This document shows, one piece after another, positions 1 through 32,000 of a DNA stretch of 32,000 nucleotides. Source of the stretch: an archaeon (GTDB lineage: Archaea > Iainarchaeota > Iainarchaeia > Iainarchaeales > CSSED10-239); the NCBI GenBank assembly GCA_041657425.1, contig JBBABY010000002.1, positions 90,001 through 122,000 on the forward strand, read 5' to 3'. Made by a program: the position numbers and the translations under genes. Below the pieces are notes generated by a model. That model made no database searches. It was given only the letters and a program-made list of their open reading frames with translations, and was not told the origin of the DNA. Each line of letters begins with the position of its first letter. The stretch's first letter is position 1.

Positions 1-803
1 GGAAATATAATTGCAATTATAAATAATATATTTTTTATAGAATCTCTGTAAAATGGCATTAAAAAAACACTAAATATTAAAATAAATATTAAAAAAAATA
101 AAAATACATTTATTTCAAATAACAGTGTAATTTTATTTCTTTGGTGTTCTTCCTTTTCTTTCCTTATTTGTTCTGTGGATAATAGATAATCATTTATTAC
201 TACAAAAAGATCTGCTTTTTTATCCAAAACTTCAATTAATTTAGAAAAAAAACTATATTCCTGTTCAGAATAAGTGTTATTACATACGGATTTTAATGTT
301 TCTTTTAAATTCTTATTAAGATCTGCCAATGATAAGATTTTTTTAGATTCTTCAGTTAACAATTTGTTTTTTTCTATTTTTTGAAGTAATAGTAAAACGT
401 CTTTAACTGTTAAACTAGGATCTTGTAATACAGATAAATGTTTAACACTTATTTCTAGCTCGTTCTCTAGCTCTTTTTTATTTGCATTTATTACATAATA
501 TGGATATTTATATAATATCATAAATACAAACCCTGCAAAAGTAAATGATATTATAATGGTTAAAATAAATGTGAAAATTGTAAACAGTATATTTAATTTA
601 AGCATAACAAATATCATCAAGAATTCTAAAATTATTCCAATAATAAATGATATAAATAAAATATTAGAAAGATATGTTTGTACATCTTCTTCTATTTCTG
701 TGAACACAAGAATTTTGGTTAATTCTTTAAATCTAGGTACAATTAACTTAGATAATTCTAAAAAGAAAAAACCAGAAATTTTTGAAAATAATTTGCCAAA
801 CAT
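1..803 (-). CDS. Partial (C-terminus off the left edge) polytopic membrane protein; putative FlaJ/TadC-like (T2SS-F family) pilus/archaellum assembly platform
   Basis: I checked the minus-strand frame triplet by triplet. It is open from the ATG at 803-801 to the window edge, giving 267 codons with no stop in very AT-rich DNA. It is absent from the supplied track, presumably because there is no in-window stop. An in-frame TAA lies just upstream at 812-810, and a GGAG lies about 16-19 nt upstream of the ATG. The translation starts MFGKLFSKISGFFFLELSK. A hydrophobic block (FISFIIGIILEFLMIFVMLKLNILFTIFTFILTIIISFTFAGFVFMILY) is followed by a soluble helical segment of about 110 aa and then more hydrophobic sequence, matching the alternation seen in FlaJ/TadC/GspF proteins. 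The gene starts 30 nt downstream of the FlaI-like gene. The family call rests on architecture and context only. Confidence 0.45.
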   Translation of the reverse strand, partial: MFGKLFSKISGFFFLELSKLIVPRFKELTKILVFTEIEEDVQTYLSNILFISFIIGIILEFLMIFVMLKLNILFTIFTFILTIIISFTFAGFVFMILYKYPYYVINANKKELENELEISVKHLSVLQDPSLTVKDVLLLLQKIEKNKLLTEESKKILSLADLNKNLKETLKSVCNNTYSEQEYSFFSKLIEVLDKKADLFVVINDYLLSTEQIRKEKEEHQRNKITLLFEINVFLFFLIFILIFSVFLMPFYRDSIKNILFIIAIIF

Positions 804-833
804 GTCTTTTTAGTATTCTCCATTTTGCTTACA

Positions 834-3332
834 TTAATTCTTTTCTTCTTGAATATTTAATTTATTAAATAATTGATCTTTATTTAGATAATAATCATTA
901 ACTATGTTATTAAAATCATAACTATCTACAATTTCTGAATCAACTAACCAACGTAATAATCGCTTATATTTATTATAATCTACAATATTAAGACTAGAAG
1001 ACACTAAATTAATATGGAATTCGTCATCTTTATTTAAATAAGTAATTACTTTATGCTCACTATTTCTATATATTTCAGTTATACTTGAAAATTGCATTTG
1101 CTCCAAATTATTTGTATTTATTCTTTCTAAATCAATAACTATTAAATTAACACCAACAGTTTTTGCTTTTTCTAAATAATTTTCTAATATTTGTTTATCC
1201 ATATACATTAAATTAATTTCATACCATTTAATCTCAAATAATTCTTCAGTAAAATTATCTAATATTAAATAATCAGGTCTTTGAGAGATTATTTGAGAAA
1301 TAATTGTTTTTCTATTTTGAACAGAATCATCTAACATTAATCTTTTAATCCAATTTCGTTGTGGCAATTTAATATAATCAAAAGATTGGATACTAGTAAT
1401 TTTCTTATCTGGATAAAATTGGGCGAGAGCAGATAATAAAATGGTACTATCTCCTCCAGTAATTACAACTTGATATTCTTGATTCATTATTGCCCAAATA
1501 TAGGCAAATATATCTGTTGTACCTATCCCTAAATTTATTAAATTTACTGGAGTTAATGGGTCTTCCAAATATTTTTTTATAACAAAAGAAGAACCTTTAT
1601 TACTAGTGTCTCCTACAGAATACAACCCTTCAATCCTATATCCATTTGGTAAATTTCCATTTATTATGGGCTTAGATGAATTTACTTGTAATCCCATAGT
1701 TTTTGTTATTGCCAATACAAACAAATTAAGTTTAGATATATTCTCAAATACTAAATTAGTTTGCAATGCTCCGTATTTAAGATGATATACGGTTAATGGA
1801 ATATTTTCCCCAGAACAACTCACTTCTAATACATTTTTATCCTCAAGAACATTTGCTAAAAAACCAAGCCCAGAAAAATCTTGGTTTATAAAATTTAAAT
1901 ATAGCTTTTTTTCTAAATCTGTTAATGTATAAGTTAATTTATTTATGGTTAAATCAAATATCTTTTGAATATAATTATTTATATTCTGTTTATCCCCCTT
2001 AAAGGATAAATAATTTGAATCAATAGAATCTAAAAACACTTTTTTAATTTCAGAATAAGTTTCTTCTTGAGCAGCGGTTAAATTTGGTTGTATTAAATTA
2101 TAAAACAAGCCTTGTTTCTCTTGATAGCTAATATTTACAAAAGTAAATTCGTTTATATTATATTTTTCAGATATCTGGCTCTTATTTATATCTAATGCAT
2201 TAGGTTTAACTGCATAAATAAGATTTTGAGTTGCGGTGGTTGTAAATTGAGGCATTGTGTTTGCTAAATAAGAATCTGAATCTGATTCAATAAACATTGA
2301 TTTTGCAACAGACCTATTTTCTAATTTTGAATCTGCAGGCAATAAATAATCAAACGTAGTTTTGGCTTTAGCCGCAATCTGTTCTTTCAATTCCTGACCC
2401 TGTGGCAAATTAATTTTTAAATTTTTAGAATTGATATTTATGGCGTTTATTTTCTGTTCAACTTCGGGATTTGGTTTAATTTGCTTATTTTGTATTACAA
2501 AACTGGAATCTACATTCTTTTTCTTTTCTGGACGATTTTCATTACTTGAAAAAGCGTTAGAGATTACTTGCGAAATTTTAGAATCGTCCATAAGAGAAAT
2601 CATTTCAGGAATTTCAATTTCTTCTATTAAAGCAGTAATAGATTTTGATTGTGGATTATTTTTTAAATTGTGAGTAATATATTCTGGCTCAATAATTTTA
2701 GAATTATTTACCTTATTTTCAATAGAATCAATCTTTGCATATAGGTTAGAAACATCCATATTTTTTATTGGAATTTTCTCAACCATCGGCTTATCTCCTA
2801 AAAAACTTATAGATTCTAAAAATGGATTTTCATCATCAACCCTTGTAGTTTCTTTGCGTAAGGACTCTAAAAGAGCATCTACATCAGAAGTATTATTTTC
2901 AACAATCCACTCTAGATTCCCGTCCATCATATTACTATGCCCATTACTTAAATTATTCGAAATAACCTCCAATCTCTTTTTCTCTATTTCAAATTTTAAA
3001 TCATTTTCTACCCTTGCGGTTTGATTTAGTATTTCTTGAGATCTCTGTTCTATTTCTAAATTTTCTTTTATTTTTAATTTGGAAATAATCGCATCTTGTT
3101 TTTGTAGTTTTAAAGTAATTATATTCTTTTCTTGTGATTGTGGGATATTTTCTTTTTTAATAGGGATATTAAGTTTAGGAATTATCTTAGTTACCTTGTG
3201 TTGATAATTAGAAGGTGCCTTTAATTTATCACGACTAGCACTAAATTTAGGAAATATTGTTTTTACTATCCCTTCATTTTTGTTTGGATCGTAAATTATC
3301 TTGATCCGCTCTAATTTTTTTATTTCGACCAT
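834..3332 (-). CDS. FlaI/GspE/VirB11-family secretion 'ATPase' homologue with degenerate nucleotide-binding motifs and a low-complexity N-terminal extension of about 430 aa
   Basis: The C-terminal ~400 aa align by eye to archaeal FlaI. EVSCSGENIPLTVYHLKYGALQTNLVF corresponds to the DISCDG..IPIYV.H.KY....TN block, and LPNGYRIEGLYSVGDTSNKGSSFVIKKY corresponds to LPDGSR......VS.RGSSFTIRKF. At the Walker A position the sequence is VVITGGDSTILLSAL, with no GxxGxGKT and no Lys. The Asp-box position reads SIQSFDYIKLPQRNW instead of SIEDT.E. The Walker B position reads RPDYLILDNFTEE instead of RPD.IIVGE(I/V)RG.E. The N-terminal half is N/K/E/I/S-rich. Confidence 0.75.
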   Translation of the reverse strand: MVEIKKLERIKIIYDPNKNEGIVKTIFPKFSASRDKLKAPSNYQHKVTKIIPKLNIPIKKENIPQSQEKNIITLKLQKQDAIISKLKIKENLEIEQRSQEILNQTARVENDLKFEIEKKRLEVISNNLSNGHSNMMDGNLEWIVENNTSDVDALLESLRKETTRVDDENPFLESISFLGDKPMVEKIPIKNMDVSNLYAKIDSIENKVNNSKIIEPEYITHNLKNNPQSKSITALIEEIEIPEMISLMDDSKISQVISNAFSSNENRPEKKKNVDSSFVIQNKQIKPNPEVEQKINAININSKNLKINLPQGQELKEQIAAKAKTTFDYLLPADSKLENRSVAKSMFIESDSDSYLANTMPQFTTTATQNLIYAVKPNALDINKSQISEKYNINEFTFVNISYQEKQGLFYNLIQPNLTAAQEETYSEIKKVFLDSIDSNYLSFKGDKQNINNYIQKIFDLTINKLTYTLTDLEKKLYLNFINQDFSGLGFLANVLEDKNVLEVSCSGENIPLTVYHLKYGALQTNLVFENISKLNLFVLAITKTMGLQVNSSKPIINGNLPNGYRIEGLYSVGDTSNKGSSFVIKKYLEDPLTPVNLINLGIGTTDIFAYIWAIMNQEYQVVITGGDSTILLSALAQFYPDKKITSIQSFDYIKLPQRNWIKRLMLDDSVQNRKTIISQIISQRPDYLILDNFTEELFEIKWYEINLMYMDKQILENYLEKAKTVGVNLIVIDLERINTNNLEQMQFSSITEIYRNSEHKVITYLNKDDEFHINLVSSSLNIVDYNKYKRLLRWLVDSEIVDSYDFNNIVNDYYLNKDQLFNKLNIQEEKN

Positions 3333-3414
3333 AGTTATAACTATATAAATATATTATAGCAATATTTAAGTACATTATATTTATAAATATATTTTGTATG
3401 GGCAATTACTAAAA

Positions 3415-4146
3415 TTACACAAAAGAAATCGCAAATGTGCCTAAAAATGAAAGCATATTAAAATAAGTTAAAATTCCAACAATTATATATCCTAATACTA
3501 TTGTTAAAATAAATGGAATTAACGGAGACACCCACACCTTTGTAATTTTATATTTTTCTGAAAATTTCTTTAATTCGTCGATTTGTTTATCCGGAGAACA
3601 ATCTGGTTTGATCATAGTTTTAGAAATTATTTTTCCTTCAATAATTTGAAATTTCTCAAGAGGTGTGTAAAAATAATCTAATTCCTTGATGGCCTTAGGA
3701 AATCCTAAAAACATTAGAATTAAACTCTCTCCAAAACTTTTTTTTGGGAAATTTCCTTTTATTAGATTATAACTAAAAAAAAACATTGGGAGAATAAGCA
3801 TTAAAAACATAGAAACAATAAATACAAATGGGGCAAATAATATTGAAATACCACTAACAAAACTAATCATCATAATTGCAAGAAGGTCTCCTTCTCCAAT
3901 ATATGCATAAACCGTAAATTTTCCAAGAAAATAAATCACAACTAAAAAAATAAAAGTAATTGCAATCTGTAATAAATAAAAATGCAAATAACCATTTATC
4001 CTCCCAAAATATAAAAAAGAAATAAGTCCAATACCTGATAAAATATATATTGGAAGAACATTTATTTCTCTAGTTTTAATATCTTGATATCCTAAATAAA
4101 TTAAACAAGTAATTCCTAAAAAAAATAATGGCAAAAATATATTCAT
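3415..4146 (-). CDS. A24-family aspartic prepilin/preflagellin peptidase (FlaK/PibD-type)
   Basis: This is a polytopic membrane protein carrying the two catalytic Asp motifs of the family: YQDIKTREI near the N-terminus and IGEGDLLAIMMI (GxGD). It is adjacent to the FlaI-like gene. Confidence 0.8.
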   Translation of the reverse strand: MNIFLPLFFLGITCLIYLGYQDIKTREINVLPIYILSGIGLISFLYFGRINGYLHFYLLQIAITFIFLVVIYFLGKFTVYAYIGEGDLLAIMMISFVSGISILFAPFVFIVSMFLMLILPMFFFSYNLIKGNFPKKSFGESLILMFLGFPKAIKELDYFYTPLEKFQIIEGKIISKTMIKPDCSPDKQIDELKKFSEKYKITKVWVSPLIPFILTIVLGYIIVGILTYFNMLSFLGTFAISFV

Positions 4147-4152
4147 AAAAAT

Positions 4153-5130
4153 CTATTTTTTATTTTCTAGTTTTGGTGTAGTTTTTTCTATTTCTTGTTT
4201 TATAGGTTTTACTTTAGAATTAAATGCGGTTTTTGTAAGATAAATAAGATCATCATATGCTTTCCTTTTTGTTATTCTTGCGGTAGATCTTTCAAATAGT
4301 TCATCAGTATATTTCCCTGGTGGCCCAAAAGAAATAATTTTTCTTTTAGTAATCTTATTTAATAGTTCTTGATTTTGATTTTGAGTATTTACCTCTTCTA
4401 CTATGGTTTTTGCTAAATCCAATGTTAGTACGCCACTACCTATTCGGTCCACATAGTCTGTTCCTGAACCAGCAGTTACAAAATTTGCCATTTGTGATAA
4501 CTTAATAGTTGCTGCAAATTTATAAACTAAATCATAACTTTTCTGATCAATTTTTTGATTTAATTTATCAGCTAATTTTGAAATTCCTGCGAAATTAAAT
4601 ACATCATGTTCCTGAATATACCATAAAACATCTCTTAAAGATTTAATAAAGAACGAATCGTACATATAATAAGATAAATAACCAATCATTCCATTATATG
4701 CTTCAACACCTACGTTCTTCTCTTTTATAAAAGTCTCTAGTTTTGATAACCCCATTTTGTAACTTGCAGAATTATTGATTAATCCAAACGGATGAGCTAT
4801 TGAAAATAAATAATTTTTTCTTTCACATAAATCATATATTCTTTTCATAGACACATTTTCTTCAAAGAATACACTATAACTATAAATATCTTCATTTGCA
4901 GCATAGACAAGAACATCTCCCAGGTCTGTTGCTACTGTTAAACCGGGAATTAAAATACTATTCTTAGGTTTTTCTTTTAATAAATCAAAATATGCTTTTT
5001 TAGGATTATTACTAGCATATTCAGTTATTGCTGTTCCAAGTAAATTATTTTTATTAACATATTGCCAATATCTTTTACTTGATTGCTTTCTTTTCAAGAA
5101 GTGAGTGTTTAAATCTAAATTGTATTGCAT
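4153..5130 (-). CDS. Hypothetical protein, weakly PHP-domain-like (metal-dependent phosphoesterase fold) with substituted metal ligands
   Basis: The order of motifs resembles a PHP domain: LDLNTHF (vs DLHxHT), PGLTVATDLGDVLVYA (vs GxE....HiLgY), SIAHPFG (AHP motif), GVEAYNG, and TAGSGTDY (vs GSDAH). Recognition is by eye only, and several His positions are replaced. The gene lies 6-7 nt from both flanking genes. Confidence 0.3.
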   Translation of the reverse strand: MQYNLDLNTHFLKRKQSSKRYWQYVNKNNLLGTAITEYASNNPKKAYFDLLKEKPKNSILIPGLTVATDLGDVLVYAANEDIYSYSVFFEENVSMKRIYDLCERKNYLFSIAHPFGLINNSASYKMGLSKLETFIKEKNVGVEAYNGMIGYLSYYMYDSFFIKSLRDVLWYIQEHDVFNFAGISKLADKLNQKIDQKSYDLVYKFAATIKLSQMANFVTAGSGTDYVDRIGSGVLTLDLAKTIVEEVNTQNQNQELLNKITKRKIISFGPPGKYTDELFERSTARITKRKAYDDLIYLTKTAFNSKVKPIKQEIEKTTPKLENKK

Positions 5131-5137
5131 ATTTTTC

Positions 5138-5755
5138 TTATTTTAATTTTACTCTTGCATCAACTATATAAAAATTATCTTTTGTAAAGATTACTGGGTT
5201 TAAGTCTAATTCTAAAAGATCTTTATCTTTTGAAAGGATAGAAACTTGCTCAACTAAGAAAATCAATTTAGAAACATCATATTGTATTCCTCTTGCAAAA
5301 AATAATTTACTTACTCTTGTTTGAAATATCATTTCTTCTATTTCTTTTTTTGTAATTGGTAATATTCTTATTGCAGTATCATTTTGAATCTCTGTGTAGA
5401 TTCCTCCTTGGCCAAAAACTATAACTTTACCAAACTGAGGATCTTCGTTTATTCCAACAATTAATTCTAAACCTTTTACTTGTTTTTGAAGTATTACTTT
5501 TCCTATAACTTTTTCTTTCTTTAAAACATTTTGTAAATAATCAAATGATGACTCAAGTGATTCCTTTGAATAAATATCAGTAATTATTGCTTTACTTTCC
5601 GTTTTATGTATCAAGTTTGAACTTAACTTTAAAACATACGGAAAATTAGAATATTTTTCTAATTCTTTTTTTGAATTGATTATTTTTGTTTCAAGAACAG
5701 AAATTTTATTTTTTTTAAGATATTCGATTGATTCATTAAAATTTAGCCAATTCAT
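5138..5755 (-). CDS. Stand-alone ATP-grasp domain protein (ADP-forming acetate-CoA ligase beta / AcdB-like, ATP-grasp_5 type)
   Basis: Family-typical blocks are present: FPYVLKLSS..IHKTESKAI, GLELIVGINEDPQFGKVIVFGQGGIYTEIQNDTAIRILPI, and a C-terminal LELDLNPVI. There is no CoA-binding or ligase-CoA domain in the ORF or in its neighbours. Confidence 0.6.
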   Translation of the reverse strand: MNWLNFNESIEYLKKNKISVLETKIINSKKELEKYSNFPYVLKLSSNLIHKTESKAIITDIYSKESLESSFDYLQNVLKKEKVIGKVILQKQVKGLELIVGINEDPQFGKVIVFGQGGIYTEIQNDTAIRILPITKKEIEEMIFQTRVSKLFFARGIQYDVSKLIFLVEQVSILSKDKDLLELDLNPVIFTKDNFYIVDARVKLK

Positions 5756-5977
5756 TTGTTTTTACCTTCTTTTTTGTCTAAAAATACTATTTAAAAACCT
5801 ATATATACTATAATTATATTATATATAAATATATCTAAATTCTTATAAAAGTTTAGATTTGAGTTAAAAGAACACATTATTTAAAATAGTTGTGTTTTAC
5901 TATTTAATTATAATATTTATGATGTTTCTAATTGTTAGATACATTTTACTAAAATAACAAACAAAAGGAGAAAAAAT

Positions 5978-7279
5978 ATGAAATTACAGTGCCTTGGAGC
6001 AGGACAAGAAGTTGGAAGAAGTGCTCTATTACTAAAAGGAACAGACAACATATTATTGGATTATGGTCTTAAACTAAATCCTACAACACAAGTACAAACA
6101 GATATGGAATTACCAGCTAAGACTGAACACCCTAAACCTGTTAAAGATAAACTTGCAGGAATTGTGTTAAGTCACGCTCACTTAGATCACTCCGGAGCAA
6201 TACCATCACTTTACAAAAATGGGAATGCACCATTGTTCTTAACAGAAGCAACTTTAGATTTATCCAATCTTTTATGGAAAGATACACTTAAAATTGCAAA
6301 GATTACGGGAGACGATTGTGGGTTTAAGCAACAGCAAGTTGATGACACAAATAATTCTGCATTCTATATTGACTATAAATTACCTGTACAGATTACACCT
6401 AATACAAAAATAACTTTCTTTGATGCAGGCCACATTGTTGGTAGTGTTATGACTCTTGTTGAAATGGACAAGAAGAAGATACTTTACACTGGAGACTTTA
6501 GAGCAACAGAAAGTCAAATGTTTAAGGGTTATGATAGAAAGTTACCACAAGTTGACATCTTGATAATGGAAACCACTTATGGTGATGCGCCACACACAGA
6601 TAGAAAAGGACAAGAAAAATTATTAATTGATGAAATCAAAGAAACAATAGACAATAGAGGAATTGTTATTCTTCCTGCTTTTGCTATTGAAAGATCTCAA
6701 GAACTTGTAAGTATTCTTGATAGATACAATATTAATTGTCCAATTTACCTAGATGGAATGGCAAAGAAAGCAACAACTATCTTTGCTCAATATCCAAATC
6801 AGTTTGTTGATTTTAATAGATTTAAGAAAGGAGTAGATAGAGTTGAATTTATTAAAAATCAAAAAAGAAGAGAAAAAATTGTTGCAGCTAATACTTCTTG
6901 TATAATTATTACTACTGCGGGAATGCTTGAAGGTGGACCAGTTCTCGGTTTTATTAGAGACTTAGGAGATAATCCAAAAAACAAAATAATCTTAACAGGT
7001 TACCAAGTAGAAGGAACAAACGGTAGAAGATTACTTGATAAAGGAAAACTTTACATTGATGGTAAAATCTACTCACCAAGAGCAAAAGTTACAAAACATA
7101 GTTTTTCTGCTCATGCTGATAGAAATGAACTTCTGGAATTAGTTAAAAAAGTTAATCCTAAAAAAGTGGTTTGTATACACGGAGATAAAGAAACAACTTT
7201 TGATTTCAAGAATGCCCTTAAGAAACTTGGAATTAACGCTGAAAATCCTGCAGTTGGAGATACAGTTGAATTAGACTAA
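5978..7279 (+). CDS. Metallo-beta-lactamase / beta-CASP ribonuclease, KH-less aCPSF2-type
   Basis: It carries the HAHLDHSG (HxHxDH) motif, then FDAGHIVGS, ETTYG, an SAHAD-type motif C and a final CIHGD. At 433 aa it has no N-terminal KH domains. An AGGAG sequence lies 8 nt upstream of the ATG. Confidence 0.85.
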   Translation: MKLQCLGAGQEVGRSALLLKGTDNILLDYGLKLNPTTQVQTDMELPAKTEHPKPVKDKLAGIVLSHAHLDHSGAIPSLYKNGNAPLFLTEATLDLSNLLWKDTLKIAKITGDDCGFKQQQVDDTNNSAFYIDYKLPVQITPNTKITFFDAGHIVGSVMTLVEMDKKKILYTGDFRATESQMFKGYDRKLPQVDILIMETTYGDAPHTDRKGQEKLLIDEIKETIDNRGIVILPAFAIERSQELVSILDRYNINCPIYLDGMAKKATTIFAQYPNQFVDFNRFKKGVDRVEFIKNQKRREKIVAANTSCIIITTAGMLEGGPVLGFIRDLGDNPKNKIILTGYQVEGTNGRRLLDKGKLYIDGKIYSPRAKVTKHSFSAHADRNELLELVKKVNPKKVVCIHGDKETTFDFKNALKKLGINAENPAVGDTVELD

Positions 7280-7307
7280 ATCAAAACTAAAACGAGAAAA
7301 TAGAAAC

Positions 7308-8081
7308 ATGCAAAGATTTTGTCCAAAATGTGGGAAAACAGTTCCTGAAGAAAAAATGATTAACAATTTTTGTTTAAATTGTTACGTTGAAGATCATCAG
7401 GTTATTACTGCTCCCACTTTTGAAATAACAGTTTGTCCAAAGTGTGGTAAACTCAGATATGCTAAAAAGTTTTTTGAAACTAAAGAAGCTTTAGAGCATG
7501 AAATGACAAAACACATTAGAGTTAAAGACATTGAACAAGCTAAAGTCAGTGTTGAACTGATTATTGACCATGACAAGCATGAATTTTACATTAAGGCTCT
7601 TGCAAAGGCCTTAATCGCAAACACCATTCAAGAAATAGAGATGGAGAAAGACATTTCCTTACGTGTTGAACCATGTGAAGATTGTTTGAAACTTGCAAGC
7701 AATTACTACACAACGATCCTTCAGTTAAGATTTGATACAAACAAACTAATGAAAGACCTTATGCCTTTACTTATTAAGCAAGTACAACTGCAAGTAAGAA
7801 CTATTAATGATGCAGAAGGCAGCAAACACAAACCTTTTTTCATTGCTAAGACTGTTGATCAAAAAACCGGAATCGATTTTTACCTTAACGATCCAGACCA
7901 CACAGAAAAGTTAAGAAAAACTTTACTTTTTAATAAACACGCAAAGACTTGGCAAAAGACCCGTTCTCTTCTTACAGCAGACAAAGACGGAAGAAGAAAA
8001 TACCGTCACACAATCTGTATACACTTTGGAATTTTAGAAACAGAAGAAACTCCTCAGGAACTTCCTGAGAGAGATGAATAA
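7308..8081 (+). CDS. nmd3: NMD3-family protein (archaeal homologue of the 60S export adaptor), short form
   Basis: The N-terminus has paired zinc-knuckle motifs: CPKCG...CLNC and CPKCGK. These are followed by the NMD3-like beta-rich body. At 257 aa it is shorter than I would expect for an archaeal NMD3. Confidence 0.6.
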   Translation: MQRFCPKCGKTVPEEKMINNFCLNCYVEDHQVITAPTFEITVCPKCGKLRYAKKFFETKEALEHEMTKHIRVKDIEQAKVSVELIIDHDKHEFYIKALAKALIANTIQEIEMEKDISLRVEPCEDCLKLASNYYTTILQLRFDTNKLMKDLMPLLIKQVQLQVRTINDAEGSKHKPFFIAKTVDQKTGIDFYLNDPDHTEKLRKTLLFNKHAKTWQKTRSLLTADKDGRRKYRHTICIHFGILETEETPQELPERDE

Positions 8082-8091
8082 AAAAAAGAAA

Positions 8092-8754
8092 TCAAATTAA
8101 TGTCTTTATCTCTTGTATCTTTTCTTTCTTTGAAACAATTAATATTTTTTGCCCTTCTTCTAAAATATCTGTATCTTTATAGACATAAAAACTACCGCTC
8201 TTAAAATTGCCTATAATATTACTATCTATTGGAAGTAATTCTCTTAATTTAGATATATGTAATCCAATGTGTTTTGAATCATGCTTAATTGTCAACTCAA
8301 TTATTTCTGCATCACCCATTGAAAAGAATGAAAGATTTAGAATGTCTTTTTCAGTAATCAATTGTGCCATATATCCAGCAGCAGCAAAATCTGGCTGAAT
8401 TACGTAATCAATACCAAGTTTATCAAATACTTCTTTTTGATAATTTATTTTTCTTAGCATTACGGCAACGGTCTTTATTCCATATTCTTTTGCAACTAAC
8501 CCCACAATTAAATTTGCCTCATCATTTTCTGTTAATGACACAAGAATATCTGCATGATCAAATCCGGCCTTCTTTAATACGTTAATATCTGAAGGATCAC
8601 CAGTTATTACTACAACATCTGTGTCATAAGCAAGTGTTTTTGCAATCGCCGCATCTTTTTCAATAACTATAACTTCATGATCTTCTGCATCTAATAATTT
8701 TATTAAGTGTTTTGAAACATTACTTGTTCCTACAATAATTATATACATTTTCAT
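8092..8754 (-). CDS. trkA: TrkA/KtrA-type RCK regulatory subunit (TrkA_N + TrkA_C)
   Basis: The N-terminus is Rossmann-like (MKMYIIIVGTSNVSKHL...EVIVIEKD) and the C-terminus has a TrkA_C-like segment (DAEIIELTI...GLHISKL...ILEEGQKILIVS). I chose the start at the ATG at 8754-8752 because it overlaps the trkH stop (ATGA). The longer ORF-track start at 8826 would overlap trkH by 76 nt. Confidence 0.8.
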   Translation of the reverse strand: MKMYIIIVGTSNVSKHLIKLLDAEDHEVIVIEKDAAIAKTLAYDTDVVVITGDPSDINVLKKAGFDHADILVSLTENDEANLIVGLVAKEYGIKTVAVMLRKINYQKEVFDKLGIDYVIQPDFAAAGYMAQLITEKDILNLSFFSMGDAEIIELTIKHDSKHIGLHISKLRELLPIDSNIIGNFKSGSFYVYKDTDILEEGQKILIVSKKEKIQEIKTLI

Positions 8755-10184
8755 CTTCCTCCCATTTTTTGAAACATCATTCCTATTAATCCAAATATTG
8801 GAATAATTTCTAATCTTCCAACCCACATATTTATTATTAATACAATTTTTGGAATTAATGACATACTATGCTCTGCAATTCCTATTGGAACGCCTATATT
8901 TCCTTGTGTTGAAACAACTTCAAATATGCTTGTACTTAATGGATAGTTATAAGCTGTTAATATTAGTACTCCAAAAATTATAAAAAACACATAGCTTGCA
9001 ATAAAAAAATATAATAATCTAATTTCTGTATTTTCAATTATTCTTCCATTAAACTTTTTAGAAATATTTGAAAGATCTGGTAATCTTATTTCTCTTATTT
9101 GCCAAATTACAGATTTAATCAATAATAAAAATCTTTCTTGAGTAATCCCACCAGCGGTTGATCCTTTTGCGCCACCAATAAACATTATAAATATCAATAA
9201 AAAGAAAAGTAATGGCGCTAGCCCTGCAATCATTAAAGGAGTAAACGTAGTAAATCCGCCACCCATTGCCCCAATAATTAAACCAATTATACTTTGCCAA
9301 GTTTGTGTGCCTGATAAATAAATATAGAATATAACAAATAAGACTAATGCCATTAAAAACATAGAAATAACTTGCATATCTTTAAAATAAACAAATAGAT
9401 TCTTTTCTTTATACACCTTATAATGAGTAATAAATGAAATTGCTCCTAAAAAGATAATAAACGATACTGCTAATTGAATATTACTTTGATAAATATAATC
9501 GTTATTTGGCATGTCGTGGCCAGTTGTTGAAATTGCAGACATCGTATAAGTTACAGAATTTAATAAATCCATTCCAACAAGCAATAATAAAACTATCCCA
9601 ATTACTGTTAAAATTGTATATATTATCCAAAGATCCTTAATTGTATCCTTATAACTTACGTCCATTTGATCATGGCCTTCTGCTCTTGCGATTTTTTTAG
9701 AGGTAAATAACCCTGTATTTAACAAACCATAAAATGCAATTAAAACAATCCCTATTCCTCCAATCCAGGAAAGCAATGCTTTCCAAATATGCCAACTTAC
9801 TGTAGATACAATATACGGCAGAGTTGTTGTTCCTGTAGTTGTAAGAAGAGACATGGCATCAAAGAAAGAATCTATGAAATTATATCCAAAAACATAGTAT
9901 GGAAGAGTTGCGGCCGCACAAAAGATAATCCACACTCCGCAAATAATTAAAAGATAATGAACTCCACTTAATTCTACAAAATCATTTTTAGGAATAAATT
10001 TATATAGAATTAATCCAAATAGAAAAACTATAATAAAAGAAATCCCGTAGCTTAGTGTAAAAGCAAAAGGTTCTTTAAAAATTAAAGAAAATAATATTGG
10101 GATTAGAAATATGAAACTACTATAATAGATTATTTGACCAATGTACTTTAGAATCAAATTAAAATACCATCTTGTGTAATACAT
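8751..10184 (-). CDS. trkH: TrkH/KtrB-family K+ (cation) transporter membrane subunit
   Basis: The protein is polytopic with four repeated selectivity-filter-like motifs: TTGTTT, STTGH, GGAKGSTAGGI and STQGNIG. Confidence 0.85.
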   Translation of the reverse strand: MYYTRWYFNLILKYIGQIIYYSSFIFLIPILFSLIFKEPFAFTLSYGISFIIVFLFGLILYKFIPKNDFVELSGVHYLLIICGVWIIFCAAATLPYYVFGYNFIDSFFDAMSLLTTTGTTTLPYIVSTVSWHIWKALLSWIGGIGIVLIAFYGLLNTGLFTSKKIARAEGHDQMDVSYKDTIKDLWIIYTILTVIGIVLLLLVGMDLLNSVTYTMSAISTTGHDMPNNDYIYQSNIQLAVSFIIFLGAISFITHYKVYKEKNLFVYFKDMQVISMFLMALVLFVIFYIYLSGTQTWQSIIGLIIGAMGGGFTTFTPLMIAGLAPLLFFLLIFIMFIGGAKGSTAGGITQERFLLLIKSVIWQIREIRLPDLSNISKKFNGRIIENTEIRLLYFFIASYVFFIIFGVLILTAYNYPLSTSIFEVVSTQGNIGVPIGIAEHSMSLIPKIVLIINMWVGRLEIIPIFGLIGMMFQKMGGR

Positions 10185-10258
10185 TTTTTTTCCTTTTGAT
10201 TATAATAATATAGTAATAGTAAACTAAAATATATTTAAATGTATTTAATTTTATTAGT

Positions 10259-10747
10259 TTAAATTTCTATTTTTAAAAATTGAACTAATAACATTACAAT
10301 GCAAATAAAAAAGAAAGAAAAATAATAAAGCCAGGATTTTTTTGTCTTATATAAATAATAGAAAACTGCAACTCCAAAGATTAAACCAAGTAGATAAACT
10401 ATTGCTGGAGTTTGATAAAAAAATATTCCAATAGTAACAAAAATTGTGGCTAAAGGAACTACCAGATATGTTGCTTTCCAGAAATCTGGTAATTTTGATT
10501 TGTGTAAAATCAACCAAGAAATGAAAAAAATAAATATTAAAAATAACTGGCGCATTATCCCTGGAATTATTGTATAGGGAGAATTCTCATTCAATTGTAT
10601 AAATAATCCAAACAGTCTACTTAATAATCCTTGAAAAACCGCAGCTAATAGGAAGGTCAAAATTAAAAGAACATAACCAATAACAATAATTCCAATACCA
10701 GATAGTATCTTTTCTATAATCGGATTTTTGATTAATTTTGAGCTCAT
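10259..10747 (-). CDS. Small polytopic membrane protein, function unknown
   Basis: There are four to five hydrophobic helices and I recognise no motif. I moved the start to the internal Met (MSSKLIKNP...), because the first 25 codons of the track ORF run through the tRNA-like fragment. Confidence 0.45.
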   Translation of the reverse strand: MSSKLIKNPIIEKILSGIGIIVIGYVLLILTFLLAAVFQGLLSRLFGLFIQLNENSPYTIIPGIMRQLFLIFIFFISWLILHKSKLPDFWKATYLVVPLATIFVTIGIFFYQTPAIVYLLGLIFGVAVFYYLYKTKKSWLYYFSFFFICIVMLLVQFLKIEI

Positions 10748-10775
10748 TATTTTCTCGTTTTTAAAATATTTTACG

Positions 10776-10805
10776 CCGGTCAGGTGAGATTCGAACCCAC
10801 AAACC
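10776..10805 (-). pseudogene. Orphan tRNA 3'-half-like fragment (variable region, T-arm, 3' acceptor strand); no 5' half present
   Basis: The minus strand reads GGTTT GTGGG TTCGAAT CTCAC CTGACCG G. This is a canonical T-stem/T-loop followed by a 7-nt acceptor strand and a discriminator base. The upstream sequence is AT-rich with no D-arm or anticodon arm and no complementary CGGTCAG. The fragment matches the equivalent part of the nearby tRNA-Arg at 21 of 25 positions. Confidence 0.55.
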
Positions 10806-10940
10806 ACATTATATTTAAACAAGTAATAAAAATATATATAAATTGTTCTATTTCTATTTTTATTAATTAAATTATAAAGAGGAGAGAATATATATATATA
10901 TCGAGCAAAATTGCAATTACAAAAATTTAGACAAAATGGA

Positions 10941-11084
10941 ATGACTGAATCAAAAAAAATATATAATGCTAATAAAAATGCAAATAGTGTTAGTTTTGAA
11001 GAATATGTAACCAGACTAAAATCAGATATTGAAAGATTAACCCTTGAAAATCAGATTCTAAACAGATATATAAATAAAAAGTAA
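10941..11084 (+). CDS. Possible 47-aa ORF (MTESKKIYNANKNANSVSFEEYVTRLKSDIERLTLENQILNRYINKK), helical/coiled-coil-like
   Basis: This is the only open frame in the 290-bp spacer between the tRNA fragment and tRNA-Arg. It has no convincing RBS or TATA box and is below the track threshold. It could be fortuitous. Confidence 0.15.
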   Translation: MTESKKIYNANKNANSVSFEEYVTRLKSDIERLTLENQILNRYINKK

Positions 11085-11098
11085 ATTTGCTTTTAACA

Positions 11099-11173
11099 CA
11101 GGCCGGGTGGGATTCGAACCCACGATCCCAAGCTTAGGAGGCTTGTGCACTATCCAAACTATGCTACCGACCT
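11099..11173 (-). tRNA. tRNA-Arg (anticodon CCU), 75 nt, CCA not encoded
   Basis: I folded the minus-strand sequence by hand: AGGTCGG TA GCAT AGTTTGGATA GTGC A CAAGC CTCCTAA GCTTG GGATC GTGGG TTCGAAT CCCAC CCGGCCT G. The acceptor stem has 7 bp (one G-U), the D-stem 4 bp, the anticodon stem 5 bp and the T-stem 5 bp. The anticodon loop CU-CCU-AA gives the anticodon CCU. Confidence 0.85.
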
Positions 11174-11290
11174 TTTTTTATAATTTTAAAAAATAAGAAA
11201 CATTTTTAAATACTAAGTTTTTCTATATATAATATAATATATTTATTAGAGCAGTTTAAAAATATAAGTTTTAATCAAATAGTAGTAATT

Positions 11291-11860
11291 ATGAGTAAAA
11301 AAATATTGATAATGGTTGGCCCAGCGGGAAGCGGAAAAGGCACACAAAATCAATTGATTGAAAAAGAATTTGGATATAAGCCGTTTTCTATGGGTGACCT
11401 ATTAAGAGAAGAAGTAAGTAAGAAAACAATCCTTGGTAAAAAGATTAATAATATTATAAAGAACGGAAATCTTGTTACTCTTGAAATGGCAAGCGATTTA
11501 ATATTTAATAGAATAAAAAAAGAAAAATCTAGAAAAATATTAATGGATGGATTTCCAAGAGAATATGATCAGGCTGCAGTTTTTGATTACTTTTTACATT
11601 CTAATCAATTCAAATTTATGGGTGCGATACATATTAAACTTTCAAAAAAAGAGAGTATCAAAAGGCTATTATTAAGAAAACGACATGATGATGAAACTAA
11701 AGCAATTAACCAAAGACTAAATGATTATCATAATCTCACATCAAAAGTCATTGAAAGATATAAAGAAAAAGGAAAACTTATAGAAATTAATGGAGAACAA
11801 TCTATTGATGGAGTATTTAAAGAAATAAAAACAAAATTAAAAAAGATTAAAGGGATTTAA
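11291..11860 (+). CDS. adk: Adenylate kinase (short-LID type)
   Basis: It has the P-loop GPAGSGKGTQ, then MGDLLREE (NMP-binding region), DGFPRE, and a short LID (RKRHDDE) without a Cys4 zinc motif. Confidence 0.85.
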   Translation: MSKKILIMVGPAGSGKGTQNQLIEKEFGYKPFSMGDLLREEVSKKTILGKKINNIIKNGNLVTLEMASDLIFNRIKKEKSRKILMDGFPREYDQAAVFDYFLHSNQFKFMGAIHIKLSKKESIKRLLLRKRHDDETKAINQRLNDYHNLTSKVIERYKEKGKLIEINGEQSIDGVFKEIKTKLKKIKGI

Positions 11861-11865
11861 AAAAT

Positions 11866-13434
11866 ATGATTCCAGACCCTAGAATTATAGAAAATATACA
11901 AAAATTAAAAGATTTAGGAATGTCTAAAGATGACATTAAAAGTAACCTTATAAAGATGGGACTATCTTCATCTGATTGTGATGAATTAATAATCAATGCT
12001 TTTAATGGAACTGTAGAAAAGAAAGAAGAAATAATTATCCCAAAACCAACTATTGCAAAAGAATCAAATATTGCCAACTCAGTATCAAAAGAAGAAAAAA
12101 TAGATACTACTGAATTACCAGATAATTTATTTGATGATGATACCGATATTGGAACATTAAAAGATGAAAATCAAATTTTAGATATTAAAGACACATCAAA
12201 AGAAATCCCTGATATCACTAAAGGCCTTGGAGTTGATGAACTTAATTATTCTGAATCAGATTATAAATCTACAATTGAAGAATCTAAACCATTTTATAAT
12301 CTCAATAATAAAGCTCAAACTAATTCTAAAAATATAACTACAACTCCTACAAACTCAGATATCTGGGGTTCTGGTTTAGCAACTACTATCAACTCAAAAC
12401 TAAATGAAATTGATTTAAAACAAGCAAAGATGGAAGAATTCTTAAAACTCAGAATTGCTGAAGAAATTGAAAAATATAAGAGAATACAAGAAACTTCTAA
12501 GCAACTACTTACAACAAAAATAAATGAAGATGTTACCACTCAAACACACGAAATTAATACCCAATTAACTAGACAACTTGCTCAACTTAAAGTTGAACAA
12601 ATTAAAATTAATAAAAAAACCGAAGAAATCACTAATGGAAAAAAAGAAATTGAAGAACTAACTAAACATATGCAGTCATTTCAAACGCAATTAGTAGATC
12701 AAAATACAGTTTCACAAGAAAATGTAAATAAAATTATTGCAACAACTACTGTAAAGCTAAATGCCAAAATAAAAGAAATAAATGATATACTTGCACTTCA
12801 ATCAAGAATTACTCAAGGATTAATAAAAAATACTCAAACTGCAATTGGTGGAGAGATTACTAAGTTAAATGAATTTAAAGAAAATATTGATAAAAAAATT
12901 AATCCTCAACAATTGTATGATAAATTAAATCAATTAGAGCTATTTAAGCAACAACTTGCAAACAGATATGAAACAAGATTTGAAAATGTAAAAACAGAAT
13001 TTTTAGTTAAAGCAAGAGAGGCATTTAAAGATGAAATTAATAAAGATCTAAAAGATATAAAAACAGTTAGAGATACAATTGTTGCAAAAAGCGATCCTGA
13101 ATTAATTAATAAAAAGATAGAAGAATTAAATACTTTCCAAACACACCTTCTTTCTGCAATTGATGAAAAGATTTCTCAATCTCTTAAAGTCTATGAATCT
13201 GTAATCACTCAAGAAATAAAAGGAAAATCAAATGCAATTGATGAAGAAATTAAAAAAATAGAGAATGCAATGATTACTTTAGATTTAGCAAAAGAAAAAG
13301 TAACTGAACTTAATATGTTTAAAGATCAGTTTATTGCAATTATTGATAAAAATATAGAAAAAATAAATACAACCTTTTCTTTACTAGAAAATAAAATAAA
13401 AGAAATGGAAGAAAATCAAAAGAAACTAATGTAA
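11866..13434 (+). CDS. Long coiled-coil protein with a small N-terminal helical domain, function unknown
   Basis: The gene starts 5 nt after the adk stop. The N-terminal ~45 aa (IENIQKLKDLGMSKDDIKSNLIKMGLSSSDCDELI) are followed by an acidic/Thr-rich linker and then about 350 aa of heptad-like K/E/Q/I/L-rich sequence. I see no enzymatic motif. Confidence 0.55.
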   Translation: MIPDPRIIENIQKLKDLGMSKDDIKSNLIKMGLSSSDCDELIINAFNGTVEKKEEIIIPKPTIAKESNIANSVSKEEKIDTTELPDNLFDDDTDIGTLKDENQILDIKDTSKEIPDITKGLGVDELNYSESDYKSTIEESKPFYNLNNKAQTNSKNITTTPTNSDIWGSGLATTINSKLNEIDLKQAKMEEFLKLRIAEEIEKYKRIQETSKQLLTTKINEDVTTQTHEINTQLTRQLAQLKVEQIKINKKTEEITNGKKEIEELTKHMQSFQTQLVDQNTVSQENVNKIIATTTVKLNAKIKEINDILALQSRITQGLIKNTQTAIGGEITKLNEFKENIDKKINPQQLYDKLNQLELFKQQLANRYETRFENVKTEFLVKAREAFKDEINKDLKDIKTVRDTIVAKSDPELINKKIEELNTFQTHLLSAIDEKISQSLKVYESVITQEIKGKSNAIDEEIKKIENAMITLDLAKEKVTELNMFKDQFIAIIDKNIEKINTTFSLLENKIKEMEENQKKLM

Positions 13435-13440
13435 CCATTT

Positions 13441-15327
13441 CTATATTTTTTTAACTTTAATCACACCAGTTGCATATAGTATTATTGTTAATAAACACAA
13501 CACAATTATTCCTGCAAAAATTGAATTTCTAAGAGTTAAAAATCCTGTTAACTTTGTTTTTTCTATTGTTCCTTGTTGTGTTGCATCTTGGAACTTAAGA
13601 AGAACGGGTTTTTCTAAGACTCCACCGTTACTTGAAATAAATCTTAATTTTGCGTTGATTGATTCTTTAGGGATGTTACCAATATTTAATCTTCCGGTTA
13701 TGGTCTTTGTTTGTCCAGGATTTAGTGCAATATCCCTTTCAACAATCAAAACAACTTCTTGAGGAACACTTGTAAGTTCTATCTTACTTAGTACTAATGT
13801 ACTTGTTCCTGTGTTTCTTAAAGTTATTTCAAAATTCTTTGTAGTGTTCTGATCAATTGTTATTTCTGTAGGATATGACATTAATTCTAAATTAATAATT
13901 GCCATATTTCTAACAACTGTAATATTGTAGAATTGCTCATTATAAAAACCACTATCTCTTCCTCTAATTTTAATATATGTTCTTGAAAGACCAAGTGCGG
14001 TATCTTCTCCTGCTGACACGAAGACAGTTACTAGAGCTGATGAATGTGGACTAACATATACTGTATTGATTGGAGTTCTTGTTCTTAAATCATTATTGCT
14101 TTCAGTTGTGATTGTAAATTCGTCTCCTATGTCTCCTGTGTTCTTGATAAGAAGTATAAGTTCTAAGTTTTGTCCAATAACTAAATAAGGATCATTTCCG
14201 GTTAAACTTTGAACTGTAAAACCAAAATTCGGATTCACTAATAATTTTACTTTTTTTGTAATACTATGTATTCCATCAAAGAAATTAAGATTAATATCAT
14301 AAGTTCCTGAACTTATTTCTTTTGTTGTTTTAAATGTAAAGTCTACTGGTTTTGATTCTCCAGGGCCTAATGTTAATTGTAATTTTGAAATATTAATATC
14401 AATGTCAAGACTTACATGTTCTTCAGAAATATACATTGTCTTTGTATTTCTTGAATTATTTTTTATTGTGTATGTTACTGTTTTTTCTTGTTCTTTATTT
14501 ACATTATAAGTTATAGTTGCTGGACCACTTACTGTAAAATCAATATCTGTATCTGGACAATCTGTAGCATAAAGAGTTATTTCCTTTACTACTTTTATTT
14601 CCTCATTTTCAATTCTCATTTGTAAATCAAAAGTATCTCCTTGTTCTACATTTTCTGGAACGACTATATAATAATCTATTTCCTTATTATCTCTAAAATA
14701 AACTGGATTTGAATATTCTGAATTTATTTGTAATCTTGAATTACTTAAATATAAATAGAACAAACCATCTTGATAATCATTCTCTATTTCCATTGTTATT
14801 TTATTATTTCTACCAATACATAAACTATAATCATAAACATCAACTTGGAAATCTCCATCTTCTTCATCTTGATTTACTTCAATATCTGTTGTAAATTCAT
14901 TTATTTCTTGAGTATCTGAGTTTAATAGTTTAATATATACTGACAACGTTGAATTAGACTGATCAATTCCAGTTAAATATAAAGAACCAGTTTGTGTTGA
15001 ATTTCCAGACATTGTATAATTGTTTGAATAATTACAGGAAATCTCATTATCTCCGTCTTCACAATCAGCCCAAACAAGTATTCTTACAGTTTCTGGATTA
15101 TTGTTTTCAATTGTAAATCCGATTCTTATACTTGTATCTTCCATTAGAGAATAGGTTTCTTTTTCAAAAGTTAAATCGATATTATCTACATTTGCTTCTG
15201 CAAAGACAGTTCTTGTTGCAAATATAGAAATTAAAATTATAAATATCCCAATAAACAAATACTTTAGTTTACTGTTTATTTCGTTTGCTTTTGTTTTATT
15301 TTCAAAATCAATTATTTTTGTTTGCAT
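13441..15327 (-). CDS. Large secreted protein with repeated beta-sandwich (CARDB / COG1361 S-layer-like) segments and a C-terminal transmembrane anchor
   Basis: There is an N-terminal signal/anchor (LKYLFIGIFIILISIFATRTVFA-EA). Segments of the type 'TIKNNS..', 'LIKNTGDIGDEF', 'ITLRNTGTSTLVLSKIEL', 'LNPGQTKTITG' and 'LGPGESKPVDFTF' recur. The C-terminus has a hydrophobic helix plus a basic tail (IFAGIIVLCLLTIILYATGVIKVKKI). Confidence 0.6.
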   Translation of the reverse strand: MQTKIIDFENKTKANEINSKLKYLFIGIFIILISIFATRTVFAEANVDNIDLTFEKETYSLMEDTSIRIGFTIENNNPETVRILVWADCEDGDNEISCNYSNNYTMSGNSTQTGSLYLTGIDQSNSTLSVYIKLLNSDTQEINEFTTDIEVNQDEEDGDFQVDVYDYSLCIGRNNKITMEIENDYQDGLFYLYLSNSRLQINSEYSNPVYFRDNKEIDYYIVVPENVEQGDTFDLQMRIENEEIKVVKEITLYATDCPDTDIDFTVSGPATITYNVNKEQEKTVTYTIKNNSRNTKTMYISEEHVSLDIDINISKLQLTLGPGESKPVDFTFKTTKEISSGTYDINLNFFDGIHSITKKVKLLVNPNFGFTVQSLTGNDPYLVIGQNLELILLIKNTGDIGDEFTITTESNNDLRTRTPINTVYVSPHSSALVTVFVSAGEDTALGLSRTYIKIRGRDSGFYNEQFYNITVVRNMAIINLELMSYPTEITIDQNTTKNFEITLRNTGTSTLVLSKIELTSVPQEVVLIVERDIALNPGQTKTITGRLNIGNIPKESINAKLRFISSNGGVLEKPVLLKFQDATQQGTIEKTKLTGFLTLRNSIFAGIIVLCLLTIILYATGVIKVKKI

Positions 15328-15342
15328 TTTGTGGTCCTTTTT

Positions 15343-16185
15343 TTACTTTCTATAAACATATCTTATATATCTTGTTGAAAAAGATAATACTAAAATTATT
15401 AAAATAAATATTAAAATTATTTGAAATACTGTTGAATCTAAAGTAGTTAACACATCTATATTACCTAATGAGAATAGTCCTGTAAATACTGAAAATGGTT
15501 CATTTGGTTTTATTACATCTTTTTTTGGCAAGTCAATTGTAATATTACTATATATTCCATTACATCTGTAATCTAATTTTGTTTGATTAATGTCTGTTTT
15601 AAATAATCTAACTAATGAACTTTCTGTTGCTTTTATTGTTGAAATTTTACCAATTGGAACTTCTAAGTTAATGTCTCTTAAATCAAGAACATCTATGTTT
15701 TGATTTATATTACTATTATTTTTAAATATTAATTCTAGTTTGTAATTATCTGATTCTTTTACATAACTTATGAAATACTGTAAATCTACTTGGCACACTC
15801 TATTTGTTTTTTGAAGAATTGTAAAAGTAATTTTATTATAGTAGTCTATAGAAGTTACTTCTATGCTTGAACTGTAAGTTGATTCTAGTTGATTTTCTAA
15901 AGGAGTTATTGTTAATGGAACTAGTTTTGAAGTATTTGGTTGTAATCTTATTGTTGTTTCTGAGAAATAAGATGGATAAGGTGCAGTATATGACTTTAAT
16001 GTATAAGTTTGGACTGTACTTGTGGGGTTATAGATATAAAAATCCACAGAAATTTGTTTATCGACAAGAGTTACATTACTTGGAAAAGATGTTGTTGCAT
16101 TCCCAGCATAAACTACTTGTAAAGATATTAATGCAATTATTAATAGTAAAAATATTTTTTTAAACATAGAATTCACTCTCTGCAA
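15343..16185 (-). CDS. Secreted protein with a C-terminal transmembrane anchor, function unknown
   Basis: It has a Sec-type signal (MFKKIFLLLIIALISLQVVYA-GN), so the true start may be Met7 at 16167. The body is beta-rich and S/T/N-rich. The C-terminus has a TM helix plus a basic tail (FQIILIFILIILVLSFSTRYIRYVYRK). The gene lies 15 nt upstream of the 628-aa surface-protein gene. Confidence 0.55.
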   Translation of the reverse strand: MQRVNSMFKKIFLLLIIALISLQVVYAGNATTSFPSNVTLVDKQISVDFYIYNPTSTVQTYTLKSYTAPYPSYFSETTIRLQPNTSKLVPLTITPLENQLESTYSSSIEVTSIDYYNKITFTILQKTNRVCQVDLQYFISYVKESDNYKLELIFKNNSNINQNIDVLDLRDINLEVPIGKISTIKATESSLVRLFKTDINQTKLDYRCNGIYSNITIDLPKKDVIKPNEPFSVFTGLFSLGNIDVLTTLDSTVFQIILIFILIILVLSFSTRYIRYVYRK

Positions 16186-16276
16186 TTAACTTGTTACAGT
16201 TATATATATACTGTGCAAAGAAATGTTTTTAAACCTAGTTAATTACTAGAATTAGTGACTTTATAGAGAAGTGCAG

Positions 16277-19200
16277 TTATTTAGCCATGTCAAGGCCAAT
16301 AACTGAGGAATTCCCTTTCAAGGTTACACCAATTATCTGATTTGCTCCAGAAACAATAGTACTGTTGTGGGTTATACAGATAACTGCTACACTCTTAGAC
16401 AATTCTTTAATGTAATTTAGAAGACTCTCACTGTTTTGATCATCAAGAGCAGCATCTACTTCATCAAGGATGTAGAATGGCGATTTTTTATAGGCATGAA
16501 CTGCGAAAATAACTGCAAGAGCAGTGATGGTCTTTTCTCCACCAGAGATTATATCAATATTTTTTGTTTGTCCATTTTTGGTAATATTTATCATTAATTG
16601 AGAAGTTAATGGATTTTCTCCAGACAATTCTAAACTTCCTTTTAATGTCTTAGACATCTTTGAAATAATACTTTTAAACTCTGCATTTACTTTATTGAAA
16701 CAATCCATAAAGATTGTTGTTTTTTTCATGTTGATTTCATTTAGCATTGACTCAACTTGAGCTTTCTCTGCAACGATGATATCAAACTTCTGTATTATTT
16801 CGTCATATTCTTTTGCTAACTTCTCATATGAATCAATTGCATTGAAGTTAATATTACCAAGAGCGTTTTTGTCTCTCTTAATTGCTCTTAACTTTGAATA
16901 AAGTTGCTCAATTGTAAATTCAGTTTTTTCTAGATCTTCTTTAATATCAAGAAGTTTTAGACTTTGTTCTGCTTGAACAATTTTGCTTTTGGTTGTATTA
17001 ATATTTAATCTTGCTTCATTGATATCTGAATTGATTTCTAAAATTTGAGTATCAAGTTCATGTATCTTTTGGTTTAGTACTGAAGACTCTTGATTTGTGG
17101 TTGATTTCTTTTGGAAAAGATCTTGTTTCTTGTTTTCTTCTTTTTCAAATCTTTTGTTTATTTCTAAAATCTGGTTATCAAGAGCAAGTATTTGATCTTT
17201 ATAATTATTTAATTGTGATTGTAATTCCTTTACTTTCTTGTTATTTATTTCAACTAACCCAGACTTGCTGTCAATCTTTTCTTTAGTGGTATTTAGTTCT
17301 GCATTCTTGGAGATTAAACTTTGTTCTAAAAGATTAGTTTCAGCAACTAAAGAATCATACTCGTCTCTTAATGTGCTTTGTGTACCTAAATTAAGCCCTT
17401 TAAGCTTATCCTCAACTTCTTGCTTGTCTTTCTTGAGATTGGATAATTCTTTTTCCAAGACGTCGATTGTGCTTTGAGTTTGTCCAAGATTTTGTGTAAT
17501 TACTTTAATTGTTGTTCCGCCAGTTGATGCGGATTTAATAGTATCTGTTTTTTCAATAACCTCATCAAGTGCTTGGATTGTAGTGTTTAACTTAACTTGT
17601 AATTGAGTTAGTTCTTTTGTCTTAATGTTTTCTTCTTGATTTTCTTTTGAAATGTTTTTTATTGTATCTTGGTATTTCTGTTGATCTTTACCAAGCTCTG
17701 CTTCTAAATGTTTAATTTTATCTTCTAGTTCCTTTGGGTCTTTGATTAATATTTTCTTGTAACAAAAACCATCAAAATAGAAACCATCAATGTCTGAAAC
17801 TTTTGCTTTAGTGTTAAAATGCTCTTTAAATAAATTTGAAATTTCCTTCTCAGTTGTTTCAAGAACAGAAAGAACTACAAAATTAAGATTGGTGTGTTCT
17901 CCAACTTCTTTAATTATGTGTGAAAGATCCTTTGAATCTTTTAAAATAATATAATTAGAATAAATTGATTTTTGAGACTTGTCAAGAGTTACGTAATCAT
18001 CCAAAAAACCAACAAATGACTTGTGTTGCTTTAGTTTGTCTTTTAGTTTTTCCTTCTTGTCAAGAGCAACTGAACTAAATGAAAGATCTTTTCTTAAACC
18101 ACTGATATCAATTGTCTTTTGATTAATGCTTTTTTGAGTTTCTTCTTTTTCCTTTTCTAATCTTTGTAATGTACTTTCAATTTGCTTGATTTCTTTCTCT
18201 AATTTTTCAACTTCTTTTCTTGTTGTTAAGATGATTGTCTCTGATTCCTTCTTTCTTTCAAGCAATTGCTTTGATTCCTTATCTTTTTCTTCCACTTGCT
18301 TTTCAATTGTTTCTTTTTGTAATTGATAAGCGCTAACTTTATTCTTGTTTGAAAAGAAATCATCTTGCTTTTGATTAATTTCTTTATTTAGTTTTGAAAG
18401 TTGGCTGTAAAGTTCTTCTTGATTCTTTCTTATGCTTTCAAATTCTTTTGAGTTCTTTTGAATACTTTCTTTTAATGTATCCTTTGATTTACTTTTTGTT
18501 TTTAATTTTTCTTCTTGTTCTTTAATAATTACTTTAAGTATTTGTTCTTCTTTTTTAAGTTCTGAAATCTCAATTGCGAGCTTTTCGCTTTCTTTATTTA
18601 AGTATTCAATATTTTCTTGTCTTAAATTTAAATTATTTTGAATAATTTCTTTGTTTGCTTTGTTTTCTGATAGTTCTCTACCAATAGTGGATTGAACTTT
18701 TTCTGAGTGAGAAATCAGTTCATTATTAATTGTCTCAAGCTTATTTTCAAAATCAGAAATTGAAAGCATCAGTTCTTTCTTTTCTTTGTTCTTCTCATCT
18801 ATATCTCTAACAAGACTGGAGATTTTTCCATCTTCTAAGATTAATTCTGTATTGTATTCATCAATTTGTTTATTATAAAGATTATAAGTGTAAATATGTT
18901 CAAGTTTATCCATTTCTTTAAACTTTAAAGCATTTTCTCTTTCAGCAGACAACTGCTCAACATATGGCTTTCTTTCGTTTAAAGCAATTGAAACTTTCTC
19001 AAGTCTTTTATTAACTTTATCAAGATTATCCTGGGCTTCTTTCTTTCTTTCATCAAACAAAGAAATACCAGAAATATCTTCAATTATTTTTCTTCTTTCT
19101 TCAGGATTCATGTTTATGATTTTAGTAACATCACCTTGCTGAACTGTATAATAACCGTCAGCAGTAATTCCTGTTTCTTCTAAGTAAGAAGTAATTTCAT

Positions 19201-19528
19201 TTAGTGCTTTTCTTTTTCCATCTAAAATAAAACTAGACTTTCCATTATCATCAATTTCTCTAATAATATCTATGTCTTTTCCTTCATGACTAAAAACAAC
19301 TCTAACTCTTGCTGTTCTTTCTTTTGCATTTTGATTAACAAGATTAGATGTTTTATCAACTCTTAATCTCTTTAAAGAAGTAGAACCAAAACCAAAGATT
19401 AAGGCATCAATAATATTACTTTTTCCAGAACCATTTGGACCAACAATAACTTGAAATCCTGGTTTAAAAGGAATACTTGCATAATCAAATGATTTGAAGT
19501 TTTTAAGCACTAGTTCTTTTACTTGCAT
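16277..19528 (-). CDS. smc: SMC chromosome-segregation ATPase
   Basis: It has an N-terminal Walker A (GPNGSGKSN), very long coiled-coil arms, and a central non-coiled segment that presumably forms the hinge. The C-terminus has the signature motif ISGGEKTITALA and Walker B FYILDEVDAALD. Confidence 0.9.
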   Translation of the reverse strand: MQVKELVLKNFKSFDYASIPFKPGFQVIVGPNGSGKSNIIDALIFGFGSTSLKRLRVDKTSNLVNQNAKERTARVRVVFSHEGKDIDIIREIDDNGKSSFILDGKRKALNEITSYLEETGITADGYYTVQQGDVTKIINMNPEERRKIIEDISGISLFDERKKEAQDNLDKVNKRLEKVSIALNERKPYVEQLSAERENALKFKEMDKLEHIYTYNLYNKQIDEYNTELILEDGKISSLVRDIDEKNKEKKELMLSISDFENKLETINNELISHSEKVQSTIGRELSENKANKEIIQNNLNLRQENIEYLNKESEKLAIEISELKKEEQILKVIIKEQEEKLKTKSKSKDTLKESIQKNSKEFESIRKNQEELYSQLSKLNKEINQKQDDFFSNKNKVSAYQLQKETIEKQVEEKDKESKQLLERKKESETIILTTRKEVEKLEKEIKQIESTLQRLEKEKEETQKSINQKTIDISGLRKDLSFSSVALDKKEKLKDKLKQHKSFVGFLDDYVTLDKSQKSIYSNYIILKDSKDLSHIIKEVGEHTNLNFVVLSVLETTEKEISNLFKEHFNTKAKVSDIDGFYFDGFCYKKILIKDPKELEDKIKHLEAELGKDQQKYQDTIKNISKENQEENIKTKELTQLQVKLNTTIQALDEVIEKTDTIKSASTGGTTIKVITQNLGQTQSTIDVLEKELSNLKKDKQEVEDKLKGLNLGTQSTLRDEYDSLVAETNLLEQSLISKNAELNTTKEKIDSKSGLVEINNKKVKELQSQLNNYKDQILALDNQILEINKRFEKEENKKQDLFQKKSTTNQESSVLNQKIHELDTQILEINSDINEARLNINTTKSKIVQAEQSLKLLDIKEDLEKTEFTIEQLYSKLRAIKRDKNALGNINFNAIDSYEKLAKEYDEIIQKFDIIVAEKAQVESMLNEINMKKTTIFMDCFNKVNAEFKSIISKMSKTLKGSLELSGENPLTSQLMINITKNGQTKNIDIISGGEKTITALAVIFAVHAYKKSPFYILDEVDAALDDQNSESLLNYIKELSKSVAVICITHNSTIVSGANQIIGVTLKGNSSVIGLDMAK

Positions 19529-19540
19529 TTTTGTCTCACA

Positions 19541-20068
19541 TTATTTTCTTAGGTACTCTGAAATATCATTAACCTTAATAGTTTTAGAACAAACTTTATT
19601 TAAATGATATGATTTTGTTTTTGGAAAACTTACATTAATTACTTGTTTACCTAGTTCTTTTGCTTCTTGTATAGCCGGAATAAAATCTGCATCATTTGAT
19701 ACTAGAATTGCAATATCGTAGTTATCTTTATAAGCATTAACAACTAAATCAACTGCAAGTTTAACATCAACACCCTTTTCTGCTTTTTTGCCATCAGGTC
19801 TTTTTTCTAATCTTCCAAAATATATATCAATTAATGGGACCTCAGATAAATATGCAAAAAATCTTTGTTGCTTTTTATATTCATCTTCATTGTCTTTTAT
19901 ATTTAATGGAGAATTATAGTATTTAATTTTTATTAAATCATCATTTTCTGAAAGAAAATTACAAAATTTTTCGAAATAGATTTTTGTATTAGAAAAAGAA
20001 CACCTTAGAGAATAATAAAAATTACTTCCATCAATAAATATCATCACTCGTTTTATAGAAGAAGTCAT
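19541..20068 (-). CDS. NYN-domain (LabA/PIN-like) putative ribonuclease
   Basis: The characteristic blocks are VMIFIDGSNFYYS, GVDVKLAVDLV and ILVSNDADFIPAIQ. Confidence 0.8.
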   Translation of the reverse strand: MTSSIKRVMIFIDGSNFYYSLRCSFSNTKIYFEKFCNFLSENDDLIKIKYYNSPLNIKDNEDEYKKQQRFFAYLSEVPLIDIYFGRLEKRPDGKKAEKGVDVKLAVDLVVNAYKDNYDIAILVSNDADFIPAIQEAKELGKQVINVSFPKTKSYHLNKVCSKTIKVNDISEYLRK

Positions 20069-20198
20069 ATTTAATCAAATAAAAATGCCTACCTTTGTGA
20101 GTCATAACAACCCCCAATGGTAGGGAGCTAATTATAAATATTATATAGCGATATGTTTTTAAATATTAAAGTTTAGTTAAATTTTTGGTAATTTGAAG

Positions 20199-20672
20199 CT
20201 AAAATTTTACTTTCCAAAAACCTGTATTAAACATCTCTTGTAAAGTTTTAACATTTGGAGCTAGGTTGTATTTTGATAATTCAGAAACTGCAATATACTT
20301 TGCGCCAGAAAACATATGTTTCTCTTTTATCTTTGGCTCTTTTGTTAAATTAGCAATAAAATTATAACTTCTTCTTTTTACTTTGTCTGGTGTAACAAAA
20401 TCAATATAGAATGGAGAATATTTATCTAAAATTTTTGGTTTAAGATTAACTTCTTCTTTAACTTCTCTAATTGCTGCATTTCTTAAAGTCTCTTTTTTTG
20501 TTTTCCCTTTATCAGTAAATTTTACTTTTCCACCAGGAAGCTCCCAATGTTTTTTATCTTTTCTTTCAACAAGTAAAATCTTATTTTTATTAATTATAAT
20601 TATTCCAGAATTAACAACTCTTCCGTCTTCAAAATATTTCTTTTCGGTTTTATTATATATCATTTCAATCAA
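20199..20672 (-). CDS. NUDIX hydrolase
   Basis: The Nudix box is GGKVKFTDKGKTKKETLRNAAIREVKEEVNL (Gx5Ex7REUxEExGU, with an insertion). Confidence 0.8.
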   Translation of the reverse strand: MIEMIYNKTEKKYFEDGRVVNSGIIIINKNKILLVERKDKKHWELPGGKVKFTDKGKTKKETLRNAAIREVKEEVNLKPKILDKYSPFYIDFVTPDKVKRRSYNFIANLTKEPKIKEKHMFSGAKYIAVSELSKYNLAPNVKTLQEMFNTGFWKVKF

Positions 20673-20675
20673 ATA

Positions 20676-21521
20676 TTATTTATCTAAAATCCAATAAGAA
20701 AATCTAGATTTCCAGTTCTTCCAATTGTCTGGATATGTTTTTCTTTCTTCTTTTTTAATTACTGATTTCTTTACAATTAAAGGTTTACTTATGTTTTCAA
20801 ATTCAATAATGTAGGAATAAAGATGAGTATAACTTTCTTTTTCTAAACTTGACTTCCATTGCTTGATATTATATTTCTTAAAGTCTTTGAAAAATACTTC
20901 TAAAGGTAGTGGCTTTGAATACATACTTGTTAGTTTAAAACGTCCTTTCTTAAAATTAGATTTAATATATTCTTCAAGTAAACTTGTTTTAGAATCACCA
21001 AGAGATAAAGTGTACATATACATCTTACCATTTGGTTTTAGATGATTGTTAATAGAATCAAATATCTTTTTTACAAGATAGAAACCATCAATTCCACCAT
21101 TAGAATGTAATGCTGCTTTTATGTTTTTAGGAACTGGAACAAATGGAGGATTAGTTAATATGTAATCAAACTTTTCATTTTTAACAGTGTTAAACAAATC
21201 TCCTTTTCTAAATTCAATATTTGTTAATCCATTTCTATAAGCGTTTCTTTTTGAAAAATCAATTGCTTTTGAAGAGATGTCTGAAAGTACTACTTTTGAA
21301 GCATTATCAGAAGAATAAATTCCAAGAACTCCACTCCCTGAACATAAATCCAGAACAGTTGAATTCTTCTTAACCTTCATATGATCAATAAGATAATGAA
21401 TACCAGAACCTGCATAAATTGGAAGAACAGAATCAAATATTTTATTGTCTTTTCTATCTGTTTCAATAACTTTATTTTTGTAAATAAATAGTTCTGTGTC
21501 TTTCTGAGTAATTATTTTCAT
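20676..21521 (-). CDS. Class I SAM-dependent methyltransferase with an NPPF motif (HemK/PrmC/Mtq2-like or N6-amino methyltransferase)
   Basis: Motif I is VLDLCSGSGVLG and motif IV is ILTNPPFVP. An extra ~90-aa C-terminal region has unknown function. The gene ends 3 nt before the Nudix gene start. Confidence 0.7.
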   Translation of the reverse strand: MKIITQKDTELFIYKNKVIETDRKDNKIFDSVLPIYAGSGIHYLIDHMKVKKNSTVLDLCSGSGVLGIYSSDNASKVVLSDISSKAIDFSKRNAYRNGLTNIEFRKGDLFNTVKNEKFDYILTNPPFVPVPKNIKAALHSNGGIDGFYLVKKIFDSINNHLKPNGKMYMYTLSLGDSKTSLLEEYIKSNFKKGRFKLTSMYSKPLPLEVFFKDFKKYNIKQWKSSLEKESYTHLYSYIIEFENISKPLIVKKSVIKKEERKTYPDNWKNWKSRFSYWILDK

Positions 21522-21539
21522 AATTAATTCATCCCAAAA

Positions 21540-22829
21540 CTAGAAAATATCATTTCTTTTAATTTCTATTTTTCCAAACATATATTTATGTAAAACCTTT
21601 GGAATCTTTATTGTTCCGTCTTTTGTTTGATGATTTTCTAGAATTGCAACAAGAGCACGAGAGGTTGCAACAGCTGTGTCGTTAAGTGTGTGAACATAAT
21701 ATTTCTCGCCTTGCTTTGTCTTTGCTTTAATATTCAAACGAACTGCTTGGGCTCCTGTAAGGTTACTACAAGAAGCAACTTCAATATACTTCTGGCTTCT
21801 TGGAGACCACACTTCAACGTCTGCACTTCTATACTTTAAGTCTCCTAAATCTCCAGTACAAATTTCAAGTGTTCTTGTTGGAAGTTCAAGAGATGTAAAA
21901 ATCTTAACTGTGTTTTTTAGAAGTTCATCATACATCTTTTCTGATTCTTCTGGTTTACAAATAACAATCTGCTCCACCTTATCAAATTGATGTAATCTAA
22001 ATAATCCTCTTTCATCAAGACCATGAGAACCAATTTCTTTTCTAAAACAAGAAGAATAACTAAACATCTTTATTGGTAATTTTTCTTCATCAATTGCTTT
22101 ATCAACAAACATAGAGATTAATGGATGCTCTGATGTTGCAATCATATAAAGGTCTTCACCTTCAATCTTGTAAGCCATATCTTTAAAGAAAGAAAAATCT
22201 ACAGAACCTTCACAAGCTCTTTTATTAATCATTAATGGTGGAAGAACATAAGTAAATCCTTTCTTATATAAAAAATCTTGAGCATAGTTGATTAGTGCTC
22301 TGTTTAATAGTGCTAGATCACCTTTAAGATAATAAAATCCTTTACCTGAAGTAGTTCTTGAAGCTTCAAAGTCTGCGATATTAAGTTTTTCTGCAATCTC
22401 TCCGTGGTTGATTACTTCAAAATCTTTCTTAACTGGCTCTCCAAATCTTTTAATTTCTTTATTTTCAGTATCGTCTTTACCGATTGGTGTTTTCTTAGAA
22501 ATGATGTTTGGTATCTTCTTTTGAATATCAATTATTTTTTCATAAAGTTCTTTTTGCTTATCATCTATTTCTTTAATCTTATCTGGTAACTCTCTTGCTT
22601 CTTTTAAAAGATCATCAACTGAAAGTCCTTTCTGTTTATTAATTGCAATATTATCAGTTACAGAATTTCTTTTATGCTTTAAATCGTTAGCAACCATTAC
22701 TCCTTTTCTATAGTCTTCATCTAACAAAATTAGTTCATCAACTAAAGGAAGAAGAAAATCTTTTCCTTTCTTTCTAATATTTTCTTTAACTTTTTTTGTA
22801 TTTTCTCTTATAAATTTTAATTCTAACAT
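21540..22829 (-). CDS. serS: Seryl-tRNA synthetase
   Basis: There is an N-terminal coiled-coil tRNA-binding arm. The class II core contains MIATSEHPL, CFRKEIGSHG..RGLFRLHQFDKVEQ, and TLNDTAVATSRALVAILENHQ. Confidence 0.95.
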   Translation of the reverse strand: MLELKFIRENTKKVKENIRKKGKDFLLPLVDELILLDEDYRKGVMVANDLKHKRNSVTDNIAINKQKGLSVDDLLKEARELPDKIKEIDDKQKELYEKIIDIQKKIPNIISKKTPIGKDDTENKEIKRFGEPVKKDFEVINHGEIAEKLNIADFEASRTTSGKGFYYLKGDLALLNRALINYAQDFLYKKGFTYVLPPLMINKRACEGSVDFSFFKDMAYKIEGEDLYMIATSEHPLISMFVDKAIDEEKLPIKMFSYSSCFRKEIGSHGLDERGLFRLHQFDKVEQIVICKPEESEKMYDELLKNTVKIFTSLELPTRTLEICTGDLGDLKYRSADVEVWSPRSQKYIEVASCSNLTGAQAVRLNIKAKTKQGEKYYVHTLNDTAVATSRALVAILENHQTKDGTIKIPKVLHKYMFGKIEIKRNDIF

Positions 22830-22893
22830 AGATTAATCACATTTTAATTACTAATATACTATAAAACAATAGAATAAAAGAATATAAAAAGCT

Positions 22894-23556
22894 TTATTTT
22901 ATGAAACTTTTCTGTGCTTTTAAGGCCTTAGTAATTATTCTTCTTGCTAAGAAATTATTTAGAAAATTATTAAATAAAATATTATATCCCACAATATTAC
23001 CTTGATGTTTAGATAACTCTAGTTTCCAAGCATTTGTTAAATCAACTAGATCTTTCTTATCAATTGTAATATAATGTGTGTCTTTAGAATCTACGCGCAC
23101 ACTTGTAGATTTCTCCCCAATAAAATTATCAATATTTGTTCCTTTTAATCTAAGATTATCTGAAATTGTTATTGGTTGTTTGTCGCCTATATTTGAATTA
23201 AATGAAACTGCAATTACTGGTTTATTTTTTTCATCATAACTAATTCTAGGCATGTGGTTTTTATCAAGAGTATATTCAAAATTACTATATCTAAATGCAT
23301 AGCCCATAGCAACTATTATTGAATTTCCAATCCTAGAGATATATTTTCTAGTTGATTCTCTATTAAGAAAATTAGAATCTATTACTACAGAATTATGAAA
23401 AGGATTATAAAGTTCTTTTCTATGATCTGATTGTTTTTGATTAACTTCATGAAGTTCATTAGATCCTCTAACTGCAATACTCCCATAGTCCTTTAATTTT
23501 TTTCTAACTAATGGCAAAGTGGTTTTAGATCTTGTCGCTCTTCTTAATGCTACCAT
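22894..23556 (-). CDS. Hypothetical protein with a basic N-terminus
   Basis: This is a clean 220-codon ORF between serS and the FKBP gene. I recognise no motif or transmembrane segment. Confidence 0.45.
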   Translation of the reverse strand: MVALRRATRSKTTLPLVRKKLKDYGSIAVRGSNELHEVNQKQSDHRKELYNPFHNSVVIDSNFLNRESTRKYISRIGNSIIVAMGYAFRYSNFEYTLDKNHMPRISYDEKNKPVIAVSFNSNIGDKQPITISDNLRLKGTNIDNFIGEKSTSVRVDSKDTHYITIDKKDLVDLTNAWKLELSKHQGNIVGYNILFNNFLNNFLARRIITKALKAQKSFIK

Positions 23557-23623
23557 AATAGAAATAGATAAACAAAGAATATTTAAATTTATTTAAAAAA
23601 TAGAAACTAAAAAGAAAGAGAAA

Positions 23624-24217
23624 CTATTTCTTCTCTTCTTCGTCTTCATCATCGTCGCAATCTTCACAATCGCACTCATCGTCTTCGCATTCGTGGTCGT
23701 CTTCTCCGCATTCACCGTGACAGCTTGAACAACTTCCTCCACAACTGTGTGCTTCAAGTTCTTCGTCCATCTTTGCTGCTTCTGCCTCTGAAAGTACTTC
23801 AATTAACTTAACTTTAAATGTAAGATTCTTTCCTGCAAGTGGGTGATTTAATATTGCATCAATTGTTGTTTCATCAATCTTAACGATTTCAATAGCTAAT
23901 GGACCCATTCCTGACATTACAACAATTTCTTTGCCTTCTTGTAAGTCACTTATGCTGTTTAATAGTTCCTTTGGAATCTTTGCAACTTCTGTGTTCTTAG
24001 GACCGTATCCTTCTTCAGGAGTTACCTTAATATCTTTTTCTTCTCCTGATTTCATTCCGATTACTCCGTCTTCAAACCCTGGAATAACCATACCAATACC
24101 AACTTTAAACTTTAATGGATCTCTACCTTTACTAGAATCAAACATTGTTCCATCATCTAATAAACCATCATATTCAACTACTATCCAATCATTCTCTTTA
24201 ACACTCATACGTATCAT
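23624..24217 (-). CDS. slyD: SlyD-like FKBP-type peptidyl-prolyl isomerase with a Cys/His/Asp/Glu-rich C-terminal tail
   Basis: The FKBP core contains VEYDGLLDDGTMFDSS, PLKFKVGIGMVIPGFEDGVIGMK and an IF-domain-like insert, then HPLAGKNLTFKVKLIEV. The 41-aa tail is HSCGGSCSSCHGECGEDDHECEDDECDCEDCDDDEDEEEKK. An AAGGAG sequence lies 4-5 nt upstream of the ATG at 24217. Confidence 0.85.
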   Translation of the reverse strand: MIRMSVKENDWIVVEYDGLLDDGTMFDSSKGRDPLKFKVGIGMVIPGFEDGVIGMKSGEEKDIKVTPEEGYGPKNTEVAKIPKELLNSISDLQEGKEIVVMSGMGPLAIEIVKIDETTIDAILNHPLAGKNLTFKVKLIEVLSEAEAAKMDEELEAHSCGGSCSSCHGECGEDDHECEDDECDCEDCDDDEDEEEKK

Positions 24218-24329
24218 TCAACTCCTTTTGTTTTTAAAAATAGAACTAATATATTTATGGTACAAACCTATTATAAAAGGTTTTATTTAATATAGAAAAA
24301 GACCAACAAAACTTTGCTGGAAACTCTAC

Positions 24330-24539
24330 TTATTTTTTCATTTTATACACTAAAAGATATACAACTGCTGTAATGATACTGAAAAGAATTGCACAAATAA
24401 TCCAAATTGCTTTTGCACCATCTGATAATCCTTTATTATTTGTAAGAACATCATAGATTACCCATATTGCACAAATAAGAGCAAGTATTCCAACTACTGA
24501 ACCGAGTGCTCCAAAACCTGAACTAAATATTCCTGCCAT
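24330..24539 (-). CDS. Small two-helix membrane protein, PLDc_N (phospholipase-D-nuclease N-terminal) family-like
   Basis: The 69-aa protein has two hydrophobic helices with the family-typical WVIYDVL....S...K..W pattern (IWVIYDVLTNNKGLSDGAKAIWII). Confidence 0.5.
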   Translation of the reverse strand: MAGIFSSGFGALGSVVGILALICAIWVIYDVLTNNKGLSDGAKAIWIICAILFSIITAVVYLLVYKMKK

Positions 24540-24612
24540 TTATTTTTCCCCCTAGTTTGATTATAAAACTATATATACACTTACGGCTCAGGAAGTTATA
24601 AAGTAGCTTATT

Positions 24613-24660
24613 TTACTCTAATTGAGTTCTACCATAGAATCCTTTTGGGAAGTAGATCAG
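24613..24660 (-). pseudogene. Orphan duplicate of the last 15 codons plus the stop of the livM-type permease gene
   Basis: The minus strand reads CTG ATC TAC TTC CCA AAA GGA TTC TAT GGT AGA ACT CAA TTA GAG TAA, which translates to LIYFPKGFYGRTQLE*. This is identical in protein sequence to the C-terminus of the intact gene ending at 25965. There is no upstream ORF, and the RelA/SpoT-domain gene's stop codon overlaps the fragment's first codons. Confidence 0.8.
24626..24657. repeat. Left copy of the exact 32-bp direct repeat gttctaccatagaatccttttgggaagtagat
   Basis: I compared it base by base with 25978-26009 and the two are identical. Confidence 0.95.
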
Positions 24661-25724
24661 TATTTATTTAAAATTATTTCTAAATGTTTTAAAAATTCTT
24701 TAGTATCTAAAAAATAATTGGGATATGCTTTTTTAAGATCTTGCATATTGTCAGCACTAACTAATACAACGTCATATTCGTTTCTATTATATATTTTCTT
24801 TTCTGCAGAAGAATATGCTAGGAGTGCTTCTTTTTCTTCTCTTTTAGTGAATGCAGAAATATTTAGTCTTTCAAGAACTGTATCTAATTCTAAAAGATAA
24901 AATTGTATGTTTTTCTTTTTTTTAAAATTATCAAAGTATTTTACAGATTCAGTCCAGTGCTTCATTTTCTGTTTTACTTGTAACTTTTTTTCTAGTTCTT
25001 TAATTTGTAAATAAAGTTCTTTTTCATTCTGAGGTGTTTGAGAAATTATCGGAGTATTTTCTAGTCTTGCAAATGCGGAACTTACTAATTTAAAAAAAGC
25101 TTTCCAGTTTTCCTCTCCTTGATTAGATTTTATGGCTTGTCTTGTAAAAAAATCAACAGTTTCTACTGCTGTTGCCCAAAGGTGTTGTAATTTAGATCTT
25201 ATTTGCACTTCTACTAATAGACCATTATATTCTTTTTTTCCTTTATCGCTACTATATCTATATACTAAATGTATACTTCTATATCCATCTAATTTAGGGC
25301 TTGAAATATAATCTTTTACATTTACTTTTTTATGCTTTATATCCCCGTTATAATAATAGGTTTCATATAATTCTCTCACTTGTTTAATGTCCGACATCAC
25401 AACTCTACAACCAGCAATATCTTGCATTTGAGTTAATTTCATTGTAGGACAATTATCATTATATTTTCTATTTAGTTTTTTAAATATCGAAGAAATTCTT
25501 TTTAATCTTTGAGCAGAGAGTGCATTTTTGTCTATTTTTTCAGAAACTCTTTTTAATCTATTTTTAAATACTTGTAAGGGATAGTTATGCATTGTCTTCC
25601 AGCTATTCACAATTTCTAATGCTTCATCTATTTCTGCTGCAGAATGCTCTTTATTATCAGATAGAATTATAGCTGAATTATTTATTTTTGATTTTGAGAT
25701 TTCGTTAATATCTAGTTGCTCCAT
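24657..25724 (-). CDS. RelA/SpoT (RSH) synthetase-domain protein, small-alarmone-synthetase / toxSAS-like, with an uncharacterised ~150-aa C-terminal domain
   Basis: The catalytic-domain blocks appear in order: SAQRLKRISSIFKKLNRK (RxKxxxSxxxK), MQDIAGCRVV (DxxGxRV), LDGYRSIHLVY (GYRSxH) and LVEVQIRSKLQHLWATAVE (ExQIR(T/S)..QH.WA). There is no HD hydrolase, TGS or ACT domain. The C-terminal region (QFYLLELD...YDVVLVSADNMQDLKKAYPNYF) matches nothing I can identify. Confidence 0.85.
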   Translation of the reverse strand: MEQLDINEISKSKINNSAIILSDNKEHSAAEIDEALEIVNSWKTMHNYPLQVFKNRLKRVSEKIDKNALSAQRLKRISSIFKKLNRKYNDNCPTMKLTQMQDIAGCRVVMSDIKQVRELYETYYYNGDIKHKKVNVKDYISSPKLDGYRSIHLVYRYSSDKGKKEYNGLLVEVQIRSKLQHLWATAVETVDFFTRQAIKSNQGEENWKAFFKLVSSAFARLENTPIISQTPQNEKELYLQIKELEKKLQVKQKMKHWTESVKYFDNFKKKKNIQFYLLELDTVLERLNISAFTKREEKEALLAYSSAEKKIYNRNEYDVVLVSADNMQDLKKAYPNYFLDTKEFLKHLEIILNKY

Positions 25725-25746
25725 AATAATATATTATTGCATAACC

Positions 25747-25759
25747 TTTTTAAATATAT
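25747..25759 (-). promoter_or_regulatory. TATA box (minus strand ATATATTTAAAAA) for the RelA/SpoT-domain gene; leaderless geometry
   Basis: Exactly 22 nt separate the box from the ATG at 25724. The same spacing is seen at both TrmB genes. The first AAATTGCGCG motif abuts the box on its upstream (BRE) side. Confidence 0.45.
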
Positions 25760-25800
25760 CAAATTGCGCGGTTATCGTGTAAAAAAAGTGTCAAATTGCA
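25759..25800. repeat. Composite repeat unit 1: tcaaattgcgcg - 10 nt - A7 - gtg - tcaaattgca
   Basis: The motifs sit at 25759-25770 and 25791-25800, 32 bp apart start to start. The GCGCG core is conspicuous against the AT-rich background. Confidence 0.7.
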
Positions 25801-25899
25801 AGGAGAATTAAAAAAATCTAATTTTCCTACTAACCTTTATATTTAAAGCATTACCAAACACAAGTACAAAAATCATTTTTAATTATTAAAAAATTTATG

Positions 25900-25943
25900 T
25901 CAAATTGCGCGTGCACTCCAAAAAAAAAATGCTGAATTGCGCA
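25900..25943. repeat. Composite repeat unit 2: tcaaattgcgcg - 8 nt - A10 - tg - ctgaattgcgca
   Basis: The motifs sit at 25900-25911 and 25932-25943, again 32 bp apart. The layout matches unit 1, including the internal A-run. Confidence 0.7.
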
Positions 25944-25964
25944 GACCCTAATTATCAACATTTA

Positions 25965-26837
25965 CTATTCCAACTGCGTTCTACCATAGAATCCTTTTGG
26001 GAAGTAGATTAAGATTATCAAAAGCAAAAGAGCAAAAAGAATCTGTCTTCCTGGACCAACAATTGATGAAGGAAGACCAACAAATCTTAAAATTTCTGGA
26101 ATAAGTGTAAGAATGATTGTAGCTACTACTGTTCCTTCAATGGAAGCAAGTCCTCCAACAATAATTATTGAGATAACTGGGATAAGTGCCATGAAAGTAA
26201 AAGAAGAAGGGTCAATGAAAGTTATGAAGTGAACAAACAACGAACCTGCGATACCAGCAAAGACTGCAGAGATGATAAGCCCAATTGTTTTAATCTTAAA
26301 TGTATTTTTTCCAAGAGCCTTAACACAGTATTCATCATCTCTTGTTGCTTCAAGTAGTTTACCAAACTTAGAGTTTACTATTCTTTGAATAATAAAGTAA
26401 CAAGCAACAGTAACTATTACTGTAAATATTAGATAAGAAAGATTACTACGAAAAACTAAACCAAAGATGTCTGGTTTTGGTATTCCTGAAATCCCAAATG
26501 GCCCTCTTGTTAAGTCTATCCAGTTGATAAGAAGAGCATAGACAAGAAACGAAAACGCCATTGTCCCTAAGGCAAGATAATCTCCTTTAAGTTTATTTGT
26601 TGGTACTGAAAGGATTAGTGCTGCAACTCCTGCTATTATTCCTGCTAAGAGAAACGCAAGAAGGAAAGGGACACCATTCATCACAAGTATTGCTGAAGTG
26701 TAAGCTCCGATTCCAAAGAAAGCAATGTGACCAAAGTTAAGTAGTCCTGTGTAACCAATAGAAACTTGTAAAGCTAAACAAAGTATTAACTGTATTGCAA
26801 TAATAATTAACAAATGTATAAAATAATCAATAATCAT
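25965..26837 (-). CDS. livM: Branched-chain amino acid-type ABC transporter permease (LivM family)
   Basis: This is a polytopic permease with family-typical blocks: GYTGLLNFGHIAFFGIGAY, EATRDDEYCVKALGKN and GGLASIEGTVV. Its start overlaps the livH stop (ATGA at 26834-26837). Confidence 0.85.
   Translation of the reverse strand: MIIDYFIHLLIIIAIQLILCLALQVSIGYTGLLNFGHIAFFGIGAYTSAILVMNGVPFLLAFLLAGIIAGVAALILSVPTNKLKGDYLALGTMAFSFLVYALLINWIDLTRGPFGISGIPKPDIFGLVFRSNLSYLIFTVIVTVACYFIIQRIVNSKFGKLLEATRDDEYCVKALGKNTFKIKTIGLIISAVFAGIAGSLFVHFITFIDPSSFTFMALIPVISIIIVGGLASIEGTVVATIILTLIPEILRFVGLPSSIVGPGRQILFALLLLIILIYFPKGFYGRTQLE
25978..26009. repeat. Right copy of the exact 32-bp direct repeat (inside the functional 3' end of livM)
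   Basis: It is identical to 24626-24657. Confidence 0.95.
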
Positions 26838-27709
26838 TTATTATTCCACCCTTTGTTTTTTCCTAAGATTCCATTAGGCATAAATAATAAAAATATAAAT
26901 AATAACATAAATGCAATTGCATCTTTGTAACTAGATGGCAAGAACCATATTCCATAATTTTCTGTAATCCCTAAGAGAAACGAACCAATGATTGCTCCAG
27001 GAACAGAAGTTATCCCGCCAATGACTGCTCCAGTAAATCCTTTAATCATTAAATTACTTCCCATTGTTGGTTCAACATTTAGTTCTAGAGCAACTAGTAC
27101 TCCTGCAACTGCTGCTAATACTGAACCAATAATGAAACTATATGCAAATAATTTCTTTGAAGAAATTCCCATCATTTCAATTAACTCTGGAGAATCAGCA
27201 ACTGCTCTAAATTCTTTTCCTAGTTTTGTTTTTTTCATGAAAAGTAATAGTCCAACTAACAAGGCAATAGAAGTTCCAATAATTATTAACTGAACAGGAG
27301 TGATTATTGCTCCCAGGAAATTAATACCATGTCTTTGGAAAGATTGTATAATTTTAACATCTGCTCCAAAGAAGATTAAGATTAATGATTCAATTAAAAT
27401 TAACAAAGCAATACTTGCAATCAAGAGGATTGTTGGCGATGCCTTTCTGCTTCTTAGTTTATCATAAACTAGATAATTGATTAAAAAACCAAATCCACCG
27501 GCCACTATAAGAGTAACAATTATTGCAAGCCACAATGGTAAACCTAAAAGATTAAAAAAAGTAAATAACATATAACTAGAAACAACAATTACTGCTCCAT
27601 GAGCAAAATGAACAAATTTGTTTGTAGAATAGATTAAAGAAAAACCACAAGCAACAAGAGCATATATTGCTCCAGCAATGAGTCCATTGATTAATAATTG
27701 TAAAAACAT
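26834..27709 (-). CDS. livH: Branched-chain amino acid-type ABC transporter permease (LivH family)
   Basis: Family-typical blocks are LINGLIAGAIYALVACGFSLIY, NFAHGAVI, RAVADSPELIEMMGI and KGFTGAVIGGITSVPGAIIGSFLLG. Confidence 0.85.
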   Translation of the reverse strand: MFLQLLINGLIAGAIYALVACGFSLIYSTNKFVHFAHGAVIVVSSYMLFTFFNLLGLPLWLAIIVTLIVAGGFGFLINYLVYDKLRSRKASPTILLIASIALLILIESLILIFFGADVKIIQSFQRHGINFLGAIITPVQLIIIGTSIALLVGLLLFMKKTKLGKEFRAVADSPELIEMMGISSKKLFAYSFIIGSVLAAVAGVLVALELNVEPTMGSNLMIKGFTGAVIGGITSVPGAIIGSFLLGITENYGIWFLPSSYKDAIAFMLLFIFLLFMPNGILGKNKGWNNK

Positions 27710-27782
27710 TTGTTTTCTCTTCTTTCTTTAATCATCTTAATTTGATTAAAATATATATTAGAAAAAGATATATAAATGCTTG

Positions 27783-27815
27783 GAAAAAGAAAAAAGAAGA
27801 GCAAGGATTTGCTCT
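27783..27815 (-). terminator. Hairpin plus T-run between the binding-protein gene and livH (possible attenuating terminator)
   Basis: The minus strand reads AGAGCAA-atcc-TTGCTCT (7-bp stem, 27798-27815), followed by TCTTTTTTCTTTTTCC. It begins 8 nt after the binding-protein gene's stop codon. Confidence 0.4.
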
Positions 27816-27823
27816 CTAAAAAT

Positions 27824-28969
27824 TTAGTTGTTTATGTATTTTATATTTCCATTTTCTATAGTTGCTTGAACTAATGGGAAACTAAACTCTCTTCCATTAA
27901 TACTTGCGTCTCCATTGATTCCATTAAACTCTGTAATCTCTGAAAGCCCATCTTTTATTTCTGCTTTTGTATAGTTTGATTTTCCTATTGATTTTTTTAT
28001 AAGATAAACTATATCATATCCTGTTGTAGCATAATGGTCTGCATCTTTATTGTATTTTGCTTTAAATTGTGTTTTAAAGTCTTCAGCTTTTGAGTCATCA
28101 TTTCTATATAATTCAGGAATTCCTGCATATGCTTTAACATTCATTTCATTTAATGCAGATCTAACATCCTTAAATGCTGCTGTTGATGGAATGAAAACTG
28201 CTACATTCATATCAAGTTCTTTACTTTGTTTTATTGAATTAATTATGTGACTACTAAAACCAACAAATAATATTGCATCTACATCTTGATATTTTAATTT
28301 ATTTAATTGAGTTCTAAAATCACTTGTAGATATTAAAAATGATTCGCCTACAACTTCTCCATTGTATTGTTCCTTTAATGTATTAAACATTGAAACTCCA
28401 AAATCATCATTTAAATATAAAACTCCTATTTTTTTTACACCTAAATCATTTGCGGCTTCTACAATTGGAGGAACTTCTTGTTTTGCTGTTGGAAAATATC
28501 TAAATGACCATTCATTTGTTGTTAAGTTTGGAACTGAAGCAATTGTTGCTATTACTGGTACTTGGTTTTGTTCTGCTAAAGGAACTACTGCCATTGCAAC
28601 AGAACTCATTGCTGAAACAATAACTACTGGATCTTGAAGATTTGTCATATTATTGAAAGCTGCAACTCCTTCTTGAACATTTGATTTACTATCGCCTAGT
28701 ACTAAGACAACTTGTCTTCCGTTTATTCCACCTTTGGCATTAATTTCATCAACTGCCATAATCATGCCGTCTCTTATTTGTTCACCTGCAAAAGCTGTTG
28801 AACCTGTAAGTGGTAAAACTGCACCCATCTTTATAATTTGTTCTTCTGGGGTCTTTAATACTAACAATCCTGTTATATTTGAATTAGATCCTATTATTGC
28901 AACTAATAAAATTATAACTATTATTGCAATTGAAACTATTAACCAAATTTTATTTTTCATCGTTTTCAT
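27824..28969 (-). CDS. LivK-like (Peripla_BP_6) ABC substrate-binding protein, membrane-anchored
   Basis: It has an N-terminal TM anchor, followed by GAVLPLTGSTAFAGEQIRDGMIMAVDEINAKGGINGRQVVLVLGDSKSN, which is typical of Leu/Ile/Val-binding-protein family members. An AAGGAG lies 5 nt upstream of the ATG. Confidence 0.85.
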   Translation of the reverse strand: MKTMKNKIWLIVSIAIIVIILLVAIIGSNSNITGLLVLKTPEEQIIKMGAVLPLTGSTAFAGEQIRDGMIMAVDEINAKGGINGRQVVLVLGDSKSNVQEGVAAFNNMTNLQDPVVIVSAMSSVAMAVVPLAEQNQVPVIATIASVPNLTTNEWSFRYFPTAKQEVPPIVEAANDLGVKKIGVLYLNDDFGVSMFNTLKEQYNGEVVGESFLISTSDFRTQLNKLKYQDVDAILFVGFSSHIINSIKQSKELDMNVAVFIPSTAAFKDVRSALNEMNVKAYAGIPELYRNDDSKAEDFKTQFKAKYNKDADHYATTGYDIVYLIKKSIGKSNYTKAEIKDGLSEITEFNGINGDASINGREFSFPLVQATIENGNIKYINN

Positions 28970-29036
28970 AAAAATCTCCTTTTTATTTTTTAACTGTGTA
29001 TAATTAACTTATGACTTTTCGGGTTATTATATTTGT

Positions 29037-29054
29037 GTAGTAAAAATTTACTAC
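29037..29054. promoter_or_regulatory. Palindromic operator candidate GTAGTAAA-aa-TTTACTAC in the divergent binding-protein/TrmB intergenic region
   Basis: The inverted arms are a perfect 8 nt. The palindrome lies immediately upstream of the TrmB gene's TATA box and is conserved in the paralogous intergenic region (31068-31086). Confidence 0.55.
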
Positions 29055-29055
29055 A

Positions 29056-29064
29056 TTTTTAAAG
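29056..29064 (+). promoter_or_regulatory. TATA box (TTTTTAAAG) of TrmB paralogue 1, leaderless geometry
   Basis: It lies 22 nt upstream of the ATG at 29086. An identical sequence occurs with identical spacing at the second TrmB gene. Confidence 0.5.
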
Positions 29065-29085
29065 CTTTCTATATACTATATATTT

Positions 29086-29862
29086 ATGGAAAACATAGAA
29101 ACTAAGGGGATAACCACTTCAAACATAACTGCTAGTTACTTTGAAGATATTGGCTTTAAAAAAAAGTACGCTAATGTTTACTTAGCTCTTCTTAAGTTTG
29201 GGCATATGGGCATACCTGACATTGTTAAAAAAACTGGAGTTCAAAGAAGTTATCTTTACGACATTCTTGATGAATTGATTGAAAAAGGAATTGTTGGAAG
29301 TTATGTAAAAAATAACACTAAAATATTTTTTGCTGATGATCCAGAAAAAGTTCTAAAGATAATTAATAAGAAAGAAGAAAATATTAAGAATTTTAAAAAA
29401 GAATACACTGACATTCTTCCAACGTTAATTTCAATTAGTAGTAAAAATGAAAAAGATGAATTATTTTCATATGAAGGAAAAAAAGGAATTAAAAATATCT
29501 ATGATGACATTTTAAAAGAAGGGAAAGACTTTGTTTGTTTTGCAGGAACTGGATTTCCTGACGATTTTTACAAAGACTTTGTAAAAACATTTAATATTAG
29601 ATGTAAGAAAAAAGGAATTAAATACAAACTAATATTTTCGGACGCACTTAAATCTCGCGGTCCATTAGAAGTACACAAAGATGTTTGTGAAATTAAATAT
29701 TTACCAAAAGAATATAATTATTCTTTTGCTATGCATGTTTATGGAGACAAAGTTTCAATCATTATTTGGCAATCACAAATGGGTATTGTAATAAAAAGTA
29801 AAAATGCTGCAAACGGATTTGCGGATTACTTTGAAATGATATGGAAGATTGCTAAAGAATAA
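29086..29862 (+). CDS. TrmB-family transcriptional regulator (paralogue 1)
   Basis: The N-terminal winged helix is TrmB-type: FEDIGFKKKYANVYLALLKFGHMGIPDIVKKTGVQRSYLYDILDELIEKGIV. A coiled linker and a C-terminal effector-like domain follow. Confidence 0.8.
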   Translation: MENIETKGITTSNITASYFEDIGFKKKYANVYLALLKFGHMGIPDIVKKTGVQRSYLYDILDELIEKGIVGSYVKNNTKIFFADDPEKVLKIINKKEENIKNFKKEYTDILPTLISISSKNEKDELFSYEGKKGIKNIYDDILKEGKDFVCFAGTGFPDDFYKDFVKTFNIRCKKKGIKYKLIFSDALKSRGPLEVHKDVCEIKYLPKEYNYSFAMHVYGDKVSIIIWQSQMGIVIKSKNAANGFADYFEMIWKIAKE

Positions 29863-29868
29863 AAAAGA

Positions 29869-29894
29869 AAAGATATCTTCTCTAAGATATCTTT
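29869..29894. terminator. 9-bp-stem hairpin at the convergent gene ends (possible bidirectional terminator)
   Basis: The sequence is aaagatatc-ttctctaa-gatatcttt. The right arm overlaps the last codons of the minus-strand binding-protein gene. A/T runs flank it. Confidence 0.35.
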
Positions 29895-30997
29895 AATGAT
29901 ACTGCTTCTCCATTTTCAATAATGAAGTAATCTACTTGTGGATTTATTGCTCTTCCAATTGAAGAGTTATAATTTATTACTGTACCTGTTGCTTGATCAT
30001 TTAACATTGCATCAGTAATACATACTTTATCTGCCTTTCCACATTTCTTTACTGCAGAATATAATTTAAATATTCCATCATAATCTGTTGGAGCATTTCC
30101 AGTTATTCCTGTTGTGTTACCATATTCTACATTGTAATCGCTTGTAAATGTGTCAGAATATTTTAATACACTAATAACTGTTCCATTTAAATTTTCTGTA
30201 CCAATTGTAGTTTTAATTTTGTCTGTAAATGTGTTTGATGCATCTCCAAATAACACTAAGTTATTTAACTCAAGATCTAACTTTGCAGTATATACTCCAA
30301 TTGTTGTACCTTCATAAGCACATGAAAATAATCCATAATATCCTTCATTGCTTAACTTAAGTAATACTGTTTTTAGGTCTTGTACCCCTACTAAACTTTC
30401 AACTTTTATATTTTCTTGTGTGTAATAATTTAATGCACCTTTTTGACAATCAATTGGCATAGCCCCACCAACACCATCAAGTATTGCAATCTTTTCAATT
30501 CCTTGTGATTTTGCAATTTTTGCAAATGTTGTACATTCTGCTTCTGCATTTCTATATGTTTTTACTGAGTAATCATATTTTGTTAATGGATCTGTTGTGT
30601 ACGCACTATACAATACAAACATATTGTTATCTTTAGCAATTGGAACAACTGCACCTGATGGGCCAGTAAATTCTACAAATATTACATCAACATTATCTAT
30701 TTGTACTAACTTGTTTGCTGCAACTGCAGCTTCTTTTGCATCTGATTTTGAATCTTCAACTATTACTTGTATTGAATCATCACCATACATTTCTTTTATT
30801 TTCTTTTCTGCTAACAATACTGCTCTTGAATCTGGCACTCCAAGATAACTTGTTGTTCCAGTTATTCCTGTAATAAAACCTATCTTTACTGTTTGTGGTT
30901 CTGATTTTTTAGTTGCTTGAATTGCAACAACAACTATTAAGGCAATAACTGCAATTGCTACAATAATTAAAATCCAATTTTTATTTTCTGTTTTCAT
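29882..30997 (-). CDS. LivK-like (Peripla_BP_6) ABC substrate-binding protein, paralogue 2, membrane-anchored
   Basis: It has a TM anchor, followed by KIGFITGITGTTSYLGVPDSRAVLLAEKKI...VEDSKSDAKEAAVAANKLV. I set the start at Met8 (30997) because a GGAGG lies 9 nt upstream. The ORF-track start is 31018. Confidence 0.8.
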   Translation of the reverse strand: MKTENKNWILIIVAIAVIALIVVVAIQATKKSEPQTVKIGFITGITGTTSYLGVPDSRAVLLAEKKIKEMYGDDSIQVIVEDSKSDAKEAAVAANKLVQIDNVDVIFVEFTGPSGAVVPIAKDNNMFVLYSAYTTDPLTKYDYSVKTYRNAEAECTTFAKIAKSQGIEKIAILDGVGGAMPIDCQKGALNYYTQENIKVESLVGVQDLKTVLLKLSNEGYYGLFSCAYEGTTIGVYTAKLDLELNNLVLFGDASNTFTDKIKTTIGTENLNGTVISVLKYSDTFTSDYNVEYGNTTGITGNAPTDYDGIFKLYSAVKKCGKADKVCITDAMLNDQATGTVINYNSSIGRAINPQVDYFIIENGEAVSLKIS

Positions 30998-31067
30998 AGT
31001 TTCTTTCCTCCAAATCATTTTATCAAGTTATTAAATAACTTATAATCGTTCTTGCTTATAAGTGAGT

Positions 31068-31086
31068 GTAGTAAATAACTTACTAC
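31068..31086. promoter_or_regulatory. Palindromic operator candidate GTAGTAA-ataac-TTACTAC (paralogous to 29037-29054)
   Basis: The inverted arms are a perfect 7 nt. The flanks match the first copy (gtGTAGTAAA ... CTAC-TTTTTAAAG-n-TTTCT-n-TAT). Confidence 0.55.
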
Positions 31087-31095
31087 TTTTTAAAG
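31087..31095 (+). promoter_or_regulatory. TATA box (TTTTTAAAG) of TrmB paralogue 2
   Basis: It lies 22 nt upstream of the ATG at 31117, the same spacing as in paralogue 1. Confidence 0.5.
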
Positions 31096-31116
31096 ATTTC
31101 TGTATTTATGCTATTT

Positions 31117-31908
31117 ATGAAGGAAAAAACCTCAGAAGTAATGGCGATGCCTGACCTTAATCCAGCAGACTTATTTAGTTACTTTGAAGAAATAGGGTTT
31201 AAGAGAAACCATGCAAACACTTATCTTGCTTTGTTGAAATTTGGACAACTTGGAATGCGCGACATTGTTAAAAAAACAGGAATACAAAGAAGTTATGTTT
31301 ATGATATCTTAGATGAACTAACAGAAAAAGGACTTGTTGGATTTTTTACAAAAAACAAAAATAGAGTTTACTTTGCTGATGATCCAGAAAAGATTTTAGA
31401 ATTAATAAATAATAAAGAAGAAAAAATAAAAAACTTCAAACAAAAATACACAGCATTACTTCCTAGTTTAATTTCAGTAACCAATGTTGAAGGAAAAGAT
31501 GGACTGTATGCTTATGAAGGAAGAAACGGTTTAAAGAATATATTTGAAGACATGATTAAAGAAGGAAAAGATTTTGTTTGTTTTGGAGGAGAAGGAGAAT
31601 TCTCTAAATACTATCCAGAATATGCAAACACTTTTACTTTAAGATGTAAACAAAAAGGAATGGCACAAAAAATTGTTTATTCAAGTTCACTTAGAGGAAA
31701 GAGACCACTTCCAATACAGAAAATAATTAAATGTGAAATTAAGTTTTTACCTAAAGAATATTATTATCCATTTGCAATTTATGTTTATGGAGATAAAACC
31801 GCAATCATTATGTGGCAATCAATGCAAGGAATATTGATCAAAGGAGAAAGCACAGCAAAGGGATTTGAAGACTATTTTGAAATGATATGGAAAATTGCTA
31901 AAGAATAA
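31117..31908 (+). CDS. TrmB-family transcriptional regulator (paralogue 2)
   Basis: It is alignable with paralogue 1 over its full length, for example FEEIGFKRNHANTYLALLKFGQLGMRDIVKKTGIQRSYVYDILDELTEKGLV and an identical C-terminus YFEMIWKIAKE. I chose the start at 31117 from the conserved TATA-to-ATG spacing. The ORF-track start is 31108. Confidence 0.8.
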   Translation: MKEKTSEVMAMPDLNPADLFSYFEEIGFKRNHANTYLALLKFGQLGMRDIVKKTGIQRSYVYDILDELTEKGLVGFFTKNKNRVYFADDPEKILELINNKEEKIKNFKQKYTALLPSLISVTNVEGKDGLYAYEGRNGLKNIFEDMIKEGKDFVCFGGEGEFSKYYPEYANTFTLRCKQKGMAQKIVYSSSLRGKRPLPIQKIIKCEIKFLPKEYYYPFAIYVYGDKTAIIMWQSMQGILIKGESTAKGFEDYFEMIWKIAKE

Positions 31909-31928
31909 ATAAAAAAAGAAAAAAGAAA

Positions 31929-32000
31929 TCAGTTGTAAATTACAACTGTTCCGTTTCTTATTGTGTTGAAGATGTAACTTGATTGTACGTCTCCGTATGA
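31929..32000 (-). CDS. 3' end of a third minus-strand gene, probably another LivK-like binding-protein paralogue (N-terminus off the window)
   Basis: The minus-strand frame is open to the window edge and ends ...SYGDVQSSYIFNTIRNGTVVIYN*. This resembles the C-termini of the other two binding proteins (..IENGNIKYINN*, ..IENGEAVSLKIS*). The position relative to the preceding TrmB gene is the same, with a similar hairpin (cagttgta-aat-tacaactg, 31930-31948). Confidence 0.35.
   Translation of the reverse strand, partial: SYGDVQSSYIFNTIRNGTVVIYN

What the first reader, a model, noticed from the sequence alone, without database searches (positions are those of the whole stretch)
834..3332. FlaI/GspE-family protein with every ATPase motif degenerated and a ~430-aa low-complexity N-terminal extension
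- **Homology.** The C-terminal half is clearly homologous to archaeal FlaI-type secretion ATPases. The SCxG..IP..V.H.KY and LP.G.R...GSSF.I(K/R)K(Y/F) blocks are intact.
- **Lost motifs.** The P-loop is VVITGGDSTILLSAL (1413-1469), with no GKT. The Asp box has lost its acidic residues (SIQSFDY). The Walker B / catalytic Glu region reads RPDYLILDNFTEE (1242-1280) instead of ..GE(I/V)RG.E. I cannot find a His box.
- **Context.** The gene is nevertheless long, uninterrupted, and embedded between an A24 prepilin peptidase gene and a FlaJ-like membrane protein gene. That argues for a retained non-catalytic role, such as a scaffold, a regulator, or a partner of an active paralogue, rather than a decaying pseudogene.
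- **N-terminus.** The N/K/E/S-rich N-terminal half does not resemble the canonical FlaI N-terminal domain.
Basis: partly seen in the sequence, partly recalled or inferred. Interest (0 to 1): 0.65.

Follow-up and report, generated by a model that had tools for sequence, protein, structure and literature searches.

The report
Conserved dead pilus-motor ATPase paralogue
This gene encodes a full-length, well-folded relative of the ATPase motors that build archaeal pili, but it has lost all four ATP-handling motifs; it is nevertheless strictly conserved across the DPANN phylum Iainarchaeota inside a pilus-assembly operon, so a "motor" protein is being kept for a job that does not involve burning ATP.

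Summary
ORF 834-3332 (-) encodes an 832-aa protein. Residues ~376-825 are homologous to archaeal GspE/FlaI secretion ATPases: phmmer E=4e-40 to 2OAP, and Foldseek E=9e-31 over the whole 2OAP chain.

Three independent alignments agree on the motif losses:
- **Walker A:** the Gly-Lys dipeptide is deleted.
- **Asp box:** E-D-x-x-E has become Q-S-x-D-Y.
- **Walker B:** G-E has become D-N.
- **His box:** the first half of the loop (consensus A-T-G-H-P) is deleted and the second His is replaced.

This is not decay. About 35 orthologues (37-64% identity) in Iainarchaeota share the same lesions. 39 distinct genomic copies have intact ORFs. Core dN/dS is 0.04-0.14. The former pocket carries new invariant residues (Q649, D652, D692, F694, W703).

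The operon is near-universal: unknown 325-aa gene, A24 prepilin peptidase, pseudo-ATPase, two split PilC/FlaJ-like genes, DUF192. An active ferredoxin-fused T2SSE ATPase with its own platform genes lies on the same contig in three related genomes. I could not check this for the window's own genome.

The extension is ~370 aa, not ~430. It is disordered but carries conserved short motifs.

I read it as a non-catalytic ring or scaffold subunit of a type IV filament machine. I found no published description. Pfam T2SSE misses all 23 members tested.

The parts
834..3332 (-). Gene for the 832-aa pseudo-ATPase (AfGspE/PilB-type secretion-ATPase paralogue without ATPase motifs); stop codon at 834-836
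   Evidence: ORF. PDB homology. AF2 plus Foldseek. 23+ orthologues.
2226..3332 (-). N-terminal extension, residues 1-369. Mostly predicted disordered and K/I/N/E/S-rich. Islands of conserved motifs: MVEIKKL (3312-3332), IEKKRLEVIS helix (2958-2987), a ~57-aa module VDALLESL...NLYAKIDSIENK (2712-2882), LIEEIEIPEM (2601-2630), FDYLLPAD (2331-2354).
   Evidence: pLDDT <50 for most of 1-367. No Pfam hit. Motifs conserved across 22 orthologues. dN/dS 0.19-0.43 in the two closest pairs.
1548..2225 (-). Canonical GspE/FlaI-type N-terminal domain, residues 370-595. Includes the SCSGENIPLTVYHLKY and LPNGYRIEG...GSSFVIKKY blocks and the PLTP linker. This is the best-conserved part of the protein.
   Evidence: Aligned to AfGspE 28-235 and FlaI 20-230. 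Mean column conservation 0.70-0.88. pLDDT 82-92.
837..1547 (-). RecA-like C-terminal (ex-ATPase) domain plus C-terminal helical subdomain, residues 596-832
   Evidence: Alignments. Foldseek covers the whole 2OAP chain.
1425..1469 (-). Walker A remnant VVITGGDSTILLSAL (residues 622-636). The Gly-Lys of GxxxxGK[ST] is deleted.
1374..1394 (-). Asp-box remnant SIQSFDY (residues 647-653). Canonical sequence is SIEDTxE. Q649 and D652 are invariant in the family.
1242..1280 (-). Walker B remnant RPDYLILDNFTEE (residues 685-697). Canonical sequence is RPDYIIVGEVRGxEA. Gly is replaced by Asp in 33/34 members. The catalytic-Glu position is free to vary (E/N/D/T/S).
1197..1217 (-). Site of the deleted His box, INLMYMD (residues 706-712). 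The five residues A-T-G-H-P that open the canonical His-box loop are missing, and the second His is replaced (D712 here; D/T/N across the family).
   Evidence: hhalign shows a 9-column gap against the Fer4-T2SSE profile. The MAFFT column profile with the nearest canonical relatives shows five all-gap columns in 34/34 members.
846..965 (-). PilB3_C-like C-terminal helical domain (residues 790-829; LRWLVDSEIVDSYDFNNIVNDYY)
   Evidence: Pfam PF23989 hit is weak in the window protein (E=0.24) but present in 21/23 family members, best 5.7e-6. It aligns with the C-terminus of canonical relatives.
3415..4146 (-). A24 prepilin/preflagellin peptidase, 82 nt upstream in the same orientation. Both catalytic-Asp contexts are readable in the sequence (YQDIK, GEGD).
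   Evidence: Pfam Peptidase_A24 plus Arc_PepC_II. NCBIfam FlaK E=5e-12, below cut-off. Upstream neighbour in 31/32 loci.
4153..5130 (-). Conserved 325-aa protein of unknown function, first gene of the conserved block
   Evidence: No Pfam, NCBIfam or PDB hit. Present in 27/29 loci. dN/dS 0.04-0.14.
1..803 (-). 5' part of T2SSF_a, the first of two split PilC/TadC/FlaJ-like platform genes. It starts 30 nt after the pseudo-ATPase stop. The rest of this gene, T2SSF_b (380 aa) and DUF192 lie beyond the window edge.
   Evidence: Translation. Full operon on L001, from the same organism. Pfam T2SSF weak; NCBIfam ArlJ/FlaJ E=1.6e-12. Downstream neighbour in 34/36 loci.

Best explanation
**Shown.** The gene encodes a structurally intact but catalytically dead paralogue of the archaeal AfGspE/PilB-type type IV filament ATPase. 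One ancestral remodelling removed the P-loop Gly-Lys, the Asp-box acids, the Walker B Gly-Glu and the His box. The protein has since been kept under strong purifying selection across Iainarchaeota. It is the 'ATPase' gene of a conserved operon: unknown 325-aa gene, A24 prepilin peptidase, pseudo-ATPase, split platform T2SSF_a and T2SSF_b, DUF192.

**Inferred.**
- It still adopts the two-domain fold and probably the ring-forming packing of its ancestors. It probably docks on the cytoplasmic face of its cognate T2SSF_a/b platform, acting as a static, non-enzymatic ring or scaffold.
- Its ~370-aa disordered N-terminal arm, studded with conserved short motifs, recruits other factors.
- Any mechanical energy for pilin extraction or assembly comes in trans from the motif-intact ferredoxin-fused T2SSE ATPase, which these genomes encode with a second platform pair.
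- The former nucleotide pocket is now lined by invariant Q649, D652, D692, F694, W703 and Y704. It is either filled to lock one conformation or used as a new interface or ligand site.
For: **Homology and fold.**

**Loss of all four motifs in every member.**

**A discrete family.** About 16 full-length 50%-identity clusters score at or above 742 bits. The next proteins score at or below 239 bits and, apart from the degenerate singleton P0163, all have GGTASGKT and RQRPDYIIVGE.

**Purifying selection.**
- Core dN/dS is 0.041 (L018/L019, dS 0.18), 0.099 (L007/L010), and 0.07-0.14 in further pairs.
- This equals the constraint on T2SSF_a/b (0.06-0.18) and is tighter than on the peptidase (0.11-0.25).

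**Remodelling rather than drift.** New invariant residues sit at ex-motif positions, while the catalytic-Glu position varies freely.

**Synteny in 39 distinct loci**.
- A24 upstream in 31/32, T2SSF_a downstream in 34/36, T2SSF_b in 30/32, DUF192 in 30/30.
- Gaps are short or the genes overlap.

**Active paralogue.** A Fer4-T2SSE gene with intact GNTGSGKTT is present in related genomes.
- It lies 2.5 kb downstream in L011.
- It lies ~18 kb away on the same contig JAQVTI010000004.
- It lies on the same 41.5-kb contig as P0022.

**Conserved N-terminal motifs.**
Against: - No biochemical data. Absence of ATP binding or hydrolysis is inferred from sequence only.
- Ring formation and platform docking were not tested. 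No multimer prediction tool was available.
- FlaI is reported to need ATP to hexamerise (from memory). A nucleotide-free protein may therefore not form rings at all.
- In one lineage (P0010; L002-4, L007, L035-36) T2SSF_a/b are deleted, yet the pseudo-ATPase is retained with core dN/dS 0.10. Its function therefore cannot depend wholly on that platform pair.
- The active Fer4-T2SSE is only distantly related (18% identity) and has its own platform genes. Direct cooperation is not shown.
- It is adjacent in only 1 of 39 loci.
- I could not verify that the window's own genome encodes it.
- No pilin genes were found in the window with a simple class-III signal-peptide scan.
Confidence: 0.6

Rival explanations
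1. It is a regulator or partner of the active Fer4-T2SSE motor. It either mixes into or stacks on that ATPase's ring, or it competes with it for platform proteins. On this view it tunes or gates filament assembly rather than serving as the structural subunit of its own machine.
For: - The two co-occur on the same contig in three genomes and are directly adjacent in L011.
- The P0010 lineage keeps the pseudo-ATPase after losing T2SSF_a/b.
- The inter-domain and linker region is the best-conserved part of the protein, as expected if subunit packing is preserved.
Against: - The two proteins belong to different subfamilies: 18% identity by hhalign, and phmmer E=7e-10. That makes mixed rings unlikely.
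- The pseudo-ATPase is almost always encoded with its own dedicated platform pair (34/36 loci) and is far from the Fer4 cluster (38/39 loci).
Confidence: 0.2
2. It has been repurposed away from filament mechanics. The remodelled acidic and aromatic pocket binds a new ligand or protein segment, and the protein acts as a sensor or adaptor. One possibility is that it controls or positions the co-encoded prepilin peptidase, its most constant neighbour.
For: - New invariant residues occupy the old active site.
- The A24 peptidase is upstream in 31/32 loci, and the pair persists when the platform genes are lost.
- The long motif-bearing disordered arm is typical of adaptor proteins.
Against: - No ligand or interaction evidence of any kind.
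- The tight pairing with T2SSF_a/b in nearly all genomes argues for a classical ATPase-platform relationship.
- P0010, the lineage without platform genes, shows 5 unique changes at otherwise invariant columns against 0-1 in its sisters. That hints at partly relaxed constraint once the platform is gone.
Confidence: 0.12
3. It is still an NTPase that uses a non-canonical or shifted set of catalytic residues.
For: - Some P-loop-fold proteins tolerate deviant Walker A motifs (general knowledge).
- Several acidic residues are conserved around the old site: D628, D652, D692.
Against: - The Gly-Lys of the P-loop is physically deleted, and so is the first half of the His-box loop.
- No G-K-[ST] occurs anywhere in 33/34 members.
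- The catalytic-Glu position is not conserved.
- The conserved Arg positions of canonical relatives (GSR, IRK) are mostly Lys here.
Confidence: 0.05
4. It is a decaying pseudogene or an assembly artefact.
For: - All catalytic motifs are lost.
- Pfam does not recognise the protein.
Against: - 39 distinct intact copies come from independent assemblies and environments.
- dN/dS is 0.04-0.14.
- There are 91 invariant columns across 23 sequences.
- The only split ORF is an NN scaffold gap.
Confidence: 0.01

Closest known systems
Archaeoglobus fulgidus GspE (PDB 2OAP/2OAQ) and the archaeal PilB-type type IV pilus ATPases with a PilB3-like C-terminal domain (PF23989)
   Same: - Best sequence match (E=4e-40; family profile 2.4e-49) and best fold match (E=9e-31, whole chain).
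- Same N-domain plus RecA-like C-domain plus C-terminal helical subdomain.
- Shares the RPDY stretch before Walker B and the CxG..P..VYH.KYG and LP.G...GSSF.I+K blocks.
- Encoded next to T2SSF platform genes.
   Different: - Walker A Gly-Lys deleted. Asp-box and Walker B acids replaced. His box lost: the A-T-G-H-P stretch is deleted and the second His is replaced.
- ~370-aa disordered N-terminal extension.
- The platform is split into two genes.
- Not detected by Pfam T2SSE (0/23 members).
FlaI/ArlI archaellum motor ATPase (PDB 4II7/4IHQ)
   Same: Homologous over residues 376-695 (E=1e-23). Same fold (Foldseek E=1e-28).
   Different: - A weaker match than AfGspE.
- The NCBIfam FlaI equivalog scores 120.6 bits against a cut-off of 550.
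- No archaellin, FlaF/G/H or other archaellum genes in the window or the conserved operon.
- No ATPase motifs.
Ferredoxin-fused (2x4Fe-4S) T2SSE ATPase of Iainarchaeota and other DPANN (e.g. L011 10080-11870; P0029-P0148)
   Same: - Same superfamily (hhalign probability 99.4%).
- Same genomes.
- Also followed by two small T2SSF genes.
   Different: - All motifs intact: GNTGSGKTT, EE..E, RMRPDRVVIGE, TFHA.
- N-terminal Fer4 domains instead of a disordered arm.
- Only 18% identical.
- Sits in a different conserved neighbourhood: PCC, PRPP synthase, then the ATPase, T2SSF_c/d and VTT.
Non-catalytic or weakly catalytic ATPase-fold partners in type IV filament machines: ArlH/FlaH (KaiC/RecA-like), and GspL/PilM (actin-like fold). 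From general knowledge, not tested here.
   Same: Concept only. These are ATPase-fold proteins retained as structural or regulatory parts of the cytoplasmic machinery.
   Different: They have different folds and a different evolutionary origin. None is a dead copy of the motor ATPase itself occupying the motor's own place in the operon.

Membership tests
T2SSE / GspE-PilB-FlaI secretion ATPase superfamily (PF00437) | Two-domain fold: N-terminal domain plus RecA-like C-terminal domain | tested here: met
   AF2 pLDDT is 80-95 for residues 370-825. Foldseek matches 2OAP at E=9e-31 and TMt 0.69 over 501 columns, FlaI at 1e-28 and CpaF at 1e-18.
T2SSE / GspE-PilB-FlaI secretion ATPase superfamily (PF00437) | Walker A P-loop GxxxxGK[ST] | tested here: not met
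   The G-K dipeptide is deleted in all 34 members covering the region. No GK[ST] occurs in the window protein.
T2SSE / GspE-PilB-FlaI secretion ATPase superfamily (PF00437) | Asp box (acidic residues, SIEDTxE) | tested here: not met
   Reads SIQSFDY. E is replaced by Q in 34/34 members, D by S/A/T, and the last E by Y/R/N.
T2SSE / GspE-PilB-FlaI secretion ATPase superfamily (PF00437) | Walker B with catalytic Glu (hhhhGE) | tested here: not met
   Reads LILDN. G is replaced by D in 33/34 members. The Glu position is variable: E11, N10, D3, T3, S2.
T2SSE / GspE-PilB-FlaI secretion ATPase superfamily (PF00437) | His box (TGH....T.HA) | tested here: not met
   The A-T-G-H-P stretch is deleted in 34/34 members and the second His is replaced by D/T/N. 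hhalign shows a 9-column gap at this site.
T2SSE / GspE-PilB-FlaI secretion ATPase superfamily (PF00437) | Pfam gathering threshold | tested here: not met
   No PF00437 hit for the window protein, even at E<=10 on the C-terminal half. 0 of 23 family members hit at E<=1.
T2SSE / GspE-PilB-FlaI secretion ATPase superfamily (PF00437) | Encoded next to a T2SSF (PilC/TadC/FlaJ) platform gene | tested here: met
   T2SSF_a starts 30 nt downstream. Present in 34/36 loci.
FlaI/ArlI archaellum motor (NCBIfam NF058587 equivalog) | Score above the equivalog cut-off, and an archaellum operon context (archaellins, FlaF/G/H/J) | tested here: not met
   120.6 bits against a cut-off of 550. No archaellum genes in the window or in the syntenic loci.
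Archaeal PilB3-like pilus ATPases (C-terminal domain PF23989) | PilB3_C C-terminal helical domain | tested here: inconclusive
   The window protein scores E=0.24, 12 bits, against a cut-off of 27. 21/23 family members match weakly, best 5.7e-6. P0023 has a precomputed PF23989 hit. The region aligns with the C-termini of canonical relatives.
Pseudogene | Frameshifts or stops in orthologues, or dN/dS near 1 | tested here: not met
   The ORF is intact in 39 distinct copies. Core dN/dS is 0.04-0.14.
Pseudoenzyme (conserved, catalytically inactive homologue of an enzyme) | Loss of catalytic residues together with purifying selection and a retained fold; experimental absence of activity | tested here: inconclusive
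   The sequence and evolutionary criteria are met. Absence of ATP binding or hydrolysis cannot be tested with these tools.

The most novel reading that the evidence does not exclude
Iainarchaeota run a type IV filament module whose dedicated 'motor' position has been held by a dead ATPase since before the sampled lineages diverged. This could be a motor-less or trans-powered machine. The locked ring on a split platform, with its long motif-bearing arm, might make a static anchor or attachment structure. Alternatively, it might couple pilin processing by the co-encoded peptidase to a second, redox-sensing (ferredoxin-fused) motor. The remodelled acidic and aromatic pocket would then bind a new ligand or partner segment instead of ATP.
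Probability: 0.2. Interest if true: 0.8.

Novelty: new variant of a known kind. Interest (0 to 1): 0.62.

Why it matters
To my knowledge, every described type IV filament machine (pili, archaella, T2SS, Tad, Com) is built around a hexameric T2SSE ATPase that turns ATP hydrolysis into movement of the platform protein. Here a whole DPANN phylum keeps a full peptidase-'ATPase'-platform operon in which the ATPase cannot be an ATPase. It keeps that protein as tightly constrained as the platform itself.

If the protein is a static ring or adaptor, it offers a natural separation of the structural role of the motor from its catalytic role. That separation is hard to obtain by mutagenesis. It also bears on how ultra-small, possibly host-dependent archaea build surface structures with minimal gene sets.

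On the practical side, the family is invisible to Pfam T2SSE and is annotated 'hypothetical protein' in NCBI records. Censuses of pilus systems in DPANN archaea therefore mis-score these loci as lacking an ATPase.

Tried and rejected
- **Pfam on the whole protein and on each half**. No T2SSE hit. Homology had to be shown with phmmer against PDB, NCBIfam, hhalign and fold search.
- **Second word-indexed homologue search with the 230-aa core**. It returned only 5 fragments and no canonical paralogues, so that search was wasted.
- **Looking for the active paralogue in the window's own genome.**
  - The window has none.
  - The only other retrievable contig from the organism is 10.9 kb.
  - Look-ups of candidate Fer4-T2SSE proteins P0062 and P0073 led to other samples.
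  - This remains untested.
- **Pilin genes.** A simple class-III signal-peptide scan of the window found only false positives, namely transporter TM segments.
- **The 325-aa upstream gene.**
  - No hit in Pfam, NCBIfam or PDB, by sequence or by profile.
  - Single-sequence AF2 gave pLDDT 34, which is unusable.
- **Literature**.
  - I found no description of a motif-less T2SSE paralogue in archaea.
  - The full-text finds in Makarova et al. 2016 (PMC4858521) returned no 'inactiv*', 'catalytic', 'ferredoxin' or 'DPANN', and 'Walker' only as an author name in a reference.
  - Probst & Banfield 2018 (PMC5905446) mention only a repeat-containing 'secretion-related ATPase'.
- **Pseudogene, artefact and shifted-P-loop readings.** Rejected.
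- **Relaxed selection in the platform-less P0010 lineage.** There is only a weak signal: 5 unique changes at invariant columns, with dN/dS still 0.10. This is not conclusive.


Full report
**1. What is in the sequence**

The window has ~27% G+C. ORF 834..3332 on the minus strand encodes 832 aa. It lies 82 nt downstream of an A24 prepilin peptidase gene at 3415-4146 (Pfam Peptidase_A24 plus Arc_PepC_II). It lies 30 nt upstream of a T2SSF/FlaJ-like membrane protein gene that starts at nt 803 and runs off the window. Two ORFs on the plus strand, 2431-2673 and 556-813, lie inside these genes. They are mechanical by-products of the A+T-rich sequence.

**2. Homology**

Pfam gives no hit, even for the C-terminal half at E<=10. 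Other methods show clear homology:
- phmmer against PDB sequences gives A. fulgidus GspE (2OAP) at E=4e-40 over query 385-692. FlaI (4II7) scores 1.3e-23 over 376-695. CpaF scores 6e-6.
- NCBIfam's FlaI equivalog scores 120.6 bits, far below its cut-off of 550.
- An AlphaFold2 model built on 23 orthologues is confident for residues 370-825 (pLDDT 80-95). It is below 50 for most of 1-367.
- Foldseek matches the whole 2OAP chain (E=9e-31, TM 0.69 normalised to the target, 501 columns). FlaI follows at 1e-28 and CpaF at 1e-18.

The protein is therefore a complete GspE/FlaI-type two-domain unit: N-domain ~376-595, PLTP linker, RecA-like C-domain, and C-terminal helical subdomain. This unit is preceded by a ~370-aa extension.

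**3. The motifs**

Three alignments agree: phmmer pairwise, hhalign of the family profile against a profile of motif-intact ferredoxin-fused T2SSE ATPases, and MAFFT with the nearest canonical relatives.

| Motif | Canonical relatives | This family |
|---|---|---|
| Walker A | G-G-T-A-[ST]-G-K-T-[ST] | T-G-(D)-[DG]-D-[SAN]-(gap gap)-x; the G-K dipeptide is absent in 34/34 |
| Asp box | S-I-E-D-T-x-E | S-I-Q-S-[YF]-D-[YRN] |
| Walker B | R-P-D-Y-I-I-V-G-E-V-R-G-x-E-A | R-P-D-Y-[IL]-I-L-D-x-F-T-x-D-L-F |
| His box | A-T-G-H-P...T-x-H-A | A-T-G-H-P deleted in 34/34; second His replaced by D/T/N |

- In Walker B, G is replaced by D in 33/34 members. The catalytic-Glu position varies freely: E11, N10, D3, T3, S2.
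- At the His box, hhalign against the Fer4-T2SSE profile shows a 9-column gap.
- No G-K-[ST] tripeptide exists anywhere in 33 of 34 family proteins.
- The conserved Arg positions of canonical relatives (LPDGSR, IRK) are mostly Lys.
The start of the P-loop remnant is 12 nt off; the true span is 1425-1469.

**4. A frozen remodelling, not decay**

*Family size and boundary*
- A word-indexed search found 23 orthologues. All are full length apart from one 523-aa partial sequence (P0016), at 37-64% identity.
- An exhaustive HMMER search of 1.84 billion representatives found about 16 full-length 50%-identity clusters at 742 bits or more. There is then a gap.
- Below the gap come proteins at 239 bits or less. 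With one exception, all carry GGTASGKT and RQRPDYIIVGE.
- All family members share the same two deletions. This indicates a single ancestral event.

*Conservation*
- 91 columns are invariant across the 23 sequences.
- The ex-active site holds new invariant residues: Q649 34/34, D652 33/34, D692 33/34, F694 34/34, W703 34/34, Y704 32/34.

*Selection*

| Pair | Core dN/dS (NG86) | Note |
|---|---|---|
| L018/L019 | 0.041 | dS 0.18, unsaturated |
| L007/L010 | 0.099 | |
| L009/L010 | 0.072 | |
| L014/L018 | 0.142 | |

For comparison, T2SSF_a/b give 0.06-0.18, the peptidase 0.11-0.25, and the 325-aa gene 0.04-0.14.

*Intact copies*
- In 51 loci from GTDB genomes and JGI/ENA metagenomes, representing 39 distinct sequences, the ORF is intact.
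- The one split ORF (L059) is caused by an NN scaffold gap.

**5. Taxonomy**

Named hits are Candidatus Iainarchaeum, 'Ca. ainarchaeum sp.', Ca. Diapherotrites, and the complete genome of Ca. Forterrea multitransposorum (CP045477.1). All belong to phylum Iainarchaeota, DPANN/Nanobdellati.

**6. Genomic context**

The block is [325-aa unknown] - A24 peptidase - pseudo-ATPase - T2SSF_a (280 aa) - T2SSF_b (380 aa) - DUF192. It is almost universal:

| Neighbour | Loci with it / loci with enough flank |
|---|---|
| A24 upstream | 31/32 |
| 325-aa gene | 27/29 |
| T2SSF_a | 34/36 |
| T2SSF_b | 30/32 |
| DUF192 | 30/30 |

- The single A24 miss (L019) does have the gene, just outside my distance cut-off.
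- The full block from the window's own organism is visible on L001.
- The only exceptions to T2SSF_a/b are the two sequences of the P0010 lineage (L002-4, L007, L035, L036). There both platform genes are cleanly absent, while the peptidase, pseudo-ATPase and DUF192 remain.
- That lineage has 5 unique substitutions at otherwise invariant core columns, against 0-1 in its sisters. Its dN/dS is still 0.10. This gives at most a hint of relaxation.

**7. An active paralogue**

- The 32-kb window contains no other T2SSE homologue.
- In L011 a 596-aa protein lies 2.5 kb downstream of the pseudo-ATPase. It has two N-terminal 4Fe-4S ferredoxin domains and an intact T2SSE domain (GNTGSGKTT; Pfam T2SSE E=1.7e-34). 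Its own T2SSF gene and a further 271-aa ORF with no Pfam hit follow.
- Orthologues of this Fer4-T2SSE lie on the same contig as the pseudo-ATPase in two more genomes. One is JAQVTI010000004, about 18 kb apart. The other is the 41.5-kb contig carrying P0022 and P0058.
- The Fer4-T2SSE, T2SSF_c/d and VTT cluster is itself conserved.
- It is only 18% identical to the pseudo-ATPase. The pseudo-ATPase therefore derives from an AfGspE/PilB3-like ancestor, not from a recent duplication of the Fer4 gene. In support, 21/23 members weakly match Pfam PilB3_C.
- I could not determine whether the window's own genome carries the Fer4-T2SSE.

**8. The N-terminal extension**

- Residues 1-369 are K/I/N/E/S-rich and mostly predicted disordered. 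They have no Pfam match.
- They evolve faster than the core: dN/dS is 0.19-0.43 in the two closest pairs.
- Length varies between orthologues (total protein 788-1209 aa).
- In Forterrea the extension contains a 45-bp x 5.7 tandem repeat. This is probably the repeat region in a 'secretion-related ATPase' mentioned by Probst & Banfield 2018 (PMC5905446).
- Short motifs are conserved across nearly the whole family:
  - MVELKKL at the very N-terminus;
  - an IEKKxLEVIS helix;
  - a ~57-aa module, VDxLLxxL...PFLExISFLDDxPKIxKI...VSNLYAKIDxIExK;
  - LIEEIEIPEI..DDT;
  - FDYILPKD.
- This pattern fits an interaction arm with short linear motifs. It does not fit meaningless low complexity.

**9. Interpretation**

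*Shown.* This is a conserved pseudoenzyme derived from a type IV filament ATPase. It occupies the ATPase slot of a peptidase-ATPase-platform operon.

*Inferred, most likely.* It is a non-catalytic ring or scaffold on its cognate split platform. Its disordered arm recruits partners, and energy comes in trans from the Fer4-T2SSE.

*Rivals.*
- A regulator or competitor of the active motor.
- An adaptor or sensor repurposed around the peptidase and using the remodelled pocket.
- Residual non-canonical NTPase activity (unlikely).
- A pseudogene (refuted).

**10. Known or new**

- I found no description of such a protein in the searchable literature.
- NCBI records call the members 'hypothetical protein'. 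One JGI record calls one 'VirB11'.
- Dead paralogues of ring ATPases are a familiar theme in other systems. To my knowledge, a dead copy of the T4F motor that is retained phylum-wide in the motor's own operon position has not been reported.
- I rate it a new variant of a known kind, of moderately high interest.

**11. Side observation**

Two unrelated singletons in the exhaustive search also have degraded motifs. P0163 (824 aa) and P0275 (514 aa) both fall outside this family. Loss of catalysis in T2SSE homologues may therefore have happened more than once.

Noticed in passing
window 4153-5130 (-): A 325-aa protein with no Pfam, NCBIfam or PDB match. It is conserved immediately upstream of the peptidase in 27/29 loci, under strong constraint (dN/dS 0.04-0.14). 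The orthologue consensus begins MLYNLDLHTHL, an HxH motif that recalls PHP phosphoesterases (from memory only). The window copy reads DLNTHF. It may be an unrecognised component of the same operon.
   Followed up: partly
L002-L004, L007, L035, L036 (orthologous loci of protein P0010): One lineage has cleanly lost both platform genes T2SSF_a/b but keeps the peptidase, pseudo-ATPase and DUF192. Its pseudo-ATPase has 5 unique changes at otherwise invariant columns (sisters have 0-1). Its dN/dS is still 0.10.
   Followed up: partly
L011 10080-13475; L023, L025, L026, L032 around 10001-14700: A conserved second cluster in Iainarchaeota: a T2SSE ATPase fused to two N-terminal 4Fe-4S ferredoxin domains, followed by two small T2SSF genes and a VTT/DedA protein. 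PCC and PRPP-synthase genes usually precede it. A redox-cofactor domain on a pilus motor is interesting in itself.
   Followed up: partly
proteins P0163 (824 aa) and P0275 (514 aa) from the exhaustive search: Two T2SSE homologues outside this family also have degraded motifs. P0163 has no GK[ST] and reads VLDY in place of VGE. P0275 reads SGKH and ILDR. These are independent cases of motif loss. Their genomic context could not be looked up.
   Followed up: no
L018 9442-9699 (Ca. Forterrea multitransposorum CP045477.1): A 45-bp x 5.7 tandem repeat (15-aa repeats) lies inside the N-terminal extension of the Forterrea orthologue. It probably corresponds to the repeat region in a 'secretion-related ATPase' that caused scaffolding errors in Probst & Banfield 2018 (Fig. 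1F legend). The window gene has no tandem repeat.
   Followed up: partly
beyond window position 1; L001 7218-7568: A DUF192 (COG1430) gene closes the operon in 30/30 loci. It is not a recognised type IV pilus component.
   Followed up: no
window 24657-25724 (-): A 355-aa protein with a RelA/SpoT nucleotidyl-transferase domain (Pfam E=1.9e-20). This is a possible small alarmone synthetase in a DPANN archaeon.
   Followed up: no
window 13441-15327 (-), 11866-13434 (+), 15343-16185 (-): Large proteins with only weak Ig-like or Fn3-like hits, or with no hits. They may be surface proteins. No class-III (pilin-type) signal peptide was detected in the window by a simple scan.
   Followed up: partly
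window 556-813 (+) and 2431-2673 (+): 85-aa and 80-aa ORFs lie antisense to the T2SSF_a and pseudo-ATPase genes. They are I/F/S/N-rich and look like by-products of the A+T-rich sequence, not genes.
   Followed up: no
L059 ~740: The apparent frameshift in one orthologue is an NN scaffold gap in a 3-kb metagenome contig, not a mutation.
   Followed up: yes

Follow-up and report, generated by a model that had tools for sequence, protein, structure and literature searches.

A CapRel-type defence gene between two copies of a livM 3′ end in a DPANN archaeon: a candidate insertion-duplication scar

Organization of the locus

The window is a stretch of 32,000 nucleotides from a DPANN archaeon. Its minus strand carries a livM-type ABC permease gene of 290 amino acids (25965..26837), which is the insertion target and matches the Pfam profile BPD_transp_2 (E 2.5e-43) and the NCBIfam LivM subfamily (E 3.8e-49). 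Downstream on the same strand follow a 22-nt spacer, TAAATGTTGATAATTAGGGTCT, which runs from the livM stop to the first promoter motif (25943..25964, delimited from alignments), a cassette promoter/operator region (25725..25942), a 355-amino-acid gene (24657..25724), an orphan copy of the livM 3′ end (24613..24657), and a gene for a small PLDc_N membrane protein (24330..24539; Pfam PLDc_N E 1.4e-5). The PLDc_N gene is the original downstream neighbour of livM and belongs to the flank, outside the insert. As the initial annotation stated, the bracketed DNA comprises one gene, the 355-amino-acid ORF, and 240 bp of non-coding sequence.

The cassette is inconspicuous in composition and at its ends. 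The comparison of GC content and codon usage that had been proposed as a check gives no contrast, with about 26-29% GC in the cassette against about 28% in the genome, and a GC3 of 0.157 in the cassette gene against 0.171 in host genes. Terminal inverted repeats, structured RNAs (Rfam), and terminators were not found above background at the cassette ends. No tyrosine or serine recombinase domain occurs among the 27 window ORFs scanned, the cassette included, in line with the earlier remark that an integrase is absent, and none appears in the precomputed Pfam annotations of cassette-adjacent genes at the related loci L002, L006, L007, L193, and L195.

The bracketed gene (24657..25724, minus strand) is, judging from its profile and structure matches, a full-length CapRel-type fused toxin-antitoxin defence gene. 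It has the CapRel architecture of a RelA/SpoT-like nucleotidyltransferase (toxSYNTH) domain and a C-terminal antitoxin/sensor region. The matches comprise Pfam RelA_SpoT (PF04607, E 1.9e-20, residues 72-185), PADLOC PDC-S33 (E 2.9e-116, residues 7-352), and PDB 7ZTB/9ERV (E 6e-47, query residues 10-348 against 16-366); small alarmone synthetase structures also match, at E values of about 1e-9 to 5e-12. The C-terminal antitoxin (pseudo-zinc-finger) region contains the YXXY motif as a sequence match, KKAYPNYF aligning to KKAYPNYF. CapRel(SJ46) is a fused toxin-antitoxin anti-phage system (PDB 7ZTB; Zhang et al. 2022, PMC9712102) that pyrophosphorylates tRNA, and its toxicity is neutralised in cis and freed by a phage protein (PMC9712102). 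The window gene is likewise predicted to encode a tRNA-pyrophosphorylating toxin, which its C-terminal domain would keep inactive until a phage protein binds.

The window gene resembles CapRel(SJ46) in near full-length homology, in the toxSYNTH motifs and the C-terminal YPNY (YXXY), and in being one gene of comparable size with its own promoter. It differs in sequence, with an identity of about 30% (a rough estimate from the alignment), and in host, which is a DPANN archaeon here and a prophage of Enterobacteria there. The original description of the subgroup names only bacteria (PMC3153485), whereas the clade of the window gene is common to archaea and CPR bacteria. In the IMG/VR viral contigs the only CapRel relatives have at most 43% identity.

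The control region (25725..25942, minus strand), delimited by motif positions and conservation across loci, contains four direct GCGCAATTTGA-type motifs (GCGCA) at 25942-25932, 25910-25900, 25801-25791, and 25769-25759, with spacings of 32, 109, and 32. Some 23 nt ahead of the ATG at 25724 there is a TATA-like ATATATTTAAAAA (25759-25747), and motifs 2 and 4 contain sigma-70-like -35 hexamers. The distance from the GCGCA motifs to the start codon is fixed, they overlap with elements of the promoter, and they occur with or without flanking repeats.

The repeat pair

The exact 32-mer at 24626-24657 and 25978-26009 has only these two occurrences, and a match of this kind was seen in 0/100 dinucleotide-preserving shuffles with three mismatches tolerated, which bears out the initial view that the repeat is not a chance event. 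On the coding (minus) strand it extends by 13 nt to a repeat of 45 nt (24613-24657 and 25965-26009) with 40/45 identity. The right copy (25965..26009, minus strand; core 25978-26009, tail G CAG TTG GAA TAG) is the live end of the permease ORF. The left copy (24613..24657, minus strand; core 24626-24657, tail T CAA TTA GAG TAA) is an orphan and probably represents the displaced original livM end. The live end reads ...ACG CAG TTG GAA TAG and the orphan ...ACT CAA TTA GAG TAA, and both translate to LIYFPKGFYGRTQLE followed by a stop.

The two copies form a mosaic. The 32-nt core is identical, and the five differences cluster in the last 13 nt, where the tails differ at 5/5 wobble or stop positions; all are synonymous, at third codon positions or within the stop codon. 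Upstream of the core the similarity breaks off abruptly, and the livM homology extends precisely as far as the CapRel stop codon TGA (24657-24659), whose A is the first base of the orphan. The codons ACG, CAG, and TTG of the live tail are rare genome-wide, at 2%, 14%, and 8% of their synonymous families, whereas ACT, CAA, and TTA of the orphan tail are the common ones, which suggests that a replacement livM end came in with the inserted DNA. The last five livM codons including the stop thus look imported. On all these points, that is, a live right and an orphan left copy of the permease C-terminus, a shared peptide with synonymous and stop-codon differences, an abrupt end of homology, and GC-richer codons on the element-proximal copy, the earlier reading of the sequence agrees with the analysis.

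The arrangement recurs identically in the independently assembled ENA contig k141_619088 (99.97% identity), and two Logan contigs (k=31) have their break point exactly within the 32-mer. The 32-mer was not found in IMG/VR.

Distribution of the promoter-plus-gene unit

CapRel relatives occur in 499 species-level genomes, and the 80 retained loci come from DPANN archaea, Methanosarcinales (including Methanoperedens), CPR bacteria, and Gammaproteobacteria MAGs. Close relatives, at 60-80% protein identity, are present in both domains of life. The unit of promoter and gene lies in many genomic contexts, with copies 79-90% identical in protein. Its upstream genes include livM (window, L006), a RhuM-family gene (L002), FtsY (L012, L193), an ABC ATPase (L195), ATP synthase subunit D (L018), an epimerase (L037), and ParE (L014), so that the search for the same cassette next to other targets gave a positive answer. 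These contexts, together with an empty site for a sister cassette, support the initial proposal of an insertion: the bracketed DNA is best described as a horizontally acquired single-gene defence cassette with its own promoter/operator region of about 240 bp. The mobile unit is a promoter plus one gene, landing right behind intact genes.

Part of this distribution may be vertical. In the clade of L006, L012, L192, L193, and L195 the cassette keeps its position just upstream of a small gene of 61-71 amino acids, and the CapRel identity of 79-84% is similar to that of the host genes FtsY (68-82%), SRP54 (88%), and TGT (88%). Homology of the small gene is confirmed for L006-L192 and for L193-L195, and is not confirmed between the two pairs.

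The empty site belongs to the lineage of L006, where a sister cassette lies directly behind livM. The strains L092-L094 match L006 at about 97-99% identity on both flanks (98.5% next to livM), and 1311 bp beginning just past the livM stop are missing from them, which identifies them as the empty site for this cassette. The L006 insertion is free of repeats and has 22 bp replaced. As the one insertion with a true empty-site comparison thus has no duplication, insertion-duplication is not the sole route. Donor-derived SNP clusters were not found on the left flank of this insertion, where divergence is a uniform 1% or so; the sole SNP cluster nearby lies 175-230 bp to the right, within a small variable gene. 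The 22-nt spacer is common only to the livM-associated cassettes of the window, L006, and L192, and is missing from the empty site, which indicates that it arrived with the cassette.

The search for an empty site thus succeeded for the sister cassette and not for the window's own lineage, where it would consist of livM running straight into ACTCAATTAGAGTAA and PLDc_N with one copy of the repeat. Looking up LivM, LivH, and PLDc_N by exact protein sequence yielded the window arrangement again or Logan contigs broken within the 32-mer and nothing else, and a metagenome scan and a search of 5.8 billion proteins gave no LivM between 76% and 100% identity. With neither an empty site nor a close relative in the databases, insertion in the window lineage is deduced rather than seen.

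The window has a counterpart in L192, a 3.1-kb contig without a livM gene. There, a livM-like end, a 22-bp spacer, a cassette, and a right junction (AATACTGAT), all the same as in the window, precede a second partial livM fragment. Its livM-end fragment is non-coding and 92% conserved, against 86% for the cassette, and DNA divergence between the window and L192 is 14%. A run of 17 nt (GGATTCTATGGTAGAAC) is identical in all four copies of the two loci, two of which are non-coding. The orphan tails and the downstream flanks differ, from immediately after the orphan stops. The shared right junction suggests that the two loci may derive from one event rather than two; the shared 17 nt could instead mark a recognition core.

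Recurrent scars at other genes

Direct repeats of 24-151 bp tightly bracket CapRel in 8/79 non-redundant loci (about one in ten), namely L013, L014, L018, L029, L034, L037, L081, and the window. All repeat sequences are different, and the core of the window recurs only in L192. At the loci examined the repeated sequence comes from the 3′ end of the gene upstream or from a hairpin-containing stretch right after it. The left copy lies 158-415 bp from the ATG, the right copy begins 0-36 bp past the stop codon at six loci and 102 and 257 bp past it at the remaining two, and the repeat-to-repeat periods are 1334-1659 bp. Contig P0006, whose 1352 bp equal the repeat period exactly, was set aside as a coincidence, being a truncated piece that extends just 77 bp upstream of the gene. 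In a matched test with a score of at least 20, brackets occur at 6/68 CapRel loci and at 5/334 control genes (Fisher p = 0.004), an enrichment over background that is significant and modest.

Conserved cassette termini or inverted ends were not found, and no carry-over of earlier flanks is detectable in the other repeat-bracketed loci. The L018 orphan differs from its live end at all codon positions, which fits decay after duplication and is uninformative on donor alleles. At the sister genome L197, an amidohydrolase and not CapRel lies between a live and an orphan atpD end, with a duplication length different from that of L018; comparison of the orphan and the shared downstream sequence points to a single-copy ancestral state at atpD. 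Among 80 LivM loci, duplication of the livM end by other cargo gave weak candidates only, of 27 bp (L120) and 22 bp (L113/L114).

Origin of the scar

The preferred reading, to which a probability of roughly 55% is given, is that host recombination, assisted by homology, left an insertion-duplication scar and that 24658-25964 plus one repeat copy were acquired horizontally. What the sequences show directly are the structures, the homologies, and the empty site, from which the recombination pathway is deduced. In the donor lineage the cassette would already have been placed directly behind livM, and the incoming DNA would for this reason have carried the donor livM 3′ end and the 22-nt spacer. 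Pairing of this DNA with the resident livM may have occurred over the conserved 3′ coding sequence, with the identical 32-nt core as an exchange or conversion tract, and its far end would have been joined, just past the CapRel stop, to a site lying 45 nt before the resident livM stop. The product would be livM with an imported tail, the cassette, the resident livM tail as an orphan, and PLDc_N, in this order. A circular copy may have entered by a single crossover (Campbell-type insertion-duplication); homology-facilitated illegitimate recombination or template switching is the other candidate route. A cassette-specific integrase is probably not involved: the occurrence of the same scar type at other genes in related genomes argues for ordinary host recombination. 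Duplications of a 3′ end would survive because the upstream gene is left intact.

Local rearrangement is a rather improbable alternative. It takes the cassette as old and vertically inherited, the orphan as a duplicate of the livM end or the remnant of a second livM, and the 32-nt identity as the work of gene conversion. The kept position upstream of the 61-71-amino-acid gene, with CapRel divergence close to that of host genes, is compatible with such a history, as is the lack of an empty site for the window lineage in the databases; the right junction common to the window and L192 would make the structure older than their 14% divergence. Against this stand the empty site known from the L006 species and a bracket that recurs at unrelated genes and taxa more often than at control genes. 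The exact stop of livM homology at the CapRel stop codon also speaks against it, as do the downstream flanks of the window and L192, which part right after the orphan stops, and synonymous-only differences with rare live codons are hard to obtain through decay of a local duplicate.

Site-specific integration is less likely again. The 32-nt core would then be an att site, the livM end would be part of attP, and a recombinase encoded elsewhere would integrate and excise the cassette. Genomic islands classically leave a direct repeat at the 3′ end of a gene together with a replacement end, and the window has this footprint. The window and L192 share end, spacer, and right junction while their orphan tails and downstream flanks differ, 17 core nucleotides are identical in four copies including the two non-coding ones, and four GCGCA motifs within 220 bp of the core have a geometry reminiscent of arm-type sites. 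These motifs, however, sit on promoter elements at a fixed start-codon distance and are independent of the repeats. Related cassettes are bracketed by unrelated repeats of 24-151 bp at other genes, conserved termini were not found, the sister insertion at the same livM stop is repeat-free with 22 bp deleted, no recombinase is present among the predicted genes of the window, and the family extends over two domains of life. The suggestion of a non-autonomous cassette mobilised in trans at an att site is thus not upheld, with repeats that vary in length and sequence, variable ends, and the repeat-free L006. From the broader integration claim, the imported livM 3′ end is retained (rare codons; the same end, spacer, and junction in L192), but not a defined attL/attR pair.

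Residue of a larger integrative element, the other option that had been put forward, is very unlikely. The integrase and other genes would have been deleted and CapRel left between attL and attR. Integrase-less islands between att-like repeats are common decay products, and the L002 cassette adjoins AbiEii-family and RhuM-family genes. But at eight independent loci the repeats hug one gene, 158-415 bp before the ATG and 0-257 bp past the stop, and repeated deletions would not all end at the same gene; the L006 insertion moreover measures only 1311 bp against its empty site.

A target-site duplication through staggered cuts by a transposase or casposase-like enzyme would also flank the insert with direct repeats of the target, and is hardly credible given repeat lengths of 24-151 bp, which contradict it, the lack of terminal inverted repeats, varying insert ends, and copy differences in the window that indicate two alleles. 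Integron attC, casposon, and transposon models are ruled out by the nature and length of the repeat.

Implications

The genomes of DPANN archaea and CPR bacteria are tiny, and few mobile elements are known from them. The locus gives a concrete view of defence-gene gain and loss in these groups; according to a published survey, compact single-gene defence candidates are enriched in DPANN, and Patescibacteria show a similar pattern (PMC12988326). A more tentative reading is that single-gene defence cassettes of ultra-small archaea and bacteria could spread without a recombinase, with the 3′ end of the previous upstream host gene carried along as a homing arm. Slots made up of an intact gene, a cassette, and an orphan end would thereby be re-created behind housekeeping genes, open to a later exchange of cargo. 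The livM-end fragment may then be a selected part of the mobile unit, in keeping with its 92% conservation as non-coding sequence in L192. If this homology-arm reading is true, defence-gene turnover would be explained without integrases, and an orphan gene end would be a computational signature for dating and mapping recent gene gains. The archaeal/CPR CapRel clade and its conserved four-motif control region are candidates for experimental study.

Comparison with known systems

Genomic islands and integrative elements can insert at the 3′ ends of tRNA or protein genes and bring a replacement end with them (attL/attR). The window resembles them in the direct repeat of a gene end, the imported live end, and the displaced original. 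It differs in having no integrase and no fixed att, in a repeat that changes with each target, and in a content of one gene within 1.3 kb.

Integron cassettes are single-gene mobile units without a recombinase of their own and occur across domains, as does the present unit; archaeal integrons are reportedly known from work by Ghaly et al. in 2022. The hallmarks of integron cassettes are a 3′ attC site, the usual lack of a promoter, and an array context. In contrast, the 32-mer has no attC-type R′/R″ end motifs on either strand (by eye), the repeats copy the neighbouring host gene (livM coding sequence), the cassette has its own promoter, and array, attI, and IntI are absent within the window.

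The minimal mobile elements of Neisseria, said to have been described by Saunders and Snyder in 2002, are similar in their recombinase-less cargo between conserved genes, exchanged by homologous recombination, and in alternative cargo in one slot, as in L018 and L197. Those elements leave no duplicated flanks.

Insertion-duplication and homology-facilitated illegitimate recombination in naturally transformable bacteria, reportedly the subject of studies by de Vries and Wackernagel and by Prudhomme et al., both in 2002, have in common with the window a heterologous segment between chromosomal duplicates of variable length, with one side guided by homology and the other junction arbitrary. The outcomes are also alike, comprising duplications (window, L018, L037) and small deletions (L006). 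Those processes are known mainly from laboratory constructs and transformation, whereas the scar here is a recurrent natural one and surrounds a defence gene in both archaea and bacteria.

The duplicated livM end and the bracketed gene

The 32-mer is present in exactly two copies in the window, at 24626-24657 and 25978-26009, and no match was found in 100 shuffles with up to 3 mismatches tolerated. All genes around the cassette lie on the minus strand. In that reading direction the match runs on for another 13 nt, to a total of 45 nt (40/45 identical). The right copy (25965-26009) forms the 3' end of the gene for a LivM-type permease (290 aa). The left copy (24613-24657) is an orphan, and its first base is the last base of the CapRel stop codon. 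Both copies translate as LIYFPKGFYGRTQLE*; of their five differences, four fall at wobble positions and the fifth is in the stop codon. The identical repeat-cassette-repeat structure is present in an independent ENA assembly, and two k=31 Logan contigs terminate within the 32-mer; the structure is therefore not an assembly artefact. The end of L175 and the start of L173 (Logan, SRR18595299) fall inside the 32-mer. Logan assemblies break up at exact repeats longer than k=31, so repeat-bracketed cassettes will be split there systematically. The initial annotation had described an exact, synonymously diverged duplication of the livM 3' end with different stop codons, and had placed between the copies one RelA/SpoT gene, its promoter region and no recombinase, all of which is confirmed.

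The bracketed gene (24657-25724, minus strand) is a 355-aa ORF with a RelA_SpoT domain, preceded by 240 bp of upstream sequence. The CapRel(SJ46) crystal-structure sequence aligns to nearly the full ORF, including the C-terminal YPNY motif (E 6e-47), and the PADLOC candidate PDC-S33 matches it with E 3e-116. By these alignments the ORF is a defence gene of CapRel type, with toxin and antitoxin fused; we infer its biochemistry from PMC9712102. It is a new member of the CapRel family from an archaeal/CPR clade. A comparison of cassette and host found no contrast in GC or composition, the cassette being unremarkable against a genome of ~28% GC.

The rest of the window consists of archaeal housekeeping genes such as NMD3, beta-CASP nuclease, SMC, SerRS, and archaeal prepilin peptidase, and no recombinase was found among its predicted genes. 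The liv cluster (25965-31908; also locus L001) contains livK, livH, and livM without the downstream ATPase genes livG and livF. Upstream of it are repeated divergent pairs of TrmB-regulator and substrate-binding-protein genes; L001 has four of the latter. In L195, another cassette locus, the cassette lies behind an ABC ATPase gene instead. At 23624-24217 the window encodes an FKBP-type peptidyl-prolyl isomerase with a Cys/His/Asp/Glu-rich tail (...HSCGGSCSSCHGECGEDDHECEDDECDCEDCDDDEDEEEKK), reminiscent of SlyD-type metal-binding tails.

The promoter region

The 240 bp upstream of CapRel contain four direct GCGCAATTTGA-type motifs with a spacing of 32, 109, and 32. Motifs 2 and 4 contain sigma-70-like -35 hexamers (TTGACA/TTGATA-like), and in the window a TATA-like box lies ~23 nt ahead of the CapRel ATG. 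The otherwise AT-rich upstream regions of the window (25725-25942, minus strand) and of the retrieved loci L002-L091 carry 3-4 direct GCGCA(A/T)(A/T)(A/T)TGA-type motifs, arranged as two pairs ~32 bp apart and found in 54 scanned loci, both archaeal and bacterial. The archaeal TATA-like box comes after motif 4. Motif variants tend to match within a locus (identity 0.66, versus 0.51 between loci); all four are GCGCATTTTGA in L023 and GCGCAAAATGA in L069. The region may serve as an operator for autoregulation, or as a promoter that works in both domains.

Mobility of the cassette

The CapRel protein family has thousands of members. Proteins with 60-90% identity occur in DPANN archaea, Methanosarcinales (including Methanoperedens), CPR bacteria, and some Gammaproteobacteria MAGs, and species-level genomes with a CapRel relative number 499 in total. 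Similarity at the DNA level between contexts starts at the first motif and stops at the CapRel stop codon, and the genes that precede 79-90% identical copies include livM, FtsY, a RhuM-family gene, and an ABC ATPase. In locus L006, a CapRel copy with 80% protein identity is situated immediately 3' of the livM stop, with an identical 22-nt spacer. Three related contigs (L092-L094) match L006 at ~97-99% identity in both flanks, with 98.5% on the livM side, but where L006 has its 1311-bp insert they have 22 unrelated bases. They are a genuine empty site for the L006 insertion, which occurred without duplication. The cassette moves. An empty allele, which the initial annotation proposed to look for, exists for L006; for the window's own lineage none was found in the databases searched. 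The predicted empty-site junction for the window is GATAATCTTAATCTACTTCCCAAAAGGATTCTATGGTAGAACTCAATTAGAGTAAAATAAGC, and that of an excised circle or tandem form is AAATAAATACTGATCTACTTCCCAAAAGGATTCTATGGTAGAACGCAGTTGGAATAGTAAATG. A second presence/absence difference separates these near-identical strains, as L006 (8817-9496) has a 680-bp segment with a 193-aa Lcl_C-domain gene in place of 13 bp in L092 (6641-6653), again with no flanking repeat.

Recurrent scars and changing cargo

Direct repeats tightly bracket CapRel in 8 of 79 non-redundant loci. They measure 151 bp at 93% identity in L018, 87 bp (98%) in L037, 64 bp (97%) in L014, 63 bp (89%) in L029, 37 bp (100%) in L034, 31 bp (90%) in L013, and 24 bp (100%) in L081, in addition to the 32 exact bp of the window. 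Repeat scores were 22-70 in the six cases caught by the test, and at most 15 in mismatched-locus controls. With identical geometry, a score of 20 or more was reached by 6/68 CapRel loci versus 5/334 other genes in comparable genomes (Fisher p = 0.004). All eight sequences are different. In the loci examined, the repeat is the end of a co-directional upstream gene (ATP synthase D, epimerase, ParE, livM) or a hairpin-containing stretch directly after it. The distance from the CapRel stop to the start of the right copy is 0-36 bp in six loci and 102-257 bp in the other two, and the left copy finishes 158-415 bp ahead of the ATG. Neither inverted termini nor an Rfam element was found at the cassettes. 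The window repeat is one case of a recurrent scar, and not a fixed att.

The same slots hold other genes. L197 is from a sister genome of L018 (78% DNA identity over the ATP synthase operon), and the slot behind ATP synthase subunit D contains an amidohydrolase in L197 (4001-5980) versus CapRel in L018 (2957-5300). On one side of the amidohydrolase is the live atpD end; on the other is an orphan end that is shorter than in L018 (~45 bp versus 151 bp) and is followed by the same downstream sequence. In locus L083 (2179-3321), an exact 55-bp repeat lies on either side of a Fic/DOC gene that adjoins CapRel, and begins 5 bp past the stop of the upstream gene. Locus L091 (113-5056) has interleaved repeats of 120 bp (x1, 100% identical) and 119 bp (x2, 98% identical), in the order x1, CapRel, x2, nucleotidyltransferase (MNT-like) genes, x1, AAA_14/DUF4143 ATPase, x2. 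The arrangement resembles a tandem fusion of two alleles that are alternatives for a single slot. At other livM genes, an exact 27-bp repeat starts at the livM stop in L120 (2756-2782 and 5409-5435), and an exact 22-bp repeat lies inside the livM end in L113-L114. The second copy of each lies 1.9-2.7 kb downstream, and in L120 a binding-protein gene separates the two. They may stem from further insertion-duplications at livM, or from duplication of a TrmB-livK module.

Origin of the livM end

The five differences between the window copies are confined to the last 13 nt and are all synonymous. Within their codon families, the live tail codons ACG, CAG, and TTG have shares of 2%, 14%, and 8% in this genome, versus 36%, 86%, and 51% for the orphan codons ACT, CAA, and TTA. 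Random decay of a duplicate would leave another pattern; an orphan that fits such decay is seen in L018, with differences at all codon positions and the stop lost. The clustering of the synonymous differences and the rare codons speak for an imported live livM end, in agreement with the replacement 3' end proposed earlier.

The closest cassette, L192 (90% protein and 86% DNA identity), combines a livM-like end, the identical spacer, the cassette, and the identical right junction (AATACTGAT); another partial livM fragment follows, yet its 3.1-kb contig has no livM gene. The first four of these parts therefore travel or persist as one unit. The livM-end fragments lie at 1225-1432 and 2744-2766; the left one is non-coding and 92% identical to the live livM end of the window, versus 86% for the cassette itself. 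Immediately upstream is a putative LivK-like binding-protein remnant (C-terminal, by manual reverse-strand translation), which abuts FtsY. The orphan tail and downstream flank of L192 are unlike those of the window. Both loci may derive from one ancestral event. In one clade, cassette position and divergence track the host, so part of the history may be vertical.

Formation of the scars

The initial annotation read the repeats as attL/attR of an element integrated into the 3' end of a gene. For a dedicated integrase with a fixed att, the 17 nt that are identical in all four window and L192 copies could serve as a recognition core. Several observations count against this explanation: repeats and cassette ends are diverse, the sister insertion in L006 has no repeat, no recombinase was found among the window's predicted genes, and the family is spread across domains. 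A single crossover between the chromosome and a circle with a short homologous segment would leave the observed footprint, as would a homologous exchange on one side only, with the other junction formed at an arbitrary point. Such recombination events could give a duplication, as in the window, or a small deletion, as in L006. Scars would be found at gene ends because only 3'-end duplications leave that gene intact. No circular form of the cassette was seen, and in the literature searched neither this cassette nor comparable scars at DPANN/CPR defence genes are described. In form, the window scar is similar to 3'-end-targeting islands with attL/attR; in behaviour, it is similar to insertion-duplication and homology-facilitated illegitimate recombination.

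Follow-up and report, generated by a model that had tools for sequence, protein, structure and literature searches.

The 355-aa protein encoded by the minus-strand ORF under study, located in the 32-kb stretch of DNA analysed here (the window), is, judged by its sequence, a toxin fused to its antitoxin and belongs, among the toxic small alarmone synthetases (toxSAS), to the CapRel subfamily, of which it is a new member. We suggest that this protein is very likely a fused CapRel toxin-antitoxin that pyrophosphorylates tRNA and that its gene travels on a single-gene cassette inserted where a livM-like permease gene ends. The CapRel family and the PADLOC candidate model PDC-S33 are already known, while the distribution of the clade, the recombinase-less mobility of the cassette and an upstream motif specific to the clade are new here. 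In the literature searched, we found no mention of PDC-S33 and no statement that CapRel occurs in DPANN archaea, even where both words occur. The features of the gene, the upstream region and the cassette are listed in the table.

Positions of the CapRel-type gene, its upstream elements and the direct repeats in the window
Feature	Position	Strand	Description
CapRel-type fused toxSAS gene	24657..25724	-	ATG start, 355 aa; toxSYNTH pyrophosphokinase (N-terminal) and pseudo-ZFD antitoxin/sensor (C-terminal), assigned by homology
toxSYNTH core (RelA_SpoT, aa 72-185)	25170..25511	-	ATP-coordinating R73 and R107, G-loop Y148
Pseudo-zinc-finger-like domain (pseudo-ZFD), aa 262-323	24756..24941	-	beta-beta-alpha-beta, no cysteines; presumed trigger sensor and antitoxin
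YxxY neutralisation motif, Y334-P-N-Y337	24714..24725	-	inside the invariant block KKAYPNYFLDT
Upstream region, 240 nt	25725..25964	-	four YGCGCAA(W)TTGAY-like copies, then the TATA-like box
Motif copy 1, TGCGCAATT	25935..25943	-	~-218 from ATG
Motif copy 2, CGCGCAATT TGACA	25903..25911	-	~-186 from ATG
Motif copy 3, degenerate, CCTTGCAATTTGACA	25789..25803	-	~-77 from ATG; canonical copy at the same position in other loci
Motif copy 4, CGCGCAATT TGATA	25762..25770	-	~-45 from ATG; TATA-like box immediately downstream
TATA-like box, TATATTTAAAAA	~23-34 nt upstream of ATG	-	read from the sequence
Inserted unit, 1352 bp	24665..26016	-	one repeat copy, regulatory region and ORF; repeat spacing 1352 nt
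livM-like permease gene	25965-26837	-	Pfam BPD_transp_2, 2.5e-43
Direct-repeat copy A	24614..24664	-	untranslated duplicate of the livM 3' end, directly 3' of the CapRel-like ORF
Direct-repeat copy B	25966..26016	-	functional livM 3' end: last 16 codons and stop

The preliminary description of this DNA had read the gene as an ORF with the full set of synthetase motifs that lacks the hydrolase, TGS and ACT domains, and this reading is borne out. The motifs RLKRISSIFKK, DIAGCRV, GYRSIHL and EVQIRSKLQHLWA are all present, and the Pfam profile search proposed there returned RelA_SpoT (PF04607; E 1.9e-20; 73.7 bits against a cut-off of 27) as the sole domain of the protein, with no hydrolase, TGS or ACT domain. 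Compared with core-only small alarmone synthetases (SAS), 65 aa N-terminal and 160 aa C-terminal of the synthetase core are extra. The protein aligns end to end with CapRel of the Salmonella phage SJ46 (CapRelSJ46; PDB 7ZTB/9ERV) in phmmer (6e-47; aa 10-348) and in a profile search (7e-60), with alignments that extend to aa 348-351 of 355 and an identity of 36% over 330 aligned residues. Moreover, PDC-S33 matches both this protein (2.9e-116; aa 7-352) and CapRelSJ46 (9.7e-85). Thus, the full-length homology, which includes the C-terminal domain, and the shared PDC-S33 match support the idea of a fused toxSAS of the CapRel type, as had been proposed. In Foldseek, the AF2 model of the protein (pLDDT 85, pTM 0.83) matches 7ztb over 365 columns (E 1e-22, TM 0.66). 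The rmsd between the model and the open crystal form, 10 A, would allow for domains arranged differently but is no proof of this.

In CapRelSJ46, R79, R116 and Y155 are catalytic, while A77, V338, L339, A341, A351, Y352 and Y355 are autoinhibitory (PMC9712102). The catalytic residues map to R73, R107 and Y148, and the autoinhibitory residues map, in the order given, to A71, V320, L321, S323, A333, Y334 and Y337, with the conservative exchange of A341 for S323 being the sole change among the experimentally important residues. R73, R107 and Y148 as well as V320, L321, Y334 and Y337 are invariant among 56 homologues, and the loss of catalytic residues that the preliminary description had named as an argument against a toxin is not seen. 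A housekeeping SAS of the RelQ (YjbM) or RelP (YwaC) type was rejected because the RelQ equivalog model NF053588 gives 58.1 bits against a cut-off of 320 and because the architecture is not the core-only one of ~200-250 aa; placement with ordinary RelQ, another counter-argument named there, is at odds with this score.

The C-terminal extension of ~150 aa noted in the preliminary description is real. Its description as unassignable does not hold, and the extension, anchors included, corresponds to the pseudo-ZFD of CapRel, its antitoxin/sensor domain. Residues 262-323 align with the C-terminal domain of CapRelSJ46, and the AF2 model has strands at residues 273-281, 286-293 and 317-323 and a helix at residues 294-311, in addition to a C-terminal helix. 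This beta-beta-alpha-beta arrangement is the pseudo-ZFD topology described for CapRelSJ46 (PMC9712102). The motif Y334-P-N-Y337 is identical to Y352-P-N-Y355 of CapRelSJ46, YPNYF is invariant in the 56 homologues, and YxxY is also present in prophage CapRels that are 30-43% identical. Within the clade, sequence variability is higher in the pseudo-ZFD than in the catalytic core (mean entropy 0.90 vs 0.63); the most variable part is not the pseudo-ZFD but the N-terminal ~45 aa. CapRelSJ46 reportedly follows a Red-Queen pattern, and the present clade differs from it since its variability peaks in this N-terminal segment.

For the toxicity of the protein, its product, its autoinhibition and its antiviral effect, we infer from the 36%-identical bacterial homologue the following model. 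In the resting state, the C-terminal pseudo-ZFD would be folded back as a plug, with the 3-10 helix of YPNY placed between R73 and R107. Binding of a viral protein to the pseudo-ZFD/anchor region would release this plug, and the released enzyme would transfer pyrophosphate from ATP to the 3'-CCA ends of tRNAs. In other words, the enzyme probably blocks translation through tRNA modification, and the stop in translation would abort the infection. We know of no virus of these archaea that is able to supply the trigger. Alternatively, the protein could be a nucleotide-directed toxSAS or a signalling SAS that makes (pp)pApp or (p)ppGpp and acts by ATP depletion or as a stress signal rather than by tRNA modification. 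The core does resemble RelQ/RelP (E 5e-12 to 5e-14; TMt 0.72-0.78 over the core), and some toxSAS, i.e. FaRel, Tas1 and Pag1B, use nucleotides; however, the tRNA pyrophosphokinase CapRelSJ46 is the best relative by >30 orders of magnitude, and the RelQ equivalog score is far below its cut-off. Also, neutralisation at the donor site by YxxY is the hallmark of tRNA-pyrophosphorylating toxSAS, the acceptor site being used instead in producers of (pp)pApp (PMC11782079). We therefore consider a nucleotide-directed activity highly unlikely.

The preliminary description had placed the gene on a repeat-bounded cassette and, indeed, a 51-nt direct repeat flanks it, with a score of 32 as opposed to at most 12 in shuffles. 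Both copies encode ILIYFPKGFYGRTQLE followed by the stop codon, i.e. the C-terminus of the livM-like permease. Copy A overlaps the CapRel-like ORF by 8 nt and provides its TGA stop codon, the ORF ending in ...AAA TAC TGA in the window and in ...AAA TAT TAA in relatives. The two copies share an identical core of 32 nt, and all eight of their eight differences are synonymous; a single random substitution in the repeat is synonymous with a probability of 0.196, and the chance of the all-synonymous pattern is estimated at ~2e-6 for random substitutions and at ~3e-4 for a functional copy evolving under selection. On the basis of this pattern, a simple target duplication followed by drift was rejected for the window. 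Target duplications of 28-145 nt surround the cassette in five further loci (L015, L034, L011, L077 and L010), and at L015, where 3 of the codon differences in the repeat are synonymous and 6 are non-synonymous, simple target duplication and drift fits.

The repeat is the scar of an integration event, and the route that led to it can be reconstructed as follows. The cassette, comprising 1.35 kb with one gene and its own ~240-nt regulatory region, would have entered at the 3' end of the livM-like permease gene. The likeliest route would be single-crossover recombination of a circular intermediate carrying a diverged, functional livM end, and this single crossover would have left the 51-nt direct repeat behind. 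Two classes of mobile elements were considered and rejected, namely a site-specific integrative element, there being no integrase or recombinase and no constant att core across loci, and a transposon or insertion sequence, there being no transposase and no short target duplication of fixed length. No recombinase is encoded in the 1352-bp insert or among the scanned neighbour genes, and the insert ends have no inverted repeats, just weak AT-rich pairs. An exact empty site was found neither in metagenome contigs scanned with the livM protein nor in a search of FKBP homologues, of which three contexts were read. The livM relatives from metagenome contigs are at best 75-77% identical, and none of them has a CapRel-like gene or the downstream genes of the window. 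In the FKBP-homologue contexts, the PLDc_N/FKBP/SerRS/NYN/SMC synteny is conserved, the upstream side differs and there is no empty livM-PLDc_N junction.

If the gene were instead a vertically inherited housekeeping gene, the repeat would have arisen by chance or by an unrelated local duplication. The GC content of the gene region (~0.28) matches that of its surroundings, and at one further locus, L005, an RSH gene (80% identical) is also downstream of livM (75% identical), as expected for vertical inheritance. L005 thus has the same livM neighbour, and the association of the gene with livM predates the strain of the window. By contrast, homologues that are 79-86% identical are present in three unrelated genomic contexts, so that equally close relatives occur in two contexts other than that of the window; a CapRel-like gene is downstream of livM in none of 80 livM relatives and is absent from four FKBP-synteny relatives; and a repeat that far exceeds those in shuffles duplicates a coding 3' end with synonymous differences only. 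Vertical inheritance is largely refuted by these observations, and we regard it as extremely improbable. The lateral acquisition suggested in the preliminary description is supported by the three contexts, the insertion scar and the absence of the gene after livM in the 80 relatives.

The part shared between loci of differing context is not confined to the ORF, as DNA similarity starts ~250 nt upstream of the ATG and stops at the stop codon. In loci of the clade, this upstream DNA has 2-4 YGCGCAA repeats at fixed distances (52-fold enriched), and the commonest position class, -50..-41, accounts for 49 of 180 matches (68 loci). Three exact matches to the motif are present in the window, all of them within the upstream region, as compared with 0.29 expected. 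The variable half of the repeats is homogenised per locus and different among loci, as might be expected if they were recognised by the protein that the cassette encodes, i.e. under autoregulation of the fused toxin-antitoxin via its own promoter. Two other readings of the motif were rejected. It is not a general CapRel feature, as the array is missing from the DNA that precedes CapRelSJ46 and from 68 of the 72 prophage CapRel loci; nor is it the basal archaeal promoter element (BRE) alone, because the array also precedes the gene in bacteria, i.e. in the complete chromosome of a Gracilibacteria member and in other bacterial MAGs. Rfam detected no structured RNA in the upstream region at E <= 1 or at gathering thresholds. 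In agreement with the earlier remark that no antitoxin-sized ORF adjoins the gene, the 240-nt spacer contains just chance ORFs of at most 36 aa, and no partner family recurs beside the homologues (maximum of 3 among 148 neighbour ORFs from ~70 loci).

A pattern scan of a species-genome collection yielded relatives at 313 sites, and the best 80 of these 313 are mostly in DPANN archaea. Overall, DPANN archaea commonly carry members of the clade (55-90% identity), which is also found in some Methanoperedens/Methanosarcinales, in CPR bacteria and in two Gammaproteobacteria MAGs and is nearly absent from viral contigs. The archaeal context recognised in the preliminary description agrees with the TrmB regulators in the window and with DPANN archaea being the closest species genomes; the accompanying statement that RSH proteins are rare in archaea fails for this clade. 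The neighbours of the homologues are mostly housekeeping genes and not defence islands, with a handful of the 148 ORFs matching PADLOC models, and the association with defence islands is weak.

These genomic contexts bear on whether the cassette could be a selfish addiction module that ensures its own retention and spread or stabilises the genome without dedicated antiviral sensing. Such a module would account for a mobile cassette that carries just a gene and its control region, for insertions among housekeeping genes, for a pseudo-ZFD that is not the region of highest variability and for the near absence of the clade from viral contigs. However, the classical addiction mechanism relies on the differential stability of two proteins and is impossible for a fused toxin-antitoxin, and all fused CapRels characterised so far act in defence and are triggered by phage (PMC9712102). 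In addition, one of the close homologues adjoins AbiEii and RhuM genes, and the neighbours of homologues include some candidates for defence genes (PDC-S13, PDC-S01, a restriction enzyme and CARF). We therefore consider an addiction module unlikely and favour the fused CapRel toxin-antitoxin with a role in defence.

Going further, we tentatively propose, with more doubt than confidence, that the CapRel clade of DPANN and CPR represents a self-contained mobile defence cassette of an undescribed kind. Such a cassette would consist of the gene and an operator-like array of 2-4 YGCGCAA motifs at fixed distances, would regulate itself, would insert duplicatively and without a recombinase by copying 28-145 nt of the target and, once flanked by these repeats, could pass between relatives in the form of a small circle through homologous recombination. 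If this is the case, ultra-small archaea and bacteria, of whose viruses almost none are known, would use tRNA-CCA pyrophosphorylation against viruses.

Few immune proteins have been demonstrated to sense a viral structural protein directly. CapRel is one of them and, to our knowledge, all work on CapRel sensing concerns enterobacteria and their phages. An intact and strongly conserved CapRel clade in DPANN, Methanoperedens and CPR suggests that the family reaches across domains and into tiny genomes with few recognised defences, and the sensor domain could serve to capture the viral proteins that it binds. As the structure of the cassette shows, a single defence gene can be acquired among housekeeping genes, with neither an island nor an obvious mobile-element backbone, and genome mining based on defence islands would overlook such single-gene gains. 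The conserved upstream repeat array is a candidate regulatory or mobility signal that is directly testable.

The design of the protein is overall similar to that of CapRelSJ46. Both are of the same length class (355 vs 373 aa), have the same order of elements (N-terminal helices, toxSYNTH, linker helices, pseudo-ZFD, YxxY and C-terminal helix), are encoded by one ORF without a partner and share an identical KKAYPNYF block. However, the host here is a DPANN archaeon, while the SJ46 version belongs to an enterobacterial prophage; the present gene is not prophage-borne but part of a 1.35-kb cassette that lacks a recombinase and is flanked by target duplications; the upstream YGCGCAA array is found in the present clade and not in SJ46; and the pseudo-ZFD is shorter here, with the SJ46 segments that contain the capsid-specificity residues L280 and L307 missing. 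These capsid-contact residues fall in insertions of SJ46, and their absence counts against the favoured explanation. RelQ and RelP, which produce (p)ppGpp and are not toxins, share the synthetase fold of the core (aa 70-190) and, unlike the present protein, have neither the N-terminal extension nor the C-terminal pZFD/YxxY.

In bipartite toxSAS, such as PhRel/ATphRel of the mycobacteriophage Phrann, CapRel/ATcapRel of Mycobacterium and FaRel2/ATfaRel2, a pZFD-like YxxY antitoxin blocks the toxSYNTH toxin at its pyrophosphate-donor site (PMC11782079; PMC7229694). The present protein has in common with these systems the YxxY pZFD-like antitoxin, while their toxin and antitoxin are encoded by separate genes and here the two are fused with no adjacent antitoxin gene; the FaRel2 and PhRel2 structures gave no match at E <= 1 in phmmer and profile searches. 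As for mobility, the repeats here vary in sequence and length (28-145 nt) by locus, unlike in cis-mobilisable or satellite integrative elements, and because they differ among loci there is no fixed att site; moreover, no integrase is near the insert in the window, and the insert is a single gene. Nevertheless, the cassette resembles these elements and Campbell-type small circles in that direct repeats restore the 3' end of the target, in the identical core with diverged arms and in having no internal recombinase.

The ORF named in the preliminary description is present, and its product, the window protein, contains a single significant Pfam domain, RelA_SpoT (aa 72-185, E 1.9e-20); the NCBIfam RelQ/YjbM, RelA and SpoT models give weak matches far under their cut-offs (58 bits vs 320 for the YjbM equivalog). 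The C-terminal extension, left without an assignment in the preliminary description, turned out to match the antitoxin/sensor part of CapRelSJ46, the fused toxin-antitoxin of Salmonella phage SJ46, by phmmer, profile and Foldseek. In a phmmer search against PDB sequences, aa 10-348 align with residues 16-366 of 7ZTB (15-365 of 9ERV) at E 6e-47, and the next-best matches, RelQ and RelP, reach about 1e-9 to 1e-12 and cover aa 70-192 only. With a profile of 56 homologues, the CapRel match rises to 7e-60 (positions 7-351). An AlphaFold2 model of the window protein (pLDDT 85, pTM 0.83) aligns by Foldseek with 7ZTB/9ERV over 365 columns (E 1e-22, TM 0.66), while RelQ matches the synthetase core only. 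Foldseek labels these entries 'Salmonella tRNA pyrophosphokinase CapRel' (7ZTB) and 'CapRel bound to Bas11 Gp54' (9ERV), and the CapRel PDB sequence is 100% identical to the phage SJ46 'RelA/SpoT family protein'. On these alignments, the C-terminal half of the window protein is homologous to the CapRel antitoxin/sensor part. The PADLOC candidate model PDC-S33 matches both the window protein (2.9e-116) and CapRelSJ46 (9.7e-85) and, therefore, represents the fused CapRel family. Thus, the window protein is already recognised by existing profile models and is a member of a known, experimentally characterised family of fused CapRel toxSAS rather than a new kind of system; the initial interpretation as a fused toxin/sensor of the CapRel type was essentially right.

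One of three points of interest is the host range, i.e. DPANN archaea, Methanoperedens and CPR bacteria. A protein search returned 5379 clusters, of which the best 120 are all full-length with 61-100% identity; the named sources among these 120 are DPANN archaea (Nanoarchaeota, Aenigmarchaeota, Nanohaloarchaea) and CPR bacteria (Kuenenbacteria, Dojkabacteria, Patescibacteria). The identical protein at NCBI is named as coming from an archaeal MAG. In a collection of species-representative genomes, 313 sites matched, and the best 80 are mostly from Woese-, Nano-, Iain-, Aenigmat-, Micr- and Pacearchaeota, together with several Methanoperedens/Methanosarcinales, a few CPR (including one complete Gracilibacteria chromosome) and two Gammaproteobacteria MAGs. 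In IMG/VR, a clade member (55% identity) is present on one contig only, and the other 79 matches are CapRels of 30-43% identity from viral or prophage contigs that belong to other lineages. This sole carrier (L174, IMGVR_UViG_GVMAG-S-1041346-124_000001) is labelled as a giant-virus MAG and has two copies of the upstream motif described below; it could represent wrong binning of a DPANN contig or a genuine viral carrier. The literature searched presents CapRel as bacterial and phage-borne with no mention of archaea, a defence-system survey lists CapRel and DPANN each without linking them, and PDC-S33 is named in none of these papers.

In the window, the gene lies among housekeeping genes. On one side are two BPD_transp_2 (livH/livM-like) permeases, solute-binding proteins and TrmB regulators, and on the other a 69-aa PLDc_N membrane protein, an FKBP isomerase, seryl-tRNA synthetase, a methyltransferase, NUDIX, NYN and SMC. 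With a GC content of about 0.21-0.33, the window is rich in A+T, and the composition of the CapRel-like gene is not distinct from its surroundings. Upstream of the permease genes (window 27824-31908 and beyond; L001:1-7901), at least four tandem, divergently transcribed pairs each combine a TrmB-family or HTH regulator with a Peripla_BP_6 solute-binding protein, and no transporter ATPase genes were seen near them. The C-terminal tail of the FKBP-type isomerase is long, abounds in Cys, His, Asp and Glu (…HSCGGSCSSCHGECGEDDHECEDDECDCEDCDDDEDEEEKK) and resembles the metal-binding tails of SlyD-like chaperones. Four sizeable window ORFs have no Pfam match at E <= 0.001 (see the table).

The cassette, comprising the upstream regulatory region and the CapRel-like ORF, is bracketed by a direct repeat. 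Copy B serves as the functional livM end, while copy A directly follows the CapRel-like ORF with an 8-nt overlap and supplies its stop codon (window 24657-24664). The ORF ends TAC TGA, from the livM fragment, while relatives end TAT TAA, which places the right cassette boundary within the last codons of the ORF; copy A is untranslated because an in-frame stop precedes it. A 32-nt core is identical in both copies; all seven flanking codons differ, by a total of 8 nucleotides, and all 8 differences, including TAG vs TAA, are synonymous. As a random substitution in the repeat is synonymous with a probability of 0.196, eight in a row have a probability of about 2e-6; if copy B drifts only synonymously and copy A freely, the value is about 3e-4 by our calculation from the same numbers. 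This pattern would be expected if the two arms were diverged functional livM alleles with a crossover in the identical core. In this reconstruction, a circle with the cassette and one livM end would have integrated by a Campbell-type event, giving the 51-nt repeat. Neither an empty site nor a circle junction was observed for the livM insertion.

The gene does not always adjoin livM. Homologues of 79-86% identity occupy three contexts, i.e. after livM (L005), between an ABC transporter/RhuM/AbiEii cluster and a dehydrogenase (L002-L004), and between a class-I tRNA synthetase and NIF3 (L006-L008). The DNA of these loci is similar from about 250 nt before the ATG to the stop codon. In all 80 livM relatives, the gene is missing downstream, and relatives with the PLDc_N/FKBP/SerRS/NYN/SMC synteny of the window have different genes upstream. 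In a set of 148 ORFs next to about 70 homologues, each family is represented at most three times; the majority are housekeeping genes, and a few are defence candidates. At L002:1-5630 (also in L003 and L004), the 79% identical homologue adjoins genes for an AbiEii-domain protein, a RhuM-family protein and an ABC-type ATPase; no other context among those read in detail resembles a defence neighbourhood.

When, for about 60 loci, the 160 nt that follow the stop codon were compared with positions -700 to -150 (maximum score of shuffled controls, 15), we found clear direct repeats bracketing the cassette in five further independent loci, with L010 the weaker case. In L015, 3 synonymous and 6 non-synonymous codon differences indicate a decaying copy. 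Because the repeats vary in sequence and length, they are local target duplications and not a common att site. The insert between them is 1.33-1.66 kb, consisting of the regulatory region, the ORF and a further 0-36 nt, and lacks recombinase genes and terminal inverted repeats. To our knowledge, no prokaryotic element type has this combination of features.

Coordinates of features in the window and of direct repeats bracketing the cassette at other loci
Feature	Locus	Position	Strand	Size	Scan score	Remark
CapRel-like ORF	window	24657-25724	-	355 aa		ATG start
Direct repeat, copies A / B	window	24614-24664 / 25966-26016		51 nt, spacing 1352 nt		livM last 16 codons and stop
Motif copies	window	240-nt spacer 25725-25964	-			about -218, -186, -77 (degenerate), -45
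FKBP-type isomerase	window	23624-24217	-			
ORF without Pfam match	window	834-3332	-	832 aa		
ORF without Pfam match	window	11866-13434	+	522 aa		
ORF without Pfam match	window	15343-16185	-	280 aa		
ORF without Pfam match	window	22894-23556	-	220 aa		
Direct repeat	L015 (Aenigmatarchaeota)	5435-5559 / 7094-7218		about 145 nt	101	3' end of upstream gene
Direct repeat	L034 (Gammaproteobacteria MAG)	5648-5734 / 7081-7167		87 nt	81	upstream ORF last 20 nt and intergenic DNA
Direct repeat	L011 (uncultured archaeon)	5643-5706 / 7089-7152		64 nt	58	downstream ORF first 21 codons
Direct repeat	L077 (Methanosarcinales)	5727-5754 / 7061-7088		28 nt	25	
Direct repeat	L010 (archaeon)	5272-5302 / 6684-6714		31 nt	22	hairpin-like element, also tandemly repeated

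The regulatory region contains a repeat array. In the 32-kb window, YGCGCAAWT has 3 exact matches (0.29 expected), all in the 240-nt spacer, and the copy at -45 abuts a TATA-like box. Arrays upstream of homologues (L002-L088) hold 2-4 YGCGCAA(W)nnGA repeats (extended consensus wAC(C/T)GCGCAAww-GA) clustering at -45, -77/-97, -129 and -186 (in the window also -218), and partner copies are spaced by 31-33 nt. The 260-nt stretches preceding the gene in 68 non-redundant loci contain 180 occurrences of YGCGCA, or 10.2 per kb. The density in 586 kb of flanks is 0.20 per kb, which makes the enrichment 52-fold, and 61 of the 68 loci have at least two copies. At the nine positions past the core, copies differ on average by 3.6 within a locus vs 4.5 between positional counterparts of different loci; 0 of 2000 permutations reached the observed likeness, in a test that ignores the relatedness of the loci. 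CapRelSJ46 has no such array upstream, nor do 68 of 72 viral-contig loci, and the array is specific to the DPANN/CPR clade. Because it is also found ahead of the gene in the complete Gracilibacteria chromosome, the array is unlikely to have a purely archaeal basal-promoter role. An Rfam search of the region gave nothing. The only protein always accompanying the sites is the cassette's own product; autoregulation by this product is the simplest hypothesis, and the array could be an operator, although no DNA-binding domain was detected in the window protein. This clade-specific array and the movement of the gene as a single cassette with long target duplications left behind are the other two points of interest, and together form the novel case.

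In CapRelSJ46, R79 and R116 coordinate the ATP adenine and Y155 is the catalytic G-loop tyrosine, while the pseudo-ZFD, the C-terminal antitoxin/sensor domain, is kept over the ATP site by Y352/Y355 (YxxY), A77, V338, L339, A341 and A351, and mutating any one of these interface residues causes constitutive toxicity (Zhang et al., PMC9712102). By pairwise alignment, these positions correspond to R73, R107 and Y148, and to Y334/Y337, A71, V320, L321, S323 and A333, respectively, in the window protein; R73, R107, Y148, V320, L321 and Y334-P-N-Y337-F are invariant in 56 homologues. Beyond the synthetase core, the model has linker helices, strands 273-281 and 286-293, helix 294-311, strand 317-323, helix 327-333, the YPNY turn and helix 339-353, in agreement with the published CapRelSJ46 pseudo-ZFD and anchors. 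The C-terminal domain has no cysteines and is, therefore, a 'pseudo' zinc finger as in CapRelSJ46. YxxY donor-site neutralisation is tied to tRNA-pyrophosphorylating toxSAS, and acceptor-site neutralisation to (pp)pApp-producing toxSAS (Dominguez-Molina et al., PMC11782079); because of this YxxY lock, tRNA modification is the preferred reading of the toxic activity. We infer toxicity, tRNA modification, autoinhibition and viral triggering alike from a 36%-identical bacterial homologue. The capsid-recognition residues L280 and L307 of CapRelSJ46 lie in segments deleted from the window protein, so that, judged from the alignment, its trigger specificity must differ. Within the clade, the most variable stretch is the N-terminal about 45 residues (aa 1-45, 25590-25724; column entropy 1.3-1.9 vs 0.3-0.9 in the core) and not the pseudo-ZFD, unlike what has been reported for enterobacterial CapRel.
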